DNA of 64,000 nt from an uncultured Eubacteriales bacterium (lineage in GTDB: Bacteria; Bacillota; Clostridia; Christensenellales; UBA1242), in contig CAPERS010000002.1 in the NCBI GenBank assembly GCA_948607205.1, forward strand, positions 68,767 through 132,766. Direction: 5' to 3'. The notes beneath the pieces are model-generated. The model was not told the DNA's origin. It searched no databases and saw nothing but the letters and a program-made list of their open reading frames with translations. This document shows, piece by piece, positions 1-64,000 of this stretch. Positions within the stretch are counted from its first letter, which is position 1; every line of letters starts with the position of its first letter. Position numbers and translations under genes: made by a program.

Positions 1-431
1 GCAAGAGCGCCTGCGATTGAGTGAGTGACTTTGATAAATTCAACTGTGAAAGAACCAAGTTTCAAAACATTTCTTGCTTTGACTGCTACAGCCTTGAGTT
101 TCACCTTTGGATGTTCTTTAAGTTTGTTTTCAATCAGCGCAAGCGACAGTCTTGACGCATAAACTGGTGCGTTTATATGTTGAAGCAAAAATGGAAGTGA
201 GCCGATATGGTCTTCATGGCCATGAGTTATAAGTATCGCCTTGACTTTATCCTTGTTTGCGATAAGATATGACATGTCGGGAATGACGATATCAACGCCA
301 GGTAGTTCGTCATCAGGAAAAGTGAGTCCTGCATCAATAACGATAATTTCATCGTTATATTCAATCGCAGTCATATTTTTGCCAATTTCGCCAACGCCTC
401 CCAAAAAAGTTATTTTAACTTTGTTATTCAT
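1..431 (-). CDS. rnj: Ribonuclease J, N-terminal part (gene continues beyond window start)
   Basis: Minus-strand translation from ATG 431: MNNKVKITFLGGVGEIGKNMTAIEYNDEIIVIDAG...AILITHGHEDHIGSLPFLLQ. Metallo-beta-lactamase HxHxDH motif in an RNase J-type N-terminus. AAAGGAG RBS upstream. Frame stays open to the window edge. Confidence 0.8.
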   Translation of the reverse strand, partial: MNNKVKITFLGGVGEIGKNMTAIEYNDEIIVIDAGLTFPDDELPGVDIVIPDMSYLIANKDKVKAILITHGHEDHIGSLPFLLQHINAPVYASRLSLALIENKLKEHPKVKLKAVAVKARNVLKLGSFTVEFIKVTHSIAGAL

Positions 432-544
432 TTATTTTTTCTCCTTTTTTTTATTTTAAATTTAAATTTTATCCCCCAAAAAACAATGCGATGATAAAAA
501 CGCATTTATTTTAAAACTTGTCCTAAACGATATGCTCTTAAGGT

Positions 545-1477
545 TTACAATAAATATTTTGCATTATCAATTTTGTCAACTTCTTCAAGTCTTTTTGGTG
601 TCAAAATTGTGTCGGCATCGACATAGAATCTCATACCTTGACTTGAAAAGAACATAACCATTTCAAAGATGTAAATGAGCGGGAACAAAATTGGCAGAAT
701 GATAATGAGAGCATAAAGCCCGAACGCCATTGCAAGCAAGAGAGCCAAAAGATAGATAATTATCGCTGTTGAGAACACCCTCAACCCTCTTCTAAACATT
801 GCAGACATGCCTTTTGGAAAAGCTTTAAACACATTGCAATCGAAAACAATCATGGCAGGTGCCCAGCCACAGATAAATGTTTCCTTGAAAGCAAGCAAAA
901 GTGCAGGAACGATGATGATGAGAATTGGCAAAAGTATGCTTAAAACTCCTCCATGGAGAAGTGAAAGTGCATACACCCCTCCAATAATGATTGCGTTGAA
1001 AGGAAGAGCGAACAAAAGTTTCATGCCAGCATAAGAGAGTGACTTTCCGAGCGTTCTGAGAAGAGTTCCTGTGAAACTTCTCTTTGTGCTGGTTGCCATA
1101 TAGCCATACATCATTTCGCAAGTGACGAATCTGCCAATATCAGCAAGGAATGAGCGAACAACATAGATAATTATTGCAAAATAAATGCCAATCCAAACAT
1201 TTGTTACAAATAAAGTGCTGATAAAAGCAAAAATTGCGCCCAACACTCTGAAAAGTGCCTCACCAACTGAAACTGAAAGCCCATAGAAAGTTCCTGATGT
1301 AAAAACAGAGCCGAGATTATATTCCGCCCAAACAGTTGTGGCAATATCGGCAAAAGTCGAATAAAAAGGTGCAAGAAGTGCGATGACTATTCCCCAAGAC
1401 AAAATTTGATAAATAAGAAGTTTCCAAACCTTGTCAAAGTTTGCACACAAAAGTTTTAATGAGTTTTTAAACATCAT
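545..1477 (-). CDS. Polytopic membrane protein, function unknown
   Basis: 310-aa ORF dominated by hydrophobic helices, with no catalytic motif recognised. The overlapping ORFs look like frame shadows. Confidence 0.6.
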   Translation of the reverse strand: MMFKNSLKLLCANFDKVWKLLIYQILSWGIVIALLAPFYSTFADIATTVWAEYNLGSVFTSGTFYGLSVSVGEALFRVLGAIFAFISTLFVTNVWIGIYFAIIIYVVRSFLADIGRFVTCEMMYGYMATSTKRSFTGTLLRTLGKSLSYAGMKLLFALPFNAIIIGGVYALSLLHGGVLSILLPILIIIVPALLLAFKETFICGWAPAMIVFDCNVFKAFPKGMSAMFRRGLRVFSTAIIIYLLALLLAMAFGLYALIIILPILFPLIYIFEMVMFFSSQGMRFYVDADTILTPKRLEEVDKIDNAKYLL

Positions 1478-1624
1478 AATTCTATTCCAAACACTTTGTT
1501 AGATTCATTATACTATATTAAAAATAAAAATACAACCAATTTTGGCATTTGGAAAGAAAAATTTAAAATTATTTTTCTTAAAATCAATTTCAAAAAAAAG
1601 AAAGCAAGCTTTTGCTTTCTTAAA

Positions 1625-2092
1625 TTAGTTGATTTTCAAGACTTTATATTTAATATCGCCTGTTGGAAGTTTTGCAACAACGATGTCACCTTTTTTGCGA
1701 CCGATAAGTGCGCTTCCCACTGGTGAAAGGTTTGAGATAATTCCATTTGCTGGGTCACTTTCAGTTGAGCCCAAAATTTTGTAAGTCACCTCTTCGTCAA
1801 ACTCTTCATCATAGAGTGTTACAGTTGAGCCAATTGAAACTTCACTTTTTGATGCCGGTGCTGAAGAAACGATTTCGCAATTTAAAAGTATATCTTCCAT
1901 TTCACTGATTTCGCGTTCAAGAAGAGCTTGTTCTTCTTTTGCTGAATCATATTCTGAGTTTTCTGAAAGGTCACCAAATTCTCTTGCTGTTGAAATTTTG
2001 TTTGTTACTTCTTTTCTTCGAACAAGTTTATAGTATTCAAGTTTTTCCTCTAATTGTTTCTTTCCTTCAAGTGTTAAATAATGAACTGACAT
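1625..2092 (-). CDS. greA: Transcription elongation factor GreA
   Basis: 155 aa. LTLEGKKQLEEKLEYYK...AREFGDLSENSEYDSAKEEQ is the GreA coiled-coil signature, and the C-terminal domain has typical length. Confidence 0.9.
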   Translation of the reverse strand: MSVHYLTLEGKKQLEEKLEYYKLVRRKEVTNKISTAREFGDLSENSEYDSAKEEQALLEREISEMEDILLNCEIVSSAPASKSEVSIGSTVTLYDEEFDEEVTYKILGSTESDPANGIISNLSPVGSALIGRKKGDIVVAKLPTGDIKYKVLKIN

Positions 2093-2232
2093 TTTTTAGT
2101 CCCCCTTAGTTAGTTTTCTTTTATGCTTTGATATTATATATAAATTTTTCCATTAAGTCAACCAATTTTAACCCTTTTTTTGCGAATTTTTTTGTTGTTT
2201 TTTGCCAATACTAACAAAAGGAGGATATTTCT

Positions 2233-2631
2233 ATGCTCACAATCATTGCATTTTTGTTGACAATTTTGGGTTGTCTTAACTGGTTTTTGATAGGCGTGCT
2301 TCAATATGACTTTGTTGCAGGCATATTTGGATTTCAGGGAAGCATACTTTCAAGAATAATTTATGTTATCATTGGTGTTGCAAGTTTTTTTCTTGTGTTT
2401 AAGCTCATCAAAGGCAAAGGCACGTTGGCTGTTTTTTCAAGACGCAACAAAAAAGACATTGTCAAAAACATTGCAAAAGTCAAAGAAAAGAAATTTGGCA
2501 AAGCAACTGCTTCAAACGTTGAAGCGTCTAGCGAGCAATTCCCTCATGAAGAAGATGAAGAAGTCATAATCGAAGAAGAAGATTATGAAGAGCACGGAAT
2601 TTTCAATGAGCACTTTGGCAACAGGCAATAA
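2233..2631 (+). CDS. DUF378-family small membrane protein with acidic C-terminal tail
   Basis: 132 aa, GGAGG RBS. Two TM helices with LNWFLIGVLQYDFVAGIFG, typical of DUF378/YuzA-like proteins. Confidence 0.7.
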   Translation: MLTIIAFLLTILGCLNWFLIGVLQYDFVAGIFGFQGSILSRIIYVIIGVASFFLVFKLIKGKGTLAVFSRRNKKDIVKNIAKVKEKKFGKATASNVEASSEQFPHEEDEEVIIEEEDYEEHGIFNEHFGNRQ

Positions 2632-2662
2632 AAATATTTATGCAGAAAAAAGGAAAAATGTT

Positions 2663-2749
2663 ATGCCTAAAAATTTATCAGTTTTCACACTTTTTATGAT
2701 TCTTTTTGCTTTAATTTTGACCAACCTATTTTTTGCAAGAGGGTTTTGA
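2663..2749 (+). CDS. Possible 28-aa hydrophobic mini-protein (MPKNLSVFTLFMILFALILTNLFFARGF)
   Basis: ATG 2663 preceded by AAAAAGGAAAAA; TGA at 2747-2749. Single predicted TM helix. Below the 60-aa cutoff of the ORF track. No homology evidence. Confidence 0.25.
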   Translation: MPKNLSVFTLFMILFALILTNLFFARGF

Positions 2750-2758
2750 TAGGATTTA

Positions 2759-2896
2759 GCACTCGGGAAGCAAATCAAAAAAACTGGCAAGAATGCCAGT
2801 TTTTTTTGATTTAACCCTTTTCTCGCGCGTTTTCTCCGAAGGAGATAGTGCGCGAGAAAAGGGGTTGCATGACGGAGTCATGCGCTTCCCGAGTGC
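2759..2896. other. GC-rich nested-hairpin element (candidate structured RNA or miniature repeat)
   Basis: Outer 13-bp stem GCACTCGGGAAGC (2759-2771) / GCTTCCCGAGTGC (2884-2896) encloses three hairpins: 2784-2799; a perfect 14-bp stem 2815-2828/2850-2863 with an inner TCTCC..GGAGA hairpin; and 2867-2883 GCATGAC-GGA-GTCATGC. Confidence 0.45.
2784..2807. terminator. Bidirectional intrinsic terminator
   Basis: CTGGCA-AGAA-TGCCAG hairpin flanked by an A7 run upstream and a T8 run downstream. Lies between the convergent DUF378 and rlmH genes. Confidence 0.6.
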
Positions 2897-2947
2897 AATC
2901 ACCGCCTCCGACTTTTTTCTTTTGATTTATTCCATTCCCCCGACACA

Positions 2948-3406
2948 TCACTTATGATACTTCGAACCCGAGTTTATCATAAAAGCCCTGTAAATTTGTT
3001 CAAGCAAAACAACTCTCGCCAAATTGTGAGGCAATGTGATTTTTCCAAAAGACAGTTTGTTTTTGATTTTATCACGAACATCGTTTGAAACTCCATAAGA
3101 CCCACCGATAACAAAAGTTATCTCACTTGAAACAAGAGTTTCATTTTTTATTTTCTCAGCAATTTCTTCGCTTGACAGTTCTTTCCCTTTTATATCAAGA
3201 AGAAAAGCACTTCTGCCAACATGATTTAAAATTTCCCTGCCCTCTTCCTCAACAATCCTTTGAGCATTGTCAAACTTATTCTGTTCGTCAAGTTCAACTA
3301 TTTTCAAATTACAAAATTTTGACAGACGCTTCTTATATTCCTCACAAGCCTTTCTCCAAAACTCTTCTTTCAAATTTCCTACGCAAACAATTTTAATATT
3401 TATCAT
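2948..3406 (-). CDS. rlmH: 23S rRNA (pseudouridine1915-N3)-methyltransferase RlmH
   Basis: MINIKIVCVGNLKEEF...ITFVIGGSYG...LPHNLARVVLLEQIYRA, the SPOUT RlmH signature. The start at ATG 3406 overlaps the upstream stop (ATGA). Confidence 0.9.
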   Translation of the reverse strand: MINIKIVCVGNLKEEFWRKACEEYKKRLSKFCNLKIVELDEQNKFDNAQRIVEEEGREILNHVGRSAFLLDIKGKELSSEEIAEKIKNETLVSSEITFVIGGSYGVSNDVRDKIKNKLSFGKITLPHNLARVVLLEQIYRAFMINSGSKYHK

Positions 3407-4533
3407 AAAGCACCCCAAACAAAAGTAAAGATTGTGACAGCAGACAAGAGAATAAATGTTGAAGTCAGCAAAATCTTTGAAAGAAGAGAAAGTCCATCTT
3501 TGGTCTTATCTTCATGAATTTCTTCATCAACTTCTGAAACAAAACCCAATTTTTTGTCAAGCATTAGTTCTTCTTCATTCACTTCAATTTCCTTTTTCTT
3601 GCCAGTAAGTTCAAACTGAGTTTGTTCAACTTCGTGAAGATATTCAAAATGAACAAGTTCCTTGACAACTTCATTTTGCAAACGTTTAAGTGCAAACATT
3701 CGATTGTCTTTATTGAGTTTTTTAACGAGATAGATTATTGCCATAATAAGCAAAAAGACAGTTAGTAAGATTGCAAGCATTCCAAGGAAGATGTTTCCAG
3801 AAATCAATCCCATAAACCATGAATAAACTCTGCCGATTGGCAAGCCGTTCACATTGGAAAAAGACATATAAACATTGAGGAAATTGTTCATGAAATGAAT
3901 TATCATGGCTGGATAAATTGAATCACAAATGATTGCCAAATAACCCACAAAGAAGCCTATTATTGTCGCGTAGAAAAATTGTTCGATGTTCATATGCAAA
4001 AGGCCAAAGAGGATTGAAGAAATTACAACTGCTTTAATTTTTCCCGAACTTGAAAGCCCTTTAAGAAGCATTCCTCTATGCGCTGTTTCTTCACAAAGTG
4101 CTGGCAAAAATGCAGTGAAAAAGGTGTTGACAATAAGCATATAGAACGGATAAGAAGTCAAAGGTGTTGACGGCGTATATTTATAACCAAAGATTTGAAT
4201 TATCACGCCAAAGAAAGTTGCAATGAAGATATTTAAAAGAAAAACACATGCGCCAATTCCGATTGAAATAAAGACTGATTTTGGTGAAATTTTCCTAAAC
4301 CCATAAAAATTCGCAACGCTTTTGACTTTCTTTTTGACAAGGTTCGAAAAGATGAAAATTGAAAAACTCAAAAGTAGTCCTACTTGAACCACAATGTTAA
4401 AGATATAACTTGCCCAGTCGCCTAGAAAATTCAAACACCCAAACGCAGAAAGCATGCGGATTGTCACAAAAACGAGAACAATTAAGAAATAAACAAAAAT
4501 TGATGACGTTGTGACTTTGTTTTTAAAAGACAT
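3403..4533 (-). CDS. CPBP-family intramembrane glutamic endopeptidase
   Basis: 376 aa, multi-TM. Motifs EETAHRG, FGLLHM and HFMNNF are typical of CPBP/Abi proteases. Confidence 0.8.
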   Translation of the reverse strand: MSFKNKVTTSSIFVYFLIVLVFVTIRMLSAFGCLNFLGDWASYIFNIVVQVGLLLSFSIFIFSNLVKKKVKSVANFYGFRKISPKSVFISIGIGACVFLLNIFIATFFGVIIQIFGYKYTPSTPLTSYPFYMLIVNTFFTAFLPALCEETAHRGMLLKGLSSSGKIKAVVISSILFGLLHMNIEQFFYATIIGFFVGYLAIICDSIYPAMIIHFMNNFLNVYMSFSNVNGLPIGRVYSWFMGLISGNIFLGMLAILLTVFLLIMAIIYLVKKLNKDNRMFALKRLQNEVVKELVHFEYLHEVEQTQFELTGKKKEIEVNEEELMLDKKLGFVSEVDEEIHEDKTKDGLSLLSKILLTSTFILLSAVTIFTFVWGAL

Positions 4534-4567
4534 ATTTTTTCCTCTGTATATATAATATAGACTTATT

Positions 4568-5578
4568 TTAAATAAAATTCACAATTGTTGAGATTATCAT
4601 CAAAATAACAGCCACAACCCATGAAATTATCAAAAATAAGGAAGGAACTTTAACCAATTCCTTTTTTTCGGTTTTTATTTCTTGACCCTTGTTCAGCCTT
4701 GAAAGAATAAACCTATCGACGAGGTAGAGTATAACAAATGTCACTACGACAAGCAAGACTGAAATCAAAATTCCCCACCAAGAAGAAGGAAGATTCATGT
4801 CGAATGATAGTTTATTTTGAAGAAAATTCATAAAAATGACGGTGAAATTGCTCATAAAATGCACTATAATGGAAAGAAATAGCGAACCGCCTCGAACAAC
4901 AATCCATCCGAGAATCAAGCCAAGAAGAAGTGGATAGACAAATTGTTGAAGTGAGCCATGCATGAATGTGAACATAATGGCAGACAAAAGAATTGCAAGC
5001 CAGTCAGAAAAATTCTTGCGCAGACCTTGCAAGATAACACCACGAAAAATTAACTCTTCAAAAAATGCAGGCAAAATAGCAAGCAGAAGAACATTAAGTG
5101 CCAGCCAACCAAAAGTATCATTAGGCAATTGTGTGTCGCCAAGTGTGAAGCCAATTTTATCAAGAAATTGGTCAACAAATCCAACAAAAAACTGCAAGCC
5201 AAAGATTGCAACAAGTGCAACAAATATGGCAACCAGCGCTTTCTTCCAACCTATTTTCAAATTCAAATTTATCGCACCATATGAAATTTTTGCAACCTTA
5301 TTATAGGCAAGAAATATCGCACCAAATGTGATTGGCGTCAAGAAATATAACACGATTATATACCAAACTTGCTTGTCTATTTCTTCGCTTGGAATGCCCA
5401 TTGCCATGCCTATCAACTGGCAAACAAGAAGAATGCATAAACTCACAACGAAGGGCATCAAAAGAGAAAGTAAAAAAACTTTTCCACTGTCATTGTTATT
5501 ATAAAAATTACGTTTAAAATTTATTTTTTCTTGATTTAATTGTTTTTCCATGCTTTTATTATAGTCAATTTCAAACAA
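4568..5578 (-). CDS. CPBP-family intramembrane glutamic endopeptidase (second, tandem copy)
   Basis: 336 aa, multi-TM. Motifs FEELIFRG, FTFMHG and HFMSNF. Confidence 0.8.
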   Translation of the reverse strand: MFEIDYNKSMEKQLNQEKINFKRNFYNNNDSGKVFLLSLLMPFVVSLCILLVCQLIGMAMGIPSEEIDKQVWYIIVLYFLTPITFGAIFLAYNKVAKISYGAINLNLKIGWKKALVAIFVALVAIFGLQFFVGFVDQFLDKIGFTLGDTQLPNDTFGWLALNVLLLAILPAFFEELIFRGVILQGLRKNFSDWLAILLSAIMFTFMHGSLQQFVYPLLLGLILGWIVVRGGSLFLSIIVHFMSNFTVIFMNFLQNKLSFDMNLPSSWWGILISVLLVVVTFVILYLVDRFILSRLNKGQEIKTEKKELVKVPSLFLIISWVVAVILMIISTIVNFI

Positions 5579-5659
5579 ATTGCCAAATAAAATTTAAAAT
5601 TTAACAACTTTAAAGTTAAAATACTGGACAAAAATGAAATGTTTTATTAAAATTAAGTC

Positions 5660-6097
5660 ATGTCAAAATTTATGAATGAAGCAATAAAAGAAGCTAAAAA
5701 AGCCTATAACAAAAATGAAGTGCCAATCGGCGCTGTCATTGTTTTGGATGGAAAAATTATCGCGCGTGGTCAAAACAGTCGTGAAAAATCACAAAATGCA
5801 ATCAAGCATGCTGAAATTATTGCAATTGAAAAAGCATGCAAAAAACTCAAATCTTGGCGACTGGAAAATGCAGAAATGTATGTGACTCTCGAGCCATGCC
5901 CTATGTGTGCTGGTGCGATTGCCAATGCAAGAATAAGAAAAGTTGTTTACGCCTGCTCTGAAAAAACTTCCGAAGACCATTTATGCGAGAAAATTTTGCA
6001 AAGCAACAGGCTCAATCACAAAGTGGAAATGGAAGAAGAAAGAAATGATGAAGCATCCAACCTGCTCACAAGTTTTTTTAAAAATAAACGTTGTTAA
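5660..6097 (+). CDS. tadA: tRNA adenosine(34) deaminase TadA
   Basis: 145 aa. HAEIIAIEKAC and PCPMCAGAI are the CDA zinc motifs; the length fits TadA. Confidence 0.9.
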   Translation: MSKFMNEAIKEAKKAYNKNEVPIGAVIVLDGKIIARGQNSREKSQNAIKHAEIIAIEKACKKLKSWRLENAEMYVTLEPCPMCAGAIANARIRKVVYACSEKTSEDHLCEKILQSNRLNHKVEMEEERNDEASNLLTSFFKNKRC

Positions 6098-6101
6098 AAA
6101 A

Positions 6102-6124
6102 ACACCTTTCAAGGTGTTTTTTTG
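6102..6124. terminator. Bidirectional intrinsic terminator
   Basis: ACACCTT-TC-AAGGTGT hairpin with an A-run upstream and a T7 run downstream, between convergent genes. Confidence 0.6.
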
Positions 6125-6607
6125 TTAAAGCAGTTTCATAAGTTCTTCTTGATATTCAAGTTCAGTGATTTTGCCTTCCTCTTTAAGTTTGCGGAGCCTT
6201 TCAATCTCTTTTTCTTTATTTTTAACCGATTTCTCTTCTTCCACCACAATTGTTTTTTCTTCTTTATCTGGATTAACCCAAACAATGTCACTTAAAAAGA
6301 GTGTCACAATCAAAAGTATGCTTGAAACTGAGAAAAGGTTGAGAATCATTGCCAAAACGACTGCAGTCATATAGTAGCCATATCTTGAACGGAAAAATGC
6401 GCCATTTCGTGCAATGGAATAGATGAGAAGTCCGTTACAAATCAGATATGCCACAATCTGCAAAATGTCAAAGACCGCATAAAAAATTGCCACGCGCTCA
6501 TTTTGAGGCAACATAAAGTATCTCACAACATAAAAAATTTCAAGTCCCACAGACAAGAAGTTCAAAACTATGGCTGTTATAATCAGTGCTTTTTTGGTAT
6601 TATTCAT
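6125..6607 (-). CDS. Membrane protein with C-terminal SHOCT-like domain
   Basis: 160 aa with four hydrophobic helices. The C-terminus EIERLRKLKEEGKITELEYQEELMKLL matches the SHOCT short C-terminal motif. Confidence 0.6.
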   Translation of the reverse strand: MNNTKKALIITAIVLNFLSVGLEIFYVVRYFMLPQNERVAIFYAVFDILQIVAYLICNGLLIYSIARNGAFFRSRYGYYMTAVVLAMILNLFSVSSILLIVTLFLSDIVWVNPDKEEKTIVVEEEKSVKNKEKEIERLRKLKEEGKITELEYQEELMKLL

Positions 6608-6720
6608 AAAAATCCTTTAATTAAATATATCATAATTGAAAAAGCAAGTCAATTTATTTTGCTCTTTATAAAAAATATTATATACTAATTTTGAAGAATT
6701 TAAAACTAGGTGGTAAAAAA

Positions 6721-7509
6721 ATGAAAAATAAAATATCTCGAAATATAGTTATAACTGGTGCGTCAAGCGGAATTGGCAAAGCGCTTAAGGACGCATTTAT
6801 CGCAAACGGAGATAAAGTTATTGGAATTTCATCAAGCGAAGACGACTATGTTTGCGATGTCACTGACAGAAAAAAAATGGAAGAAGTTTTTGCCGATATT
6901 GCCAAGAAATTTGATAAGATTGACATATTGGTTGCTTGCGCTGGGTTTGGGCTTTTGGGAGCAATCGAACTCACTCCATTTGAAAAAGTGCAAAAAGAAT
7001 ATGATGTCAATGTTATGGGGCTTATTTCCACCATTCAGCTCGGCCTTCCCCTCATGCGCGATAATGGCAAAATAATCAATATAAGTTCTGTTTGCGCACT
7101 ATATCCCCTGCCTTTCAGAGCATTCTATTGTTCATCAAAGTCAGCAGTAAGCATGCTCTCAGATTGTCTGCGCATGGAACTTAGTCAAACTAAAATTCAG
7201 TCAACTGCAATTTGCCCTTGTGAAATTAAGACCAACTTTTCAAAAAATCGTGACAAAAACTTTGAAACAAATGAGCGCTATGGAAAAGCGATTGAACTTT
7301 CTGCAAATGGAATTGCATCGCGAGAAAATAAACGCATGGATATAAATAAAGCATGCAAAATCATGGTAAATATAATCAACAAGAAAAAACTTCGTCCACA
7401 ATATACAATGGGCAAAGGCTATAAATTTTTAAACTTTATCACACGATTCACATCCAAATCACTTCTACTCAAATTTTCAACCAAAGTTTTCTATAAAAAA
7501 GAAAAGTAA
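6721..7509 (+). CDS. SDR-family oxidoreductase
   Basis: Start moved to ATG 6721, after an AGGTGG RBS. TGASSGIG cofactor motif and YCSSK catalytic YxxxK motif. Confidence 0.85.
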   Translation: MKNKISRNIVITGASSGIGKALKDAFIANGDKVIGISSSEDDYVCDVTDRKKMEEVFADIAKKFDKIDILVACAGFGLLGAIELTPFEKVQKEYDVNVMGLISTIQLGLPLMRDNGKIINISSVCALYPLPFRAFYCSSKSAVSMLSDCLRMELSQTKIQSTAICPCEIKTNFSKNRDKNFETNERYGKAIELSANGIASRENKRMDINKACKIMVNIINKKKLRPQYTMGKGYKFLNFITRFTSKSLLLKFSTKVFYKKEK

Positions 7510-7576
7510 AAATGTCTTCTAAAACGTCAAAAAAAACATTGATCATGCCAATGTTTTTTTATTCAATAATATATTT

Positions 7577-10500
7577 CTAAACAAGTTCAAACCCAGCAAG
7601 ACCAACTTCAAATACGTCGTTCTGCTGTGGCAAATTTTGTGCAAATTCAAACAATGTTACTTGCATTGGAAGGCCGTTATTCATCTCTTTTTCATATCTG
7701 AAACCTTCATTAAAATCAGTTTCACTACCGTAGGCTTTTTGAGAAATGGTGTTTGCAAGACTCAAAGAAAGATAGCTTGCCACAATTGTTGGCTGTGAGC
7801 CAAGTCCATAAATTGAGTTGAAAGTTGTAGGCAAAATGTTAACTCGTGCAACAGATGAGCAATATTCCACAAGCATTCTAGTGCCAACATTGTTTCTGCC
7901 AACAATTCCACCATAATGAACATTGCTTGTGCTAAGATTTACAATACTATAATCTGCACTTGAAATGATTGAAAGATTGTCAGTCACCTCCCCAACAATT
8001 CCTCCAATTGATTGACTTGCGATTGTTGATTCCAAATTTCCATAATTAATGCAATTTTCAATAGTTCCTTTGCTAGTTGCGCCAGCAATTCCGCCTATTT
8101 GGCTATTTTCTTGCACTCCAATATCTTTGATTGTTCCATAATTTATACAACCAATAATTTTATCATTCTTTTCTTCGCCAAAAAACACGCCACAAATTCC
8201 ACCCTTGGAAGTTCGACCGCTGATTTCTGCACGATTTACACAATTTTCAATAATATTGCCTTCATATGCGTTACCAACAATTCCGCCAGCGTTCCAAACA
8301 GAATAAACATTTCCAGTAACTAAACAATTTCTTACTGTCGTATTTTTCGCAAGACCAATAATTCCACCTGCACCATTGTTTGCGTTTATTGAAACATTGA
8401 GAAGAATTACATCTTGAATTATTGCATTTGAGGTTTTACTGAATAGACCAATATAATCATAAGTAGAATCATAATTGCCTACCACAACTTTATTTAATGT
8501 TTTTAAACTTGAAATTTTTTTATTGTTTCCTTCAAACTTGCCTTTAAAATATGTATTATTTTTTCCAATTGGCATCCAATATCTGCCTGCAAGGTCAATA
8601 TTGTTTGCAAGACGGATTGTTTTGCCTTCAAAATTTTCTCCTTCCCAGTTCATATATGCCACTTTTCCAAGTTCTTCTGCGGTTGAAATGAGATATGCTC
8701 CGCTGGCGTCGGTTGTAAGTTCGACATCTTTGCCGACTGCCGACCATGTCTCTAACCATACTGCATAAAGTGTGACATTTTCTGTGCCTGTTGTTAGGTT
8801 GGATACGCTTGCTCCGTCGCTAAATGTTATTTTTGATGCATCATATTCTGAAATCGGATTTTGTTTTGTTCTGCTCCAACCTAGGAATATATATCCGTTT
8901 CTTGTGAATGAGTTTGCTGTTAAATTTTTGTTATAACCATATGTATGTTTTTGTGCAGACATTGTTCCAGTTCCACCGTTTGCGTCAAACACTATGTTGT
9001 ATTCGTTTGCATCCCAGAGCGCAACGAGTGAGGCGTCACCAACACCGGTTGTGTAAGTTGTTGCTTGACTGCCATTTTCGCTGACATTTTTTCCTGTCGC
9101 ATCATAAGTTCCAACATAGGCAACCTGCCACTTGACAGGATTTTCAGAACTTCCGCTTGGACCTTCAATATAGAAAAAGCCAATAGTGTCAAAATTTCCG
9201 TCTGAGCCACACACCCACTTAAAAACATATGTCTTCCAAGTTCCTGTTCCAATGTTATTTGAAATCCAAGTGTCATGCGTATTATTGCCATGCGCATTAT
9301 ATGCAGGCATCAATTTATATCCTTCTGGAATTTTCGCATGGATAACTGAATAGAAAACTCCGTTTGCTTTTGACTGAAAACGGTTTGAAAAACCATAACC
9401 CCAACCGCAAGTGGCAAGGTTTGTTATTTCAAGAACACGTTTTGAATCTGGCAAATTTAAATCAGAAGGTTTCGAAATTAAATTAAACACAACATTTCCA
9501 TTACCCGAATTGTCATAAATTTCTATATTGTTATCTGACCAATCAAAGAAACCGTCTGTGGTTTTGTCATGTGTTTGACCAAAGGTTGAGAAAGTTCCAT
9601 TTCCATTTTTTGCAACCCAGCCTTTGAAGGTATAACCCGGACGTGTTGGAACGCCTAGTTGAATGTTTGTTCCTTTATCTTGCGTTATTGAGGTTGCCCC
9701 CGAATAAGTTCCACCATTTGCATTCACCGTCACTTTTGACTGAGAAACGAAATACAGATTTACAGTAACACTTTGTGCTGGCACATTAAATTTAATACTG
9801 TCTTGATTTGAATTGCTATTTTCTGATGTTGTGACAGAATAATGCGAATATCGAACACTGCTTGAATATCTAATATTCCACACATCGATAGTTTCACCAT
9901 ATCCCACTTGCTGATAAAAATCAGCTACGTTACTTTTATCAGTCGAAGAGCCAATATTGACATTAAATTGTAGTCCTGAAAGAGAATTATCAGATTGATT
10001 GACTCCGTCAACATAATGATTTACATCAACATAATAGTTGTTTCTTGTCCAACGTGCTGTGATGGTTTCATTGCTTGCTGAGGTTTTATATGTTGAACTA
10101 TAAATTCTAGTTCCACTTGAATTATACCAGCCAGCAAATGTGTAACCTTCTCTTGTTGGTGTTGGGCAATCGTAGTAATTTCCATAAGTCGTGCTATATG
10201 TTGACGAACTACTGCTCCCAATTTTTCCGCCATTGGCATCATATGTCACATTAAATTTTCTTGGCGCAAGAATAATGACATTATAATAGTTTTTTGTTTC
10301 GTTTCCACTAAACTTCAATGTGTGGGTCATGTTCTTTGCAGCCGATTGTGATGAATCTGTTTTCCAAAAACTTGAAACTTGACTTGCAGTAACATTCCCA
10401 ATATCAGTTGACGTTAAAGGATTAATTAAACAATATGAAAGATATGCTTCAAAACCAGCATTTTTACTTGAAATTGAATAATTTACATCATAGTAAGAAT

Positions 10501-10909
10501 GTTTATCGCCACCAATAAAAGTCAATTTCATGTAAACATTACCTTTTATCCAATTTGTTCCATTCCCAGATGCTGACGTTCCCGTGCAACCACCAGCACC
10601 AGTGAAATTGGTAAATGTTATGCTCGTGTTTGCAAGGCTTGTTGAGGTATAGCCATCTTCGCTTACATATTTGCCAATGTTATAATCAACATTTTTAAGT
10701 TGAAAGGTGTCCGTAGATTTTACTACTGGACTTTTCAAACAAACCAATGCAAGACTATAATTATACGTCACATTAGAATAAGCGTCTGCTGTTTGGTCTT
10801 TGTTTGAATTATTTTTTATTGAATCAGAAAAAGTAAAAAACATGCCTGCTGAAAAGCATACCGCAAAGACAAAAGAAACTGTTAACAAAATCTTATGAAT
10901 TCTTTTCAT
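7577..10909 (-). CDS. Large membrane-anchored surface protein with Listeria-Bacteroides (Flg_new-type) repeats and a GLUG-like repeat array
   Basis: 1110 aa. N-terminal signal/anchor helix. Three DANGG...GYTF(A/K)GW or GYIFLGW repeats. C-terminal third has repeated GGI(I/V/A/C)G ... NC(I/V)N units. Paralogue of 54887-58300. Confidence 0.8.
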   Translation of the reverse strand: MKRIHKILLTVSFVFAVCFSAGMFFTFSDSIKNNSNKDQTADAYSNVTYNYSLALVCLKSPVVKSTDTFQLKNVDYNIGKYVSEDGYTSTSLANTSITFTNFTGAGGCTGTSASGNGTNWIKGNVYMKLTFIGGDKHSYYDVNYSISSKNAGFEAYLSYCLINPLTSTDIGNVTASQVSSFWKTDSSQSAAKNMTHTLKFSGNETKNYYNVIILAPRKFNVTYDANGGKIGSSSSSTYSTTYGNYYDCPTPTREGYTFAGWYNSSGTRIYSSTYKTSASNETITARWTRNNYYVDVNHYVDGVNQSDNSLSGLQFNVNIGSSTDKSNVADFYQQVGYGETIDVWNIRYSSSVRYSHYSVTTSENSNSNQDSIKFNVPAQSVTVNLYFVSQSKVTVNANGGTYSGATSITQDKGTNIQLGVPTRPGYTFKGWVAKNGNGTFSTFGQTHDKTTDGFFDWSDNNIEIYDNSGNGNVVFNLISKPSDLNLPDSKRVLEITNLATCGWGYGFSNRFQSKANGVFYSVIHAKIPEGYKLMPAYNAHGNNTHDTWISNNIGTGTWKTYVFKWVCGSDGNFDTIGFFYIEGPSGSSENPVKWQVAYVGTYDATGKNVSENGSQATTYTTGVGDASLVALWDANEYNIVFDANGGTGTMSAQKHTYGYNKNLTANSFTRNGYIFLGWSRTKQNPISEYDASKITFSDGASVSNLTTGTENVTLYAVWLETWSAVGKDVELTTDASGAYLISTAEELGKVAYMNWEGENFEGKTIRLANNIDLAGRYWMPIGKNNTYFKGKFEGNNKKISSLKTLNKVVVGNYDSTYDYIGLFSKTSNAIIQDVILLNVSINANNGAGGIIGLAKNTTVRNCLVTGNVYSVWNAGGIVGNAYEGNIIENCVNRAEISGRTSKGGICGVFFGEEKNDKIIGCINYGTIKDIGVQENSQIGGIAGATSKGTIENCINYGNLESTIASQSIGGIVGEVTDNLSIISSADYSIVNLSTSNVHYGGIVGRNNVGTRMLVEYCSSVARVNILPTTFNSIYGLGSQPTIVASYLSLSLANTISQKAYGSETDFNEGFRYEKEMNNGLPMQVTLFEFAQNLPQQNDVFEVGLAGFELV

Positions 10910-10941
10910 ACTTTATCCTTTTTATATATTTTATTTAAATA

Positions 10942-10973
10942 ATTATACCTCAAAATCCCCCCCCCCATGTCAA
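10942..10973 (-). promoter_or_regulatory. Sigma-A-type promoter with a G10 tract in the spacer (TTGACA-N20-TATAAT)
   Basis: Minus strand reads TTGACA T G10 ATTTTGAGG TATAAT. -35 at 10968-10973, -10 at 10942-10947, homopolymer at 10957-10966. The -10 box lies 32 nt upstream of the ATG. Confidence 0.6.
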
Positions 10974-11164
10974 CAAAATCCGACAGAAAACTCACGCCAT
11001 TTTTGCGTTTCCATTTGGAAAGCGTGGCTATGCTGAGAGTTATTTTTAAATATATATTATTATACTCAAAAATTGAGTAAATACAAAATAAAAAATAAGG
11101 AAAACACATATTTTTCCTGTGTTTTCCTTAAATTAAAGAGATAAAATTCAAATTATATTTTTAT

Positions 11165-13076
<1,912 letters not shown>

Positions 13077-13100
13077 AATTTCCTCCATTTATTGTGATTT

Positions 13101-13129
13101 TATTATACGACTTTTCAATCCAAATGTAA
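13101..13129 (-). promoter_or_regulatory. Putative groESL promoter (TTTACA-N17-TATAAT)
   Basis: -35 at 13124-13129 and -10 at 13101-13106 on the minus strand. This leaves only about 20 nt of leader, and no CIRCE inverted repeat is visible. Confidence 0.5.
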
Positions 13130-13221
13130 AGCAAACTGCATCTTCTTTCACTCATAGTTTGGGTTATTTTGTCATACACATAAATTGTAATACCATAAAA
13201 AAAGTGAGGTTTCAATTCTTT

Positions 13222-13980
13222 ATGCCAAAAAAATTGTCTTCAAACAAAAAAATTTTGATTTGCCTTGCAAGTATCTTTGTTCTGACAACTGCTCTTCTAC
13301 TTGCGAATCTTATTTCAATGATAACTTTTCCCGTTTCACAGTCTAGCCAAGAGGTTCATGTAAACTCTTTTGAACTGCACTTTCTTTCAGTCAACAAATC
13401 GCAAAATGAACTTTCTGCCAAAGCACTTGCAAATGACTATCAATCAATTGGCGCAGGCGGATTTATTTGGAAAAATGGAGATTATTTTTATGTTGCCTCT
13501 TCGGCATATCAAAACAAAAACGATGCACTTCTTGTTCAGACCAATTTGAAAAACAGCCAAATTGAAAGCGAAATCTTCTCACTCACCTTTAAAGACTTTT
13601 CAGTTAATGGAACATTTGACAGTGAAGAGAAAAAGGTTTTGCAAAAGGCACTGACAATTTCTTATATATCCTATCAAAATCTTTATGACATTGCAATAAG
13701 TCTTGACACTGGCGTGTATAACGAAACATCTGCAAAACTGGCTGTCAACGCTGTTCATTCGGCGATAAGCATGACGCTTAGCGATTTTCAAACGCTGTTT
13801 TCAAATGAGGAAAATGAAATTTTTAAAAATATTGACACAACTTTAAAAAACATCAAAAAAATTTCCACTGCTCTTTGCTCGGGAACAAAAATAAGCGAAA
13901 AGCAAACATATTCATCTCTTATTAAATATCGCTACCTTGAAATTTTGAATGAATACAGCCTTCTTATAAGCAAAGAATAA
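13222..13980 (+). CDS. Membrane-anchored protein, possible SPOR-like domain
   Basis: Start moved to ATG 13222 (GTGAGG RBS); the 12982 start would overlap groES. N-terminal TM helix. The segment ALANDYQSIGAGGFIWKNGDYFYVASSAYQNKNDALLVQTNL resembles a SPOR repeat. Confidence 0.5.
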   Translation: MPKKLSSNKKILICLASIFVLTTALLLANLISMITFPVSQSSQEVHVNSFELHFLSVNKSQNELSAKALANDYQSIGAGGFIWKNGDYFYVASSAYQNKNDALLVQTNLKNSQIESEIFSLTFKDFSVNGTFDSEEKKVLQKALTISYISYQNLYDIAISLDTGVYNETSAKLAVNAVHSAISMTLSDFQTLFSNEENEIFKNIDTTLKNIKKISTALCSGTKISEKQTYSSLIKYRYLEILNEYSLLISKE

Positions 13981-14039
13981 ACTTTCTAAAAACAAAAAAG
14001 AACTTGAATTGAAAGTTCTTTTTTTGATTATTCATTATA

Positions 14040-14702
14040 TTAAATAGCGTTTGAAATTTCATCGCTTTCTTCAAGTTTATTTTCGATAACATTGACAGTT
14101 TTGCAAGATATTTCATAAGCGGTTTTTGTTTCTGTTTCGTTGGCTTTTTTATATTCTCTTGATTGAATTCTGCCTTCAAACTCAACTTTTGTTCCGACTG
14201 GTTTATCGGCAACAAATTTTGCATTTCTTCCCCAAACGATGCAAGGAATATAGTCTGACTTATTGGAATTTGTTCTGTTGACAGCAATGACCACATCACA
14301 AATCTCTCTGCCAAATGGAGTTTGTCTGAAAATAGGCTGTTTGCAGATAAAGCCTGTGAGTTTCACAGTGTTAACATTTTCATTGTTAAACGCTTGGATT
14401 TCATCCATAGTCATATAATTTTTTGCAAAAAAGTATAAAACAAGTTTGTTCTTGACTGCGTCTTGCTTGTTATAACTTCTAAACTCACCTTTAAAATTGA
14501 CACTGTCGCCAACATTTATTTGATTTTTGAGTGTTCTTTCTGAAATTGTCACAGGAATAAAGTCTGGCGTTTTGCTGAGTCTGTCAACTTCAACCTTAAA
14601 TTCATAAAACCATTCACCTTCAACTTGGTGTGTTTTTTGTGGTGCTGTTGACACCTTGCCTGCAATGTATGCATCGTTGTTTGAAACTTTTGTATTGTTC
14701 AT
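14040..14702 (-). CDS. Tandem OB-fold, SSB-like nucleic-acid-binding protein
   Basis: Start at ATG 14702 after AAAGGAG. Two similar halves (..VEGEWFYEFKVEV..IPVTISER.. and ..FGREICDVVIAVNR..IPCIVWGRNA..GTKVEFEGRIQSREY) resemble SSB OB folds. Confidence 0.5.
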   Translation of the reverse strand: MNNTKVSNNDAYIAGKVSTAPQKTHQVEGEWFYEFKVEVDRLSKTPDFIPVTISERTLKNQINVGDSVNFKGEFRSYNKQDAVKNKLVLYFFAKNYMTMDEIQAFNNENVNTVKLTGFICKQPIFRQTPFGREICDVVIAVNRTNSNKSDYIPCIVWGRNAKFVADKPVGTKVEFEGRIQSREYKKANETETKTAYEISCKTVNVIENKLEESDEISNAI

Positions 14703-14712
14703 AATTTCTCCT

Positions 14713-15477
14713 TTAATTTTGTATTTGCGTGCCATTATTGTTTATTGTGAAGTTATCCTTATAAATCAAATCTCCTATCGAAGTCACTTTATAGCCTTTC
14801 ATTGTCAAACTCTGCAAAATAAGCCTTGTTGCTTCAACAACATGGTCTGCGTTGTTGTGACAAAGGATGATTGAACCATTTTTTGCCCTGCTAACCACTC
14901 TGTTTGTCACTTCGCCAGCCGATAAACCTTTCCAGTCAAGAGAGTCCACATCCCACTGAATTGCTTTAAGGTTAAGGCTGTCACAAGTGCTTAAAAGAGC
15001 GTTGTTATATGAGCCAAATGGCGCTCTGAAAAGTTCAACTTTCTTGTTTGTGATTTTTTCAATCTTTTCAATTGAAGTTGTCAGTTCACTTTTCATGGTG
15101 TCAGACGAAAGTTTTGCCATATCTGGATGAGTGTTTGAATGTGTTCCTATTTCAAGTCCAGCATCGTCAATCGCTTTGACTTTTTCAGGAAATTTATCAA
15201 TCCAAAATCCCACCAAAAAGAAAGTTGCACCTGCGTTAAACTCTTTCAAAACTGAAATGATTTCTTCGGTCTTGTCAGCGCCCCACGCAGCATCGAATGA
15301 AATTGCAACTTGCTTGTTTTCAGTCTGAACGTTATAAATTGGAACCCGCCTTGTCGTGTTTCCAAAAAACACACCTGCACACGCTCCGCCTTGGAAGGAA
15401 ATTCCAAGCAAAACTGCAACCACCACCATCGCTATAAAAATTTTGATTGTTCTTGATTTGACCACACAAAAATGCAT
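14713..15477 (-). CDS. Polysaccharide deacetylase family protein (NodB domain)
   Basis: 254 aa, N-terminal TM helix. Motifs FDAAWG, ATFFLVG and GTHSNTHPDM. Confidence 0.85.
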   Translation of the reverse strand: MHFCVVKSRTIKIFIAMVVVAVLLGISFQGGACAGVFFGNTTRRVPIYNVQTENKQVAISFDAAWGADKTEEIISVLKEFNAGATFFLVGFWIDKFPEKVKAIDDAGLEIGTHSNTHPDMAKLSSDTMKSELTTSIEKIEKITNKKVELFRAPFGSYNNALLSTCDSLNLKAIQWDVDSLDWKGLSAGEVTNRVVSRAKNGSIILCHNNADHVVEATRLILQSLTMKGYKVTSIGDLIYKDNFTINNNGTQIQN

Positions 15478-15765
15478 ATCGCAAACCTCGCTTTTAATAA
15501 TAAGATAATAAAGGAATTAACCAAAGGAATATCTTCTATAAAAATGTAATAAAATGACAACCTTTGTCGAAACCTTTTACGAGATAATTATATTTTCTCT
15601 TTCGATAATTTATGACAGACTTAACTTTATTATTAAACAAAAAAACAAAGCAAATTTATTGCCTTGTTTTCTTTAAAATCCTATAAATATTTGGAAATTT
15701 TGTAAAGTTTAATTGATATTTAATAGAAATTTTTGGGGAACTTTAGTTGTGATTTTATTGAAAAT

Positions 15766-18273
15766 TTAAACCAAATATTGACTTATCGAAATAAATTGTT
15801 TTTTGATAATTTCATTTCCAGTTGCAAGTCTGTCAGAAAGTGGAAGTTTCTTTGTTTCAAGTGGAAGAATTTTTAAGCCAAAGTCGACAGCAAGCACAAT
15901 GTTTCCATCACCTGAGCATGCGAAAACAACATCTTTTCCGCCGTTTGCAAAATTGATATATTTCACGCCTTTGCGATAGCGTTGAGCAAGTGGGAAATCT
16001 TTGGCACTTATTCTTTTCACATAACCGTTGTTTGTGAGAAGAACAATTTGGCTGAAATCATTTTGACCAGCAAAAATAACTTTATCTCCGTCATCCATAT
16101 TTATTCCACGCACACCGCCAGAAATTCTGCCTTGAACTGGAATATCCGACTTGTCAAAATTGAGGCTCATTCCATTTTTTGTGAGCATCAAAATGCTTCC
16201 GGCTCTTTCAATTTCAGCGCCGATAACCTCGTCACCGTCGCCGAGTTTGCAAACTTGATAATATGACTTTGTTGTTATCATATCTTCGATTTTTGAGCGT
16301 TTAACAAGTCCATCACGAGTGTAAACAAGCACATTTGTGTTGGCAGTTGGTAAGAAGAATGAAACAATCTTTTCGTTTGACGACGCAGTTTTATCAACAC
16401 TTAAAAGGCTGTTGCCTTTATCGCGCCATTTGCATTCTGGAAGGTTTGCCACAGTGGTTTTAACGCAATTGCCTTTGCTTGTTATGATAAGAATAGTATC
16501 CTTGCTTGTCACATTCATAATCTTTGTGTGAACATCTGTTATTGTTGAATTTTCACCAAGCACTTTTTGCGAAGATGCATAGTTTCTTGGGCTAACTTTC
16601 TTTATCGTTCCACCAGCAGTGAGAGCAACAACAAAATTCTTCCTTTCGTCATCTGCAACTTCCTCTTTCATTTCAGCCAATTTGATATCAGCAGTTTTTG
16701 CAATTTGGCTTCTGCGAGGATTTGAGTATGCTTTTTTGATTTCGGTTATTTCTTTCTTAACAATGTCAAGTTGAGCGCGCTTTGACGCCAAGATTCGCTC
16801 ATATTCAGCGATTCTTTCTTTGAGAGAGGCAAGTTCCTCCTCAAGTTTGGTCACTTCGAGGTTGACAAGCCTTGCAAGACGCATATCAAGAATGGCTTGC
16901 GCTTGACGCTCAGAAAGGTCAAATCTTGCACGCAATTTTTGTTTAGCCTCACTTGTTGTTGCTGATTTTTTGATGATTTTGATAACTTCATCAATGTTCT
17001 TTATTGCAACAAGAAGTCCTTCAACTATATGAGCGCGTTCTCTTGCAGCGTTAAGTTCAAACTTGGTTCTTCTGACGATAATTTCACGCTGATATGCGGT
17101 ATAGTAGGAAATAATCTCCATAAGCCCAAGTTGCTTTGGTTTTCCGCCTGCGATTGCAACCATATTTATTGCGTATGATACTTGCAAGTTGGTTGCTTTA
17201 AAGAGGTATTCTAGAATTTTCTTTGGATTTGCGTCTTTTTTAAGCCTTATCACCGCACGCATACCATTTCTGTCTGACTCATCACGGATTTCAGCGATTG
17301 CTGAGAGTTTGTCTTTGTTGGTTTCTTTAAGTTCGGCAATTTTTTGAAGCAGGTTTGCCTTGTTCACTTGATAAGGTATCTCTGTGATAATCAGGCTGAC
17401 CTTATCGCCAACAGTTTCAGTTCTGACTTTAGAGCGAATGATAATTTTTCCTTTGCCTGTTTCATAGGCTTGTCTGAGCCCTTCATCAAAGATAAGTTCA
17501 CCGCCTGTTGGAAAGTCTGGCGCTTTGATAATTTTCATCATTTCGTCAAGTTTTATATGCGGATTATCAATATATGCTACAACACCGTCAATAACTTCGC
17601 CGAGGTTGTGTGGTGGAATGTTTGTTGCAACGCCCACTGCAATACCAGACGCGCCGTTTACGAGAAGGTTTGGAAAGCGACCTGGAAGCATGTCCGGCTC
17701 TTTCAAAGTATCATCAAAGTTAAGGCTCCACCTCACAGTGTCTTTTTCAAGGTCGCGAGTGAGTTCAAGCGCAAGAGGTGCAAGGCGCGCTTCGGTGTAA
17801 CGCATAGCCGCTGGGCTATCGCCGTCAACCGAACCAAAGTTTCCATGACCGTCAACAAGAGGCGCTCGGAGTGAAAAATCTTGCGCCATTCTTGTCATCG
17901 CATCATAAACTGAACTGTCGCCGTGAGGATGATATTTACCAAGGCAGTCCCCAACAATTCTGGCTGACTTTCTGTATGGCTTGTCTGGCGTTACGCCAAG
18001 TTCAATCATTGAATAAAGTATACGCCTCTGAACAGGTTTAAGACCGTCCTCAACCCTTGGGAGCGCTCTGTCAAGCACCACGCATTCGGTGTAAGGAATC
18101 ATTGAGTCATGCAAAACCTCATCAAGAGATCTGAAAATAATTCCCTTGCTTTTGCCGTTGTCGCCACCATTATCATCATCTTTTGACTTTGGAATTTCAA
18201 GTTCTTTGACCTCTTCCGCTTTGCCCAAAAGATTTTCATAACTTATCTGTCCTTCTCTCTCTTCTTCTTGCAC
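15766..18273 (-). CDS. parC: Type IIA topoisomerase subunit A (ParC-like)
   Basis: 835 aa with a GTG start behind [19 protein letters not shown] (the Q is ParC-like), [10 protein letters not shown] with the catalytic Tyr. No GyrA-box (QRRGGKG) seen. About 45-aa acidic N-terminal extension. Confidence 0.7.
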
Positions 18274-18388
18274 TTTCTACCTCTCTATTTTCTATAGGTT
18301 TTATTTTATATTTTTTTTAATAAACAAATTTTTTAGTAACACACATAGTGTGACACGCTGTGTGAGATTAAGTATTGCACAATGTGTG

Positions 18389-20344
18389 TTATTTATTTTC
18401 TTTATAATTTTTAAAGAAATCGTCTTCGCGGTCGAAGTTGGCATGCTCGCCAATATATTTCTTTCGCGCTTCGATATCGTCACCCATAAGCGTGGTCACA
18501 ATCTTTTCAGCCTCTGCAACATCTTCAATTGAAACTTGGATGAGGTTACGCTTTGCTGGGTCCATTGTTGTTTCCCAAAGTTGTTCTGGGTTCATTTCGC
18601 CAAGACCTTTATAGCGTTGAAGTGAATAGTTCCTGCCTGCTCTTGCAATCGCCTGTGGAAGTTCGGCGTCTGAATAGACATATTCAACATAATCTTTCTT
18701 ATACACTTTATAAAGTGGTGGCATACCGCAGAACACATGCCCGTCAGTTATAAGCGGACGCATATATCTGAAAAAGAATGTCAGCAGGATTGCTCTGATA
18801 TGCGCACCGTCTTGGTCGGCATCGGAAAGAATGATGACCTTGTTGTAGCGCAGGCTTGAAAGGTCGAAATCTTCGCCTATTCCTGTGTCAAGTGCCGAGA
18901 TAATTGTTCTGATTTCTTCGTTTGCAAGCACTTGGTCTATTCTCTTCTTTTCTGCATTAAGAGGTTTTCCTCTAAGTGGCAAGATTGCCTGAAATTTTCG
19001 GTCACGGCCTTGCTTTGCGCTACCGCCCGCAGAATCTCCTTCCACAATGAAAAGTTCGCAGATATCTCGATTTTTGGAAGTGGCCGCAGAAAGTTTTCCA
19101 ACAAGGTTAAAATTTTCAGCCGAGTTTTTGGCGCGAGTGAGTTCTTTTGCTTTTTTTGCCGCCTCTCTCACCTTTGCTGCGCCTTTGGCTTTGTTGACAA
19201 TGATTTCAGCAACAGTTGTATTTTTTTTGTTTTCAAAAAATTTAGTCAGTTCTGTCGTCGTCAAGCTTTCAACAAGCGTTTTGGCTTCTGGGTTTCCAAG
19301 CTTAGTTTTTGTCTGGCCTTCAAACTGGACATTTGTCATTTTGACATTGATTACAACATTGATTCCTTCACGGAAATCCTCGCCCAAAAGGTTTGCCTCT
19401 TTTTCTTTGAGGATATTGTTTGCACGAGCAAAGTTATTCATAACTTTTGTGAACGCACTTTTGAAGCCCATTTCATGAGTTCCGCCCTCAATGGTTGGAA
19501 TGTTATTGACGAATGAAAAAGAGTTTTCAGTGTAAGTGTCAGTGTAAATGAAAGCAACTTCGAGGTCAAAGTTTTTGTCTTCCGCGTGGAAATAGATAGG
19601 ATTTGAATACATCTTACTTTTGCCTTCAACGAGATAAGAAACAAAATCAGAAATTCCACCTTCATAGTGATATTCCTCTCTTTTTTCTGTCCCCTCTTCT
19701 TCAATAATAATTTTCAGACCTTTGTTTAGAAATGCAAGTTCGCGAGCACGAACAGCGATTGTTTCAAAGTTAAGTCTATTTTCCCCAAACATATCAGAGT
19801 CTGGAAGAAAGGTAACCCTTGTTCCTGTCTTCTTTGTCGAGCCAATTTTTTTAAGTGGAGCAACAGGGATACCGCTATGCATCTTACCATTATCATCTCT
19901 ATACGAATGGAATTTTATATAATACTCGCTTCCGCCCTTAAAAACAGATACTTCGCACCACTTTGAAAGAGCATTTGTGACAGATGCACCCACGCCGTGA
20001 AGACCGCCAGAGAATTTATAGTTTTCGTTATCAAACTTTCCGCCTGCGTGAAGAGTTGTGTAAACAACTTCAACACCCGACTTGTGAAGTGTTGGATGTT
20101 CGTCAACAGGGATTCCACGACCGTTATCTTCAACAGTTGCACTGCCGTCAGCATGAAGAGTTATCGAAATCGTGTCACCATGACCATTTGAGATTTCGTC
20201 AATTGAGTTATCAACAATTTCCCAAAGGATGTGATGAAGACCTTTAACGCCAGTTGTTCCGATATACATTCCCGGTCTGAGCCTGACTGCGTCAAGTCCT
20301 TCAAGAACAACAATATCTTTTGAGTCATAATTTTTTCCTGCCAT
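18389..20344 (-). CDS. parE: Type IIA topoisomerase subunit B (ParE-like)
   Basis: Start at ATG 20344 behind GGAGAGG. GLDAVRLRPGMYIG, GHKL ATPase and Toprim (EGDSAGG, PLRGK) motifs. Confidence 0.8.
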   Translation of the reverse strand: MAGKNYDSKDIVVLEGLDAVRLRPGMYIGTTGVKGLHHILWEIVDNSIDEISNGHGDTISITLHADGSATVEDNGRGIPVDEHPTLHKSGVEVVYTTLHAGGKFDNENYKFSGGLHGVGASVTNALSKWCEVSVFKGGSEYYIKFHSYRDDNGKMHSGIPVAPLKKIGSTKKTGTRVTFLPDSDMFGENRLNFETIAVRARELAFLNKGLKIIIEEEGTEKREEYHYEGGISDFVSYLVEGKSKMYSNPIYFHAEDKNFDLEVAFIYTDTYTENSFSFVNNIPTIEGGTHEMGFKSAFTKVMNNFARANNILKEKEANLLGEDFREGINVVINVKMTNVQFEGQTKTKLGNPEAKTLVESLTTTELTKFFENKKNTTVAEIIVNKAKGAAKVREAAKKAKELTRAKNSAENFNLVGKLSAATSKNRDICELFIVEGDSAGGSAKQGRDRKFQAILPLRGKPLNAEKKRIDQVLANEEIRTIISALDTGIGEDFDLSSLRYNKVIILSDADQDGAHIRAILLTFFFRYMRPLITDGHVFCGMPPLYKVYKKDYVEYVYSDAELPQAIARAGRNYSLQRYKGLGEMNPEQLWETTMDPAKRNLIQVSIEDVAEAEKIVTTLMGDDIEARKKYIGEHANFDREDDFFKNYKENK

Positions 20345-20561
20345 TTTCCTCTCCAAATTTGATATTAATTATTTATATTATATCAAACTTTAATCACATT
20401 TCCAAAAGATTTTAAGGCTTAATTAGAGTAAAATTTTTAATTAAATATTTGCATATTTATTATAATTAACGTATATTTATTCATCAATTAAATTTTAGTT
20501 TTTAGATATATTTTTTTAAATTTAAGTATATAATTATATATCATTTTTAAGGAGAGAGTTT

Positions 20562-21608
20562 ATGAAAAAAATTGTTCTGACTGGCGGAGGAACGGCTGGG
20601 CATATATACCCTGCACTTGCAGTGAGAGAAAAACTTGACAAGGAAGTGGAAGTTCATTTCATTGGCGGACATGGAATGGAAAAGGAAATCATAAAAAATG
20701 AGAAAGACATAATCTTTCATGAAATAGACACTGTCAAACTTGCAAGAAAGTTGACGCCAAAAAATCTTCTTATTCCATTCAAACTTTTCAAAGCAATCAA
20801 AGATGCAAAAAAAATTTTGGAGAAAATTAAGCCTGATGTGATTTTTTCAAAAGGTGGATTTGTTTCCGTTCCGACTGTGCTTGCTGGCGCAAAACTTGGC
20901 ATTCCGATTGTCAGTCATGAATCTGATTTGTCAATGGGGCTTGCAAACAAAATAATTTTGCGAAAATGTGATGTGATGTGCACAACTTTTCCTGACACAA
21001 TGGAGAACAATTCAAAGTGCGTTCACACAGGCCAACCTATTCGCAAAAAAGTTTTTGAAGGAAACAAAAACAAAGTTTATGACAATGATAATTTTGACAA
21101 AAAACTGCCCTGCCTACTCGTTGTTGGAGGCTCTCTTGGCGCAAAGTTTATCAACGAAAAAGTTTGGGCATCTCTTGACAAGTTGACTAAAAACTTCAAC
21201 GTCATTCACATAACTGGCAGTCAAGCAAAAGTTATTCACAAGCACAAAAACTATAAGCAAGTGGAATATGCTCAAAATATTGGTGACTTTTTTGCGTGCT
21301 CTGATATCGTGCTTTCTCGTGCTGGCTCAGGTGCAATAAATGAATTTTTAGCGCTTAAAATTCCAATGCTTTTGATACCTCTTTCAAAAAATTGTTCACG
21401 TGGTGACCAAATTGAAAACGCTAAACTTTTTGTAAGTTATGGTTTTGCAGACATGCTTGAAGAAGAGATTTTCAGTGAAGAAAGTTTTTTATTAAAACTT
21501 AATAATTTATACGAAAATCGTGAAAATTACAAAAAAACAATGAAAAAATTATCAAATTTTGACGCTTCACTTAAAATAATTGAAATTTTAAAAGATGTTG
21601 CAAAATAA
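20562..21608 (+). CDS. murG: UDP-GlcNAc:undecaprenyl-PP-MurNAc-pentapeptide GlcNAc transferase MurG
   Basis: 348 aa. MKKIVLTGGGTAGHIYPALAV and C-terminal GT28 motifs. GGAGAG RBS. Confidence 0.9.
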   Translation: MKKIVLTGGGTAGHIYPALAVREKLDKEVEVHFIGGHGMEKEIIKNEKDIIFHEIDTVKLARKLTPKNLLIPFKLFKAIKDAKKILEKIKPDVIFSKGGFVSVPTVLAGAKLGIPIVSHESDLSMGLANKIILRKCDVMCTTFPDTMENNSKCVHTGQPIRKKVFEGNKNKVYDNDNFDKKLPCLLVVGGSLGAKFINEKVWASLDKLTKNFNVIHITGSQAKVIHKHKNYKQVEYAQNIGDFFACSDIVLSRAGSGAINEFLALKIPMLLIPLSKNCSRGDQIENAKLFVSYGFADMLEEEIFSEESFLLKLNNLYENRENYKKTMKKLSNFDASLKIIEILKDVAK

Positions 21609-21662
21609 AAATTTTTATATATGATTTTGAAAAAAAACAAAAAAGTGACTGAGTCACTTTTT

Positions 21663-22799
21663 TTAAACTCTATAACAAGGATAGCCAAATCCTTCAAGAT
21701 TTTTGTTGAATGTTATTGCACGGCAAGAGGAAATGAGTTTTTGCTTAACCTCTCTTGGCGTCAGATTTGGATTTGATTCAAGCATCAAGGCAACAAGCCC
21801 TGCAATCATTGGCGTTGCAACAGAAGTTCCGCTCAAAGTCACATAAGGCTTTTTGACTCCGCAAGAAACTATGTCAACAGAAGGCGCAACAAGGTCTGGC
21901 TTAAATCGTTGAAAAGCAGGGCCTCGAGATGAGAAAGATGCAATTTCAAAATAACTTGGATTGAACTCTGTGGCGCTTATTCTGTTATCATCAAAACCTC
22001 CAACAGTGATGATTTGACTGCTCACACCCGGACTTTTGATTGTCTGAAATTCTGGCCCACTATTGCCGGCAGCGGCAACCACAACTATACCTTCACGCCA
22101 AAGCGCTTCACTGCCCGACATGATTGGGTCATTAAAGCCAATTGGCTCACTGCCAAAACTCATGCAGACAACTTTTATGTTATATTCTTTGTGATTGAGA
22201 TAGACCCATTCCATCGCCTGCAAAATTTTATCAGCCGATGCTTCGCCATCTCCATTGAGCGCTTTAAGGGAAATAATATTTGAGCGAGGCGCAATTCCGC
22301 AAAACTTTCCACCTGAAAGAGAACCACTGCCAGCGCACACGCCACTGACAAAAGTGCCATGTCCATTGTCGTCATAGTTGGATGTTTTTTGATTTATGAA
22401 ATCTTTAAAAAAAAGTATCCTCTTTTTCCCAATCACAAAATCTGAATGACTGGCAATTCCAGTATCGATAAAAGCGATGTTGACACCTTCACCAGAAAGC
22501 GCATTCTCATCAACATTCAAGACTTTTTTTGCCACATACATAAGGGCATTTGCGCGAACGAGAGAATAAATAAAAGCAACTTGCGAAAGGTCTGATAAGG
22601 CAAGAAGTTGGGTTTTTGTGACTTTCAGTTGAAAGGAATTTATGAATAAATATTCACGAACAATTTCAATCTTTTTATGTATCAGATATTTTTTTAGACG
22701 TTGATAGTCACTTGCTTTAACAATGCAATCTATGCTCTGCTTATCGCTCAGAGCATAGGAATGCGTCAATAAAGTTTTGTCAATTTTCATATTCTTCAT
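21663..22799 (-). CDS. S8-family (subtilisin-like) serine peptidase
   Basis: 378 aa. Catalytic triad contexts IAFIDTGI (Asp), DDNGHGTFVSG (His) and SGTSVATPMIAG (Ser). Start overlaps the upstream stop (ATGA). Confidence 0.85.
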   Translation of the reverse strand: MKNMKIDKTLLTHSYALSDKQSIDCIVKASDYQRLKKYLIHKKIEIVREYLFINSFQLKVTKTQLLALSDLSQVAFIYSLVRANALMYVAKKVLNVDENALSGEGVNIAFIDTGIASHSDFVIGKKRILFFKDFINQKTSNYDDNGHGTFVSGVCAGSGSLSGGKFCGIAPRSNIISLKALNGDGEASADKILQAMEWVYLNHKEYNIKVVCMSFGSEPIGFNDPIMSGSEALWREGIVVVAAAGNSGPEFQTIKSPGVSSQIITVGGFDDNRISATEFNPSYFEIASFSSRGPAFQRFKPDLVAPSVDIVSCGVKKPYVTLSGTSVATPMIAGLVALMLESNPNLTPREVKQKLISSCRAITFNKNLEGFGYPCYRV

Positions 22800-23047
22800 C
22801 TTAAAAGTTCAAGCATCCTTTTAACATTTTGATAATCGTTTTCACTGAGGTTTCCTTTTATTGCCTCTAGCATATTTTCAAGCGCACGATAGTCAAAAGT
22901 CCCATCCCTTTTCTGCTTTGCAACCTCTTCAAAAAGTTTTTGATTGATTTGGTCTTGTGGCAGGTCTTTATATTCATTGAACTTTGACATAACATCTTCT
23001 TTTGCCTCGAATTTGTTTTCGCTTTGAAAATTTGATAACTTCGCCAT
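22796..23047 (-). CDS. Small helical protein, translationally coupled to the S8 peptidase
   Basis: 83-aa ORF with a 4-nt overlap with the peptidase start. No recognisable motif. Confidence 0.5.
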   Translation of the reverse strand: MAKLSNFQSENKFEAKEDVMSKFNEYKDLPQDQINQKLFEEVAKQKRDGTFDYRALENMLEAIKGNLSENDYQNVKRMLELLR

Positions 23048-23126
23048 AATTTCACTCTCCTAAATTTAGTATATGCCTGTCAAATCAAACTTGCACACTA
23101 TGGCAAAAAAAAGAATAAATATTATC

Positions 23127-23552
23127 ATGGAAAACAATATCTTTAACATGCTTTCACTTTTATCAGGTCAGTTTGGAAATAATTCAAACAACAGTTTTTC
23201 GCAAGCGCAGAACTCAATATCCGGTCAAAGTGCAACTCAAAATTATTCAAACAGGCAAACGACAAGTTTTCCTGAAGAAGCCTATTCAAACACCGAACAA
23301 ACAGCCTCAACTCAAAGTAATAACAACCAAGACTTTTCAAGCGGAATGATTCCACTCCTTATGCAAATGATGGGCGGAAAAGGCGGAATGAGCAATTTGG
23401 CTGGGCTTGGGAATATGTCTGGGATGGGCAACCTTGGCGGTCTGGATTCAATCATGAAAAATGGAAATTTTGACATGTCGTCACTTTTCTCTTCGCAACC
23501 AAAAACCACAAAAAAAGAGGGCGTCGCCCCCAAAGATGATATTATATTATAA
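23127..23552 (+). CDS. Low-complexity Q/N/S- and G/M-rich protein
   Basis: Start set at ATG 23127 (MENNIFNMLSLL...). Composition-biased (QNSISGQSATQNYSN...GGKGGMSNLAGLGNMSGMGNLGG). No clear RBS. Confidence 0.4.
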   Translation: MENNIFNMLSLLSGQFGNNSNNSFSQAQNSISGQSATQNYSNRQTTSFPEEAYSNTEQTASTQSNNNQDFSSGMIPLLMQMMGGKGGMSNLAGLGNMSGMGNLGGLDSIMKNGNFDMSSLFSSQPKTTKKEGVAPKDDIIL

Positions 23553-23623
23553 CTCCTCTTTTGTAAATTTTTGTTAATTAAATTTATATACTTTTTTCAT
23601 TAACTTTTTATATTCAAATTAAA

Positions 23624-24286
23624 TTAATTCAATGCAGTCAAATTGTCAGCGACCGAACCATTTTTGAAATAATAGTTTCTTTTGCATAATTTTTGAGCAA
23701 TGCTTGCCTTTGTTGTTGCAATGATAAGTGTTGTTTTTTTGCTTTTAAGTTTTTTAATCATCTGGCAAACAACATCCATAGTTGCTTCATTGAGCCTGTC
23801 AAAAATGTTATCAACCATAAGAAGTTCAAGTTCCCCTCGCAAAGTTAAGCGAATGAAAGAAAGCACATATTTTTCTTCCAAGGAGAGTTCCTTGATTTTT
23901 CTGTCTTTGATTTTTTCGATTGCATATTCAATTATGATTTCATTTATCTTGGTTTCAATTTCTGCGTCCTTATATCCCCAAGTTTTGAGAATGTATTTAA
24001 AGTTTTCATAAACTGTTTTTTTCTCAAAAAAGACCGGTGTTGAAGGAACATAACCTGCGTTGATATCAGTGTGATAATCAAGTTTTTCAAGAGGAATATC
24101 TTTGATGTAAACTTCACCCTTAGTCATTTTTTCAAGTTTGGCAAAGATGCGCAAAAGGCTTGTTTTTCCGCTTTCATCTTCACCAACAAAAGCAACGCTT
24201 TCGCCATCTGCAATATCCATATTGACTTGATATAAAGCATAATACTCACGCGTAAACTTCAAAAACAAATTTTTGACCAAAATCAT
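23624..24286 (-). CDS. ABC-type ATPase with degenerate motifs
   Basis: 220 aa. Walker A is GEDESGKT; the signature is replaced by LSLEEK; Walker B is LLMVDN, with no catalytic Glu. No permease gene adjacent. Confidence 0.65.
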   Translation of the reverse strand: MILVKNLFLKFTREYYALYQVNMDIADGESVAFVGEDESGKTSLLRIFAKLEKMTKGEVYIKDIPLEKLDYHTDINAGYVPSTPVFFEKKTVYENFKYILKTWGYKDAEIETKINEIIIEYAIEKIKDRKIKELSLEEKYVLSFIRLTLRGELELLMVDNIFDRLNEATMDVVCQMIKKLKSKKTTLIIATTKASIAQKLCKRNYYFKNGSVADNLTALN

Positions 24287-24361
24287 AAATAGCCACCTAC
24301 TTTTATTTATCTTTATTCTATTTTACTATAAGAAGAAAAAAAATAAAAGCAATTTGCGCTT

Positions 24362-24880
24362 TTATTCTTCTTTATTTATAACTTTTTGAATTTTAAGTTT
24401 AAATTCATCTGAAATATCTTCACTTCCGACCAAAACGTCACCTGTTTTTTGAGAATTTTCTTCCACATCACCTGCGACAACACGCAAAGTCAGTTCAATA
24501 GGCTTTTCGCTGTTGAAAAAATATGTTTTTGTGACAGCATCCTTAAACGGCATAAATTTTTCTGTGTTCGGCTTATCTTGAGCGATGGCAATAAGGCTTG
24601 TAAGAGAATACCAATCATCTTTTTTATATAAATTCAAAGTCATCTTTTCGTCATTTTCTTCCCAAAAAACAAGTTGGCATTCTTCATTTGCTTTCACCTG
24701 AACATCAACAAACTTTTCTTTTACTCTTTCGTCTTCCATAAACGACACTGAAACGCCATAATTTTCACTGCCTGCAGAGGTTATTTCTCGAATGGTGGCA
24801 CAACGAAGATTGGTTGAATTTTCACATCCCATCATAAAAACGGCAACAAAACAAAAAATAGGCAAAATTAACTTTTTCAT
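24362..24880 (-). CDS. Putative lipoprotein
   Basis: 172 aa. MKKLILPIFCFVAVFMMGC is a signal peptide with a lipobox Cys. Confidence 0.65.
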   Translation of the reverse strand: MKKLILPIFCFVAVFMMGCENSTNLRCATIREITSAGSENYGVSVSFMEDERVKEKFVDVQVKANEECQLVFWEENDEKMTLNLYKKDDWYSLTSLIAIAQDKPNTEKFMPFKDAVTKTYFFNSEKPIELTLRVVAGDVEENSQKTGDVLVGSEDISDEFKLKIQKVINKEE

Positions 24881-24972
24881 AACTGAATAACTCCTTATAA
24901 GCCAATTTTACCCAAATAAAAATAGTTTAAACTTTGAACTTTTGTTTTTTCTTCTAAAAAGTGACTTGGTCA

Positions 24973-25320
24973 CTAGAAAGCATTTTCAAGATGATTTATT
25001 TCATCACCAATCACTTCAACAACGTCAAATCTGACAGACACACGGTCATATAGTTTTCTTTCAATTAAATATAATTCTGCAACTCGACGAATTTTATATT
25101 GCTTGCGCGAATCAACGGCTTCGCAAGGCAATCCAAACTCTTTTGTTTCGCGTGCTTTCACTTCGATAAAAACCAAGTCTTCGCCGTCTAAAGCAATAAC
25201 ATCAATCTCGCCAACTTTATTTTTATAGTTTGTTTCAATAATTTTATATTTTTTCTTTTTCAAAAAGGAAACTGCTTTGCTTTCACCGGCAAAACCTTTG
25301 GCTCTGTTAAGATATTTCAT
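24973..25320 (-). CDS. yraN: YraN-family (UPF0102) endonuclease-like protein
   Basis: 115 aa. GESKAVSFL...GEIDVIALDGEDLVFIEVKAR signature. TAG stop. Confidence 0.85.
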   Translation of the reverse strand: MKYLNRAKGFAGESKAVSFLKKKKYKIIETNYKNKVGEIDVIALDGEDLVFIEVKARETKEFGLPCEAVDSRKQYKIRRVAELYLIERKLYDRVSVRFDVVEVIGDEINHLENAF

Positions 25321-25332
25321 TTTTAAAACCTT

Positions 25333-26145
25333 TTAATCAAGCGTTATTTTGCCTATTCTTCCTTTGCGGAAATCATCAATAACTGCTTGCGCTGTGCGTT
25401 CATAATCAACCTCGCTTCCGTGAGTTAAATAGCCCCTTCTTTTTGCTATATCTTCAAGGTTGCAACAAAGCGGATAGCGTTTTTCAACAAGTTCTGGATA
25501 GAGTATTTTAAGCATTTCAACAAGCGCTTCTGCAAGTTCAACTTGGTCGACGATGACGTCCTTAATACTTCCAATAAAAGCAAGTTTAAGGGCTATTTGT
25601 TGGTCGACAAGATTTGGATAAAGTGTTCCCGGAGTGTCACAAATTTCGATATTATCACCAAGATTCAGCCACAAATTTTGCTTTGTGACACCCGGTTTAT
25701 CGCCAGTGACAGCCTTAGCTTTTCCGCAAAGGTTGTTTATGAGAGTGCTTTTGCCAGAATTTGGAACGCCAACAACAAGCGCTCTGATTGTGGTTTTGAC
25801 ACCCTTGGCAAGATATTTTTGAATTTTTGCGTTCGCAAGAACTTTAATTTTTTGCCTTATTATTTTGCCTGCACCTGACATCGTGCTGTTAAGGCAGACA
25901 TAATCACAACCTTCACTTTTGAAGTTTTTGGCAATAGCGTTAACTTTTGCCTCATCAGCAAGGTCGGTTTTGTTGAAAACATAGAGAATGGGCTTATTTT
26001 CTGAAAGTTTTGATAAACTTGGATTGACAGAAGATATCGGTGCTCGGCAGTCAAGAACATATATGACCACATCGATAATTTTCAGCATTTTTTTCATTTC
26101 GTTCAAGGCCTTTGACATATGCCCCGGGAACCAATTTATCTTCAC
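25333..26145 (-). CDS. rbgA: Ribosome biogenesis GTPase A (YlqF/RbgA)
   Basis: MKINWFPGHMSKA start. Circularly permuted GTPase motifs (NKTDL ... GVPNSGKST). Confidence 0.9.
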   Translation of the reverse strand: MKINWFPGHMSKALNEMKKMLKIIDVVIYVLDCRAPISSVNPSLSKLSENKPILYVFNKTDLADEAKVNAIAKNFKSEGCDYVCLNSTMSGAGKIIRQKIKVLANAKIQKYLAKGVKTTIRALVVGVPNSGKSTLINNLCGKAKAVTGDKPGVTKQNLWLNLGDNIEICDTPGTLYPNLVDQQIALKLAFIGSIKDVIVDQVELAEALVEMLKILYPELVEKRYPLCCNLEDIAKRRGYLTHGSEVDYERTAQAVIDDFRKGRIGKITLD

Positions 26146-26217
26146 TATATCTCCTATTTAGTGCATATTGCACTATTTTAAAATTAATTTTTGGGTTTAA
26201 CTATCAAAATTTTACTT

Positions 26218-26874
26218 TTAATTTAGATTCTTCTTGGAAAGATTTTCCATGATTTTGAATGTCACACTTGCAACTTTCTCACTTGCAATGCGAAAATTCT
26301 TTTCAAATTCTTCCATATTTCCACTATCTGAAACTGATTTTAAAAGCAGGCAAGGAATATAATTCTTTTGGCAGGTGTAAACAACAGCGACGCCTTCCAT
26401 ATCACAAATATTCGCGCCAAAATTTTTTATCAATTTCTTTTTTAGCCCTTCACTTTCAACGAAAGAATTTCCTGTTACAAGATTTCCCACTTTGAGTTTT
26501 TTATCAAGCGAGAGTGCAAAATTTTTAAGTTTTTCATCACAAACATAAGTGCTTGGCTCAATGATATCCGATTTAATATCCCAAAAAGTTGCTTTATCCA
26601 CAACAAAAGTGTCGCAAACTTTATTTTTTTCATCAAGCGAGCCACATGTTCCGCTGTTAATTATCACATCAGGCTTGAAAAAATCAAGCATTTTTTGAAG
26701 ATAAATGCCTGCATTGATTTCGCAAGGCCCTGATTTGCAAAGGACGATTGTATGGTTTTTAAACTTGGCTTTATAAAAGGTCATTTCGCCAAAAGTCAAT
26801 GTCTTAATTTTATCGAAATATTTCAAATGGGCATTGATTTCTTCACCGCATGCAATCAAGAGTCCTATTTTCAT
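26218..26874 (-). CDS. mtnN: 5'-methylthioadenosine/S-adenosylhomocysteine nucleosidase
   Basis: 218 aa. MKIGLLIA..., GTCGSL and ICDMEGVAV are PNP/UDP-family motifs typical of Pfs/MtnN. Confidence 0.8.
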   Translation of the reverse strand: MKIGLLIACGEEINAHLKYFDKIKTLTFGEMTFYKAKFKNHTIVLCKSGPCEINAGIYLQKMLDFFKPDVIINSGTCGSLDEKNKVCDTFVVDKATFWDIKSDIIEPSTYVCDEKLKNFALSLDKKLKVGNLVTGNSFVESEGLKKKLIKNFGANICDMEGVAVVYTCQKNYIPCLLLKSVSDSGNMEEFEKNFRIASEKVASVTFKIMENLSKKNLN

Positions 26875-26890
26875 GTTTTTCTCCTTAGGT

Positions 26891-27559
26891 TCAATTCTTT
26901 TTTAACAGGTCAGGTCTTTTTTCATGTGTTTTTTTGAGCGCCTGTTCCTTTCTCCACTTTGCAATTTCTTGATGATTGCCAGAAAGCAAAACTTCAGGAA
27001 CAGATAGACCTTCAAAGACCTGTGGACGTGTGTATTGAGGATATTCAAGAGTGTCGCAAGCAAAACTCTCTTCGTCTAAACTTTCTGCCGTGATAACGCC
27101 ATCAATGAACCTTGCAAGGCAATCAATGATAACCATAGTTGGAAGTTCACCGCCTGTGACGACATAGTCACCAATGGAAATTTCCATTGGCTTTATAAGT
27201 TCATTCATTCTTGCATCAACGCCTTCATAGTGACCACAGATGAACACAAGATGTTCTTTTTTTGAAAGTTCTTTGGCAAGATTTGGAGAAAGCGTTTGAC
27301 CTGATGGGCTTGCGAAAATTGGAAAACTTTTCTCATTTGCCACGCTTTTGTAAGCGTCATAAATAGGCTGAACTGACATCAGCATTCCAGCACCACCACC
27401 GAAGGTATAGTCATCGCATTTTTTATGCTTATCTTTTGAAAAGTCACGAATGTTGATAACATTGATTTGCAATATGCCACTTTCTTGCGCACGTTTCAAG
27501 ATGCTTTCGTTAAGAGGGGCAAAACTTTCTGGGAAGAGCGTTAAAATATCAATTTTCAT
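26891..27559 (-). CDS. trmD: tRNA (guanine37-N1)-methyltransferase TrmD
   Basis: MKIDILTLFPE..., GGGAGMLM and CGHYEGVD motifs. Confidence 0.93.
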   Translation of the reverse strand: MKIDILTLFPESFAPLNESILKRAQESGILQINVINIRDFSKDKHKKCDDYTFGGGAGMLMSVQPIYDAYKSVANEKSFPIFASPSGQTLSPNLAKELSKKEHLVFICGHYEGVDARMNELIKPMEISIGDYVVTGGELPTMVIIDCLARFIDGVITAESLDEESFACDTLEYPQYTRPQVFEGLSVPEVLLSGNHQEIAKWRKEQALKKTHEKRPDLLKKN

Positions 27560-28041
27560 ACGCTGACCTCTTCGAAAATTTTGCGATTAACCTTGAAGGT
27601 GTCGCCGTCTTTTATAAGCAGTCCGTCAACGAAAGGCGTTTGAACAGTGCGACCATTTTTTTCGATTATCAAATTGAAGGTCGCACCATAGTTTTCAACA
27701 TCAACTATCTGTCCAACTTTTTCTCCATCGGTATCAAACAGCAACATTCCAATAAGGTCATCGACCAAGATTTCATCATCCTGAAGGTTTTCTTCAAGCA
27801 TTTCTTTTTCAAGATAGAGTTTTTTGTTTCTCAAATTCTCCGCCGAATTTCTGTCATTCACTTCAGAAAATTTTATATACAAAAAACCTTGCCTAAGGGA
27901 AATCTTCTCAATTTTGAAATCTTTGCCTTCGACATTTATTTTTTTTAAATTTTCAAAAACAGCAAGGACATTTGTCAAAGGTTTAGCCTTAACTTCGCCT
28001 TTTATGCCTTGCGGTTTTAAAATTTCTGCAACATCAATCAT
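27556..28041 (-). CDS. rimM: Ribosome maturation factor RimM
   Basis: 161 aa. KPQGIKGEVK and a PRC-barrel C-terminus. Conserved position between the KH gene and trmD. Confidence 0.9.
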   Translation of the reverse strand: MIDVAEILKPQGIKGEVKAKPLTNVLAVFENLKKINVEGKDFKIEKISLRQGFLYIKFSEVNDRNSAENLRNKKLYLEKEMLEENLQDDEILVDDLIGMLLFDTDGEKVGQIVDVENYGATFNLIIEKNGRTVQTPFVDGLLIKDGDTFKVNRKIFEEVSV

Positions 28042-28271
28042 TATTCACCAAATTTAACAAAAACTTTTTTATCTTCCTTTGCAGAAAGAGATTTAACGAT
28101 AGTGCGAATGCTTGAAGCAATTTTTCCGCCCTTGCCGATAATTCTGCCCATGTCATCTGGATTGACCATAACATGAATGACTTTTTCGTTTTCGTCCTCG
28201 GTTATTGACACTTGAACATTGTCAGAGTCAATCACAAGGCTCTTAACAATATATTCTACAAGTTTTTCCAT
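28041..28271 (-). CDS. KH-domain RNA-binding protein (YlqC-like)
   Basis: 76 aa. GRIIGKGGKIASSIRTIV is the KH GxxG motif. Conserved position after rpsP. Confidence 0.85.
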   Translation of the reverse strand: MEKLVEYIVKSLVIDSDNVQVSITEDENEKVIHVMVNPDDMGRIIGKGGKIASSIRTIVKSLSAKEDKKVFVKFGE

Positions 28272-28282
28272 AAAAAATCTCC

Positions 28283-28531
28283 TTATTTATTGATGATTCC
28301 GCTCTTTACAAGAAGTTGCTTTGCTGTTTCAGTTGGTTGAGCGCCATTTTTAAGCCACTTGTTTGCTTTTTCTGCGTCAATTTTGATTTCTGCAGGGTCA
28401 GTAAGTGGATTGTAAGTTCCAATGATATCGATGAATTTGCCATCTCTTGGAGCTCTTGAATCAGCAACTATAACTCTATAAAATGGAGCTTTTTTATCTC
28501 CAAGTCTTGTAAGTCTGATTTTAACTGCCAT
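28283..28531 (-). CDS. rpsP: 30S ribosomal protein S16
   Basis: [31 protein letters not shown]... Confidence 0.95.
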
Positions 28532-28753
28532 TGTTTTCCTCCTTTATAAATTTAATATCTTTAACTCGGAAGACCTTGATTTCAAGTTCCTTCGAAGGAT
28601 ATTACGCTTGTAATATTTTGTTGTTTTAATTTGTTTTGTTTAGTTTGTGCCTAAGGCACGACACATGATGCACATAGAAAGCGCATAATGCGCACTGCTT
28701 AAAGCAATACCTAAGGAACGGTGCATAATGCATCTAGTAAGTGCCTAAGGCAC
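28532..28753 (-). promoter_or_regulatory. Hairpin-dense ffh-rpsP spacer (candidate leader or processing element)
   Basis: 220-nt spacer where these genes are normally close. Six short palindromes, each with a central TAA, at 28647-59, 28681-93, 28696-706, 28710-16, 28722-32 and 28741-53. Further hairpins at 28575-86, 28589-98 and 28599-616. Confidence 0.4.
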
Positions 28754-30067
28754 CTAGAAGAGTCCGCGAAGACCTCTGCCATTCTTCATTTGTTTCATCA
28801 TATCTTTGGTCTGCTCAAACTGTTTGAGAAGTTGATTGACCTGCTGAACGCTCGTTCCACTGCCGTTTGCAATGCGTTGACGACGACTTGCTTTGATGAT
28901 TTCTGGGCTACGTCTTTCTTGTGGCGTCATTGACTGAATAATTGCCTTGTTCACCGCAAGTTGATTTTCGTCAATAGTAAGATTTTTAATCTTGCCGGAC
29001 ATTCCCGGAATCATGCCTAAGATATCCTTAATCGAACCCATTTTTTTGAGACTTTCAACCTGAGTGAGATAGTCGTCAAAGGTGAAAGAATTTTCTCTAA
29101 ACTTTTTCTCGATCGCCTTCGCTTCTTCTTCACTGACAGCCTCTTGCGCCTTTTCGATAAGCGACAGCACATCGCCCATTCCTAAAATACGGCTTGCAAT
29201 GCGGTCTGGATAGAAAGGCTCTAAGTCACCAATCTTTTCGCCCACACCGGTGAACTTGATTGGTTTGCCAGTGATTGCTTTGATTGAGAGTGCCGAACCA
29301 CCACGAGTGTCACCATCAAGTTTTGTGAGCACAACGCCAGTGATGTCGAGGTCACGATTGAAACTTTCAGCAACAGTGACAGCGTCCTGACCTGTCATAG
29401 AGTCAACAACAAGCAAGATTTCAGTTGGCTTAACTTCACGCTTGATATCTTGAAGTTCCATCATAAGTTCTTCGTTAATGTGAAGTCTGCCTGCTGTATC
29501 GATGATAACAGTGTCAAGCCCTTGCTTTTTGGCATGGTCGATTGCCTGCTTTGCTGTTTTGACAGGATTTTGAGTTCCTCTTTCAAAAACTTCAACACCT
29601 GCTTGCTTGCCCACAACTTGAAGTTGGTTGATTGCCGCTGGCCTATAAATATCACAGGCAACAAGAAGTGGACGCTTGCCAGATTTCTTCAAGTGCGCGC
29701 CAAGTTTGGCACACATTGTGGTTTTTCCTGCACCTTGAAGACCGCACATCATAATGATTGTCGGTGGTGCTGATGAAATCGTCAATTTTTGATTTTGCGA
29801 AGACATAAGTTCTGTCAGTTCATCGCGCACGATTTTAATAACCTGTTGTGCTGGCGTTAAACTTTTCAAAACTTCATCGCCGACAGCCTTTTCTGAAACT
29901 TTTTTGACAAAGTCTTTTGCGACCATATAATTTACGTCGGCTTCAAGCAGAGCAATTCGGACTTCGCGCATTGCCTCTTTGATTTCAAGTTCGGTCAGTC
30001 TTCCACGCTTTGTAAGTTTTGAAAAGATGTGATTGAACTTATCAGATAATGATGAAAAAAGTGCCAC
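28754..30067 (-). CDS. ffh: Signal recognition particle protein Ffh
   Basis: 437 aa. GLQGAGKTT and DTAGR motifs, Met-rich M domain. TAG stop. Confidence 0.95.
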   Translation of the reverse strand: MALFSSLSDKFNHIFSKLTKRGRLTELEIKEAMREVRIALLEADVNYMVAKDFVKKVSEKAVGDEVLKSLTPAQQVIKIVRDELTELMSSQNQKLTISSAPPTIIMMCGLQGAGKTTMCAKLGAHLKKSGKRPLLVACDIYRPAAINQLQVVGKQAGVEVFERGTQNPVKTAKQAIDHAKKQGLDTVIIDTAGRLHINEELMMELQDIKREVKPTEILLVVDSMTGQDAVTVAESFNRDLDITGVVLTKLDGDTRGGSALSIKAITGKPIKFTGVGEKIGDLEPFYPDRIASRILGMGDVLSLIEKAQEAVSEEEAKAIEKKFRENSFTFDDYLTQVESLKKMGSIKDILGMIPGMSGKIKNLTIDENQLAVNKAIIQSMTPQERRSPEIIKASRRQRIANGSGTSVQQVNQLLKQFEQTKDMMKQMKNGRGLRGLF

Positions 30068-30069
30068 TT

Positions 30070-30348
30070 TTAGTTCTCCTTTTGGCGCCTAAGTGCCTCT
30101 ATCTCATTTGTTAAAGCTTCGACTTTTTCGACAAAGTGCAATCTGCCTTCAAGTTCTTCAAGTTTTTTTATTGCCTTTTTCAAACTATCTTTAACGGCTT
30201 GACGAGAAATATTTTTATTCTCTGCAATCTCACTTCCTGTGAGGTCATAATAGAGATATTCACCAAGCACGTCTTGTTGCGACTGGCTTAATATTGCCCC
30301 ATAAGCATCAAAAAGTTTGCCAAGTTTAATATTTTTCTCAATTTCCAT
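30070..30348 (-). CDS. ylxM: YlxM-family (UPF0122) putative DNA-binding protein
   Basis: 92 aa with a sigma-70 region-4-like HTH. Conserved position directly upstream of ffh. Confidence 0.85.
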   Translation of the reverse strand: MEIEKNIKLGKLFDAYGAILSQSQQDVLGEYLYYDLTGSEIAENKNISRQAVKDSLKKAIKKLEELEGRLHFVEKVEALTNEIEALRRQKEN

Positions 30349-30445
30349 TTTGCACTTTTGTAAAGCAATTTCGCTTTACATTGTCATTCTAACACATTTA
30401 TACAAAAATTGCAAGCAAATTTTCAAAAAAATTTTAATTAAATTA

Positions 30446-30473
30446 TTGACATAAAAATATTTTGTGATATAAT
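30446..30473 (+). promoter_or_regulatory. Putative promoter TTGACA-N16-TATAAT
   Basis: -35 at 30446-30451 and -10 at 30468-30473, about 30 nt upstream of the 30503 mini-ORF. Confidence 0.5.
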
Positions 30474-30502
30474 GGCAATGTCAAAAGTTTAAGGAGAAAA
30501 AT

Positions 30503-30682
30503 ATGGAAGACGGAATAATAAAAAACGAGCACAAAATCAAGATTGAAGAAACACTTGACAGAGATGGAAAACCTGTGATAAGACAAAGTTTTTGCTCTTT
30601 TCACAAAAAGATAACCATGCAAGAAGCAAACGATTTGGTTGCCAAGTTGACAGCACAAATGGAAGAAAATCAATCCAGATAA
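30503..30682 (+). CDS. 59-aa hypothetical protein (below ORF-track cutoff)
   Basis: AAGGAGAAAAAT-ATG; MEDGIIKNEHKIKIEETLDRDGKPVIRQSFCSFHKKITMQEANDLVAKLTAQMEENQSR. Followed by a CCAGAT..ATCTGG hairpin. Confidence 0.5.
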   Translation: MEDGIIKNEHKIKIEETLDRDGKPVIRQSFCSFHKKITMQEANDLVAKLTAQMEENQSR

Positions 30683-30715
30683 ATTCATCTGGTTATTTTT
30701 CTTTAAGGAGAAAAA

Positions 30716-30949
30716 ATGTCGAAATTTAGCAAAATGAGTATTGTAAAAAAGAATTCAGCAAAAGCCAAAAAGCAAGCACCGGTCAAGCCAAAACTCAACC
30801 TCTCTTTTGAGAAAGAAAATTGTGATGACGGACTCACTTGCTCTTGTTGTGTGAAGATAAACATGTTTGAGCCTGACTTTGAAGAAAAGTGGCAAAAATT
30901 TGTGGAAGAATCAACTGATATAACAAAAGATGACGAAATTATAAAATAA
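30716..30949 (+). CDS. 77-aa hypothetical protein, basic N-terminus, Cys cluster (CDDGLTCSCC)
   Basis: AAGGAGAAAAA-ATG RBS. No family recognised. Confidence 0.5.
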   Translation: MSKFSKMSIVKKNSAKAKKQAPVKPKLNLSFEKENCDDGLTCSCCVKINMFEPDFEEKWQKFVEESTDITKDDEIIK

Positions 30950-30960
30950 AACATTTAAAA

Positions 30961-30985
30961 AAAGCACTTTTATTCAAAGTGCTTT
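30961..30985. terminator. Bidirectional intrinsic terminator
   Basis: AAAGCACTTT-TATTC-AAAGTGCTTT hairpin flanked by A and T runs, between convergent small genes. Confidence 0.6.
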
Positions 30986-30990
30986 TAATT

Positions 30991-31224
30991 TTAATATCTT
31001 TCTAAAAAATTCATTATCTCTTCAAATTTTTCATCAATTTGCTTGTTCACAATATGAAAAGTTTCTGCCGATTGTTTCAAGTTTTTGCCAACATTTTCAA
31101 CATTTTTGCAACAATTATAAATTGATGAGATTTGCTTTGAATAACCTTCAAAATTCTCATTTTTATTGTTTGTCTTTTTTCGCTTTGCTCGCCACTTTTT
31201 CATCCACTTATTAAAAAAAGTCAT
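30991..31224 (-). CDS. 77-aa hypothetical basic protein
   Basis: ORF MTFFNKWMKKWRAKRKK... with a GGAG-like RBS (AAAGGAGTTAAGTGAA). No family recognised. Confidence 0.4.
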   Translation of the reverse strand: MTFFNKWMKKWRAKRKKTNNKNENFEGYSKQISSIYNCCKNVENVGKNLKQSAETFHIVNKQIDEKFEEIMNFLERY

Positions 31225-31329
31225 TTCACTTAACTCCTTTATATATAAATATTATATCATACCTATTTTAATTTGTCAAGACTGATTTATTATCATAAGT
31301 CTTCAGTTTTATTAACAAGAAAATCTTAT

Positions 31330-32418
31330 TCATGGCAACAATTTTGAAATAATTTGATTATTGACGCTGTAAAACTTGGGATTTAGGTAAATTTTGCCTT
31401 CTTTTTCATATATTATGCCCTTTTTAAGAAAAGTTTCAAAGTCCTCTTTTTCTGAAATTTTATAGCCAAGTTTCTCAATTTCTTTTATATCAAAACCGAG
31501 ATAACAACGAAGGCCGAGCATGATTTTTTCTTCAATTTTTTCACGATTACCTAAAAATTCAACCTCTTTTTTGCCTTTAAAGTAAGTTTCAAATTTTCCG
31601 CCATTCGTCCAACGTCTATTTCCATAAGTGGAAGTCGCTGATAGCCCGAAACCCAAATAATTTTCGCCAGACCAATATTTCAAATTGTGCCTACTCTCAA
31701 AGCCGATGCGAGCAAAGTTTGAAACTTCATATTGATTAAAATTATATTTTGAAAGAAGTAAAACAAGTTTAGAAAAACTTTCAGCGCAGTCATCCTCGAC
31801 CGGAAGAATTTGTGGATTTTCTTGACACATTTTAAAAAGTGGCGTTCCCTCTTCCACTTGAAGCATATATGAAGAAATATGAGTGACGCCCATGTCAATA
31901 AGTTTTTTTGCGTGAGAGCAAAGCATGCGCGAAGAAACTTTTGGCAAGCCGACAATAAGGTCAGCGCTTATATTTTCAAAACCCACCTTTTTCGCGTTCT
32001 CAATTGCAAGCAAAGCGTCAGACCTTCTATGTTTTCTTCCCAAAAACTTCAAAACATCATCGTTCAAACTTTGAACTCCGAAAGATATCCTATTGAAACC
32101 AATTGAATGATAAGCGTCAAGATTCTCTGGAGTTACGCTATTAGGATTGCACTCAATTGTTATTTCGCTATCTTTCAAAACCTCAAAGTTTTTTCTGATT
32201 GCATCAAGAGTGTCCGCAATATATTTCGGTTCAACAACTGAAGGCGTTCCGCCACCAAAATAGATTGTGTCGACAGTTTGTCCTTTATTTTCTGAATTAT
32301 TTATTTCCTGCAAAAGAAAGGAAAAGTATTTCTCTTGCTCGGCGCAGACAAAGGAAGCAAAATCGCAATAAATGCATTTGCTTTCACAAAATGGAATATG
32401 AACATATATGCCTATCAT
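31330..32418 (-). CDS. hemW: Radical SAM family heme chaperone HemW
   Basis: 362 aa. [13 protein letters not shown] is the CxxxCxxC motif. Start overlaps the lepA stop, and the lepA-hemW order is conserved. Confidence 0.9.
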
Positions 32419-34220
32419 TTGTCGTCGTCCAATTTGAGAATTGACATGAACGCCTCAGACGGAATTTCAACTGACCCAATCTGACGCATTTTTTTCTTGC
32501 CCTCTTTTTGTTTTTCAAGAAGTTTGCGCTTTCTTGAAATATCACCGCCATAACACTTTGCAAGCACGTCTTTACGCATTGCAGAGATTGTTTCGCGAGC
32601 GATAATCTTGTTTCCAATCGCAGCCTGAATTGGCACTTCAAAAAGTTGACGAGGAATAATTTTTTTAAGTTTTTCAGCGATTGCTCTTCCGCGAGAATAC
32701 GCTTTATCTTTATGAACAATAAGGCTGAGTGCGTCACATTTGTCGCCGTTTAAAAGGATATCAACACGCACAAGTTCACTTTTTTCAAAGCCTGCCATTT
32801 CATAGTCAAAACTTGCATAGCCTTTTGTGCGCGATTTCAAACTGTCAAAAAAGTCATAGATAATTTCGCCAAGTGGAAGAGTGTAGTCCACCCTAACGCG
32901 TGTTTTATCAAGGTATGTGAGGTCTTTATATGTTCCTCTTTTATCTTGGCAAAGTTCCATGATTGCCCCAACATATTCTGGCGGAGTGAATAGGCTTGCT
33001 TTGACAATTGGCTCTTCGATATAGTCAATTTCCACTTGACTTGGAAGGTCAGACGGATTGGATATGACAATCATCTCCCCATTTGTTTTATGAACATTAT
33101 AGAAAACGCCAGGCGCTGTTGTGATAATATCAAGATTGAATTCGCGTTCAATTCTTTCGGTGATTATTTCAAGATGCAAAAGCCCCAAAAAACCGCAACG
33201 GAAACCAAAGCCAAGAGCGTCTGAAACTTCTGGCTGATATTCAAGACTTGCATCATTGAGTTTGAGTTTTTCAAGTGCATCTTTGAGGTCGTTATATTTC
33301 GCTCCATCAACAGTGAAAATTCCGCAAAAAACAACCGGCTGAACTTTTTTATAACCAGCAAGCGCGTTTTCTGTTGGATTGTTTGCATGAGTTATTGTGT
33401 CGCCGACGGCAACATCTGATATTGTTTTTATTGAACCAGCAAGATAACCAACGTCACCAGCAAGCAAAAATTCAGTTTGCTTTGCAGAAGGTGTGAAAAT
33501 GCCAACTTCGGTAACGTCAAATACCTTGCCAGTTTGCATCATTTTGATTTTGTCGCCAATTTTAACTTTTCCGTCAAAAACACGAATAAGGCAAATTGCG
33601 CCCTTAAAATTGTCATAGTAACTGTCAAATATGAGGCACTTAAGTTTTTCATTCTCATCGCCTTTTGGCGCTGGAAACTCTTTCACAATCATTTCAAGCA
33701 CTTTATCTATGTTTGTGCCGTCTTTGGCAGATATGCATGGTGCATGCATAGCAGGAACGCCAACAATGTCCTCAATCTCATCTTTAACCTCATCAGGTCT
33801 TGCTGATGGCAGGTCGATTTTGTTTATAACTGGCAAAATTTCAAGATTGTTATCGATTGCAAGATATGCGTTTGCAAGAGTTTGAGCCTCAACACCTTGC
33901 GATGCATCAACAATAAGGATTGCACCCTCGCATGCAGTAAGCGAACGAGAAACTTCATAAGTGAAGTCAACATGCCCTGGCGTATCGATAAGATTAAGTG
34001 TGTAGGTTTCGCCTTCAAATTCATAAAGCATACGTGTTGGAGTAAGTTTGATTGTGATTCCCCTCTCGCGTTCAAGTTCCATACTGTCAAGCAGTTGGTC
34101 TTGCATATCACGTTTAGCAAGCGAGCCAGTCAGTTCAATAAGCCTGTCTGCCAGCGTGCTTTTTCCATGGTCGATGTGTGCAACAATGCAAAAGTTGCGG
34201 ATTTTATCTTGTCTATTCAT
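32415..34220 (-). CDS. lepA: Translation elongation factor 4 (LepA)
   Basis: 601 aa. [20 protein letters not shown] with LepA similarity along the full length. Confidence 0.97.
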
Positions 34221-34325
34221 AATTATAGATTATACCGATTTTTTGGCGTTTTGGCAATTAATTTTCATGTATAATATTGACAAAAAGATAATTTTATTTT
34301 AAAATAATAATTAATAGGAGTTTAT

Positions 34326-35678
34326 ATGACTGTTAAAGAAAAATTTATTGATTTTTTTAATTTTTCAGATGAAGAATGGCTAAAACTTTCCAAAAAAATC
34401 AACAAAGTTTCAGAAGATACGGCTGAAAAGATGCTGGCGCAGGCTCAATTTTTGAAAGAACGATATAATTTCTCTAATCAAGAAATCAAAAAAATTGTCT
34501 TGGGTCAAGGGTTAATATTAAAACTAACTAAGAAAAATATAATAGCAAAAGAAAAGTTTTATTGTTCTTCTTTTAAATTAAAAAGAACAGATTTCAAACT
34601 GCTTATTTTAAGACACCCTAACATTTTAACTTATAGCACTGATAAAGTTACTTCTTTAACACAATTCATCACAAGTCATTTTGGTCTTAAGCTTGACGAA
34701 GCAAAAAAATCTATTTTAAACAACACAAAACTTCTCGGATTTAACACTGACATATTTGAAGAGCGTTCAAAATATCTTATTTCAAAGTTTGGTTTTAAGC
34801 AATGGCAATTGAAAAACATTTGGAAAAACCTGTCTTCAATTTACATTTATAAAATTGATACTTTGGAAGAAAAGTTCAATTGGCTGGTAAACAAATTTAA
34901 CACATCAGAGGATAAATTCAAAGACTGCATTCGACTTAACCCTCAATTTTTGTTCTATACACCAGAGTTTATTGAACAGAAATGCAACTTCATAAAATCA
35001 ACATTAAAAATTGACACCAATGTTTTAAATGAAAAAATAAATTCATTTGCAAGAGTTTTTGCCCTAAAAGAAGAAACTATTTTATCAAAAATTGAATTTT
35101 ATAAGTCTACTTTCAATTTTTCAGAAGATGAAATTTGCAAACTTTTGACAGCAAATCCAACTTTGTTACATTACGACAAGAAAACAGTCGAACACAAAAT
35201 TGCATTCTATCAAGATAAATTCGGCTTAAGCATTGAACAATTAAAATTGGCGTTTCTTCAAAAAGCGCAACTTTTTGATTTAAATGAAGAATCAGTAGTA
35301 GAAAAAATAATGGCAATTTTGGGCACCAGATTCACAATCGATGATATCGTCGAAAACATTGCTTTACTCACCTCAGGTCCTGCTGACAGTTTCAAACTTC
35401 GTTATGCAATTTGTGCAAACGCAAATGTCAGCAAAGAATCATTCTTGCACAAGAAGATGTATATGCTGAACGAAAGCAAACTTTATGCCAGAGTTAAATT
35501 TCTTAAAGAATCCAAATATCCAAACTTTGCTTGTATAGGTTACTCAAAAAAAGTTTGGGAAAATCAATTCCATATTTCAGACGAAGAACTTCTCAAAAAG
35601 TATATACTTACTGATGATGAAAAGAATGCTCAAATTAAAGAGTTTGAAAACAATCTCACAGATATAGAATCAAGTTAA
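34326..35678 (+). CDS. Helical-repeat protein with about nine 36-aa mTERF-like repeats
   Basis: 450 aa, GGAG RBS. Repeating pattern ..K..F(L/Y)...F(G/N)(L/F)S...(I/L)K.....P.(L/I)L.Y......., e.g. FNFSEDEICKLLTANPTLLHYDKKTVEHKIAFYQDKFGLSIEQLK. Confidence 0.65.
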   Translation: MTVKEKFIDFFNFSDEEWLKLSKKINKVSEDTAEKMLAQAQFLKERYNFSNQEIKKIVLGQGLILKLTKKNIIAKEKFYCSSFKLKRTDFKLLILRHPNILTYSTDKVTSLTQFITSHFGLKLDEAKKSILNNTKLLGFNTDIFEERSKYLISKFGFKQWQLKNIWKNLSSIYIYKIDTLEEKFNWLVNKFNTSEDKFKDCIRLNPQFLFYTPEFIEQKCNFIKSTLKIDTNVLNEKINSFARVFALKEETILSKIEFYKSTFNFSEDEICKLLTANPTLLHYDKKTVEHKIAFYQDKFGLSIEQLKLAFLQKAQLFDLNEESVVEKIMAILGTRFTIDDIVENIALLTSGPADSFKLRYAICANANVSKESFLHKKMYMLNESKLYARVKFLKESKYPNFACIGYSKKVWENQFHISDEELLKKYILTDDEKNAQIKEFENNLTDIESS

Positions 35679-35869
35679 CAAAAAAAAGTTAATAATAATT
35701 CTTAACACTTCAAAGAAACTTTCGCAAAGCGAACTCAAATTAAGCAAAATTTCATTTTGCTTTTTTTGTTTTGTATGCTATAATGAGCATACGTGCAAGT
35801 GAAAAGTGATAAATATCTCACTTTTGCATAAAATATTTTATAATGGCAGAAAAAGGCGGAAAAATTTTT

Positions 35870-36598
35870 ATGGATATATTCAAATCTTGGCTGGTTGAAA
35901 CACCGATTGCTCATCGTGGTCTTCATGATAAAAATGCACCAGAAAACTCTATTCCTGCATTCAAAAATGCAATCGAAAATGGCTATGCAATTGAACTTGA
36001 CGTTCAAATGCTTTCAGATGGAACGGTTATTGTTTTTCATGACAACTCACTTTCAAGGCTGACAAACAATGATGGCTATATCAAGTTTTTGACCAAGGCA
36101 GACCTTGACATGCTCACACTCAATGGAAGCAAAGAAAAAATCCCAACCTTTGAAGAGGTGCTTCAATTTGTTGACGGAAAAACTCCACTTCTTATTGAAA
36201 TCAAAAACCAAGACAAAGTTGGCGAACTTGAAAACAAAGTTATCGAACTTTTGAAAAATTATAAAGGTCAATTTGCAATCCAATCTTTCAATCCTTTTGT
36301 GCTTCAATATTTCTATAAACATGCACCAAACATCCAAAGAGGTCAACTTGCGAGTTTCTTTAAAAAAGAGAAACTTCCGTTCATTCAAAAGTTTTTCCTC
36401 AAAAGACTTGCACTTTGCAAAAAAGTTAGTCATCCTGATTTTATTTCCTATGACACGCGTTCTCTTCCAAACAGATATGTCAAAAAATTTAAAGATAAAC
36501 CTCTTCTCGCATGGACGGTTAAAAATCAAAGCGAATATATGAGGGTTGTGAAATATTGCGACAATGTTATCTTCGAAGACTTTGAACCTAAAATCTAA
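35870..36598 (+). CDS. Glycerophosphodiester phosphodiesterase family protein
   Basis: IAHRGLHDKNAPENSIPAF...ELDVQMLSDGTVIVFHD are GDPD motifs. Start could be 35843 or 35870. Confidence 0.85.
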   Translation: MDIFKSWLVETPIAHRGLHDKNAPENSIPAFKNAIENGYAIELDVQMLSDGTVIVFHDNSLSRLTNNDGYIKFLTKADLDMLTLNGSKEKIPTFEEVLQFVDGKTPLLIEIKNQDKVGELENKVIELLKNYKGQFAIQSFNPFVLQYFYKHAPNIQRGQLASFFKKEKLPFIQKFFLKRLALCKKVSHPDFISYDTRSLPNRYVKKFKDKPLLAWTVKNQSEYMRVVKYCDNVIFEDFEPKI

Positions 36599-36658
36599 AT
36601 CATCATCGCTTATATATCTTTATAGACAAAAAAAGAGAGCTTTATTAACTCTCTTTTA

Positions 36659-37201
36659 TTAATTTTTCTCAATCAAATACGTAACGCTCTTGCTTCCATA
36701 ATCCTTGCTTGTTTCAATTGAAAAAAGCGAAAAGTCAATTTTTTCGTCTTTCGCGTGCTCGGCAACGATAACTCCACCTTCAGATAGAAGTCGATATTCG
36801 CAAATCAAACTTAATGCTTTTTCATAAAGTCCTGCCTTATATGGAGGGTCAAGGATTATGATATCAAACTTTTCACCTTTAAGCCTTGCCAGCGCCACAT
36901 CAAAACTCGCTCTTAAAACCTCTGCATCAATATTTAGATTTTTTAAGTTTGCTTTGGTAAGGTTCACACTTCGATAATCCTTGTCAACAAAAACCACCCG
37001 ACTTGCTCCGCGAGAAATTGCTTCAATTCCAAGCGCACCTGTTCCACAGAAAAGGTCAAGCACAGACGAAGATGAAATTTTGAATGCAAGTTTATTAAAA
37101 ATTGCTTGTTTGACAATGTCTGCTGTTGGTCTTATATGGTCAAAAGTGTTAGTCAACAATTTTCTACCCTTAAATTGTCCTGCTGTTACTCTCATAAACA
37201 T
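36659..37201 (-). CDS. rsmD: 16S rRNA (guanine966-N2)-methyltransferase RsmD
   Basis: MRVTAGQFKGRKL, DLFCGTGALGIEA and ILDPPY motifs. Confidence 0.88.
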   Translation of the reverse strand: MFMRVTAGQFKGRKLLTNTFDHIRPTADIVKQAIFNKLAFKISSSSVLDLFCGTGALGIEAISRGASRVVFVDKDYRSVNLTKANLKNLNIDAEVLRASFDVALARLKGEKFDIIILDPPYKAGLYEKALSLICEYRLLSEGGVIVAEHAKDEKIDFSLFSIETSKDYGSKSVTYLIEKN

Positions 37202-37397
37202 ATTATATCAAAAAATTTTAAAAATTAAAAACAAATTTAAAAATATGTAAAACAATCTAATTAAATAGCAAAAAACAATAAAAAAGGCTTATTTTTGATA
37301 AATTTGAAAAAGTTTGACGCAATTGTTTCGTCATTCTTTTAATAATTTTGCAAAAATATGTAAAATAAAAATATTTAACTTAGGAGGAAAAAATATA

Positions 37398-37592
37398 ATG
37401 AAAAAAGAATATCCAAGATATACCTTGCGAATACCCAAATCGATGCTTAAAAAAATTGCATACATAGCCGATTTTAATGGCAGAACAACAAATAAGCAAA
37501 TTGAAATTCTTATTCGCAAGAAAGTTGATGAACACGAAAGATGTTATGGGCTTATTGAATTTGAAAAAGAAATTGACGAAAAGGAAGATTAA
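37398..37592 (+). CDS. Ribbon-helix-helix (Arc/CopG-type) DNA-binding protein
   Basis: Start at ATG 37398 after TAGGAGGA. YTLRIPKSMLKKIAYIADFNGRTTNKQIEILIRK fits an RHH beta-strand plus two helices. Confidence 0.6.
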   Translation: MKKEYPRYTLRIPKSMLKKIAYIADFNGRTTNKQIEILIRKKVDEHERCYGLIEFEKEIDEKED

Positions 37593-37606
37593 TTTTGTCA
37601 AATTGA

Positions 37607-37635
37607 TTGACATTTTATCTTTTTTTATGTATAAT
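37607..37635 (+). promoter_or_regulatory. Promoter TTGACA-N17-TATAAT for tRNA-Lys
   Basis: Consensus -35 (37607-37612) and -10 (37630-37635), about 45 nt upstream of the tRNA. Confidence 0.6.
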
Positions 37636-37681
37636 TCTCATTGTAAACTTTGAGTTATGGCTTTTTTAGACTTATAGTTAT

Positions 37682-37757
37682 GGACTGCTAGCTCAGTTGG
37701 TAGAGCATCTGACTCTTAATCAGAGGGTCCGGGGTTCGAGCCCCCGGCAGTCCACCA
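37682..37757 (+). tRNA. tRNA-Lys (anticodon CTT), CCA encoded
   Basis: GGACTGC/GCAGTCC acceptor stem, GCTC/GAGC D-stem, anticodon loop CTCTTAA, CGGGG-TTCGAGC-CCCCG T-arm. 76 nt. Confidence 0.95.
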
Positions 37758-37765
37758 GAAAAAAA

Positions 37766-37788
37766 ACAGACCTAATGGTCTGTTTTTT
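37766..37788 (+). terminator. Intrinsic terminator after tRNA-Lys
   Basis: ACAGACC-TAAT-GGTCTGT followed by a T-run. Confidence 0.7.
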
Positions 37789-37800
37789 GTTTTATCTTTG

Positions 37801-37957
37801 CCGGGGGCTTAACAACTTTTTCAAAGTTGTTCATGGCGTCAGCCATGCGAACCCCAGACTTGTCCAGGTCGGAGCAAGCCGAAGAAGTGTGCGTGCTCGG
37901 TCATTCGGTTTATGCTCCTTTGGAGCATACCTCATAGCGCGCCCCGGCAGTCCACCA
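37801..37957 (+). other. GC-rich multi-hairpin element ending in a duplicated tRNA-Lys 3' end
   Basis: CCCCGGCAGTCCACCA (37942-37957) exactly repeats 37742-37757. CCGGGG (37801-06) can pair with CCCCGG (37942-47). Internal hairpins at 37811-31, 37832-47 and 37911-29. Confidence 0.5.
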
Positions 37958-37963
37958 AAAAAA

Positions 37964-37997
37964 AGAGAAGACGAACTTTTGTTCGTCTTCTCTTTTT
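37964..37997. terminator. Strong bidirectional intrinsic terminator (13-bp stem)
   Basis: AGAGAAGACGAAC-TTTT-GTTCGTCTTCTCT flanked by A8 and T runs. Also lies downstream of the minus-strand ABC gene. Confidence 0.7.
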
Positions 37998-38040
37998 AAG
38001 TGATAAAGTTATAAAGTTAATAGTGATTTTTTCAACACTC

Positions 38041-39711
38041 TCACATATCAAAGATATAATCAGAAATCGAAGTCACTCTCTTGTCATGAGAGATGACAAT
38101 CACGATATTTTTCTTTTTCAGTTGTTTCATAACTTTGATAACCTTTTCAACATTTTCGCTGTCAAGGTCGTTCGTCGGTTCGTCGAAGATATAGACATCG
38201 CCAAGCCTGCTTATTGCCCTCACAAAAGATATTCTCTTTCGCTCGCCACCTGAAATGACTTTTTCAAGATTTATCTTTTGGCAATCGTTAGTTCTTTCAA
38301 TCAAGTTTTCGAGTTTGAACTTTTCAATGTTTTTTCTTGCAAGCGCATTTGGCTCATGATTTGGATAGCAAACATTATCAATCACGCTTCTGTCGAAAAT
38401 ACAGCCATTTTGAAGTGTCAAAAATACCTTTGCTGAGTTATAGAAAAGTGACTTGACTTTATAACTGTTATTGATAATTATCTCACCGCTTTTATATTCT
38501 TTAATTCCCAAGAGGCAACCCAACAAAGTTGTTTTTCCGCAACCGCTTGTTCCAACAATGCAAGTTATCTTTCCTGCTTCAAATGACACATTGAGGTTTT
38601 CTCTATGGAGTGTTCCAATTTCGATTTCAATCTTTCTCATGTCGATTTTGCTTATTTTTTCTTTGCGCAATAATTTATTTTCAAACCTATCTTCGCCTGG
38701 GTCAAAAACCTCATTTTCTTTAGGTTCAAATTCATAAAGTCTATTAACGCGATACCCTGTTGAAACAAGAATGTTGATATTATGTCCCATATCATTAAGA
38801 GGCGAAAAAAGATTGTTGAGATATGAAATAAGAAGAACAATTGTATTGATGCCTAGCGCGCTTAGCCCTACCTTTTCAGCAAACAGGTAAATGCTCACGC
38901 CCATAAATGCATATTCAATCAAATGCAAAAATCCCCAATAAGCAACCCAAATGACAGCCCTTTTATCAACCTCTTTCTTGTATGCCTTATGTTCTCTTTT
39001 AAGAAGTTTAAGTTCATGAAACTGAGAGTTTATAAAGGTTATAAAATTAAGATTGTTGACGCAGTCATTGATGTTATTACTGACTTTGGAGTTTGCAATG
39101 TCCATTTTTATAAAGCACCTTTTGTCAAGTTTGGAACGAATGATGCTGAGAACAATTACAAAAATACAAATTACAAGTGAGCCGAGAGCGATATACACAT
39201 TTATTGAAACTATATAAATAAATGCAAGCACCGCAGAAACCAAATGCGGAAAAACATAAATCATAAAAGTATCCAAAAATTCATCCACTGCCGACGATGA
39301 TGAGTCCGCAATAAAGATAATCTCTCCGTTACTTTTTTTCAAATCCATATTCTTTCTTGGAGTCAAAATATAAGACAACATTTTTTCTCTATAACAGTTT
39401 TGCACTTTTGCACCCAACTGGCTTCTGTGCGCACGTGCCCAAGTTGCAAAAATGCCAAGAAAAGCTAGGATACCAAAACATATTGCAATCACTGCACCAA
39501 AACTCAAACTGTCTGGCAAAGGTATGCCATAAAACAAAGTTTGCTCGCCAAGTGCTTTTGCCGTTATGCAAGCAATTGCCTGTGGAAGTGAAAGAATGAA
39601 TAATGAACGTAAAGCGCAGGCAACAAAAGTTATGACAAAATCAAACTTGCCTTTTTTATCTAAAATTTGCCAAACAATTCTAAAAGTGTTAAGAAATGTT
39701 TTCTTTCTCAT
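38041..39711 (-). CDS. ABC transporter, fused permease/ATP-binding (exporter type)
   Basis: 556 aa. N-terminal six-helix TMD. GTSGCGKTTL (Walker A), ISGGERKRISF (signature) and VYIFDEPT (Walker B). Confidence 0.85.
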   Translation of the reverse strand: MRKKTFLNTFRIVWQILDKKGKFDFVITFVACALRSLFILSLPQAIACITAKALGEQTLFYGIPLPDSLSFGAVIAICFGILAFLGIFATWARAHRSQLGAKVQNCYREKMLSYILTPRKNMDLKKSNGEIIFIADSSSSAVDEFLDTFMIYVFPHLVSAVLAFIYIVSINVYIALGSLVICIFVIVLSIIRSKLDKRCFIKMDIANSKVSNNINDCVNNLNFITFINSQFHELKLLKREHKAYKKEVDKRAVIWVAYWGFLHLIEYAFMGVSIYLFAEKVGLSALGINTIVLLISYLNNLFSPLNDMGHNINILVSTGYRVNRLYEFEPKENEVFDPGEDRFENKLLRKEKISKIDMRKIEIEIGTLHRENLNVSFEAGKITCIVGTSGCGKTTLLGCLLGIKEYKSGEIIINNSYKVKSLFYNSAKVFLTLQNGCIFDRSVIDNVCYPNHEPNALARKNIEKFKLENLIERTNDCQKINLEKVISGGERKRISFVRAISRLGDVYIFDEPTNDLDSENVEKVIKVMKQLKKKNIVIVISHDKRVTSISDYIFDM

Positions 39712-39803
39712 TTGAACCTCAATTTTTAAATGTCTTTTTAGTTAATGATAAAACAAAAAAAATAAAAATAGATGACTTTTTGTCATCTATTTTTGTCACC
39801 TTG

Positions 39804-41294
39804 TCACATCACAATAACACTTCCGTCAAGCCAACTGTTGAAGAACCCTTCAAGGTTATAGCCAGTTGAGCGAATGAAAGTTTGAATAAGTTCGGCTGGA
39901 CTTGCATTTTTAAAACAATATGTGCTGAAATATGTTTTCAACGCTTTTTCGAAACGTTTATCACCGACAGATTGTCTGAGCGTGTGAAACATGATGGAAC
40001 CCTTTGTGTAAATGCAATGAACATATTCTGGCTCTGTTTGAAAATCCTTGAGCGGTCTATTCATGCTTGTGTCAACTTCGCCAAGCACATCGGTGTAAAC
40101 CTCAACGAAAAACTTGAAGTTTGTTGTGGCATTTTTTATCAGTTTATCAATTTCAAAATTGTATTCGCTATGCCTTTCAAAAAACATGAGCGTGCTATAT
40201 TCAGCCAAACTTTCGTCCATCCATGCGTTATTATACTCGTCATTTCCAACCATGCCGTACCACCACTGGTGAGCAATTTCATGCACAATCACATAATTGA
40301 AATCTTCTTGACTTTGACAATCGTCAGAAATCATGACAAGAGTTGGATATTCCATACCTCCATGCACAAAACCTGTTTTGACAACTGAGAGAGTTGGATA
40401 TGAATATTCTCCAATTGTTTCTTCAAAAAACCTCAAGGCTTTTTCTGAAACTTCAAGGCATTCTGTCAGGTTTTGGTCACCTTCATAGCCATAATATTTG
40501 ACTTTGACACCATCGACATCCTTTTCAATCATATTGAAATTTTCAGAAAGACAGAAGGCAAAGTCACGAACCTTGTTCTGTGAAATTTGCGCTGTTTTCA
40601 TGCCGCCGCTTTCGCTTTCATTTGCAACATTTCCACTGCACGCAAGAACCATTGAGTTTGGATATGAAATCTTGACATTATAGTTTGCAACGTCGCTATA
40701 AAATGGGTCTCCGTTTGAATGATAAAGTTCTTCCATGAAACCTTTGCCCTGTTCATAGACGCAGGCAATAGGATAAAAATTTCCAAAATTGACAACCTTT
40801 TCGCCATAGCCCAATCTGTGATTTATGTTGGCAAGTGTCACCTTGAATGTTATCACAATTTTGACGCATTCATCAGGGTAGATACCATTTTTAAGCTTGA
40901 CTGACAAAATGTTTTCGTCCTCGCCAGCAACAGAAAATTCAAGCGAGTTCACATCTTTATCAATTTTTTCTTCGACACTGTCAATTTTTATATCACCAAA
41001 ACTTTCGCCATTGGGATAGGCTTTATCGACATTGGACACCGAAACAATTTTGTTTTTTGCGCCTTGCCTGAAAGCATTTGGATAAAGATGAAAATTGATG
41101 TTTTCAAGATAGTTGTCTGACACATTGAAATATTCCACCTCTTCCCGACCAGAAAGGATATGAGAATTGTTGTCATACTCAAGTTCAAGATTGTAGGTCG
41201 ACAACAAAGGCTCTTCTTCTTTGCAACCAATAAAAAGCAAAGGAGCAATTAAAATCACAGGCAAAATAAATAAAAGATACTTAAAGTTTTTCAT
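39804..41294 (-). CDS. M1-family zinc metallopeptidase, lipoprotein
   Basis: 496 aa. Lipobox LLFIGC. HEIAHQWWYG ... WMDESLAEY is HExxH plus the distal Glu. Confidence 0.85.
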   Translation of the reverse strand: MKNFKYLLFILPVILIAPLLFIGCKEEEPLLSTYNLELEYDNNSHILSGREEVEYFNVSDNYLENINFHLYPNAFRQGAKNKIVSVSNVDKAYPNGESFGDIKIDSVEEKIDKDVNSLEFSVAGEDENILSVKLKNGIYPDECVKIVITFKVTLANINHRLGYGEKVVNFGNFYPIACVYEQGKGFMEELYHSNGDPFYSDVANYNVKISYPNSMVLACSGNVANESESGGMKTAQISQNKVRDFAFCLSENFNMIEKDVDGVKVKYYGYEGDQNLTECLEVSEKALRFFEETIGEYSYPTLSVVKTGFVHGGMEYPTLVMISDDCQSQEDFNYVIVHEIAHQWWYGMVGNDEYNNAWMDESLAEYSTLMFFERHSEYNFEIDKLIKNATTNFKFFVEVYTDVLGEVDTSMNRPLKDFQTEPEYVHCIYTKGSIMFHTLRQSVGDKRFEKALKTYFSTYCFKNASPAELIQTFIRSTGYNLEGFFNSWLDGSVIVM

Positions 41295-41470
41295 ACTTTA
41301 ATGTATTAAGGCTTGACCGAAATCATGACAAAAGTCGCTTAAAAAGCACTAATTCCTTTAAAAAGTTTGAAAGAACAATTATTGCAAGTTTTTTATCAAT
41401 CAAAAAAGCAAATTTTGTTGTCAAAAGTGAGATTTTGTGTTATCATGTTAAGGTAAACTTGGAGATAAAA

Positions 41471-42919
41471 ATGGCATTTTGTAAATATTCAACTGAATTC
41501 ATAGCAAGTTCAAAAACCGAGATAGACAACATTTTCATAAATGACTATCTCCCTTTTGCTGACCCAAAATATGTCAAAGTCTATGTTTTTGGGCTTTATA
41601 AATGCAACAATGCATCATCTTTTGACAATAATATTCAATCTTTTGCCAAAGCGCTTGGAATGACTGAAGATGACGTTCTTGAAGCGTTTGAATATTGGCA
41701 AGAAGAAGGACTTGTGCAAGTTTTGAAGTCAAGCCCTGTTGAAATCAGATATATTCCACTTAACAATGTGCTTTCAAGCAACAAGTTATATAAGCCTGAC
41801 AAATACGCCATCTTCAACAGCCAAGCCCAAGAGATTTTTGAAGGCAAGCGTGAAATTTCCAAAACTGAATATGGAGAATACTATGACTTTTTGGAAAGAT
41901 TTCATGTTGAGCAAGAAGCCCTTCTCATGATTATGAAATATTGCGTTGACACAAAAAAGAGTGCTGTTGGCTATAACTATATTCTCACTGTGGCAAAAAA
42001 TTGGGCAAATGAAGGAATAACAACTGCAAGTGCTGTCGAAGACAGGCTTAAAGCATTTGAAGAAAAATCTCCAGAATTATCAGAGATTTTTGCTTGCCTT
42101 GGCATCAAGCGCTCGGCTTATGTTGAAGAGCGCGCTTTGGTTGAAAAATGGCTCAGTGATTTTGGATTCAATCTTGATGTTATTTTATATGTTGCAAAAA
42201 AGATAAAAGCCAGAAACAAATCAACCCTTGAACGCATTGACAGAGAATTGACAAAATATTATGAAATGAAACTTTTCTCAATAATGGAGATCGAAAGTTT
42301 TGAAAAGGAAAAGCAAGAACTTTATGCTCTTGCGCGTGAAATCAACAAGACAATCGGCGTTTATTATGAAAGCCTTGACGGCGAGGTTGAAAACTATATT
42401 CTCAAATGGCTCAATCTCGGATTTGATAAAGACGTTTTGCTCGACATTGCTTACTACTCTTTCAAAAGGTCTGTCAGAACACTGGAAGGCATGGACAAAA
42501 CAATTTCAAAATTCTATAAACTTGGCATTCTGTCCTGCTCTGCTCTGAAAGAATATATGCACGAAGTTGTTTCAACTGACGAGCAAATCAAAAAGATTTT
42601 GGACGAACTTGGTCTGTCACGCAATGTTAATTATATAGACCGCGAAAATTATAAAACTTGGAAGGAAAATTGGAATATGAGTGATGAACTCATTTCTCAT
42701 GCCACTACCCTTGCAAAAGATAAAGATAGCCCACTCAAATATCTCAGCCGTTGTCTATCTGACTGGCATGAAAAAGGAATCAAAACAGTGGAAGAAGCAA
42801 AGAAAACAGCTCCACTTTCCCAAAGCATGAAATCACAGAGTCAAAACTTCACAGGCAGGAGTTATTCAAAGGAGGAAATCAACGCCCTCTTCCAATCAAT
42901 CGACGAAGTTGATGTGTGA
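41471..42919 (+). CDS. DnaD-domain replication initiation/membrane attachment protein (B. subtilis DnaB-type)
   Basis: Start at ATG 41471 after GGAGAT. N-terminus FINDYLPFADPKYVKVYVFGLY and repeated DnaD-like C-terminal domains. Followed by dnaI. Confidence 0.8.
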   Translation: MAFCKYSTEFIASSKTEIDNIFINDYLPFADPKYVKVYVFGLYKCNNASSFDNNIQSFAKALGMTEDDVLEAFEYWQEEGLVQVLKSSPVEIRYIPLNNVLSSNKLYKPDKYAIFNSQAQEIFEGKREISKTEYGEYYDFLERFHVEQEALLMIMKYCVDTKKSAVGYNYILTVAKNWANEGITTASAVEDRLKAFEEKSPELSEIFACLGIKRSAYVEERALVEKWLSDFGFNLDVILYVAKKIKARNKSTLERIDRELTKYYEMKLFSIMEIESFEKEKQELYALAREINKTIGVYYESLDGEVENYILKWLNLGFDKDVLLDIAYYSFKRSVRTLEGMDKTISKFYKLGILSCSALKEYMHEVVSTDEQIKKILDELGLSRNVNYIDRENYKTWKENWNMSDELISHATTLAKDKDSPLKYLSRCLSDWHEKGIKTVEEAKKTAPLSQSMKSQSQNFTGRSYSKEEINALFQSIDEVDV

Positions 42920-42981
42920 GCACTTTAAGTGCTTTTTATGGTGAACGAAACTTTTTAGAAAAGAAAAAAAGGATATAAAAT

Positions 42982-43878
42982 ATGAGAGAACAAATTTTAA
43001 ATGAAGCATTGAGCATAATCAATAACCGTGGAAATCAAGCCGAAATTAAAGCTCTTGAAAACAAGAGAAAAGCACTTGAAGATGAGCGCTTTAAGGGTCT
43101 TTATCAAGACTACACTTCTTCCATGATAGAAAATGCCAAACAAGGCAAGAAAAGCGACCTCAGCACAAAGAAATCGGCATATGAGAAACGCTTAAAAGAA
43201 CTTAAAATTGATTCTGTTGAACCAGATTATTTCTGCAAAAAGTGCAATGACAGCGGTTATATTGAAGGTCAAAAGTGCCAATGCCTTAAAGACGAGCTGA
43301 ACAAAATCATTCTTCGTGAAAGTGGATTTGTCAGTTTGGAAGAATTTGAAAATGCCAAGTTTGACATCTTCGAAAATGGCGAATATATGAAAAAAGTGTA
43401 TTCAAAAATGAAGGAATGGTGTGGTTCAAACTTTGACAAAACTGTTATTCTTTTGAGTGGTGGAACGGGAGTCGGCAAAACTCACCTTTCAAAATGTATG
43501 GCAAATGAACTTATCAAAAAAGGCCACCTTGTCACACTCACAACCGCTTTCAAAATGAACCAAGACTTTTTAAAGTCATATTCTTCTCGCGACCTTGAAG
43601 AAAAACAGGCACTTCTTGAAAAATATCTGTCCGCTGAAATACTTTTTATCGACGACCTCGGCACAGAACTTGTGCAAAAAGGCATCACTGTCAATTTCCT
43701 CTATCAAGTTCTCAATGAGCGCAAATCCAACAAAATGCCAACCGTCATTACCACCAACCTTGACCTCAAAGATATTCGTGACACCTATGACGAGCGCATT
43801 TCCAGCCGAATCATTGACAAACAAACCTCAATCTGCCTGCAAATTGACGGAAAAGATTTGAGATTGAATAAAAAGTAA
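42982..43878 (+). CDS. dnaI: Helicase loader DnaI (AAA+, IstB-like)
   Basis: 298 aa. Zn-binding CKKCNDSGY..CQC, Walker A GGTGVGKTHL and Walker B ILFIDDLG. Confidence 0.8.
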   Translation: MREQILNEALSIINNRGNQAEIKALENKRKALEDERFKGLYQDYTSSMIENAKQGKKSDLSTKKSAYEKRLKELKIDSVEPDYFCKKCNDSGYIEGQKCQCLKDELNKIILRESGFVSLEEFENAKFDIFENGEYMKKVYSKMKEWCGSNFDKTVILLSGGTGVGKTHLSKCMANELIKKGHLVTLTTAFKMNQDFLKSYSSRDLEEKQALLEKYLSAEILFIDDLGTELVQKGITVNFLYQVLNERKSNKMPTVITTNLDLKDIRDTYDERISSRIIDKQTSICLQIDGKDLRLNKK

Positions 43879-43969
43879 ACTTATGAAAGAAAATTAAAAA
43901 ACACCGACATCAATCGGTGATTTTTTAAAATAATAAAAACTTTCTTTTTTAATCTATATTATTATTTTT

Positions 43970-44209
43970 CTATATTCCTATTTCATGTTTTGAATCATTC
44001 AATTTTGCTTCAATATAATCTCCAAAGGAAAGACTGCCTTTGCATTTTGCCATTATGCATATATAGGATTTCTTATTTGTGTTATAACGCATAGGAAATT
44101 TGCATATTGGACAACTTGTTGTATCATTTATTCTATATTTTTCGGTTACTAACTTAACAAGTCCACTTGCAATTTTTATTTCTCTTGTGTATTCAACATC
44201 ATATGTCAT
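43970..44209 (-). CDS. 79-aa hypothetical protein with CxxC...CxxxxC (zinc-ribbon-like)
   Basis: Start moved to ATG 44209 behind AAGGAGAAATCAC. Contains CPICKFPMRY...CIMAKC. Confidence 0.45.
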   Translation of the reverse strand: MTYDVEYTREIKIASGLVKLVTEKYRINDTTSCPICKFPMRYNTNKKSYICIMAKCKGSLSFGDYIEAKLNDSKHEIGI

Positions 44210-44273
44210 GTGATTTCTCCTTTTAACAACTTTAAGTTTAGCATAAAAGACTGTAAAAGTCAATACCTAAATT

Positions 44274-44885
44274 TTACCTTTTCAAAAATCTAATAAACGC
44301 TTTGATGTTACGCTTTTGGCGTGCAAATTCAGAATCTTCGCCATGTCCGCTGTGGCAAGTTTCAAACTCAAGCGCGTCAAGTTTTTCAAGAGAGCAAATT
44401 ATTTCTTCTTTGCTTGAGCCATAAAGGTCAGTTCTGCCAATGCCGTTGTCAAAAAGTGTGTCACCAGCAAAAAGATGATTGTTTAAGAGAAAGCAAACTG
44501 AGGATTTGCAATGTCCGGGTGTGGCAAAAAATTGGATTTCAAAATCTTCAAAATTTAGTTTTCCATCTTCTTTAATAAATTCAAAATTGTCGAAAGAATC
44601 GAGTTTAAAGCTCTCGCCATAGTTTTTGGCAGGGTCAATAAGCTCATCCTTGGCAAACTCACTTGCATAAATTTTGCAGTCAAACTTTTTTGCATAATCA
44701 AGAGCGAACATCGCGTGGTCATAATGTCCGTGCGTCAAAAGCACAGCGGTGACTTTTAAGTTCCCGACTTCTTTTTCAATAAGCGCAGTTTCAACGCCAG
44801 CGTCAATAATCACGCAATCCTTGCCATTTATGCATATAAAAACATTTGATTCAAGATATTGACTTTTTAAATTTTTGATTTCCAT
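44274..44885 (-). CDS. MBL-fold metallo-hydrolase (glyoxalase II-like)
   Basis: Start moved to ATG 44885 (MEIKNLK...) because the longer ORF reads through tRNA-Trp. THGHYDH motif, and later H/D ligands (PGHC, HSGHG). Confidence 0.8.
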   Translation of the reverse strand: MEIKNLKSQYLESNVFICINGKDCVIIDAGVETALIEKEVGNLKVTAVLLTHGHYDHAMFALDYAKKFDCKIYASEFAKDELIDPAKNYGESFKLDSFDNFEFIKEDGKLNFEDFEIQFFATPGHCKSSVCFLLNNHLFAGDTLFDNGIGRTDLYGSSKEEIICSLEKLDALEFETCHSGHGEDSEFARQKRNIKAFIRFLKR

Positions 44886-45008
44886 GAAAGTATTATATAA
44901 CTTTTTAACAAAATTTGAAAACTTTTTTTGCATTTGTAAACAAAAAATCAGCATATTTTGTTGACTTAGACGTGGGTTTATAGTAAAATAATGATGTTGA
45001 AAATATAT

Positions 45009-45082
45009 AGGGGTGTAGTTCATCGGTAGAATGAGAGTCTCCAAAACTCCAGAGGAGGGTTCGATTCCTTCCACCCCTGCCA
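45009..45082 (+). tRNA. tRNA-Trp (anticodon CCA), CCA encoded
   Basis: AGGGGTG/CACCCCT acceptor stem, anticodon loop CTCCAAA, GAGGG-TTCGATT-CCTTC T-arm. 74 nt. Confidence 0.95.
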
Positions 45083-45169
45083 AAACGCGACCAAACGAAA
45101 TGCTTCACTAAGCATTTTGTCGCAACTATAAAATGGAATTAAAAAATCACCGATTTCTATCGGTGTTTT

Positions 45170-45607
45170 TTATTCTTCCCCTGTCACCATATAATCGAGC
45201 GAAACATCAAAATATTTTGCTAATTTAATTAAACTTGATAAAACTGGTATTTTGCCCTTTTCCCAATCTCTTTTTGTATTTATATCCATATCTAAAATTT
45301 CGCACAACTTATAATGCGAACAATCAATCGATTTTCTCAATTTCTCATATCTTTTATCAAAATTTGGTTTAAATTTTATTTCTTTATTATAATTATTTTT
45401 ATCAGAAAGAGCCAATAAAAAATCAAGAGAACATTTGAAATAATTTGCAAGAATTATTGCACCCTCTAAATTCGGATTAAATTTCCCTTTTGTATAATTA
45501 TCTAATCTTTTATATGACATTCCTAGTTGCCTAGCAATTTCACTTTTGCTAAGCTTTTTGTCAGATATTAAATCGTTTAAAATGTCTTTAAATTCGTAAT
45601 CTTGCAT
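45170..45607 (-). CDS. XRE-family regulator with two HTH domains
   Basis: Start at ATG 45607 (GAGGAAAA RBS). Two Cro/C1-type HTH units (LSKSEIARQLGMSYKRLDNY.. and ..HYKLCEILDMDINTKRDWEKG). Paralogue of 46298-46738. Confidence 0.75.
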   Translation of the reverse strand: MQDYEFKDILNDLISDKKLSKSEIARQLGMSYKRLDNYTKGKFNPNLEGAIILANYFKCSLDFLLALSDKNNYNKEIKFKPNFDKRYEKLRKSIDCSHYKLCEILDMDINTKRDWEKGKIPVLSSLIKLAKYFDVSLDYMVTGEE

Positions 45608-45713
45608 TTTTCCTCGCATTTTTACAAATTTTAACAAATTTAGTCCGATTTTATTTGGTTTTGAAACTGAACTTGAGTATAATTAGTATAAGGGAAATTT
45701 TCGGAGGTTAAAA

Positions 45714-46301
45714 ATGGAAGTAATAATAGCGAATATTGACGCAAGATATACATTGTTTGAATATTTTTTTAAAAGTTTTAAAATGCATTTAACTAATCAT
45801 ATAGATCTTCTTGACGATAACATTTATCTTTATTTAGATAGTGAAAGAAAAATTACTATAAGAATTATACAAAATGGTTATGAAGAAAATGATTATCATA
45901 TTTCAGAGGATTTAAAATTAAAAATCAAAGAATTGCACATTCATGAACTGCGCAAATTTGCAAAAAAATGTGGGGTCAAATCACCTACCTCACAAAATAA
46001 AAAATCTTTAATTGATAAATTATCAAAATTACACGTTACAGATGTTCCAACTTATAATCAGGAACAAAAAGTAATAGAAACACAAGATTGGCATTTGTTC
46101 AAACATTACTTTACTAATATTTTTAGTCCTATTTCGGAGGACACATTAGTTTATATAAATTTAAAGAATATTAAAGATTTTGTGATTTACTTTGAAAATT
46201 TGCTTTCTCATATCGATGAAAAATTTGTTATGCTGAATTTCAATCAATATCAAATAACGCTTCAAGGCGAAATTCTAAAAATTAATTTATGCATAACTTA
46301 G
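45714..46301 (+). CDS. 195-aa hypothetical protein with an HeH/Rho-N-like motif
   Basis: GGAGG RBS. The central LKIKELHIHELRKFAKKCGVKSPTSQNKKSLIDKLSKL resembles a SAP/Rho_N helix-extension-helix. Confidence 0.5.
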   Translation: MEVIIANIDARYTLFEYFFKSFKMHLTNHIDLLDDNIYLYLDSERKITIRIIQNGYEENDYHISEDLKLKIKELHIHELRKFAKKCGVKSPTSQNKKSLIDKLSKLHVTDVPTYNQEQKVIETQDWHLFKHYFTNIFSPISEDTLVYINLKNIKDFVIYFENLLSHIDEKFVMLNFNQYQITLQGEILKINLCIT

Positions 46302-46738
46302 TTATCTATATCAAACAAAAGACTTTCAACTGACACACAAAAAAAATCTGCTATTTTAATTATCGTTGCAAGTTTTGGAATTCTACCATTCTCCCAATCT
46401 TTTTTAACATCCAAGTCTAACGGAATTAATTTTGATGCTTTATAATGAGAAAGTTTATTATTATTTAAAAGTTCAATATATCTTTGATAAAATTTGCCAT
46501 CATACACAATTTCATGCTTATAATTATTTTTCTTTGACAAGCCAAATAAATAACTTAAAGTCATCTGTAACGCATTCGCAATTTTTATAGCATTATCTAG
46601 TTCTGGTTGGCAATAACCTTTAAGATAATTATCAAGTCCTTTTTCTGAAATATTTAACATTTGAGCAAATTCAGTCTTTTTTAAATCTTTTTCAATCATG
46701 TAATCTTCTAAAATCTCTTTAATCGCTCCACTGTTCAT
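46298..46738 (-). CDS. XRE-family regulator with two HTH domains (paralogue)
   Basis: Start at ATG 46738 (GAGAGGTG RBS). Same architecture and C-terminal ...KIADFFCVSVESLLF as 45170-45607. Its 3' end overlaps 45714-46301 by 4 nt. Confidence 0.75.
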   Translation of the reverse strand: MNSGAIKEILEDYMIEKDLKKTEFAQMLNISEKGLDNYLKGYCQPELDNAIKIANALQMTLSYLFGLSKKNNYKHEIVYDGKFYQRYIELLNNNKLSHYKASKLIPLDLDVKKDWENGRIPKLATIIKIADFFCVSVESLLFDIDN

Positions 46739-46828
46739 AATTACACCTCTCACTTTATAAAAAGTTTAAGGGATTATTCACAAATTTGAACATTTTGAAA
46801 CTCAACCCGACTAGTTTATTTTTGCATA

Positions 46829-46857
46829 TTGACAAGTGGTAAATTTGGTGATAAAAT
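46829..46857 (+). promoter_or_regulatory. Putative promoter TTGACA-N17-TAAAAT with TG extension
   Basis: -35 at 46829-34, TGA-TAAAAT at 46849-57. Lies 24 nt upstream of ATG 46881. Confidence 0.5.
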
Positions 46858-46880
46858 GTTAACAAAAAGAGGAAGAAAAG

Positions 46881-47765
46881 ATGAAAGACAATCTGTTTAT
46901 TAAAATATTGAATGAATGGGAAAATTGTGACGAACTTGAAAGATTTAAACTTCTTCAAGAGTTTGAGAATGAAAATGCGGAACGACAAAATCGAAATGCA
47001 CGAACTCTTATGATTGATGAAAGTGCCAAGCCTTACAGTGAAAACAATGAGGCAGCTGCATACTACTGCTTGCAATATCCAGAATATATTTTCATTTGTT
47101 CACCTGCCAAAACAACAGCGTTTATTTCAATGTTAGACTTGACACATGAAGGCTTGCACGCTTATATTGACGATTATTTGAATGACAAAACAAACTTAAG
47201 AACGCTTTCAAAGATTGACATTGAGAACATAACAAAAGAAAATGAATATCTTAAAATCATCAACAAATATTTAGAAAAGATAAACTCTCTTAAAATATAT
47301 GAAACAATGTCTTTTGAAGAAATTTTTGTTTATAATGAAACTACTTTAATTATGCTTAGTCACATATTTAATTCATGTGAGAGCATTATGGACACTAGCA
47401 AATTGTTCAAATATGTTCAGGATACTTTAAAAATTTTGATTAACCAAAATAATGAAATCGAAGATTTGAAAGCGCAAGGACTGGACTATCAACTTTTTTA
47501 TGAAAATGTGATAAATTATGATAAAAGCCTGACTGAAAAATTTAAAAAAGAAATCAAAACAACAAAAATAGTTGAAGATGAGAAAGACATTCTGCTTGTG
47601 AAAATTTTAAATAAACTTTATGGCGAATATAAATCCTATCTAAACTGCAGTAAAAAAGAAAAAGAAGTTAAAAAAGACCAATTTATTGACCTGTATCTTA
47701 ATTTAGCATATCTTTATAGTGACGAAAAAGGCTCTCCACTTCTATGTGGCGAAGATATGGAATAA
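46881..47765 (+). CDS. 294-aa hypothetical protein containing an HEGLH (HExxH) motif
   Basis: GAGGAAG RBS. MLDLTHEGLHAYIDDY is a possible zinc-metallopeptidase motif; the remainder is predicted helical. Confidence 0.5.
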   Translation: MKDNLFIKILNEWENCDELERFKLLQEFENENAERQNRNARTLMIDESAKPYSENNEAAAYYCLQYPEYIFICSPAKTTAFISMLDLTHEGLHAYIDDYLNDKTNLRTLSKIDIENITKENEYLKIINKYLEKINSLKIYETMSFEEIFVYNETTLIMLSHIFNSCESIMDTSKLFKYVQDTLKILINQNNEIEDLKAQGLDYQLFYENVINYDKSLTEKFKKEIKTTKIVEDEKDILLVKILNKLYGEYKSYLNCSKKEKEVKKDQFIDLYLNLAYLYSDEKGSPLLCGEDME

Positions 47766-47895
47766 TAAAAGATATTAACAAAAATTGTTCATTAATTTAC
47801 ACAAAAAAAAGACGCCAATCATTTGGCGTTTTTTTAACAAACATAACATAAACAGTGACTGTGTGAGAGATATAAAAAAACGGCATAATGCCGTG

Positions 47896-48243
47896 TTAAA
47901 AGCCTAGAGAAATTAAAATTGCGCGGTTGACCTCTTTCATTTTAAGGTCGTCAAGAGTTGTCACTTTTTCACGCAGACGACGTTTGTCGAGCGTGCGGAT
48001 TTGTTCAAGAAGAGCAACTGAGTTTTTGGGCAGGTTATATTTTTCTGCCGAAAGGTCAATGTGCGTTGGAAGTTTTGCTTTGCCAAGCTGGCTTGTGATG
48101 GCTGAAACGATAACAGTTGGCGAATATTTGTTGCCGACATCGTTTTGGATTATTAGGACTGGACGAACGCCACCCTGTTCACTTCCAACAACAGGGCTTA
48201 GGTCAGCATAATAGATTTCACCTCTTTTTATTTGCTCGTCCAT
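47896..48243 (-). CDS. mazF: MazF/EndoA-type mRNA interferase toxin
   Basis: [48 protein letters not shown] is near-canonical EndoA/PemK. Start taken at ATG 48243. Confidence 0.9.
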
Positions 48244-48460
48244 ACTTCCTTTCAAATTCCATTAGGTCTTCAAGTTCAGCGCGTTCCATTTCTTCAATCT
48301 CGCTGTAAACTGAAAGAATATCACGCGCATTTCCCTCTACTTGCATATTATGCCAAGCACTTTGAAAAGTTGACATGGTGCTTTGGCGCAAAATGTCATT
48401 TTGTGCAGTTTCATTCTGCTTTGCAAGTTTTTCGAGTTCTTTTTTTAGTTGACTTTTCAT
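48218..48460 (-). CDS. Putative cognate antitoxin (no RHH/AbrB signature), 80 aa
   Basis: ATG 48460 behind GGGAGA. The stop overlaps the mazF start by about 26 nt. Acidic C-terminal helix [20 protein letters not shown]. Confidence 0.5.
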
Positions 48461-48569
48461 GATTATCTCCCTGATAAAAATTTTTAAACTTGAATTATTG
48501 TGAGAAAATTGGGAAAAAATATGTAAAATCAAGCAAAAACACATAAAATTAACTTTTTTTAATTTTTAC

Positions 48570-48597
48570 TTGACAAATCCCCCCCCCGATTTATAAT
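48570..48597 (+). promoter_or_regulatory. Promoter TTGACA-N16-TATAAT with a C9 tract in the spacer
   Basis: -35 at 48570-75, C9 at 48579-87, -10 at 48592-97. AAGGAG RBS and ATG 48629 follow. Confidence 0.6.
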
Positions 48598-48628
48598 AGG
48601 GTAACTACAAAAAAAAGGAGAAATATAT

Positions 48629-49723
48629 ATGACAGAGGAAGAAATTAAGGAATTAATCGCCCAACATTATAAAGAAAAAAGTGAATCACGTGTAGCCGAA
48701 GAAATTCCTGCAGAAATATCAGAAAAAATTGCAATAGGTAATACACTTATTTATCCAGAAAGACAACGAGAATGGGAAAAGTATGTTAAAGCAAATAATG
48801 GTAGCGAACTTGATGTTGCTATTCCTGTTATGGAAGCTCTTGAAAATGGTGCCTCTTTTGAAGAAGCCAGCAAAATTATGGAAAATACAAACTCAATAGA
48901 ATCATTTGCTATGGCAATGAGTATTATCGCTAAATTCTCTAAAAAAGGTGTTGAGTTTTTTAGATATGTATCAAAAGATAAAGCACTTGACCCAGAAAAC
49001 GAAAAATTCTTACAAAAAATTTCTCAAGAAAATGAACACATGATAATGAGTAATGCTGAATGTATAAATGATACTGGCTATCTGCTTGCTGGACTTGACC
49101 TTGACAGAATCACTCAACTTCTTGAAGATTTAAAAAATGAGAATAAAAATGTTTATATTAATGGTTACGGAACAAAACTTTACTCTATGCTTGACAATCG
49201 CGATTCATGTTATAAAAAAGTTACAGGTAAAACTTATGAAGAGTTTAAAAATCAAAATTTAGAAAATTCGACGCCAAATAGCATATATGAAAATAAATTG
49301 GGAATAATCAAAAATAATCAAAAATATATGGAAGGTGCTATTGAAAGTATCTACAAAAAAAGCTTGAACTTAATCTATCCACAAAGAAAAGATGAATGGG
49401 AAAAGAAATGTGAAGAAAGTTTTAAATCCCCTACTATTGGTAAAGATTTTAGTATGGCTGTTGCAATAATGGAAGGTATTGAAAGAAATGAACCATTCGA
49501 AGACCTTTATGGTTATCATGTTGAAGAAAAAGAATATTATTTTAACAAGGCATTAAATTTAATAAAAAACTTTGCAAAAAAGGGTGTGGAGTTTTATAAA
49601 TATGCTCAAGCACAAAAAAATAAACAAATTGACGAAGAGGAATTAAAAAGAATTTCACAAGAAAATGAACAGTTCGAAAAACAACTTCGTCTTAATGGTG
49701 AGAAAGACGCGAATATGGAATAA
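48629..49723 (+). CDS. 364-aa cytoplasmic protein made of two homologous halves, function unknown
   Basis: Repeat 1 IYPERQREWEKY...AKFSKKGVEFFRY...LQKISQENEHM and repeat 2 IYPQRKDEWEKK...KNFAKKGVEFYKY...LKRISQENEQF. No signal peptide. Confidence 0.6.
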   Translation: MTEEEIKELIAQHYKEKSESRVAEEIPAEISEKIAIGNTLIYPERQREWEKYVKANNGSELDVAIPVMEALENGASFEEASKIMENTNSIESFAMAMSIIAKFSKKGVEFFRYVSKDKALDPENEKFLQKISQENEHMIMSNAECINDTGYLLAGLDLDRITQLLEDLKNENKNVYINGYGTKLYSMLDNRDSCYKKVTGKTYEEFKNQNLENSTPNSIYENKLGIIKNNQKYMEGAIESIYKKSLNLIYPQRKDEWEKKCEESFKSPTIGKDFSMAVAIMEGIERNEPFEDLYGYHVEEKEYYFNKALNLIKNFAKKGVEFYKYAQAQKNKQIDEEELKRISQENEQFEKQLRLNGEKDANME

Positions 49724-49762
49724 AAAACATTTCACTTCTCGTTATTCATGTAAACACAAAAA

Positions 49763-49787
49763 ACGTGCAAAATTTGCACGTTTTTTT
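49763..49787. terminator. Bidirectional intrinsic terminator
   Basis: ACGTGCAA..TTGCACGT hairpin flanked by A6 and T7 runs, between convergent genes. Confidence 0.65.
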
Positions 49788-49804
49788 GTATCACAGTATT
49801 TACA

Positions 49805-50167
49805 TTATTGAATAACCGCGATTGCAGTTGCAAAAGTTGGCGTATGCGAGAGTGAAATCTCAATCTTTTTGCCGGCGAAAACTGAGTCATACTTTTCTTT
49901 GGCAACGCCATGCAAGATAACAATAGGCTTGCCAGACTTCTCATGCGCAAGTTCGATATCTTTGAAACGAACACCGCTGTCTTTTCCAAGTTCAAGTGCT
50001 TTCATGACCGCCTCTTTCACGCAGAAGAGTGCGCCCGTTCTTTGATGACGCAAACTTTCACAAAAAGATTTTTTCGCATACTCAATCTCACTTGGATTGG
50101 CAATTCTTTCAAGAAATGCGTCACTTTTGTCTACTCTTTCAATTTCGATAATGTCAATCCCGACCAT
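49805..50167 (-). CDS. acpS: Holo-[acyl-carrier-protein] synthase
   Basis: 120 aa. MVGIDIIEIERV..., FCVKEAVMKA and SLSHT motifs. Confidence 0.9.
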   Translation of the reverse strand: MVGIDIIEIERVDKSDAFLERIANPSEIEYAKKSFCESLRHQRTGALFCVKEAVMKALELGKDSGVRFKDIELAHEKSGKPIVILHGVAKEKYDSVFAGKKIEISLSHTPTFATAIAVIQ

Positions 50168-50771
50168 TTGTCACCCTCCTCACAACCGACGAAATCATTT
50201 CAAAAGAAAAACCTTTGCTGACAAGATGACGATAAAGTTTCTCTTTTGTCTTTTGGTCAATCTCTTTATTTTTCAGATATTTCTCAGCAAGACGCACACA
50301 AAGTTCTTCTTCATCTTCTTCCTCAAAATTTTCTTCAAGTTTTCTTTCAACTATCTCAGCGTCTATACCTTTTGCAAGAAGGTCATACTTGATTTTTTTT
50401 CGACCTTTTGACGAAGAATAGGTGCGGATAAAATTCTCGGCAAAAACCTCGTCATCAATATAGCCATATTCAATAAGTTTTTGGACGGCACGCTCTATGC
50501 TCTCGTCAGGATAGCCTTTGCCGTGAAGGTAATCTCTGATGCCTTTTTCGCTCTTCATGCCTTTTTCAAGATAACCAAGCGCACGGTCAAAACTTGCAAG
50601 GTCGCCATTTTCAATTTTGATTTTGTTTAAAAAGTCACGCTCAATTTCCTGCCCAGTTTTGAGTTTATACTTCGCCAAAACCTCGCTTTCAAAATCGCCC
50701 TCATTATTGCCATTTACAAAAAGATAATAGCGCTTGCCCTTGCCAATTTTTTTGATTTCAGTTATCTCCAT
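50154..50771 (-). CDS. recX: Regulatory protein RecX
   Basis: 205 aa. Three-repeat helical pattern with YGYIDDEVFAENFIR, typical of RecX. Confidence 0.8.
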   Translation of the reverse strand: MEITEIKKIGKGKRYYLFVNGNNEGDFESEVLAKYKLKTGQEIERDFLNKIKIENGDLASFDRALGYLEKGMKSEKGIRDYLHGKGYPDESIERAVQKLIEYGYIDDEVFAENFIRTYSSSKGRKKIKYDLLAKGIDAEIVERKLEENFEEEDEEELCVRLAEKYLKNKEIDQKTKEKLYRHLVSKGFSFEMISSVVRRVTNGRD

Positions 50772-50774
50772 GCC

Positions 50775-51140
50775 TCACCTCAAAAGTTCGCTTGCCACTT
50801 TGGTGTAAATTCTAACAAGTCCGCCAGCACCAAGTTTGACTCCGCCGAAATAGCGAACAATAAAAATACAAACGTTTTTCGCTCCACGTTTTTGGATGAC
50901 TGAAAGTATTGGTCTGCCAGCCGTTCCGCTTGGCTCGCCGTCATCAACTGCCTTTTCAACAAATGGACTTTCCAAACTGCACGCCCAGCAAATGTGCGTG
51001 GCTTTTTTATACTCTTTCTTTAATTCCCCTAACGCCTCTTTGATTTCGCCCTCGGTTTTGCACTCCAAAAGAAAGCCATAAAACTTTGACTTTTTCTCAA
51101 TTATTTCAACAGATTTGGAAAAGTTTATTTTGCTTTCCAA
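50775..51140 (-). CDS. IMPACT/YigZ-family protein, N-terminal domain only
   Basis: 121 aa. KKSKFYGF...THICWA...DDGEPSGTAGRPIL signature. Lacks the usual C-terminal domain. Confidence 0.8.
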   Translation of the reverse strand: MESKINFSKSVEIIEKKSKFYGFLLECKTEGEIKEALGELKKEYKKATHICWACSLESPFVEKAVDDGEPSGTAGRPILSVIQKRGAKNVCIFIVRYFGGVKLGAGGLVRIYTKVASELLR

Positions 51141-51303
51141 CTCGACCTCCGATTATATTTTGGCTATACTTAAATTATATTTGTCCGTTTAGACAAAGTC
51201 AAGTTTTTTCATTTTCTTTATGTTATAATTTATCTGAAACAGTTTGGTTTCAGCGGATATTTTTAACAAATTTTATGTTAAAATACAAAAAAGGAGAAAA
51301 CAA

Positions 51304-51573
51304 ATGATAAAAGAAAGATATGATTGGAATATTGATTTGAAAAAGGTTTTAAAATCAGACCTTATCAAAAAATTTATGCAAGATAATAAACTCTCGCATA
51401 AACAATTTGCAAAAATGTGCGATATAAGTGTCAGCACACTTTATTTCTTTTTAAATGGTGGCAATGTTAGGCTTAGCGTCATTTATAAAGTTTCTCGTGC
51501 AATGGGAGTTAAGGGTGACGACCTTATAAATCGTGAGGCTATTAAATATCAAACAAAAGGAGAAAACAAATGA
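51304..51573 (+). CDS. Small XRE-type HTH protein
   Basis: Start at ATG 51304 after AAAAGGAGAAAACAA. LSHKQFAKMCDISVSTLYFFLNG is the HTH. Confidence 0.65.
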   Translation: MIKERYDWNIDLKKVLKSDLIKKFMQDNKLSHKQFAKMCDISVSTLYFFLNGGNVRLSVIYKVSRAMGVKGDDLINREAIKYQTKGENK

Positions 51574-51797
51574 AAAAAGAAAAACCAGAAGTATATATGA
51601 AAGGATTGGTCAAAGTTGACATGATAAAAAAATTCATGCAAGATAATAATCTTACACGAAAAGAATTTGCCAAGTTATGTAGAATGAGCTTAAGTACGCT
51701 TTATCGCATACTTGACGGAAAGCATAATTTTGATTCCACATATTTACTTTATATGGCAATCACAATGAAAGTTCAAATTTATCAATTGGTTAATTGA
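51570..51797 (+). CDS. Small XRE-type HTH protein (tandem paralogue)
   Basis: Identical AAAAGGAGAAAACAAATG context. LTRKEFAKLCRMSLSTLYRILDG. 4-nt overlap with the upstream gene. Confidence 0.6.
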   Translation: MKKEKPEVYMKGLVKVDMIKKFMQDNNLTRKEFAKLCRMSLSTLYRILDGKHNFDSTYLLYMAITMKVQIYQLVN

Positions 51798-51799
51798 AC

Positions 51800-53035
51800 T
51801 CATTTCAAAACAACCTTAATGAAATTTTTCTTGCCCTTTTTAAGAAGAAGAGAGCCATTTTCAAAGTCGGACTTTTTGACAATAAGAGCAATGTCTGAAA
51901 CTTTTTCGCCCTTCATTGAGATTGCTCCGCCCTCAATCATTCGGCGTGCGTCACTTTTTGATGAGCAAAGTTTTGTGAGTGCCAAAAGGTCACAAATGCC
52001 AATGCCGTCACCAAGGTTTTCAAGCACAAACTCAGGCGCATCATCTCCGCCATGAGAAAATAAGTTTTCACTCATTGCTTGCGCCTTGATTGCATCCTCT
52101 TCGCCACGGACAAATTTTGTCACCTCAAATGTCATAATGCGTTTTGCCTTTACGATATCCTCTTTGATAAGCGCGCGAACTTTATCCATTTCCATATCAG
52201 TGAAAAGCGCGAACATCATTTCAACGCAAGCATCAGGTGTTTGGTATACCCCTTGGTAGAAGTCATACGCCGAAATCTTGTCTTTATTTATCCAAATTGC
52301 ACCCTTCTCAGTTTTGCCCATCTTCTTGCCTTCTGGCGTCAAAAGAAGAGGGTTTGTTGCACCAATAAGTTCAATGTCAGTGTTGTTGACAAAGTTGAGT
52401 TTTCTTTGCAAATTCACGCCAGCGACGATGTTTCCCCATTGGTCACCACCGCCATATTGAAGTGTGCAACCATATTTGCGATTGAGGTAAACAAAGTCAT
52501 ATGCCTGCATGAGCATATATCCAAGCTCGAAAAAGGTAAGTCCACCGTTTTTGATACGGTTTGCATAAATTTCGCTTGAAAGCATTTGGTTAACATTGAA
52601 ATGCACACCTATTTCACGCATAAAATCGGTGTAAGTGAGATCCTTAAACCAATCAGCATTATTGACTATAATCGCAGGGTTTTCTCCTTCAAAATCGAGA
52701 AAAATTGAAAGAGAGTCCTTGATTTTTTTGATATTTTCTTCAAGTTCTTCCTTTGAAAGCATGCTTCGTAGTTCAGTTTTTCCACTTGGATCACCAACGC
52801 TTGCTGTTGCACCGCCCATAAGTAGCAAAACTTTATGACCTGCTTTTTGAAATCTGCGCAAAATTGAATAAGGAACGCAATGACCAATATGCAAACTATC
52901 CATTGTTGGATCAGTGCCCTCATACAAAGTGATTGGCATTCCGCTTTCGAGCATATCTTTAAATTTCTCTTCATTTGTGCATTGATATAAAAGTCCACGC
53001 TCTTTAAGTGTTTTATATAAATTTTTGTCTACCAT
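51800..53035 (-). CDS. tyrS: Tyrosine--tRNA ligase
   Basis: Start at ATG 53035 behind AGGAGGAAAA. HIGH (SLHIGHCV) and KMSKS (KKMGKT) motifs, C-terminal S4 domain. Confidence 0.95.
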   Translation of the reverse strand: MVDKNLYKTLKERGLLYQCTNEEKFKDMLESGMPITLYEGTDPTMDSLHIGHCVPYSILRRFQKAGHKVLLLMGGATASVGDPSGKTELRSMLSKEELEENIKKIKDSLSIFLDFEGENPAIIVNNADWFKDLTYTDFMREIGVHFNVNQMLSSEIYANRIKNGGLTFFELGYMLMQAYDFVYLNRKYGCTLQYGGGDQWGNIVAGVNLQRKLNFVNNTDIELIGATNPLLLTPEGKKMGKTEKGAIWINKDKISAYDFYQGVYQTPDACVEMMFALFTDMEMDKVRALIKEDIVKAKRIMTFEVTKFVRGEEDAIKAQAMSENLFSHGGDDAPEFVLENLGDGIGICDLLALTKLCSSKSDARRMIEGGAISMKGEKVSDIALIVKKSDFENGSLLLKKGKKNFIKVVLK

Positions 53036-53126
53036 TTTTCCTCCTAAAAAAAGCATATGCCTTTTAACATATGCCTTAATTATAACCTTATCGCGCGAGC
53101 ATTGTCAAGAAAAAGTGACTTTTTTA

Positions 53127-54095
53127 TTATCTCATCGCAACTGCTACTGAAAGCGCTACTGTTGCGCCAACGATTGGGTTATTGCCCATGCCGATAAAGC
53201 CCATCATTGCAACGTGCGCTGGCACTGATGAAGAGCCTGCAAATTGCGCATCGCAGTGCATTCTGCCCATAGTGTCAGTGAGTCCATAACTTGCAGGGCC
53301 TGCGCCAACATTGTCTGGGTGAAGTGTTCTGCCTGTTCCGCCACCTGAGGCAACTGAGAAATATTTTCTTCCATTTTCATTGCACCACTTTTTGTAAGTT
53401 CCAGCAACTGGGTGTTGGAAACGAACTGGGTTTGTTGAGTTGCCTGTGATTGAAACGTCAACTTTTTCATGAATCATGATTGCAACACCTTCTGGAACAT
53501 CATACGCACCGTAAACTTTAACGTTAGCTTTCTCGCCTTCCGAAAATTTCTTTTCGCCAAGAATTTTAAGTTTGCCAGTTTTGTGGTCATACTTTGTGTT
53601 GACATATGTGAATCCGTTAATACGGGCAATGATATACGCTGCGTCTTTGCCAAGACCGTTCAAAATAACATTGAGCGGAGTTTTTCTAACCTTGTTGGCA
53701 GTTCTGACAATGCCCATTGCGCCTTCGGCAGCGGCAAAACTTTCGTGACCTGCAAGGAAAGCGAAACTTTTTGTGTTTTCGTCAAGAAGCATTGCGCCAA
53801 GTCTGCCGTGACCAATACCGATTTGGCGGTCATCAGCAACAGAGCCAGGAACGCAGAATGCTTGCAAGCCTTCGCCTATTTTAAGTGCCGACTCGGCTGG
53901 GCTTTTTGCGCCAGACTTGATTGCAACGGCAACGCCGAGTTGATAAGCCTCGACTGCGTTGTCAAAGCAAATTGGTTGAATACCACGAACAATTTCTTCA
54001 ACATTTATTTTTGCTTTGTCGCAGATTGCTTTTGCTTCTTCCATATTCTTGATGCCATATTTGGCTAAACATTGTTTAATTGATGTATTTTCCAT
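53127..54095 (-). CDS. GGGtGRT-family protein (uncharacterised conserved family)
   Basis: 322 aa. Contains the eponymous SGGGTGRTLHPDN motif. Confidence 0.8.
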   Translation of the reverse strand: MENTSIKQCLAKYGIKNMEEAKAICDKAKINVEEIVRGIQPICFDNAVEAYQLGVAVAIKSGAKSPAESALKIGEGLQAFCVPGSVADDRQIGIGHGRLGAMLLDENTKSFAFLAGHESFAAAEGAMGIVRTANKVRKTPLNVILNGLGKDAAYIIARINGFTYVNTKYDHKTGKLKILGEKKFSEGEKANVKVYGAYDVPEGVAIMIHEKVDVSITGNSTNPVRFQHPVAGTYKKWCNENGRKYFSVASGGGTGRTLHPDNVGAGPASYGLTDTMGRMHCDAQFAGSSSVPAHVAMMGFIGMGNNPIVGATVALSVAVAMR

Positions 54096-54098
54096 GTT

Positions 54099-54767
54099 TT
54101 ACGCCCTCCTTGGATCAATAACTGTGACAGCCTCATTAAATCTGCCATAAGTTTTGGTTGCTTTTTTGATTGCGTCTTTTGGTTTGATATTTTCATCTTT
54201 CAAAAGGTTCATAAGCGCGCCAACTGAGATGTATTCATAGCCGATAATCTCACCATTAGCGTCAAGTCCTTCTTTGGTGATATATCCTTCTGCAAGGTTG
54301 AGATAGCGTGTGCCAGAATCTTCTCGTGAATAAACTGTTCCCACATTGCTCGTGAGGTTTTTGCCAAGGTCTTCGAGAGCAGCGCCAACTTCCAAGCCAT
54401 TTTCTGAAAAGGCCGACTGACTTCTGCCGTAAACAAGTTGCAAGAAGATTTGTTTCATTGCGTCATTAATTGCGTCGCACACAAGGTCTGTGTTGAGTGC
54501 CTCCAAGATTGTTTTGCCTGTCAAGATTTCGCTTGCCATGGCAGCCGAGTGAGTCATTCCACTGCAACCGATTGTTTCAACGAGCGCTTCTTTGATAATT
54601 CCGTTTTTGACATTAAGAGTCAATTTGCATGTGCCTTGTTGTGGTGCACATTTGCCACATCCGTGAGAAAATCCGCTGATTTGCTTGATTTCCTTAACTT
54701 GAACCCATTTTGCTTCCTCTGGAATAGGAGATGGACCGAAACCTTTCATGTTTATAGGACAACTCAT
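54099..54767 (-). CDS. IscU/NifU-N-like iron-sulfur scaffold-type protein
   Basis: Start at ATG 54767 behind GGAGG. Cys motifs HGCGKCAPQQGTC and TIGCSGMTHSAAMASE resemble IscU. Lies 3 nt upstream of the GGGtGRT gene. Confidence 0.65.
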   Translation of the reverse strand: MSCPINMKGFGPSPIPEEAKWVQVKEIKQISGFSHGCGKCAPQQGTCKLTLNVKNGIIKEALVETIGCSGMTHSAAMASEILTGKTILEALNTDLVCDAINDAMKQIFLQLVYGRSQSAFSENGLEVGAALEDLGKNLTSNVGTVYSREDSGTRYLNLAEGYITKEGLDANGEIIGYEYISVGALMNLLKDENIKPKDAIKKATKTYGRFNEAVTVIDPRRA

Positions 54768-54886
54768 ATAATTTTTCCTCCGATATATATTGTATAACAA
54801 AGGCAAAAAATTTCAAAATGATTTATGAGTTTTGCAAATTTTTTTAATATATTTTAAATGAAAAAAGACAGCTTATCTGTCTTTTT

Positions 54887-57800
54887 TTAAATTATCTCAA
54901 ACCCAGCAAGACCAACCGAAAGCACATCGCTCTGCTGTGGGATTTGACTCGCGTATTCAAACAAACCAACCTGCATTGGAAGACCGTTATTCATCTCTTT
55001 TTCATATCTAAAACCTTCGTTGAAATCTTCGGCATTTCCATAAGCACGCTTTCTCTCTTGATTGCCAACTATCATGCTATAGTAACTTGCCTTGATAAAC
55101 GGAGTTTTACTTCCTCCAAAAATAGCGCCCGAACTGTTTGAAATTTCACCTGTTGACGAGCAATATTCAAGTTCACATTCTGCCCAAATGACACCGACAA
55201 TTCCACTCAGATTTAAACATTCATTATCAACATGGGTGACAAATCCATAGTTTGCCGACGAAATTATTCTTGTTGAGCCATCATTGCAAAGCGCAACGAT
55301 TCCGCCCATTCCACCAACAGTCACTGTTGTTTGAATATTTCCATAATTTATGCAATTTTCAATGTTGTTTCCTGCACTTATTCCAACAATTCCTCCAAAC
55401 CAATAATCATTCCTTCCAAAGTCATTATTTTGAGAAAGAAGTCCAAAATTTATGCAGTTTTTTATTGTGCTATCACTTGCCAAAGCGACAATTCCACCTT
55501 GATACCCGCCAACTATTTCTGCTCTATTCACGCAGTTTTCAACAAGTGAATTTCCAGTTATATGGTCAACAATGCCTGCCGAATGTCTATTAGACTTGAT
55601 TTTTCCTGACAAAACTTGACAATTTCTTATCTGTGATGAGTTGCAAAGTGATGCAATTCCTGCACCTCGGTCACTTGTGTCAATTGATACATTGCTCAAA
55701 ATAACATTCTCAATCTTCGCATTTTCTATTGTGCCAAAAAGTGCTCCCCAAACCGCATATCGCCCAAAGTTTTGTGTTGTAAGGCCATTAATTTTTTTAT
55801 CACATCCATCGAAAGTTCCACTGAATTTTCCGGTTTCGCTAATTGGCATCCAATATTTGCCAGCAAGGTCAATATTGTTTGTCAATTTAACTGTTTCACC
55901 ACTGAAATCATGGCCCTCAAGAGCCATATATGATAACTTTCCAAGTTCTTCTGCACTCGAAATGAGATATGCACCGCTGGCGTCTTGTTTTAAAGTCACA
56001 CTTGCACCAGCTGACGCCCAAGTTTCAAGCCATACTGCATAAAGTGTGACATTTTCTGTGCTTGTTGTTAAATTTGAAACACTTGCTCCGTCGGTATATG
56101 TTATTTTTGACGTGTCATATTCTGAAATTGGATTTTGTTTTGTTCTGCTCCAACCTAGGAATATATATCCGTTTCTTGTGAATGAGTTTGCTGTTAAATT
56201 TTTGTTATAACCATATGTATGTTTTTGTGATGGCATTGTTCCGCTTCCGCCATTGGCGTCAAACACAACGTTATATTCATTCGCATCCCAAAGGGCGACA
56301 AGTTCAACATCAAGATAGCCAAAAGTGTAAGTTGTTTGACCAATTCCACTACCGCTGACATCAAGACCTGTAGCGTCGAAAGTGCCAAGATATGCAACCT
56401 GCCAAACGAGAGGTTTTTCTGCTGTTGGCGCTGGTCCAGTTGAAAGATTAAAGAAACCTATTGTTGAAAAACTGCCAGTTGAACCGCAAACCCATTTATA
56501 TATGTAAGTTTTCCAAGTCCCAGTTCCTTTGTTGTCAGTAAGCCAACTATCATTACATTCATTTCCATGCGCATTCGCTTGGGCGTGAATTGTGTAACCT
56601 TCGGGAATTTTCGCGTGAATAATCTAATAATAAACTCCATTTGGCTTTGAATCAAAACAGTTATGAAATCCGCCATAGCCCGGGCTTGCCTCCCCCACTG
56701 TTGAAATTTCAAGCACTTTCTTAGAGCGTGGCAATTTGAGGTCATCAGGTTTATCAACAATGTTTAGCCTAACATTTCCGTTGTTTGAATTGTTATATAC
56801 ATCTGTGATGTTATATGAATTATCATAAAAGCCGTCAGTCATGACGTAATGGAATTTTCCAAAACTATCCAAACTGCCATCACCATGACTTGAGACCCAG
56901 CCTTTAAAGGTATAACCTGGACGCGTTGGCATAGTATATATTTTTTGTGTTGAGCCATAAATGTGACCAGAAGAAGTTTCAGTTTCCATTCCGTTAACCG
57001 CCCCACCATTTGCGTAACAAGTTATAGAGGCAAACTTTTCAGTCGTGAGATATGGATAGCCTTCGTTGATTTCTGACTTTTGTGAAAAATATGAGTTCCA
57101 CTTAGAGTCTGACTTCCAAGAATATGAAGTTCCGTTCACAACAAACGAACTTCCTGTAAAACAATCCCAATTCCTGAATGCATCAACAATGCCAGAAATA
57201 AAATGGTTGGTTTCACCCAAGCATTCATTGCTATCAATTTTATCGAAGCCCAAGCCTCTATCTGAATAGTTGTAACTATAAGCACTATAATCTGCGTTTT
57301 TATTAATAACATTCGCAACAATTGCTCCAGTGCTTACTGCTGAACTAGAGTTATTTCCAACATTAAAATTGTTTGACACAATCTGTAAATTGCTAACAGA
57401 GCCAAATACACCACCAAGATGAAACAATCTTCCACCAGTAAAATTACCAGCATTATAATTATGATTAAAACTTGTAAGATATGATGGTTCTGATGACGAA
57501 CTGCCTACAACACCCCCAATAATCACCATGTTAAATTCTTCATAATTGAAATTTATATCTCCAAAATTATAACAATATGTAACAAGCATCGTTATCATAG
57601 GTATGATAGGCGAAGGACCACTATAGCCATTTTCACAAGACATAGTTCCTACAATTCCGCCAACCGCAGCAAAAACAGACTGAACTTCTATATCAACAAA
57701 ATTGGCACATCCAGTTATCATGGAATTGATTGCATAACCACAAATTGCTCCTCCAAATTGAGAAGTTGCGCCATCAATAACATTAACATTAATTTTTCCT

Positions 57801-58300
57801 GTTCGTATAACAATTCCGCGAAGGGTTGCGCTGGTTACATAGCCAAACAATCCACAATATGAAATATTTTCTACTACTGGAGCTGAAGTGACTTGATGAT
57901 TTATATAAAGACCTAAAATCGAATAACCATTCCCATTAAATAAACCCTGAAATGAAGAATCTTTAGTTCCAATTGAATCCCAATAATAATTCCCCAAGTC
58001 GATATTTTTGGTTTGTTCAAAATACTTTCCACTTGACCAACCATCAGTTTTTGTTTGCTCTCTCACCCACACAAGATTTTCTGCGCTTGCTATCTTATAA
58101 GGCTCACCACTTGTTCCGTCACCTGTTGGCTTGACCGCGCTTGAACTTGGCCAAAGAGAATTGTTTTTTGGAGTTTCAATTGAAACACCATATGTAACAT
58201 TTTGGTTTATTTCAGAATTAGATGAAATATAAAAAGTAACGCCAAACGCCAGCGAACAAATGCTTATTAAACAAAAAATTGAAGATATTATCTTTTTCAC
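54887..58300 (-). pseudogene. Paralogous surface-protein gene (1137 codons) interrupted by one in-frame TAG at 56624-56626
   Basis: ORFs 56624-58300 and 54887-56266 share one frame, and I found no other stop between them. Translation across the gap (..NGVYY*IIHAKIPEGY..) aligns with ..NGVFYSVIHAKIPEGY.. of 7577-10909. GTG start behind AAGGAG. Confidence 0.75.
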
Positions 58301-58323
58301 GACAAAATTCTCCTTTTTATTTT

Positions 58324-58354
58324 ATTATACCTCAAAATCCCCCCCCCTAGTCAA
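58324..58354 (-). promoter_or_regulatory. Sigma-A-type promoter with a G9 tract in the spacer (TTGACT-N19-TATAAT)
   Basis: Minus strand reads TTGACT A G9 ATTTTGAGG TATAAT. -35 at 58349-54, -10 at 58324-29, tract at 58339-47. Confidence 0.6.
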
Positions 58355-58525
58355 CTAAATCCGACAGGAAAGATACGCTATTTTTGCGTTTCCGTTTAGA
58401 AAGAAGGGCTATGAAGGTTAATTTGGTTTTATATCAATTATTATACTCAAAAATTGCGTTTATACCAAACGAAAAATGCAAATAAAATGGTTTGAAATTT
58501 ATAGTCAGTGTGATATAATAAAAAC

Positions 58526-59185
58526 ATGATAAAGATAAAACAAAACTGGTATCAACTTCTTAAAGAAGAATTTGAAAAGCCATATTTTGCCGCTCTTCAA
58601 GATTTTTTGGCTGAGGAATATTCACGCTATGAAATATATCCCAAAGAAGAGAATATTTTCAATGCACTAAATCATGTCCCATTCGACAAGATAAAGGTTG
58701 TGATTATCGGTCAAGACCCATATCATGAGCCCGGGCAAGCGCAAGGGTTATCTTTCAGTGTGCCAGAGAACATTGAAAATCCACCTTCACTTGTCAATAT
58801 TAAGAAAGAAATTGAAGACGATTTATCAATTAAATGTTTATCCTCTGGCGACCTAACGCGTTGGGCAGACCAAGGTGTTTTGCTTTTAAACACTGTTCTG
58901 ACCGTTCGTCGAGCGCGAGCAAACTCACACAAAGACAAAGGTTGGGAAAAGCTTACTCGAAGAATAATTCAGTTGGTTGGTGAAAGAAAAGAGCCTTGTG
59001 TATTCTTATTATGGGGAAGTTATGCGCAAAGTTTTGCTGAATTGATTGGTTCTCAGCACCTTATTTTGAAAGCGCCACATCCAAGTCCACTTTCTGCCTA
59101 TCGTGGTTTTTTTGGATGCAAACATTTCTCAAAATGCAACGAGTTTCTCATTTCTCACAACCAAACACCTATTGACTGGAAATAA
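58526..59185 (+). CDS. ung: Uracil-DNA glycosylase
   Basis: 219 aa. GQDPYH and HPSPLS motifs. Confidence 0.93.
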   Translation: MIKIKQNWYQLLKEEFEKPYFAALQDFLAEEYSRYEIYPKEENIFNALNHVPFDKIKVVIIGQDPYHEPGQAQGLSFSVPENIENPPSLVNIKKEIEDDLSIKCLSSGDLTRWADQGVLLLNTVLTVRRARANSHKDKGWEKLTRRIIQLVGERKEPCVFLLWGSYAQSFAELIGSQHLILKAPHPSPLSAYRGFFGCKHFSKCNEFLISHNQTPIDWK

Positions 59186-59280
59186 CATTATGAAAAAAGT
59201 AAACAAACACAAAAATTATCTGAAATGCAAAAACACCTTGGACAACCCAAGGTGTTTTTAATATATTTTAATGAAATTTA

Positions 59281-60390
59281 TTAGTCGTTTTTCTTTTTAA
59301 GTTCAGCGATATCATTTTTAAGTTTTTCGATATCTGCTTTAAGTTCAGCATTTTGTGCAGATAGCACATCGAACATTTTTTCAAGAAGTGGGAATCTGTC
59401 TTTGTTCTTATCCATAACTTCTTGGCAGTGTTCAACTGAAAGTTTGAGTCCATCGAGAAGGTCAAGGTCTTCTGCGAGTTTCTTTGCTTTTTCTTCGTCG
59501 ATGTCAGCATAGTTATTAACGCCATAGAGAACAACTTTTTGCTTAGCAACGAGTGCTTCTTTTCTGCGAAGTTTCTTTTCGTCGTTTTCGAGAGTTCTCT
59601 TAACTCTGCGAAGTGGCAAAAATTCCTTCTTGCAAGCGCGAAGTTCTTTTTCGTTGGCTTTGAGTCTGTCTTCTTTAACTTCAAGAGCGTTTTCGAGTTC
59701 TTCAAGGCTTACATAGCCGGCTGGAGTTGCGCGAAGAGCTTCAACTTTTTCTCTTTCAGATTGAAGTTCTTGAACAAGCATTGCATTTTTTGCTTTTTCT
59801 TCTTTAAGAGCCTCATCGTCTTGAGAAACTTCTTCCTCTTCTTCGTCTTCGTCGTCAGAGATATCAACAACTTCTTCCTCTTCTTCCTCAGACTCTTCTT
59901 CTTCGAATTCTCCGTCCTCTTCTTCCTCTTCGTCTTCTTCATCTTCTGAAGCGAGTCTTTCAAGGCGAGCCATAAGTTCTCTTCTCTTTTGCTCGATTTC
60001 GGCGTCACGCTCGTTTTCCTCTTCCTCTTCTTCCTCAGACATTTCAGATTCTTCGATTTCCTCGACTTCTTCCTCTTCAACTTCTTCAACGTTTTGAGTT
60101 TCTTCTGCTGACTCTTCTGCTTCTGGGTCATAGTTTTCTACAACTGCGCCACTATAGAGCATTTCAGCGATTTCAGGAACTTTTTCAATTTCCTTTGCGT
60201 CTGCACCCAACTCTTCAAGTTTTTCTTTAACTTTTTCTGTTTCTTCCTCTTTCTTTCTTTCGATTGCTTTGTCGTCTTTCTTTCTGTTGGCAAGGCTCAT
60301 CAAGATGTCGCCCATGAAATAGAGGAGAAATCCACCAGCAACAATGATTCCAAGCACGACTACGATTGTGATAATAACTGAACTTGACAT
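59281..60390 (-). CDS. Membrane-anchored, extremely acidic coiled-coil protein
   Basis: Start at ATG 60390 (AAGGAAGTGAAATTT RBS). One N-terminal TM helix, then about 150 aa of E/D-rich low complexity and a heptad-like C-terminal region. Confidence 0.6.
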   Translation of the reverse strand: MSSSVIITIVVVLGIIVAGGFLLYFMGDILMSLANRKKDDKAIERKKEEETEKVKEKLEELGADAKEIEKVPEIAEMLYSGAVVENYDPEAEESAEETQNVEEVEEEEVEEIEESEMSEEEEEEENERDAEIEQKRRELMARLERLASEDEEDEEEEEDGEFEEEESEEEEEEVVDISDDEDEEEEEVSQDDEALKEEKAKNAMLVQELQSEREKVEALRATPAGYVSLEELENALEVKEDRLKANEKELRACKKEFLPLRRVKRTLENDEKKLRRKEALVAKQKVVLYGVNNYADIDEEKAKKLAEDLDLLDGLKLSVEHCQEVMDKNKDRFPLLEKMFDVLSAQNAELKADIEKLKNDIAELKKKND

Positions 60391-60447
60391 AAATTTCACT
60401 TCCTTTTTTATTTTTTTTGGCTTTTTTGTTTTTAAACTTTAAAAACT

Positions 60448-60844
60448 TGGTGGAGATGGCGGGAGTTGAACCCGCGTCCAAAAAGCAAATCCAAAGTTTT
60501 TCTACGTGTGTAGTTTATGCTTAATTCTCATCAAAGTTTCGTCCATAAACAAACTTCTTTGACCAGCCGTTTAGGTTTTCTATGAATAGAACGACAAACT
60601 TTTCATAGAGTTTGGCTTGAAATGATACTCGCTTCCTGAGTAAGCCAATTCAGGATGAGCAGGTCAAAATTTTATTGACCGAGTTTTTTGAGTGAACTTA
60701 GGCAGCGATTGCGCTTGTTCTAAGGTTCATTCTTACAGTTTTGTTTTCTGCGTTTATTTTTTGTGCCCATTTTTAAGTAGGCTGGGCGCTACTACACGCT
60801 TTACGCTTTGACCTTCACTCCCTGTCGAAACCAAGAACACCCCC
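60448..60844 (-). ncRNA. ssrA: tmRNA (SsrA)
   Basis: 5' GGGGGTGTTCTTGGTTTCGACAGGG and 3' GGACGCGGGTTCAACTCCCGCCATCTCCACCA form the tRNA-like domain. Internal tag ORF GCA..GCTGCC-TAA. Directly downstream of smpB. Confidence 0.9.
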
Positions 60845-60852
60845 AAAGGCGT

Positions 60853-61296
60853 TTATAGGTTTTTTAAAGTTTGGTCGATGTCCCGCTTGATAGCCTTTTC
60901 GCGCAGGACCTGACGCTTGTCATAAAGTTTCTTACCCTTGGCCAGTGCGATTTCAATTTTGACCTTCCCGTCTTTTATATAGACTTTGGTTGGCATAACT
61001 GAAAATCCTTTTTCACGCACCATGCGTTCAAGTTTTGAAATTTCAACTTTATGCAAGAGAAGTTTTCGTGAACGTCTTGTGTCACTTGATTCTGGTCTTG
61101 TTTTGTCGTAAGGTTTTATGTAGCAGTTTTTGAGAATTGCCTCGCCGTTTTTTATAACGACGTAACTTTCCTCCAAACTGATGCCACCTGACCGAACTGA
61201 CTTAACTTCACAGCCAACAAGTGCGATACCAGCTTCCACGAAGTCTGAAACGAAGAAATTGTGAAAAACTTTCTTGTTGTTATTTAGTATCTTCAT
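60853..61296 (-). CDS. smpB: SsrA-binding protein SmpB
   Basis: 147 aa. NKKVFHNFFV...AGIALVGCEVKS signature. Confidence 0.95.
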   Translation of the reverse strand: MKILNNNKKVFHNFFVSDFVEAGIALVGCEVKSVRSGGISLEESYVVIKNGEAILKNCYIKPYDKTRPESSDTRRSRKLLLHKVEISKLERMVREKGFSVMPTKVYIKDGKVKIEIALAKGKKLYDKRQVLREKAIKRDIDQTLKNL

Positions 61297-61375
61297 CTCG
61301 CCTCCTATTATAACACCCCTTTAAGAGATTTTCAAGACCCAAATTGAAATTTTTTGAAAAAAATGCAAAAAAATC

Positions 61376-63466
61376 TCAATTTTTTAATGAAAAATCGACT
61401 TTTCTTGTGAAAATATTGGAATTTGCAATGATTATTTTTATTTTATCACCTATTTTAAATGAATGACTATTCCCTTTTATCATCAAAGATTTCTCGTAAA
61501 ACAGATAATTATCCTCTGGCAATTCCTCAATTTTGACCAGACCTTCAACTGTGTTTTCAAGTTCAACATAAAAGCCAAAATTGGTTACTGAGGTGATAAT
61601 TCCTTCAAATTCCTCGCCTATATGGTCCTTCATAAGATATGCTTTCCAAAGGTCATCCACATCTCGTTCAGCCATATCAGCATTGCGTTCACGCTCGCTT
61701 GATTGCATCGAAGACTCATAAGTGAGTGAGTTAAGTTCATCATTTCGAGCGCTCGAAAGCGCTTTTTTCTTAAGCACTTCTTTTATTATTCTATGAATTG
61801 TAAGGTCAGGATAGCGCCTGATTGGTGAAGTGAAATGGCAATAGTATTCAAGCGCAAGTCCAAAGTGACCAAGATTTTTGTTTGTATATTTTGCTTTTTG
61901 CATTGAGCGCAAAAGCACTTTGTTGACTGTTTCGGTGTAGTCATGACCGTCGACAAGCTTTATCAGACCTTGATAAAAAGATGGAGTGATTGTTTCTGGA
62001 ATCTTAGGTAATTTGATTCCCAGTCCTTTCATAAAATCAAAAACTTTCAACAGTTTTTCTTTGCGAGGGCATTCGTGAACGCGATAAACAAAAGGAATAT
62101 CTTTTGAGCAAAACTCTTTTGCCACAACCTCGTTTGCCAACACCATGAAGTCTTCAATAAGTCTATGTGCCGAATTGCGTTCTCTCTTTTGCACTCCGAT
62201 TGCAAGACCATCTTCATTAAATACGAACTCGGCTTCTGGTATTTCAAAATCAAGATATCCATCACACATCTTCTTATCTTGAAGTTTGAGTGAAAGTTCT
62301 TTCATAAGGAGAAGGCTTTTTTTCACCTTGTCTGCTTTTTCAGATTTTTCGCCGTTCAAAACTTTGTTGGCTTCGGTGTAAGTGAGCCTTGCCTTGCTTC
62401 TTATCACGCTTTCAAAAATTTTGTGAGCGATAACGTTTCCATTTTGGTCAACATCCATAACGCAAGAAAGTGTCAATCTGTCCACGCCTTCGCTGAGAGA
62501 GCAAATTCCATTTGAAAGTTTTTCAGGAAGCATTGGAAGAACTGAAGTTGGGAAATAAACACTCGTTCCCCTTTTGAACGCTTCCTCGTCGAGTGGAGAA
62601 CCTGATTTGACATATTCGCCAACATCGGCAATATGAACGCCCAAGCGATATCCATTTTTAATTTTTTCAATTGAAACAGCGTCATCAAAATCTTGAGCAT
62701 CTTCGCCGTCGATTGTGAAAATCTCTTCGTTTGTAAGGTCAACTCTTCCCTTCTTTTGTTTTTCGTCAACTGTCAGCCCAATTTTGTCACACTGTGCCAT
62801 AACGTCATCCGGAAAAGTTTCATAAAGTTCATGCTCGCGAATTATTCCTTTTTCCATAGCCTTCACATCATCGCTTTTGCCCAAAATCTCGACTAAGTTA
62901 CACATAAACTTTTCTTTTTCTCGACTTATTCTTGCAACAACACGCAAATCTTCATCGATTTTAAATTCGCTTTTCTTGATTCTAAATTTATATGGAATGT
63001 GGTTATTGTCAGTAACAAGAAAATATGTTTGACCAATTTTTTCTATAACGCCAACAATTGTTTCAAGAGGTTTATAAACCGCAACTATCTCGCCATCACT
63101 GCCTTCATTGCCTTTATAGCCAACTTTGACAATAACTCTGTCGCCATCAATTGCGTCAAGAGTTTTGCTTGCCGGAATAAAAATGTCGTTTTCACCTTTA
63201 ACAGTTCCGACTTGACAAAAGCCAAAGCCTTTGGCATTTCCTATGAAAAGACCTTTGACATAATTTGAAGAAGGGATTTTGATAAATTTATTTTTTATCT
63301 GAAAAATTTCGCCCTTTGTTATGAGCGCTTCAATTTCATCTTTTATTGTTTTTTCGCTAACGCCAAATGTTTTGGCCATAAAGCAAAAAAGATTGCTTGG
63401 TTTTTTATATACCAAACTATCTTTTGCTATCATATTTAAAATCTTATCTTTCAACATAATTTTCAA
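61376..63466 (-). CDS. rnr: Ribonuclease R
   Basis: 696 aa. RNB domain motifs (IDGEDAQDFDDAV, HFGL..YCHFTSPIRRYPD) and a C-terminal S1 domain. Confidence 0.93.
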   Translation of the reverse strand: MKIMLKDKILNMIAKDSLVYKKPSNLFCFMAKTFGVSEKTIKDEIEALITKGEIFQIKNKFIKIPSSNYVKGLFIGNAKGFGFCQVGTVKGENDIFIPASKTLDAIDGDRVIVKVGYKGNEGSDGEIVAVYKPLETIVGVIEKIGQTYFLVTDNNHIPYKFRIKKSEFKIDEDLRVVARISREKEKFMCNLVEILGKSDDVKAMEKGIIREHELYETFPDDVMAQCDKIGLTVDEKQKKGRVDLTNEEIFTIDGEDAQDFDDAVSIEKIKNGYRLGVHIADVGEYVKSGSPLDEEAFKRGTSVYFPTSVLPMLPEKLSNGICSLSEGVDRLTLSCVMDVDQNGNVIAHKIFESVIRSKARLTYTEANKVLNGEKSEKADKVKKSLLLMKELSLKLQDKKMCDGYLDFEIPEAEFVFNEDGLAIGVQKRERNSAHRLIEDFMVLANEVVAKEFCSKDIPFVYRVHECPRKEKLLKVFDFMKGLGIKLPKIPETITPSFYQGLIKLVDGHDYTETVNKVLLRSMQKAKYTNKNLGHFGLALEYYCHFTSPIRRYPDLTIHRIIKEVLKKKALSSARNDELNSLTYESSMQSSERERNADMAERDVDDLWKAYLMKDHIGEEFEGIITSVTNFGFYVELENTVEGLVKIEELPEDNYLFYEKSLMIKGNSHSFKIGDKIKIIIANSNIFTRKVDFSLKN

Positions 63467-63487
63467 CCCTAATTATTATAACCTAAA

Positions 63488-63808
63488 TTAAACAGTTCTA
63501 TTGAAAATTTCTGTGATGAAATAAATTATTGTGCAAACGAGGACTATTGAAGACATAATAATTGTGACAAGTTTAAGTTTTCCATCACGAGAAGAGCCCT
63601 TGTTTTGAGAATAATAACTTTCCTGCTTGCCCATCACTGCATCAATGCCATTGTTAGAATCATTTGATTGGAGCAGAATTGTCACGATAAGTGTGATTGA
63701 ACAAAGAATAATAATAGCAAAAATTACCCATCTGAAAGGTGGCAAGAAACTTGTCCAAAAGTCACCTTGAAGTGTGTCATCTGCAAGAAGTGTTGATAAA
63801 ATATTCAT
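63488..63808 (-). CDS. secG: Preprotein translocase subunit SecG (with N-terminal extension)
   Basis: Two TM helices flanking ILLQSNDSNNG...GK. Conserved secG-rnr-smpB order. Confidence 0.7.
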   Translation of the reverse strand: MNILSTLLADDTLQGDFWTSFLPPFRWVIFAIIILCSITLIVTILLQSNDSNNGIDAVMGKQESYYSQNKGSSRDGKLKLVTIIMSSIVLVCTIIYFITEIFNRTV

Positions 63809-63822
63809 ATAAAATCTCCTTT

Positions 63823-64000
63823 TTAAAGTGTTGTGCTAAGCCAAACTATTGCAACAACGAGTATGATTAAGAGCAGTATTTGCCCCCATTTGATTGATAT
63901 TTTGGATTTGCCTGTTGCACTTTTTATGACATTTGCAAAGATAAGAAGTGCGCACATTGATAAAACAACAAGAATGATTATCTTGGTTGAACCACCGATG
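63823..64000 (-). CDS. C-terminal end of a hydrophobic protein (runs off the window end, or a 44-aa ORF from ATG 63957)
   Basis: The frame is open from 64000 down to TAA at 63823-25. Ends ...ILLLIILVVAIVWLSTTL. Confidence 0.3.
   Translation of the reverse strand, partial: IGGSTKIIILVVLSMCALLIFANVIKSATGKSKISIKWGQILLLIILVVAIVWLSTTL

What the first reader, a model, noticed from the sequence alone, without database searches (positions are those of the whole stretch)
10942..10973. G10 homopolymer inside the promoter spacer of the 1110-aa surface-protein gene (predicted slipped-strand ON/OFF switch)
On the coding (minus) strand the 5' region reads TTGACA-T-GGGGGGGGGG-ATTTTGAGG-TATAAT. The -10 box lies 32 nt before ATG 10909.

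Both hexamers are consensus SigA boxes, but the spacer is 20 nt, which is 2-3 nt too long. As sequenced the promoter should therefore be weak or OFF, and G7-G8 would restore a 17-18 nt spacer.

A 10-nt G/C run is very unexpected in DNA that is about one-third GC. The only three G/C runs of 9 nt or more that I can find in the 64 kb all lie between a -35 and a -10 box (see also 58324-58354 and 48570-48597).

Homopolymer tracts in promoter spacers are the classic transcriptional phase-variation mechanism (Neisseria porA/opc, Mycoplasma vlp-type loci). I am not aware of it being described for this Flg_new/GLUG-type surface-protein family in low-GC Firmicutes.
Basis: partly seen in the sequence, partly recalled or inferred. 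Interest (0 to 1): 0.8.

Follow-up and report, generated by a model that had tools for sequence, protein, structure and literature searches.

The report
Variable poly-G tracts inside promoter spacers
An uncultured low-GC gut-type Firmicute keeps runs of 8-10 G (or C) exactly between the -35 and -10 boxes of a few promoters, including two for large surface proteins. These runs are the only places where otherwise identical genomes differ in length, which is the signature of a classic slipped-strand expression switch in a lineage where it has not been described.

Summary
On the minus strand, 10942-10973 reads TTGACA-T-G10-ATTTTGAGG-TATAAT. The spacer is 20 nt and the -10 box ends 32 nt before ATG 10909 of a 1110-aa Flg_new/GLUG protein.

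The window has only three G/C runs of 6 nt or more (10, 9 and 9 nt; about 0.007 runs of 9+ expected). All three lie between a TTGAC(A) and a TATAAT.

Comparative data support the switch idea. In ten comparisons of near-identical assemblies (86 kb aligned, 4 SNPs), all five indels fall in these tracts.
- Locus 1 is G10, G9 or G9 in the window's species and G8 or G9 in a sister species, giving spacers of 18-20 nt.
- Locus 3 is G9 or G10.
- A fourth tract in the sister species is C8 or C9.

Ordinary promoters with the same -10 context have 16-18 nt spacers in 88% of 114 cases.

The two surface-protein loci share a conserved cassette of about 150 bp. It holds an upstream promoter-like P1, two dyad 15-mers, the -35 box, the G tract and the -10 box. 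Tract-independent transcription and extra regulation therefore remain possible.

Transcriptional effect, reversibility and within-population heterogeneity are untested. Verdict: a new member of a known kind (porA / tp0126 / vlp-type promoter-spacer phase variation), of moderate interest.

The parts
10957..10966 (-). G10 homopolymer (C10 on the + strand), the variable element of locus 1
   Evidence: Length varies: G10 in the window, G9 in GCA_948664835.1 and JGI 3300038382, and G8 or G9 in the sister species.
10968..10973 (-). -35 hexamer TTGACA of promoter P2
   Evidence: TTGAC is conserved in all cassette copies.
10942..10947 (-). -10 hexamer TATAAT of P2, preceded by ATTTTGAGG
   Evidence: The same 15-mer, ATTTTGAGGTATAAT, serves as the -10 context of 113 other promoter-like sites in other species, mostly with 17-nt spacers.
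10916..10921 (-). Ribosome-binding site AAAGGA, 6 nt before ATG 10909
   Evidence: Read.
7577..10909 (-). Regulated gene: 1110-aa Flg_new/GLUG repeat protein with an N-terminal hydrophobic signal or anchor. Mosaic divergence from the sister-species orthologue.
10942..11090 (-). Conserved ~150-bp promoter cassette (P1, two dyads, -35, G tract, -10), shared with locus 3, with the sister-species orthologue and with a third species (L019)
11059..11086 (-). Upstream promoter-like element P1: TTGTAT-16 nt-TATAAT
   Evidence: Read. The locus-3 counterpart, TTGGTA-17-TATAAT, is called by the promoter scan at 10 of 12 matches.
11064..11078 (.). Dyad 15-mer A (ACTCAATTTTTGAGT), lying inside the P1 spacer
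10994..11008 (.). Dyad 15-mer B (ACGCAAAAATGGCGT), ending 20 nt upstream of the P2 -35 box. A candidate operator.
   Evidence: The pattern gives 6 matches against 0.47 expected, and all are in the two cassettes.
58324..58354 (-). Locus 3 promoter: TTGACT-A-G9-ATTTTGAGG-TATAAT (19-nt spacer); tract at 58339-58347
   Evidence: The tract is G10 in GCA_948586605.1, and G9 in GCA_948877975.1 and ERR4096668.
54887..58300 (-). Locus 3 gene: a 1137-codon paralogue of the 1110-aa protein, interrupted by one in-frame TAG at 56624-56626 (listed as ORFs of 558 aa and 459 aa)
48570..48597 (+). Locus 2 promoter: TTGACA-AAT-C9-GATT-TATAAT (16-nt spacer); tract at 48579-48587. It has no cassette.
   Evidence: The tract is also C9 in GCA_948664835.1.
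48629..49723 (+). Locus 2 gene: 364-aa protein with an internal duplication and no family match, next to a PemK toxin-antitoxin pair

Best explanation
The G10 run is a hypermutable simple-sequence repeat placed in the spacer of a SigA-type promoter.

**Proposed mechanism**
1. Slipped-strand mispairing during replication adds or removes single G:C pairs.
2. Each change alters the distance and the rotational phasing between the consensus -35 (TTGACA) and -10 (TATAAT) boxes.
3. Promoter strength steps accordingly. G7 and G8 (17 and 18 nt) should be strong. G9 (19 nt) should be weak. G10 (20 nt, the state in this window) should be weakest or off.
4. The population therefore contains cells that do or do not display the 1110-aa surface protein.

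The same device operates independently at a paralogous surface-protein gene (58339-58347) and at an unrelated gene (48579-48587). In the sister species it also operates at a methyltransferase gene. Together these give combinatorial variation.

**Shown:**
- the position of the tracts between consensus hexamers;
- their non-random occurrence;
- length polymorphism confined to the tracts.

**Inferred:**
- that the hexamers are the active promoter;
- that length changes alter transcription;
- that changes are frequent and reversible within a population.
For: 1. **Anatomy.** Perfect TTGACA and TATAAT boxes lie 20 nt apart, followed by an RBS and the ATG.
2. **Non-randomness.** The only three G/C runs of 6 nt or more in 64 kb are 9-10 nt long, against 0.007 expected, and all lie in TTGAC..TATAAT spacers. 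In 802 kb of control loci from other species there is no run of 9 or more.
3. **Hypermutability.**
   - Ten comparisons of near-identical assemblies cover 86,131 aligned bp. They show 4 SNPs and 5 indels, and all 5 indels are in the promoter tracts. Five of 11 tract comparisons differ.
   - Of the 7 A/T runs of 8 nt in the L125-L126 comparison, none varies; both G/C tracts do.
   - Alleles: locus 1 is G10/G9/G9, plus G8/G9 in the sister species. Locus 3 is G9/G10/G9/G9. The methyltransferase locus is C9 in five assemblies and C8 in two.
4. **Recurrence in unrelated promoter contexts.** Locus 2 and the methyltransferase locus have no cassette but the same -35/tract/-10 layout.
5. **Spacing norm.** Among 114 promoter-like sites with the identical -10 context in species-representative genomes, 74 have a 17-nt spacer and 100 have 16-18 nt.
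6. **A natural control.** In a more distant relative, a G9 tract occupies the spacer of TTGATT-18-TACACT upstream of a homologous Flg_new gene (L137). The homologous promoter in another genome (L138) has the non-repetitive AGTGACGGG in its place, and the spacer length is the same.
7. **The target gene fits.** It has a signal or anchor segment and Flg_new repeats, and its divergence from the orthologue is mosaic.
8. **Assembly behaviour.** Contigs from several assemblies break at or next to the cassette or tract: L002, L003, L019, L121, L127, L132 and L137.
9. **Precedent.** The mechanism is established in N. meningitidis porA and T. pallidum tp0126 (PMC7864442).
Against: - No expression data, TSS or read-level data are available.
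- No allele with the optimal 17-nt spacer was seen at the cassette loci. The observed spacers are 18 nt (once), 19 nt (most) and 20 nt, so most populations would be 'low' or 'off', or else the optimum differs from 17.
- A conserved upstream promoter-like element (P1, canonical 16-17 nt spacing) could transcribe the gene regardless of tract length.
- Consensus tract lengths come from short-read metagenome assemblies, where G homopolymers are error-prone.
- The comparisons share reference sequences and are not fully independent.
- Locus 2 showed no variation in the two assemblies available.
Confidence: 0.72

Rival explanations
1. Activator-dependent long-spacer promoter. The 19-20 nt spacer is the functional design, as in spoIIG-type or MerR-type promoters. 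A regulator bound to the conserved dyads, or to the TGTCG motif next to the -35 box, compensates for the overlong spacing. The G tract is just a stiff spacer whose ±1 polymorphism is nearly neutral.
For: - Most assemblies carry 19-20 nt spacers at the cassette loci.
- Two conserved dyad 15-mers at a fixed 55-nt separation occur only in the cassettes.
- The block CTGTCG(G)ATTT adjoining the -35 box is conserved in all copies.
- TGTCGAA-like motifs also lie upstream of the L137 and L138 homologues.
Against: - There is no dyad inside the spacer, which a MerR-type site requires.
- The same tract design recurs at promoters without the cassette and with 15-16 nt spacers.
- A neutral spacer has no reason to be the longest homopolymer in the genome, nor to be built of G:C in 36% G+C DNA.
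- L138 shows that the related promoter works with an ordinary 18-nt spacer.
- This rival is compatible with the switch acting on top of regulation, as in nadA (PMC2791445, listed).
Confidence: 0.13
2. RNA-level element. Transcription starts at P1. The conserved 90 nt and the G tract are part of a 5' leader, whose folding (G tract paired with the conserved pyrimidine block AGCC..CTTTC) controls termination, stability or translation. The P2 hexamers are then incidental.
For: - P1 is conserved and canonically spaced.
- In minimum-free-energy folds of several copies, the G tract pairs with the upstream CTTTC-rich block.
- An SSR-dependent 5'-UTR mechanism has been reported in Haemophilus influenzae (PMC12721329; seen only as an abstract).
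Against: - No Rfam family matches.
- No terminator-like site is predicted.
- There are too few distinct copies to test covariation.
- The P2 hexamers are perfect consensus and invariant in every copy.
- Loci 2 and the methyltransferase locus have tracts between consensus hexamers without any P1 or leader.
- The RBS is not sequestered in the folds.
Confidence: 0.1
3. Artefact. The tract, or its length differences, come from sequencing or assembly errors at G homopolymers.
For: - All data are short-read metagenome assemblies.
- Contigs often break near the tracts.
Against: - The tracts are present at the same positions in at least 10 assemblies from different sources (NCBI MAGs, ENA, JGI, Logan).
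- Unique sequence flanks them on both sides.
- Both alleles recur in several samples (C8 in two, C9 in five).
- Consensus assemblies reflect the majority allele, and A/T runs of 8 nt show no such differences.
Confidence: 0.05

Closest known systems
Neisseria meningitidis porA promoter (poly-G between -35 and -10)
   Same: - A G homopolymer of about 9-11 nt lies in the spacer of a sigma-70-type promoter of a surface-protein gene.
- Tract length sets the -35/-10 distance and hence the level of transcription (as summarised in PMC7864442).
   Different: - Here the host is a Gram-positive-type, low-GC, uncultured commensal.
- The observed lengths give over-long spacers (18-20 nt) rather than the optimal-to-short spacers of porA.
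- The tract sits in a multi-copy cassette with a second promoter-like element and two dyads.
- No expression data exist.
Treponema pallidum tp0126 and tpr gene poly-G promoters
   Same: - Several poly-G tracts of 8 nt or more are spread over one genome, upstream of surface-protein genes.
- The tp0126 tract lies between -35 and -10 and is optimal when the spacer is 17 nt.
- For tprE/G/J, 8 G or fewer is permissive. For tprL, G8 gave more reporter signal than G10 (PMC7864442).
- The same G8-G10 range is seen here.
   Different: - T. pallidum is 53% G+C, so G runs are less anomalous there.
- In the tpr promoters the tract is not between the hexamers.
- Here all four tracts lie strictly between a -35 and a -10 box.
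Mycoplasma hyorhinis vlp promoters (poly-A in the promoter spacer)
   Same: From my own knowledge, not checked here. A family of variable surface-protein genes each carries a conserved promoter region with a homopolymer between -35 and -10. Independent switching of the genes gives combinatorial surface variation.
   Different: - The vlp tracts are poly-A and the proteins are lipoproteins in a wall-less organism.
- Here the tract is poly-G/C in A+T-rich DNA, and the proteins are Flg_new/GLUG repeat proteins.
Neisseria meningitidis nadA (SSR flanked by NadR operators)
   Same: A repeat tract changes the spacing of promoter elements in a region that also carries operator sites for a repressor (PMC2791445 abstract). 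This resembles the two dyad 15-mers in the cassette.
   Different: - The nadA repeat is a TAAA tetranucleotide located upstream of the -35 box.
- No regulator has been identified here.

Membership tests
SSR promoter-spacer phase variation (contingency locus; porA / tp0126 / vlp type) | A homopolymeric tract long enough to slip (about 8 nt or more) and anomalous for the genome's composition | tested here: met
   The tract is G10. Only three G/C runs of 6 nt or more exist in 64 kb, all 9-10 nt long, against 0.007 expected.
SSR promoter-spacer phase variation (contingency locus; porA / tp0126 / vlp type) | The tract lies between the -35 and -10 elements of the promoter of the adjacent gene | tested here: met
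   Consensus TTGACA and TATAAT flank the tract, and an RBS and ATG follow within 32 nt. This holds at sequence level only, because the TSS is not mapped.
SSR promoter-spacer phase variation (contingency locus; porA / tp0126 / vlp type) | Tract length is polymorphic among otherwise near-identical genomes | tested here: met
   All 5 indels in 86 kb of near-identical alignments are in the tracts. G8, G9 and G10 alleles were found.
SSR promoter-spacer phase variation (contingency locus; porA / tp0126 / vlp type) | Length heterogeneity within one population, and high-frequency reversible switching | not testable with these tools
   No reads are available. The only indirect hints are contig breaks at the tracts, and the same alleles recurring on identical backgrounds.
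SSR promoter-spacer phase variation (contingency locus; porA / tp0126 / vlp type) | Tract length changes the level of transcription | not testable with these tools
   This is inferred from the spacer rule. 100 of 114 sites with the same -10 context have 16-18 nt spacers.
SSR promoter-spacer phase variation (contingency locus; porA / tp0126 / vlp type) | The regulated product is a surface or host-interaction determinant | tested here: met
   The protein has an N-terminal hydrophobic segment, Flg_new/GLUG repeats, and mosaic hypervariable blocks relative to its orthologue. Loci 2 and the methyltransferase locus regulate non-surface genes.
Invertible promoter (inverton) | Inverted repeats flanking the promoter segment, with a site-specific recombinase nearby | tested here: not met
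   No conserved flanking inverted repeats were found. The only inverted repeat shared by both loci is the pair of internal dyads. No recombinase was found among the ORFs annotated near the three loci; not every ORF in the window was searched.
MerR-type long-spacer promoter | A 19-20 bp spacer containing the regulator's dyad operator | tested here: not met
   The spacer is 19-20 nt, but it consists of T/A + Gn + ATTTTGAGG with no dyad. The dyads lie upstream of the -35 box.
Known cis-regulatory RNA (Rfam) | A match to a curated covariance model | tested here: not met
   There is no gathering-score hit in the window other than tmRNA and two tRNAs. The cassette gives only chance-level hits at E of 0.17 or higher.

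The most novel reading that the evidence does not exclude
This lineage of uncultured gut-type Firmicutes may carry a genome-wide 'phasome' built solely from poly-G/C tracts placed in promoter spacers.

Its core would be a portable ~150-bp dual-promoter cassette (P1, two operator-like dyads, -35, G tract, -10) that is copied in front of members of a mosaic Flg_new surface-protein family. The cassette would combine a stochastic length switch with conventional regulation by an unknown dyad-binding factor.

If so, it would be a multi-locus contingency system in a non-pathogenic commensal Firmicute, with an architecture not described before.
Probability: 0.3. Interest if true: 0.6.

Novelty: new member of a known kind. 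Interest (0 to 1): 0.5.

Why it matters
Multi-locus SSR phase variation is known almost only from pathogens such as Neisseria, Haemophilus, Campylobacter, Helicobacter, Treponema and Mycoplasma. A 2025 review asks whether that restriction is real or a database bias (PMC11868660).

Here an uncultured, A+T-rich commensal-type Firmicute shows at least three or four promoter-spacer tracts with direct comparative evidence of hypermutability. Two of them control large, mosaic surface proteins.

- This points to bet-hedging of surface display in gut Firmicutes by a route other than the invertons usually catalogued from metagenomes.
- It gives a simple rule for finding such loci in MAGs: look for G/C runs of 8 nt or more between -35 and -10 boxes.
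- It warns that such promoters cause contig breaks and consensus ambiguities in assemblies.

Tried and rejected
1. **JGI metagenome scans.** Two cassette patterns gave 0 hits, and a viral-contig scan also gave 0. Yet one JGI contig does carry the cassette (L124). The metagenome collection searched evidently does not include it, or stores it differently.
2. **The single genome-contig scan** used the -10 context and returned mostly ordinary promoters. It was useful as a spacing control, but it found only one further cassette (L019).
3. **Taxonomy.** Cluster look-ups and a GyrA homology search returned no organism names. The lineage stays 'uncultured low-GC Firmicute'. L019 is titled 'uncultured Clostridia bacterium'. 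The window encodes Firmicute-type DnaB_2 and DnaI replication proteins.
4. **A 67-aa ORF (10906-11109, minus strand)** spans the cassette and ends in an ATGA overlap with the main ATG. I rejected it as spurious. It starts inside the groEL terminator hairpin, and the internal ATG is absent from locus 3 and from the sister species, which read TTGACTAG.
5. **Inverton.** Rejected, because there are no flanking inverted repeats.
6. **Riboswitch or known RNA.** Rejected.
7. **G-quadruplex.** A single G run cannot form an intramolecular quadruplex, so I did not pursue this.
8. **The 364-aa protein of locus 2** has no match in Pfam, NCBIfam, PADLOC, PHROGs or PDB.
9. **An alternative -35 box** at 17 nt from the -10 in the G10 state would be ACATGG, which matches 0 of 6 positions. 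No hidden well-spaced promoter exists.

Full report
**1. The observation**

On the minus strand, 10973-10942 reads TTGACA-T-GGGGGGGGGG-ATTTTGAGG-TATAAT. The spacer is 20 nt. The -10 box ends 32 nt before ATG 10909, and an AAAGGA ribosome-binding site lies 6 nt before the ATG.

The gene (7577-10909, minus strand, 1110 aa) matches Pfam Flg_new (1.4e-23), Flg_new_2 and Glug and TIGR02543. It begins with a hydrophobic signal or anchor segment.

The window is 35.9% G+C. It contains exactly three G/C runs of 6 nt or more:
- C10 at 10957-10966
- C9 at 48579-48587
- C9 at 58339-58347

First-order Markov simulations give 2.9 runs of 6 or more, but only 0.007 runs of 9 or more, per window. A/T runs never exceed 8 nt, although the DNA is 64% A+T.

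All three G/C runs lie inside TTGAC-N-TATAAT matches. There are 10 such matches in the window against 0.6 expected. The three tract-bearing spacers are 20, 16 and 19 nt, and the other seven are 16-18 nt.

**2. What surrounds the tract**

Loci 1 and 3 share a conserved cassette of about 150 bp. On the coding strand it holds, in order:
- an upstream promoter-like element P1 (TTGTAT-16-TATAAT at 11086-11059; TTGGTA-17-TATAAT at locus 3, which the scanner calls at 10 of 12 matches);
- about 25 variable nucleotides;
- a conserved block: AGCC..CTTTC.AAA.GGAAACGCAAAA...GCGT...CTGTCGGATTT.GTTGAC;
- the G tract;
- ATTTTGAGGTATAAT.

Conservation stops just after the -10 box. The 5' UTRs and the N-terminal coding sequences of the two genes are unrelated.

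The cassette contains two similar dyad 15-mers of the form ACKCAA-N5-GMGT, always 55 nt apart. One lies in the P1 spacer. The other ends 20 nt upstream of the P2 -35 box. The pattern occurs nowhere else in the window (6 matches against 0.47 expected).

No Rfam family matches the cassette. No flanking inverted repeats suggest an inverton.

The locus 3 gene is a paralogue of the 1110-aa protein. The 558-aa ORF continues in frame, after a single TAG (56624-56626), for 578 more codons. The read-through product is 53% identical to the 1110-aa protein over its C-terminal 720 residues.

Locus 2 has no cassette. On the plus strand, TTGACA-AAT-C9-GATT-TATAAT (16-nt spacer) precedes an RBS and a 364-aa protein. 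That protein has no family match and lies next to a PemK toxin-antitoxin pair.

**3. Related genomes**

Exact-protein look-ups retrieved the same loci from NCBI MAGs, ENA assemblies, a JGI metagenome and Logan assemblies.

| Locus | Source | Tract |
|---|---|---|
| Locus 1 | window | G10 |
| Locus 1 | GCA_948664835.1 | G9 |
| Locus 1 | JGI 3300038382 | G9 |
| Locus 1, sister species | ERZ14864678 | G8 (18-nt spacer) |
| Locus 1, sister species | ERZ15143663 | G9 |
| Locus 3 | window | G9 |
| Locus 3 | GCA_948586605.1 | G10 |
| Locus 3 | GCA_948877975.1 | G9 |
| Locus 3 | ERR4096668 | G9 |
| Locus 2 | window and GCA_948664835.1 | C9 in both |

The sister species has a protein 72% identical to the 1110-aa protein, in the same groES-groEL-gene-adh_short synteny.

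The sister species has a fourth tract that the window lacks. TTGACA-AGT-C(8/9)-ATGC-TAGTAT lies in front of a 261-aa SAM-dependent methyltransferase between gyrB and gyrA. It is C9 in five assemblies and C8 in two.

A third species (L019, titled 'uncultured Clostridia bacterium') carries the cassette with G10.

**4. Hypermutability**

I aligned every near-identical pair. Over ten comparisons (86,131 aligned bp) there are 4 SNPs and 5 indels. All 5 indels are single-base changes in the promoter tracts.

| Pair | Aligned bp | Mismatches | Indels |
|---|---|---|---|
| L125 vs L126 | 19,785 | 1 | 2, one in each of the two tracts |
| Window vs L001 | 11,618 | 1 | 1, the locus-1 tract |
| Window vs L004 | 2,494 | 0 | 1, the locus-3 tract |
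| L125 vs L129 | 8,047 | 0 | 1, the methyltransferase tract |

- Five of 11 tract comparisons differ, against 4.6e-5 differences per ordinary base. That is a ratio of roughly 10,000.
- None of the seven 8-nt A/T runs in the L125-L126 region differs.
- Contigs from several assemblies end at or next to the cassette or tract. Two independent Logan contigs stop at the same base inside P1 (L002 and L132). L003 starts at the tract. L121 and L127, from one sample, leave the cassette unassembled. This fits a multi-copy cassette, allele mixtures, or both, but it is only a hint.

**5. Spacing norm and a natural control**

A scan of one genome per species for TTGAC-N(8-18)-ATTTTGAGGTATAAT returned 114 sites, mostly in Clostridia-type MAGs. 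Spacers were 16 nt in 10, 17 nt in 74, 18 nt in 16, and 19 nt or more in 14. Only L019 carried a G tract.

In 802 kb of those control loci there is no G/C run of 9 nt or more.

Closer relatives lack both the gene and the tract. In GCA_949067325.1 (GyrA 84% identical), groEL abuts adh_short.

A relative with GyrA 78% identical has a G9 run in TTGATT-18-TACACT (TG-extended) upstream of a 1383-aa Flg_new homologue (L137). The homologous promoter in another genome (L138) has AGTGACGGG at the same place, and the spacer is again 18 nt. This shows that a repeat tract can replace ordinary spacer sequence in these promoters.

**6. Mechanism**

The best-supported reading is the classical one. Replication slippage changes the tract by ±1, which changes -35/-10 spacing and phasing, and so steps promoter strength.

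In this window both surface-protein promoters are in predicted low or off states (20 and 19 nt). Locus 2 is in a permissive state (16 nt).

Shown:
- the position of the tracts;
- their non-randomness;
- polymorphism confined to the tracts.

Inferred:
- promoter identity;
- the transcriptional effect;
- reversibility.

Two features complicate a pure ON/OFF model. P1 could provide tract-independent transcription. The dyads suggest an additional regulator, so spacing may also matter relative to an upstream-bound factor (compare nadA, PMC2791445).

An RNA-level role for a P1-derived leader cannot be excluded. In predicted folds the G tract pairs with the conserved CTTTC block. However, this role is not needed to explain the cassette-free loci.

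**7. Comparison with known systems, and novelty**

The closest systems are:
- N. meningitidis porA;
- T. pallidum tp0126 and the tpr genes, where G8 is permissive and G10 is not, and 17 nt is optimal (PMC7864442);
- Mycoplasma hyorhinis vlp, from my own knowledge.

The sequence-level membership criteria are met. The functional criteria could not be tested.

Literature searches found no description of promoter-spacer poly-G switching for Flg_new proteins or for gut Clostridia-type Firmicutes. [quoted passage not shown]

I rate this a new member of a known kind, with moderate interest.

**8. Seen in passing**

The 1110-aa gene is mosaic relative to its sister-species orthologue. The 5' 700 nt and the 3' 100 nt are 98-100% identical. 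Two internal blocks are only 45-64% identical. This fits diversifying selection or recombination in a surface protein.

Noticed in passing
window 54887-58300 (-), TAG at 56624-56626: The 558-aa and 459-aa ORFs are one 1137-codon reading frame interrupted by a single in-frame TAG. The read-through product is a paralogue of the 1110-aa protein, 53% identical over the C-terminal 720 aa. So the second poly-G-controlled gene is a pseudogene, a strain-specific nonsense allele, or a read-through case.
   Followed up: partly
window 10994-11008 and 11064-11078; 58375-58389 and 58445-58459: Two similar dyad-symmetric 15-mers (ACKCAA-N5-GMGT), always 55 nt apart, occur in each cassette and nowhere else in the window (6 matches against 0.47 expected). 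They look like operator sites for an unidentified dimeric regulator. One overlaps the spacer of the upstream promoter-like element P1.
   Followed up: partly
window 7577-10909 compared with L120 3001-6324: The surface-protein gene is mosaic between sister species. The 5' UTR plus the first ~700 nt, and the last ~100 nt, are 98-100% identical. Blocks at 9221-9518 (~60-64%) and 7769-8530 (~41-57%) are highly divergent, while the flanking housekeeping genes are 87-100% identical.
   Followed up: partly
L125 9060-9115 (sister species; absent from the window between gyrB 18389-20356 and gyrA 15766-18273): A fourth promoter-spacer tract, TTGACA-AGT-C8/9-ATGC-TAGTAT, lies in front of a 261-aa SAM-dependent methyltransferase. 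Its best PADLOC hit is mad2 (5e-26). The tract is C9 in five assemblies and C8 in two. The gene is missing from the window's strain but present in a strain whose GyrA is 98% identical (L132).
   Followed up: partly
L137 100-160 and L138 1900-1945: A more distant relative has G9 in the 18-nt spacer of a TG-extended promoter upstream of a 1383-aa Flg_new homologue. The homologous promoter elsewhere has non-repetitive AGTGACGGG of the same length. Both carry repeated TGTCGAA-like motifs upstream, which resemble Spo0A boxes by recall only (untested).
   Followed up: no
window 48218-48460 (-) and 48629-49723 (+): The C9 tract of locus 2 lies in a 168-nt divergent intergenic region. On one side is a PemK-type toxin-antitoxin operon. 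On the other is an orphan 364-aa protein made of two ~170-aa internal repeats, with no hit in Pfam, NCBIfam, PADLOC, PHROGs or PDB.
   Followed up: partly
window, whole: The longest A or T run is 8 nt (23 runs of 8, none longer) in DNA that is 64% A+T. So the G/C tracts are the longest homopolymers in the window. Apart from the three tracts there is no G/C run of 6 nt or more, against about 3 expected.
   Followed up: yes
L002 end, L132 end, L003 start, L121 start, L127 end: Independent assemblies break at or beside the cassette, and two Logan contigs end at the identical base inside P1. This suggests the cassette is multi-copy in the genome, that the samples hold mixed alleles, or both.
   Followed up: no
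window 34326-35678 (+) and 53127-54095 (-): A 450-aa protein matches the mTERF family (4.8e-28), which is mainly known from eukaryotic organelles. A GGGtGRT-family protein (5e-177) is also present. Neither is related to the finding.
   Followed up: no
window 60448-60844 (-), 37682-37754 (+), 45009-45079 (+): A tmRNA gene lies next to smpB and RNase R, and there are two tRNA genes. The tRNA at 45009-45079 overlaps the 5' end of the listed metallo-beta-lactamase-fold ORF 44274-45083, whose true start is therefore probably further downstream.
   Followed up: no

What the first reader, a model, noticed from the sequence alone, without database searches (positions are those of the whole stretch)
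48570..48597. C9 tract in an otherwise perfect TTGACA-N16-TATAAT promoter driving a cytoplasmic repeat protein next to mazEF
The sequence is TTGACA-AAT-CCCCCCCCC-GATT-TATAAT, followed by AAGGAG and ATG 48629. One extra C would give the optimal 17-nt spacer; losing one or two would weaken the promoter.

Unlike the other two tracts, this one controls a protein with no signal peptide or TM segment. That suggests the switching network also reaches an intracellular function (regulator, immunity or defence?) and not only surface antigens. The gene is divergent from the mazE-like/mazF pair.
Basis: partly seen in the sequence, partly recalled or inferred. Interest (0 to 1): 0.75.

Follow-up and report, generated by a model that had tools for sequence, protein, structure and literature searches.

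The report
Slippage-prone C9 promoter, orphan cytoplasmic gene
A run of nine C's sits inside an otherwise perfect promoter of an uncultured gut Clostridia bacterium, and it probably lets the population vary how strongly it expresses a fast-evolving intracellular protein of unknown function, which is a known kind of switch in a new host and on an unusual target.

Summary
TTGACA (48570-75), a 16-nt spacer (AAT-C9-GATT) and TATAAT (48592-97) are followed by AAGGAG and ATG 48629, which opens a 364-aa ORF.

**The tract is not chance.** The 64-kb window has only three C/G runs of 6 or more. All three are 9-10 long and all lie in promoter spacers (0.02 runs of C9 or longer expected).

**Length varies, but rarely.**
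- Across 17 assemblies of this species the tract is C9 in 16 and C10 (17-nt spacer) in one.
- The C10 contig is otherwise identical over 2.5 kb.
- The two control tracts vary in the same way (C9/C10/C11).

**A sister species keeps the arrangement.** It has the same promoter and C9 at the same mazEF-acpS junction, with one extra A giving a 17-nt spacer. Its gene product is only about 45% identical, while the neighbouring proteins are 84-97% identical. More distant relatives lack the gene.

**The protein is uncharacterised.** It is soluble, with architecture A-B-A, and belongs to a family of 356 clusters at 50% identity. It has no Pfam, PDB, PADLOC or NCBIfam match. Members occur on large plasmids and in phage contigs.

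**Verdict:** a new member of a known kind, an opc/porA-type slipped-strand promoter. It probably works as a rheostat biased to ON. Switching, its effect on expression and the protein's function are all untested.

The parts
48570..48575 (+). -35 hexamer TTGACA
   Evidence: 12 of 12 consensus match. Conserved in the sister species L194.
48576..48591 (+). 16-nt spacer AAT-C9-GATT
   Evidence: Other perfect promoters in the window have spacers of 16-18 nt.
48579..48587 (+). Poly-C tract, 9 C (G9 on the template strand). This is the slippage-prone element that sets the spacer length.
   Evidence: 0.019 expected by chance. C9 in 16 assemblies and C10 in L184. L184 against L181: 2479 nt, 0 mismatches, 1 gap. 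C9 is also present in sister species L194.
48592..48597 (+). -10 hexamer TATAAT
48615..48620 (+). Ribosome-binding site AAGGAG, 8 nt before the ATG. It overlaps the end of an A8 run (48609-48616), which is eight A's in 16 of the 17 assemblies; in L090 one A is replaced by G. No length change was seen.
48629..49723 (+). ORF of 364 aa, acidic and soluble. Architecture: A1 (aa 37-140, nt 48737-49048), B (aa 141-240, nt 49049-49348), A2 (aa 241-364, nt 49349-49720). It belongs to an uncharacterised family whose typical member is a B-A protein of about 220 aa.
   Evidence: (AlphaFold2 of aa 141-364, pLDDT 88.5).
49754..49791 (.). Palindromic, bidirectional terminator-like hairpin between the ORF and the convergent acpS gene
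   Evidence: minimum free energy -15.8 kcal/mol, z-score -4.1. A counterpart is present in L007 and L194.
48518..49757 (+). Block of about 1.24 kb (upstream AT-rich DNA, promoter and gene). It is present only in this species and one sister species, and absent between mazE and acpS in other relatives.
47896..48460 (-). Divergent neighbour operon: an 80-aa ORF in the antitoxin position (48218-48460) plus mazF/PemK. Its promoter region (48461-48517) is conserved in species that lack the inserted gene.
   Evidence: (PemK E 6.9e-36).

Best explanation
This is a housekeeping-sigma-factor (sigma-70-type) promoter whose -35/-10 spacing is set by a slippage-prone C9 run. It drives an accessory, cytoplasmic, fast-diverging protein.

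**Proposed mechanism**
- Replication slippage adds or removes a C.
- C9 gives a 16-nt spacer, which should be active but sub-optimal.
- C10 gives the optimal 17 nt. C11 gives 18 nt, which is weaker.
- C8 or fewer gives 15 nt or less, which should be nearly off.
- Every large population therefore carries cells with graded expression. This is a rheostat of the opc/porA type, not a clean ON/OFF switch. In the gut, selection keeps the consensus at C9.

**The gene and its promoter**
- They are confined to a narrow clade of two sister species, where they sit between mazE and acpS.
- The promoter with its tract has been kept while the coding region diverged or was replaced.

**The protein**
- Its function is unknown.
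- My best guess, and it is only an inference, is a role in conflict with phages or other mobile elements.

**What is shown:** the anatomy, the non-random placement of the tracts, the length polymorphism, the conservation across species, and the protein family with its predicted fold.

**What is inferred:** the switching rate, the effect on transcription, any adaptive value, and the protein's function.
For: 1. Perfect promoter with the tract in the spacer.
2. All three C/G runs of 6 or more in 64 kb are 9-10 long and lie between promoter-like hexamers. Only 0.02 are expected.
3. Near-identical genomes differ essentially only at these tracts:
 - L184 against L181: 0 mismatches and 1 gap in 2479 nt (C10 against C9, this tract).
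 - L097 against the window: 0 mismatches and 1 gap in 2494 nt.
 - L179 against L173: 1 mismatch, plus C11 against C9.
 - L099 against the window: 1 mismatch and 1 gap in 6618 nt.
4. The neighbouring A8 run shows no length change in any of the 17 assemblies.
5. Sister species L194 has TTGACA-AATA-C9-GATT-TATAAT (17-nt spacer) at the same locus. Its MazF, AcpS, RecX and MazE are 96, 97, 91 and 84% identical to the window's, but the driven protein is 45% identical and has one repeat fewer.
6. Relatives carry G/C runs inside promoter spacers too: L017 (G8, spacer N16), L024 (C9, N16) and L067 (G12, N20).
7. Established knowledge: poly-C length in the meningococcal opc promoter tunes transcription. 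Tracts there shifted from 11C to 12C or 14C in 5 of 17 clones (PMC6389960, citing Sarkari 1994).
8. Family members lie on large plasmids and in faecal phage contigs, and one BFVD phage protein matches the model.
Against: - Sixteen of 17 assemblies, and the sister species as well, have exactly nine C's. The tract is therefore rather stable at consensus level.
- The 17 assemblies represent only about three haplotypes, and several come from the same studies.
- The single C10 comes from one Logan contig (reported in 2 samples), and I could not check its sequencing platform.
- There are no read-level, transcript or reporter data.
- A 16-nt spacer may already be fully adequate, in which case C9/C10 variation could be nearly neutral.
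- The protein has no assignable function, so no selective reason for variable expression can be given.
Confidence: 0.6

Rival explanations
1. This is a fixed constitutive promoter. The C9 run is an inherited quirk of the spacer with no exploited variability. The rare C10 allele is a neutral or slightly deleterious indel, or an assembly error.
For: - C9 in 16 of 17 assemblies and in the sister species.
- A 16-nt spacer is also used by another perfect promoter in front of a gene.
- The whole core promoter is conserved, not just the tract, so conservation may simply reflect promoter function.
Against: - A 9-nt G/C run is intrinsically a slippage hotspot (established knowledge).
- The only three long C/G runs in 64 kb all fall in promoter spacers.
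- The other two tracts vary between genomes that are otherwise identical.
- Any spacer sequence would serve a fixed promoter, yet the tract persists in a 36% GC genome.
Confidence: 0.27
2. The tract is a protein-binding or structural element and not a slippage device. It could be an operator for the MazE-like/MazF pair or for one of the nearby HTH regulators, or an element that couples the two divergent promoters.
For: - It lies in the 168-nt divergent intergenic region next to an autoregulated type of operon.
- Its length is conserved at exactly 9 in two species.
Against: - There is no palindrome or repeat around it.
- The mazE promoter region (48461-48517) is conserved in species that lack the tract and the gene.
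- The other two tracts sit in unrelated cassettes, far from any toxin-antitoxin locus.
- No regulator known to me recognises a plain C9 (my own knowledge).
Confidence: 0.06
3. The tract is a sequencing or assembly artefact.
For: Some contigs end near the tracts. L001 starts 12 nt before this one, and L096 starts 1 nt before the control tract.
Against: The same tract is present in the window and in 16 other assemblies from ENA, JGI, NCBI and Logan, and in a second species.
Confidence: 0.01

Closest known systems
Neisseria meningitidis opc (poly-C) and porA (poly-G) promoters
   Same: - A homopolymeric G/C tract lies between the -35 and -10 hexamers.
- Tract length sets the spacer and so grades transcription, instead of giving a strict ON/OFF switch.
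- Length changes arise by slipped-strand mispairing (PMC6389960, citing Sarkari 1994; the porA details are from my own knowledge).
   Different: - The host here is an uncultured Gram-positive-type gut Clostridia bacterium (Christensenellales-like).
- The target is a soluble cytoplasmic protein, not an outer-membrane antigen.
- The consensus length is nearly fixed across assemblies.
- Switching and its effect on expression have not been demonstrated.
Mycoplasma hyorhinis vlp promoters (poly-A in the spacer) and Bordetella pertussis fim promoters (poly-C)
   Same: A homopolymer inside the promoter controls transcription by changing spacing. In the mycoplasmas several paralogous promoters are involved (my own knowledge; reviewed in PMC10502178).
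   Different: - Those promoters control surface lipoproteins or fimbriae.
- In Bordetella an activator (BvgA) is also involved.
- Here there is no paralogous cassette: one search shows no homology to the other two tracts in the window.
Bifidobacterium breve pilus G-tract switch (PMC9187656)
   Same: A gut commensal uses replication slippage at a G/C homopolymer to create expression heterogeneity, with apparent selection in vivo.
   Different: According to that abstract it is an ON/OFF slippage switch controlling surface pili. As far as I know the tract is inside a gene and acts by frameshift, which I did not check in the paper. Here the tract is in a promoter spacer and the target is cytoplasmic.
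Tad3 (Pfam PF25185), a phage inhibitor of the Thoeris protein ThsB
   Same: - A short motif of domain A (...Q-x-HSG-x-S...FSK-x-G) matches Pfam positions 33-55 of 119. In multi-repeat family members the summed score passes the Pfam cut-off (P0019, 68.7 bits).
- Family members occur in phage contigs and on plasmids.
   Different: - The window protein gives no Tad3 hit even at E = 10.
- Only 3 of 49 typical members give weak hits.
- Only about one fifth of the Tad3 profile is covered.
- Foldseek against the PDB finds nothing.
- The HSG motif is degenerate in both A domains of the window protein.

Membership tests
Homopolymer-in-promoter-spacer contingency locus (opc/porA type) | G/C homopolymer of about 8 nt or more, located between recognisable -35 and -10 hexamers | tested here: met
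   C9 inside TTGACA-N16-TATAAT.
Homopolymer-in-promoter-spacer contingency locus (opc/porA type) | Tracts over-represented and non-randomly placed in the genome | tested here: met
   three runs of 9 or more against 0.02 expected, all in promoter spacers and none in coding DNA. Relatives show the same placement.
Homopolymer-in-promoter-spacer contingency locus (opc/porA type) | Tract length differs between otherwise near-identical genomes | tested here: met
   One of 17 assemblies is C10, and it differs from L181 by nothing else in 2479 nt. This is weak, as it rests on a single variant. The control tracts vary in 2 of 11 and 1 of 2 assemblies.
Homopolymer-in-promoter-spacer contingency locus (opc/porA type) | High-frequency, reversible length change within a clonal population (read-level or colony-level heterogeneity) | not testable with these tools
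   No reads or isolates are available. Contig breaks near the tracts are uninformative.
Homopolymer-in-promoter-spacer contingency locus (opc/porA type) | Tract length changes the transcription of the downstream gene | not testable with these tools
   This is inferred only from the 17 +/- 1 spacer rule and from natural spacers of 16-18 nt in this genome.
Tad3 anti-Thoeris family (PF25185) | Match to the Pfam model at or above the gathering score | tested here: not met
   no hit for the window protein at E up to 10; only partial motif hits in relatives.
Tad3 anti-Thoeris family (PF25185) | Structural similarity to a solved or predicted Tad3 | tested here: inconclusive
   Foldseek against the PDB gave no match with E below 2, and sequence searches of the PDB found no Tad3 chain. 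A Tad3 structure may simply not be in the library. BFVD returned only one uncharacterised phage protein.
Component of the adjacent mazEF toxin-antitoxin module | Conserved co-occurrence and co-orientation with mazEF | tested here: not met
   The gene is divergent from mazEF. About 20 related species have mazEF next to acpS without it. Family members elsewhere sit in unrelated contexts.
Uncharacterised 'B-A' protein family (about 220-aa members; no Pfam entry) | Significant full-length sequence similarity, including the conserved IYPxR...EW...FSKxG(P/V)EF motifs | tested here: met
   (356 representatives with E up to 1e-3, 97 with E up to 1e-10). The alignment has invariant W and G residues. 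The window protein has two A units and one B unit.

The most novel reading that the evidence does not exclude
The mazEF-acpS junction of this Christensenellales-like lineage may carry a conserved, hypermutable promoter 'socket', behind which the coding sequence turns over quickly. The driven protein is 45% identical between the two species, against 84-97% for its neighbours, and it has gained a repeat unit.

On this reading the locus provides stochastic, heritable dosing of a cytoplasmic conflict protein. That protein could be an immunity, defence or anti-defence factor from a large uncharacterised family carried on plasmids and phages. The locus would then be one intracellular arm of a lineage-wide set of poly-G/C promoter switches that otherwise control surface proteins.
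Probability: 0.2. Interest if true: 0.7.

Novelty: new member of a known kind. Interest (0 to 1): 0.45.

Why it matters
**Where the field stands.** Work on phase variation in gut commensals has centred on invertible promoters. In the library I searched, no paper describes simple-repeat promoter switches in Christensenellales.

**What this locus adds.**
- This locus, its two sister tracts and similar tracts in related metagenome-assembled genomes suggest that slipped-strand promoter control is used by an abundant but uncultured group of gut Clostridia.
- Public metagenome assemblies already show tract-length change as almost the only difference between otherwise identical strains.

**Why the target is interesting.** It is cytoplasmic, fast-diverging and belongs to a sizeable family with no annotation. 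It would therefore be a reasonable entry point for assigning that family a function.

**Limits.** The mechanism itself is textbook, and nothing functional has been shown here.

Tried and rejected
**Searches that found nothing useful**
- Protein-guided scans for the gene in GTDB representative genomes, JGI metagenome contigs and IMG/VR found nothing.
- A degenerate DNA pattern covering both tract types returned 73 metagenome loci, none from this organism.
- The promoter pattern is absent from viral contigs.
- The window protein has no hit in Pfam, PHROGs, PADLOC, NCBIfam or PDB sequences. A profile search of the PDB also found nothing, as did tblastn of the window protein against phages and plasmids.
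- Foldseek of a confident model (pLDDT 88.5) found nothing in the PDB, and only one uncharacterised phage protein in BFVD.

**Ideas considered and dropped**
- *Tad3 relationship.* The hit is a motif of about 23 residues that only sums to significance in proteins with 3-6 repeats. It is absent from the window protein.
- *Part of mazEF.* Rejected on synteny.
- *A copy of the cassette that carries the other two tracts.* Rejected, because there is no homology.
- *Contig ends near the tracts as evidence of within-sample heterogeneity.* The break points do not fit what a C9/C10 split would produce in an assembly graph, so they are uninformative.
- *An exact MazF protein look-up.* It failed because I used the longer TTG start.

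Full report
**1. Observation**

- TTGACA at 48570-48575.
- A 16-nt spacer made of AAT, nine C's (48579-48587) and GATT.
- TATAAT at 48592-48597.
- AAGGAG at 48615-48620.
- ATG at 48629, opening a 364-codon ORF that ends at 49723.

The consensus scanner scores the promoter 12 of 12.

The tract is far from a chance feature. In this 35.9% GC window 0.019 C-runs of 9 or more are expected, yet there are three (10957-10966 C10, 48579-48587 C9, 58339-58347 C9). There is no other C or G run of 6 or more.

Perfect TTGACA-N15-19-TATAAT sites occur 6 times against 0.07 expected, with spacers of 16, 16, 17, 17, 16 (this one) and 18. This organism therefore uses the canonical sigma-70-type consensus. Another perfect 16-nt-spacer promoter sits in front of a small gene with a good ribosome-binding site.

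**2. Organism and locus**

TyrS and the local gene order place the window in uncultured gut Clostridia, variously labelled Christensenella, Christensenellales or Clostridia bacterium in the assembled genomes. The named relatives 'Candidatus Onthoplasma' are Christensenellales.

The gene lies between a divergent toxin-antitoxin-like pair and a convergent acpS-recX block:
- The pair is an 80-aa ORF in the antitoxin position with no family match, plus a PemK toxin (E 6.9e-36).
- A palindromic terminator-like hairpin at 49754-49791 separates the gene from acpS.

In about 20 related species the mazF-mazE pair abuts acpS directly, and tblastn finds no homologue of the gene there. Roughly 48518-49757 (promoter plus gene) is therefore an accessory block. 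The mazE promoter region (48461-48517) is conserved in those species, so mazEF does not depend on the tract.

The stretch between tRNA-Trp (45009-45082) and mazF is also variable between strains.

**3. Tract length in other genomes**

Exact-protein look-ups recovered the locus from 16 further assemblies (ENA, JGI, NCBI, Logan). Fifteen have C9. One, L184 (DRR865662, a contig reported in two samples), has C10, which is the predicted optimal 17-nt spacer. L184 differs from L181 by that single C and nothing else over 2479 nt.

The two other tracts serve as internal controls:
- 58339 is C9 in nine assemblies, C10 in L097 and C11 in L179.
- 10957 is C10 in the window and C9 in L099.
- In each case the tract is nearly the only difference. 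L097 against the window shows 0 mismatches and 1 gap in 2494 nt. L099 against the window shows 1 mismatch and 1 gap in 6618 nt. L179 against L173 shows 1 mismatch plus the tract.

The A8 run 20 nt downstream of the C9 tract shows no length change in any assembly, although L090 has a G substitution in it.

Caveats:
- The 17 assemblies fall into only about three haplotypes, and several come from the same studies.
- Consensus assemblies report only the majority allele.
- I could not verify the sequencing platform of the C10 sample.

Overall, the tract is demonstrably mutable, but its consensus is strongly held at C9.

**4. Sister species**

The closest non-self homologue, P0002 (220 aa), is encoded on L194 at the same place: mazF-mazE-[gene]-acpS-recX. 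Its promoter reads TTGACA-AATA-CCCCCCCCC-GATT-TATAAT. That is the same hexamers and the same nine C's, with one extra A giving a 17-nt spacer.

Between the two species MazF, AcpS, RecX and MazE are 96, 97, 91 and 84% identical. The tract-driven protein is only 45% identical over 187 aligned residues and has one A unit fewer. At the DNA level only two short pieces of the gene align.

So the promoter and tract are conserved while the coding region has diverged or been replaced. Other family members examined have ordinary promoters without any tract (L002, L193, L195).

**5. The protein**

- It has no signal peptide or hydrophobic segment (maximum 19-residue Kyte-Doolittle mean 0.86) and is acidic.
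- It has an A-B-A architecture, and A2 aligns to A1 at 36% identity.
- The word-indexed search found only four relatives. The exhaustive HMMER search found 356 cluster representatives at 50% identity (97 with E of 1e-10 or lower). These are typically B-A proteins of about 220 aa, with multi-repeat forms up to 892 aa.
- There is no hit in Pfam, PHROGs, PADLOC, NCBIfam or PDB sequences.
- An AlphaFold2 model of residues 141-364 is confident (pLDDT 88.5). It shows a small alpha/beta B domain, a long helix and a helical A domain.
- Foldseek finds nothing in the PDB (best E 2.3) and one uncharacterised Caudovirales protein in BFVD (E 1.9e-4).
- A canonical member (P0026) has tblastn matches in two faecal phage contigs and on six large plasmids, of Lysinibacillus sphaericus (pBsph and two related plasmids), Clostridium perfringens pJFP838A and Paenibacillus polymyxa. 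In the two plasmid regions examined (pBsph and pJFP838A) the matches lie among arrays of small hypothetical genes. Other members are chromosomal.
- Multi-repeat members give a summed Pfam hit to Tad3, a phage protein that binds and inhibits the Thoeris protein ThsB (PMC13402655). However, the match covers only about 23 of 119 profile positions, is seen in 3 of 49 typical members, and is absent from the window protein, whose HSG motif is degenerate. I treat this as a lead, not a classification.

**6. Mechanism proposed**

*Shown:*
- A consensus promoter whose spacer length is set by a C9 run.
- The run is one of only three in 64 kb, and all three are in promoter spacers.
- Length changes at these runs are the main differences between near-identical genomes.
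- A natural C10 allele exists.
- The promoter and tract are conserved in a second species.

*Inferred from established promoter rules and the opc/porA precedent (PMC6389960, citing Sarkari 1994):*
- C9 (16 nt) is active but sub-optimal, and C10 (17 nt) is maximal.
- C11 is weaker, and C8 or fewer is nearly off.
- Slippage therefore yields a graded, heritable and reversible spread of expression.

The strong predominance of C9 suggests that expression at the 16-nt level is favoured in the gut. The element would then behave as a rheostat biased to ON, not as a frequently flipped switch. By contrast, the two other tracts give 19-20-nt spacers in their common state, which would normally mean OFF.

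Why a cytoplasmic protein should be dosed stochastically is unknown. Its rapid divergence and the family's presence on mobile elements make a role in conflict with phages or other mobile elements the most attractive guess.

**7. Comparison with what is known, and novelty**

This is functionally the opc/porA, vlp or fim design. It meets the sequence-level criteria for membership. The two defining behaviours, high-frequency reversible switching and length-dependent transcription, could not be tested here.

I found no report of simple-repeat promoter switches in Christensenellales in the searchable library. Gut-commensal studies there concentrate on invertible promoters.

G/C runs inside promoter spacers recur in related assembled genomes. 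In L017 and L067 they precede signal-peptide or lipoprotein genes; the product downstream of the L024 tract could not be assigned. A cytoplasmic target is therefore the unusual aspect of this locus.

**Verdict:** a real feature and a new member of a known kind, of moderate interest.

Noticed in passing
window 10880-11110 and 58262-58492 (minus strand): The other two poly-C/G tracts sit in a paralogous promoter cassette of about 200 nt, upstream of surface-protein genes with signal peptides (7577-10909 and 56624-58300; the 1110-aa product of the first carries Flg_new domains). On the coding strand the cassettes read TTGACA-N20-TATAAT (G10) and TTGACT-N19-TATAAT (G9). These spacers are too long for an active promoter, so the common state is probably OFF. 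Each cassette also contains a second 'TTTTTGAGTATAAT' copy about 100 nt upstream. Tract lengths vary between strains (C9, C10, C11).
   Followed up: partly
window 45083-47895: The stretch between tRNA-Trp and mazF holds two HTH regulators and two unknown proteins (195 and 294 aa). Its content differs between strains: L087 has genes of 286 and 84 aa, and L088 has a 295-aa gene. In several related species it is absent, and the tRNA lies next to mazF. It looks like an integration hotspot.
   Followed up: partly
window 54887-58300; L088 12544-13095; L173 1-1047: The window has ORFs of 459 aa and 558 aa here, whereas other strains of the species carry a single Flg_new gene of 1073-1149 aa downstream of the 58339 tract. 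The surface-protein gene behind that switch is therefore itself polymorphic or split. Part of it is 77% identical to the gene behind the 10957 tract.
   Followed up: no
L017 54-61; L024 4988-4996; L067 5949-5960; L071 63-76 and 8503-8515; L081 20711-20719: Related assembled genomes carry G/C runs of 8-14 in intergenic DNA. Three lie exactly between promoter hexamers: L017 (TTGACA-N16-TAAAAT, G8), L024 (TTGCGT-N16-TATAAT, C9) and L067 (TTGACA-N20-TATACT, G12). The L017 and L067 tracts precede signal-peptide or lipoprotein genes. L071 has two copies of a G13/G14 cassette.
   Followed up: partly
window, whole (10957, 48579, 58339): All three tracts are poly-C on the + strand. That strand is C-rich (C 19.3% against G 16.6%) and gene-poor, so the G run is on the probable leading strand in every case, whatever the orientation of the gene. 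This could be chance (about 1 in 4) or a mutational or replication bias.
   Followed up: no
L090 1-110 (ERZ14864000, coverage about 4x): This one assembly has three substitutions clustered just downstream of the tract (TATGAT instead of TATAAT, plus two more before the ribosome-binding site) while keeping C9. It is either a real promoter-down variant or low-coverage error.
   Followed up: no
window 29904-29931 (+): A perfect TTGACA-N16-TATAAT lies inside the ffh coding region, on the antisense strand. It may be an antisense promoter or a chance match.
   Followed up: no
L193 8540-8820: Upstream of family member P0004 there is what looks like a tRNA gene interrupted by an insert of about 230 nt, possibly a group I intron. 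A Fic-domain gene lies on the other side.
   Followed up: no
L002 3554-4360: In the genome that carries P0003, a YezG-like gene (a family annotated as immunity proteins) is inserted within the glycolytic gene cluster (pgk, tpi, pgm, eno), 1.6 kb upstream of the family member. The family member itself follows a tRNA.
   Followed up: no
L171 (ERZ779875 contig), around 2506-2527: An unrelated metagenome contig contains TTGACAAAT-C10-TATGAT, which has the same -35 and flank as the finding's promoter. It is probably convergent or a chance match.
   Followed up: no

What the first reader, a model, noticed from the sequence alone, without database searches (positions are those of the whole stretch)
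58324..58354. Second copy of the same switch: G9 tract in the spacer of the paralogous surface-gene promoter
The minus strand reads TTGACT-A-GGGGGGGGG-ATTTTGAGG-TATAAT, followed by AAGGAG and GTG 58300. The spacer is 19 nt.

The G-run plus ATTTTGAGGTATAAT module is the same as at 10942-10973, but the tract differs by one G. That is the behaviour expected for independently slipping contingency loci.

Two paralogous surface genes, each behind its own homopolymer switch, would allow combinatorial surface variation.
Basis: partly seen in the sequence, partly recalled or inferred. Interest (0 to 1): 0.75.

Follow-up and report, generated by a model that had tools for sequence, protein, structure and literature searches.

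The report
Poly-G length switch in surface-gene promoter
A run of nine G's sits between the two recognition boxes of the promoter of a large surface-protein gene in an uncultured gut Clostridia bacterium, and it changes length between almost identical strains. This looks like the classic "slippery-repeat" expression switch known from pathogens, although the gene it controls is cut short by a stop codon in this genome.

Summary
The minus strand 58354-58324 reads TTGACT-A-G9-ATTTTGAGG-TATAAT, a 19-nt spacer, followed by AAGGAG and GTG 58300. The same cassette with G10 (20-nt spacer) precedes the paralogue at 10973-10942.

The window has only three G/C runs of 6 or more. All three are at least 9 long, and all three lie in a -35/-10 spacer. 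The third is C9 at 48579-48587.

Near-clonal assemblies differ from the window only at the tracts. One has G10 instead of G9 over 2.5 kb with no other difference. Another has G9 instead of G10 over 13.6 kb with one other mismatch. A diverged orthologue has G8.

The other seven strong promoter matches in the window have 16-18-nt spacers. The best reading is therefore a porA/vlp-type slipped-strand promoter switch that is currently in a weak or OFF register. Expression itself was not tested.

- The switched gene carries an in-frame TAG at codon 559 in this lineage.
- Another lineage has an independent TAA at codon 33, and one lineage is intact.

This is a new member of a known kind, of moderate interest.

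The parts
58349..58354 (-). -35 hexamer TTGACT (5 of 6 matches to TTGACA)
   Evidence: Read directly. It is conserved as GTTGAC in all cassette copies (alignment A2).
58339..58347 (-). Poly-G tract, G9 (C9 on the + strand), the variable part of the promoter spacer
   Evidence: The tract is G10 in L003 and L030, and G9 in L004, L040, L041 and L046. In L003 it is the only difference from the window over 2,494 bp.
58330..58338 (-). Fixed part of the spacer, ATTTTGAGG
   Evidence: It is invariant in all four cassette types.
58324..58329 (-). -10 hexamer TATAAT (6 of 6)
   Evidence: It lies 23 nt upstream of the start codon.
58310..58315 (-). Ribosome-binding site AAGGAG
56624..58300 (-). 5' part of the paralogous surface-protein gene. 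It starts at GTG 58300, runs for 558 codons and ends at an in-frame TAG (56624-56626).
   Evidence: It has an N-terminal hydrophobic signal or anchor and a Flg_new (Listeria-Bacteroides) repeat. The orthologue in L030 has CAG (Gln) at this codon and is intact at 1149 aa.
54887..56623 (-). Remainder of the same reading frame after the TAG, 579 codons. It is 53% identical to the C-terminal 720 aa of copy 1.
   Evidence: It carries Flg_new repeats and weak matches to the Zmp/M26 N-terminal region.
58355..58413 (-). Conserved core of the promoter cassette upstream of the -35. It runs from CATAGCC through CTGTCGGATTTA and includes the palindrome-like site B, ACGCAAAAATAGCGT (58389-58375).
   Evidence: Alignments A1 and A2 and the repeat scan (I6). 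The L032 lineage keeps this core although it lacks the sequence further upstream.
58440..58468 (-). Accessory upstream promoter-like site TTGGTA-17-TATAAT. It overlaps palindrome site A (58459-58445).
   Evidence: It is present in copy 1, copy 2 and L028, and absent in the L032 lineage.
10942..10973 (-). Paralogous switch: TTGACA-T-G10-ATTTTGAGG-TATAAT, with a 20-nt spacer
   Evidence: The tract is G9 in GCA_948664835.1, where it is the only indel over 13,618 bp. It is G8 in the orthologue L028.
7577..10909 (-). Paralogue copy 1, an intact 1110-aa gene for a secreted repeat protein
   Evidence: Flg_new, Flg_new_2, GLUG.
48570..48597 (+). Third homopolymer promoter: TTGACA-AAT-C9-GATT-TATAAT, with a 16-nt spacer. 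It lies upstream of a 364-aa gene of unknown function (48629-49723).
   Evidence: The gene has no Pfam, NCBIfam, PADLOC or PHROGs match.

Best explanation
The G9 tract is a hypermutable homopolymer built into the spacer of a sigma-70/SigA-type promoter (TTGACT-N19-TATAAT). That promoter directly drives a large secreted repeat-protein gene.

Proposed mechanism:
- Slipped-strand mispairing during replication adds or removes single G:C pairs.
- Each change alters the distance and the rotational phase between the -35 and -10 hexamers, and so the promoter strength. G7 gives 17 nt, the predicted optimum. G8 gives 18, G9 gives 19 and G10 gives 20.
- The cassette is about 90 nt long: a conserved upstream core, then -35, the G tract, ATTTTGAGG and -10. 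It is shared with the paralogue at 10.9 kb and with a gene in another Clostridia species, so each gene carries its own independent rheostat.

In this window's alleles (G9 and G10) both promoters are predicted to be weak or OFF. In addition, the gene behind the G9 tract is truncated by a nonsense codon.

Shown here:
- The anatomy of the promoter.
- The statistical excess of long G/C runs.
- Conservation of the cassette.
- Tract-length polymorphism on near-identical backgrounds.

Inferred, not shown:
- Slippage as the cause of the length changes.
- Dependence of transcription on tract length.
- Which tract length is the ON state.
For: 1. Anatomy: 5/6 and 6/6 hexamers, an RBS and a start codon 23 nt after the -10.
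2. The only three G/C runs of 6 or more in 64 kb are at least 9 long, and all three lie in -35/-10 spacers.
3. The other seven TTGAC[AT]...TATAAT pairs in the window have 16-18 nt spacers. Only the two poly-G promoters have 19 and 20.
4. Polymorphism at copy 2: G9 in the window, L004, L040, L041 and L046, and G10 in L003 and L030. L003 differs from the window by that single G over 2,494 bp.
5. Polymorphism at copy 1: G10 in the window, G9 in GCA_948664835.1 (one indel and one mismatch over 13,618 bp, while 18 A/T runs of 7 or more are unchanged), and G8 in L028.
6. The cassette is 79% identical between the paralogues, while the adjacent 5' coding DNA shows no similarity. It recurs with G10 in another species, L013.
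7. The L032 lineage lacks the upstream accessory promoter but keeps the core and the tract.
8. The gene shows signs of diversifying or loss-of-function selection typical of contingency genes. It has a hypervariable cassette at aa 100-440 and two independent nonsense mutations in different lineages.
9. Precedent: porA has a poly-G tract between -35 and -10 with graded expression (11G > 10G > 9G; PMC3639595). Each vlp gene has a poly-A tract in its promoter (PMC10502178).
Against: - There are no read-level data, so heterogeneity within a population and reversibility are unproven.
- All length differences are +/-1-2 nt between short-read metagenome assemblies, where homopolymer consensus errors are possible.
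- No allele with the predicted optimal spacer (G7, 17 nt) was seen among about 12 instances. Every allele observed has an 18-20 nt spacer.
- An upstream promoter-like site (58468-58440) could transcribe through the tract and blunt any ON/OFF contrast.
- The downstream gene is a pseudogene-like truncation here, so in this lineage the switch may be vestigial.
- No transcription data were available.
Confidence: 0.7

Rival explanations
1. The tract changes spacing relative to something other than the -35. One version is a Bordetella fim-like arrangement: a regulator binds the conserved upstream core or the palindrome-like sites, and the tract sets the phase between that activator and the -10. The other version places the tract in the 5' leader of a transcript started at the upstream promoter-like site (58468-58440), where it would act on the RNA.
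For: - About 60 nt upstream of the -35 is conserved across paralogues and species. This region includes two 15-bp palindrome-like sites 70 bp apart.
- The upstream TTGGTA-17-TATAAT site is conserved in three cassette types.
- All observed alleles have 18-20 nt spacers, which is odd if -35/-10 spacing alone sets an ON state.
Against: - The -35 and -10 flanking the tract are near-perfect, and the -10 lies only 23 nt from the start codon.
- The L032 lineage lacks the upstream promoter and site A but keeps the core and the tract.
- RNA folds of the would-be leader are no more stable than shuffled controls (z = -0.5 to -1.2).
- There is no Rfam match.
- The third, unrelated tract promoter lacks the conserved core but has the same -35/tract/-10 layout.
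Confidence: 0.15
2. The tract is a fixed sequence feature, and the apparent length differences are homopolymer errors in short-read metagenome assemblies. On this reading there is no phase variation.
For: - Differences are only +/-1-2 nt.
- All six Logan contigs that reach the copy-2 tract stop at it. Two contigs from one sample overlap by only 18 nt across it. Both observations show that sequencing or assembly is troubled at this site.
- The third tract is C9 in all three assemblies that cover it.
Against: - Long G/C runs are found only in promoter spacers, and runs of 6-8 are absent. This argues for selection on a mutable element.
- G8, G9 and G10 are each seen in independent assemblies from different pipelines.
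- Over 13.6 kb the tract is the only indel, while 18 long A/T runs agree.
- Tracts of 9 or more G:C are intrinsically unstable in every organism tested (established knowledge; PMC3639595).
Confidence: 0.1
3. The switch is a relic. In this lineage the copy-2 gene is a decaying pseudogene, and the tract drifts neutrally without any current regulatory role.
For: - There is an in-frame TAG at codon 559 in the window and in ERR4096668.
- Another lineage carries an independent TAA at codon 33.
- The spacer is out of register at 19 nt.
Against: - The rest of the 1137-codon frame is still open, with no frameshifts.
- The promoter cassette is perfectly conserved around the tract across lineages.
- One lineage (L030) is intact, and the intact paralogue copy 1 has the same cassette.
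- This rival concerns the present state in one lineage and does not contradict the mechanism.
Confidence: 0.05

Closest known systems
Neisseria meningitidis porA (also opc and fetA) promoter poly-G/poly-C phase variation
   Same: - A homopolymeric G:C tract of about 9-11 nt lies between the -35 and -10 hexamers of the promoter of a surface-protein gene.
- One-nucleotide changes in length alter the spacer. In porA they give graded expression: 11G is high, 10G is 2-fold lower and 9G is 13-fold lower (PMC3639595).
- Loss-of-function by other routes also occurs in the same gene.
   Different: - The organism is a Gram-positive-type uncultured gut Clostridia commensal, not a proteobacterial pathogen.
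- The proteins are unrelated (a Listeria-Bacteroides-repeat/GLUG protein against a porin).
- Expression as a function of tract length has not been measured here.
- All alleles seen here are longer than the predicted optimum.
Mycoplasma hyorhinis vlp family (poly-A tract in the promoter of every vlp gene)
   Same: - Several paralogous surface-protein genes each carry their own copy of a conserved promoter region containing a homopolymer tract.
- This gives independent ON/OFF switching and combinatorial surface mosaics (PMC10502178; PMC4198240).
   Different: - The tract here is poly-G rather than poly-A.
- Only two paralogues are seen in this window.
- The genes are dispersed, next to groEL and next to udg, rather than clustered.
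- The proteins here are not lipoproteins with tandem-repeat size variation.
Bordetella pertussis fim2/fim3 promoter poly-C tracts
   Same: A G:C homopolymer in a promoter lies next to a conserved upstream element that could bind a regulator (PMC1891110, listed; the details of fim rest on my own knowledge).
   Different: In fim the tract sets the distance between the BvgA activator site and the -10, and there is no good -35. Here a near-consensus -35 directly flanks the tract, and no regulator is known.
Bifidobacterium breve sortase-dependent pilus G-tract switch
   Same: A gut commensal uses replication slippage at a G tract to switch a surface structure ON and OFF (PMC9187656, listed).
   Different: That tract lies inside the coding sequence and acts by frameshift. 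The tract here is in the promoter spacer, and no ORF spans it in copy 2.

Membership tests
SSR-mediated promoter-spacer phase variation (porA/opc/vlp type) | A homopolymer or short repeat long enough to slip (about 8 nt or more) | tested here: met
   The tracts are G9, G10 and C9. Runs of 9 or more are expected 0.017 times per window, and three are observed.
SSR-mediated promoter-spacer phase variation (porA/opc/vlp type) | The repeat lies between recognisable -35 and -10 elements directly upstream of the regulated gene | tested here: met
   The sequence is TTGACT-(A-G9-ATTTTGAGG)-TATAAT, with the start codon 23 nt after the -10. The other seven strong hexamer pairs in the window have 16-18 nt spacers.
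SSR-mediated promoter-spacer phase variation (porA/opc/vlp type) | Tract length differs between otherwise near-identical genomes | tested here: met
   G9 against G10 is the sole difference over 2,494 bp. G10 against G9 is the sole indel over 13,618 bp. An orthologue has G8. The caveat is that these are consensus sequences of short-read assemblies.
SSR-mediated promoter-spacer phase variation (porA/opc/vlp type) | High-frequency, reversible length heterogeneity within a clonal population | not testable with these tools
   No reads are available. Contig breaks at the tract in six Logan assemblies are ambiguous, because they could reflect either heterogeneity or sequencing dropout.
SSR-mediated promoter-spacer phase variation (porA/opc/vlp type) | Transcription or protein level depends on tract length | not testable with these tools
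   This is inferred only from the spacer-length rule and from promoters within the window.
SSR-mediated promoter-spacer phase variation (porA/opc/vlp type) | The regulated gene encodes a surface or host-interaction product | tested here: met
   The protein has an N-terminal hydrophobic signal or anchor, Flg_new/TIGR02543 repeats, GLUG motifs and weak matches to the Zmp N-terminal region. It has a hypervariable cassette at aa 100-440. Surface exposure itself has not been demonstrated.
Invertible promoter (inverton) | Inverted repeats flank the promoter and a site-specific recombinase acts on them | tested here: not met
   Only short, AT-rich, imperfect inverted repeats surround the promoter. 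All alleles are in the same orientation.
Intragenic frameshift SSR switch | The repeat lies inside the reading frame of the switched gene or of a leader ORF | tested here: not met
   The tract lies 39 nt upstream of the GTG. No minus-strand ORF of 20 aa or more spans it in copy 2.

The most novel reading that the evidence does not exclude
The roughly 90-nt cassette may be a portable promoter module that spreads with, or between, surface-protein genes in a clade of uncultured gut Clostridia. It consists of a conserved upstream core with two operator-like palindromes, then -35, the G tract and -10.

On this reading the module combines deterministic control by an unknown regulator with a stochastic poly-G rheostat. 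The population-majority state would be deliberately parked 1-3 nt beyond the optimum, so that a single or double deletion turns individual genes on. Together with the unrelated C9 promoter at 48.6 kb, this would point to a genome-wide, promoter-only contingency system in a Gram-positive-type commensal.
Probability: 0.2. Interest if true: 0.55.

Novelty: new member of a known kind. Interest (0 to 1): 0.4.

Why it matters
Phase variation in gut commensals has been mapped mostly through invertible promoters and methyltransferase switches. My literature searches found no description of promoter-spacer homopolymer switches in uncultured Clostridia.

If confirmed, this locus would matter in three ways:
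- It gives a simple marker, readable from sequence, for stochastic surface variation in an abundant but uncultured lineage.
- It explains why assemblies break at this site.
- It flags a surface protein under strong diversifying and loss-of-function selection. The evidence is a hypervariable cassette and two independent nonsense alleles. The likely pressure is phage or host immunity.

The mechanism itself is textbook.

Tried and rejected
1. A structured RNA or riboswitch in the conserved upstream region. Folds were no better than shuffles, and Rfam found only the tmRNA and two tRNAs.
2. An inverton. No flanking inverted repeats were found, and every allele has the same orientation.
3. The tract lying inside a small ORF as a frameshift switch. 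A 67-aa ORF spans copy 1, but no ORF spans copy 2.
4. TAG read as Gln (recoding). This was rejected because the second lineage's in-frame stop is TAA at a CAA codon, and TAG also ends ordinary ORFs.
5. Two scans of metagenome contigs and one of viral contigs for the cassette found nothing.
6. The genome-contig scan returned mostly ordinary 17-nt-spacer promoters and only one true homologue, L013.
7. PDB, PADLOC and PHROGs searches of the proteins found nothing.
8. Looking for the copy-1 switch in more distant relatives. The whole gene is absent there.
9. A more precise taxonomy. The sources name only 'Clostridia bacterium' MAGs.

Full report
**Observation**

On the minus strand, 58354-58324 reads TTGACT-A-GGGGGGGGG-ATTTTGAGG-TATAAT. 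The spacer is 19 nt. AAGGAG follows at 58315-58310, and GTG at 58300 opens a reading frame that begins MKKIISSIFCLISICSLAFG....

The description is therefore exact.

The feature is not a chance event. The window is 35.9% G+C and contains only three G/C runs of 6 or more, with lengths 10, 9 and 9. A 9-mer run is expected 0.05 times per window in dinucleotide-preserving shuffles. Under a first-order Markov model, runs of 9 or more are expected 0.017 times and three are seen. Runs of 6-8 are expected 2.9 times and none is seen.

The third run is C9 at 48579-48587. It also lies in a promoter spacer: TTGACA-AAT-C9-GATT-TATAAT, 16 nt, followed by AAGGAG and ATG 48629. All three long G/C runs are thus placed between a -35 and a -10.

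**What surrounds it**

The two poly-G promoters belong to a shared cassette. The upstream DNA is 79% identical over 165 bp between the two loci, whereas the adjoining 5' coding DNA shows no detectable similarity. A 48-nt stretch of the cassette occurs exactly twice in the window, with none expected.

The conserved core runs from CATAGCC through GGAAACGCAAAA...CTGTCGGATTT to GTTGAC. The same core with G10 lies in front of a gene in a different species, L013, titled 'uncultured Clostridia bacterium'.

Two features of the cassette may be regulatory:
- It contains two 15-bp palindrome-like sites 70 bp apart. In copy 2 these are 58459-58445 and 58389-58375. The stricter motif ACNCA-W5-TGNGT occurs only at the two upstream sites in the whole window.
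- A second promoter-like site, TTGGTA-17-TATAAT, lies at 58468-58440. One lineage (L032) lacks this upstream part and still keeps the core, the -35, the tract and the -10. The proximal poly-G promoter is therefore the constant element.

Several alternatives were checked and did not hold:
- RNA folds of the region are no more stable than shuffled controls.
- Rfam finds only the tmRNA and two tRNAs in the window.
- No convincing inverted repeats flank the promoter.
- No minus-strand ORF spans the tract in copy 2.

**The genes**

Copy 1 (7577-10909) is an intact 1110-aa protein with Listeria-Bacteroides (Flg_new) repeats and GLUG motifs.

Copy 2 is one 1137-codon frame (58300-54887) that is 53% identical to copy 1 over the C-terminal 720 residues. 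It is interrupted by an in-frame TAG at codon 559 (56624-56626). The same TAG is present in an independent sample, ERR4096668.

Other lineages differ at this gene:
- The orthologue in a JGI metagenome contig (L030) has Gln at that codon and is intact at 1149 aa.
- A third lineage (L040, L041, L046) carries a different nonsense mutation, CAA to TAA at codon 33.

Because the two stops are different codons, and TAG also ends ordinary ORFs, this is not recoding.

Residues about 100-440 are only 30-50% identical between lineages, while the flanks are 90-100% identical. That is an allelic hypervariable cassette.

Copy 1 with its cassette is absent between groEL and the adh_short gene in relatives whose GroEL is 88% and 82% identical. 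It is therefore a lineage-specific acquisition.

The named relatives of GroEL (about 80% identity) are all 'Clostridia bacterium' MAGs.

**Tract-length polymorphism**

I used exact-protein look-ups of neighbouring genes to find other assemblies that cover each locus.

| Locus | Tract length | Assemblies |
|---|---|---|
| Copy 2 | G9 | window, L004 (GCA_948877975.1), L040, L041, L046 |
| Copy 2 | G10 | L003 (GCA_948586605.1), L030 |
| Copy 1 | G10 | window |
| Copy 1 | G9 | GCA_948664835.1 |
| Copy 1 | G8 | diverged orthologue L028 (protein 72% identical) |
| Third tract | C9 | all three assemblies covering it |

The backgrounds are nearly clonal:
- L003 differs from the window by that single G over 2,494 bp, with no mismatches.
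- GCA_948664835.1 differs by that single G and one mismatch over 13,618 bp. That stretch holds 18 A/T runs of 7 or more, none of which changed.

All six Logan contigs that reach the copy-2 tract end at it. Two contigs from one sample overlap by only 18 nt across it. This could reflect heterogeneity or poor sequencing through poly-G, and I cannot tell which.

**Mechanism**

The other seven TTGAC[AT]...TATAAT pairs in the window have spacers of 16-18 nt. Only the two poly-G promoters have 19 and 20.

The best-supported reading is a slipped-strand promoter-spacer switch. Tract length sets the -35/-10 spacing: G7 gives 17, G8 gives 18, G9 gives 19 and G10 gives 20. Spacing in turn sets transcription. 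On this reading the alleles in this window are in a weak or OFF register.

This is inference from the spacer rule and from well-studied precedents:
- porA has a poly-G tract between -35 and -10, with 11G high, 10G 2-fold lower and 9G 13-fold lower (PMC3639595).
- In the vlp family, every paralogue has a poly-A tract in its own promoter (PMC10502178).

Three observations weaken a simple ON/OFF picture:
- No allele with the predicted optimum (G7) was seen.
- The conserved upstream core could bind a regulator, so a fim-like phasing mechanism is possible.
- The accessory upstream promoter could read through the tract.

**Verdict**

Tract variability between near-clonal genomes was found at both loci, but expression switching and within-population heterogeneity are untested.

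The feature is a new member of a well-known kind. It occurs in an uncultured gut Clostridia lineage for which my literature searches found no prior description. Interest is moderate.

Noticed in passing
window 48570-48597 (+), gene 48629-49723: A third homopolymer promoter, TTGACA-AAT-C9-GATT-TATAAT, has a 16-nt spacer, so one more C would give 17. It lies in front of a 364-aa acidic, internally duplicated protein with no match in Pfam, NCBIfam, PADLOC or PHROGs. The gene sits next to a PemK toxin pair. The tract is C9 in all three assemblies that cover it.
   Followed up: partly
window 56624-56626 (-); L040 codon 33: Copy 2 has an in-frame TAG at codon 559, where the intact orthologue in L030 has Gln. 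Another lineage (L040, L041, L046) has an independent CAA-to-TAA change at codon 33. These are two separate loss-of-function hits in the same switched gene.
   Followed up: yes
window about 57000-58000 (-), copy-2 residues about 100-440: This is an allelic hypervariable cassette. It is 30-50% identical in amino acids between the window lineage and the L030/L040 lineages, while both flanks are 90-100% identical. That pattern suggests recombinational replacement of an exposed domain.
   Followed up: partly
window 7577-11100; L065, L069: Copy 1 and its promoter cassette are missing between groEL and the adh_short gene in relatives whose GroEL is 88% and 82% identical. The gene and its switch are therefore a lineage-specific insertion.
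   Followed up: partly
window 58445-58459 and 58375-58389; 11064-11078 and 10994-11008: Two operator-like 15-bp palindromes lie 70 bp apart in each cassette. The upstream motif ACNCA-W5-TGNGT occurs only at these two loci in the window. They may bind an unknown regulator.
   Followed up: partly
window 58492-58526 (+): The uracil-DNA glycosylase gene has a strong promoter match (TTGAAA-16-TATAAT with an upstream TG). Its -10 ends 7 nt before the ATG, which suggests a leaderless or nearly leaderless mRNA.
   Followed up: no
window 59281-60399 (-): A 372-aa glutamate-rich ORF shows in-frame indels of 3 and 12 nt in its GAA/GAG repeats between strains.
   Followed up: no
L001, L002/L033, L032, L042, L047, L048 (contig ends); L026 (contig start): Every Logan contig that reaches the copy-2 tract ends exactly at G9. 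Within one sample the two neighbouring contigs overlap by only 18 nt. The cause could be tract heterogeneity or sequencing dropout through poly-G.
   Followed up: partly
L061 1-26 (GCA_948586605.1, contig CAPBQR010000140.1): The contig begins with an Illumina adapter sequence, AGTTCAGACGTGTGCTCTTCCGATCT. This is a contaminant in a public MAG.
   Followed up: no
window 11096-11130 (-): A perfect 13-bp stem followed by a T-run directly after groEL looks like its intrinsic terminator. The copy-1 cassette starts immediately downstream of it.
   Followed up: no
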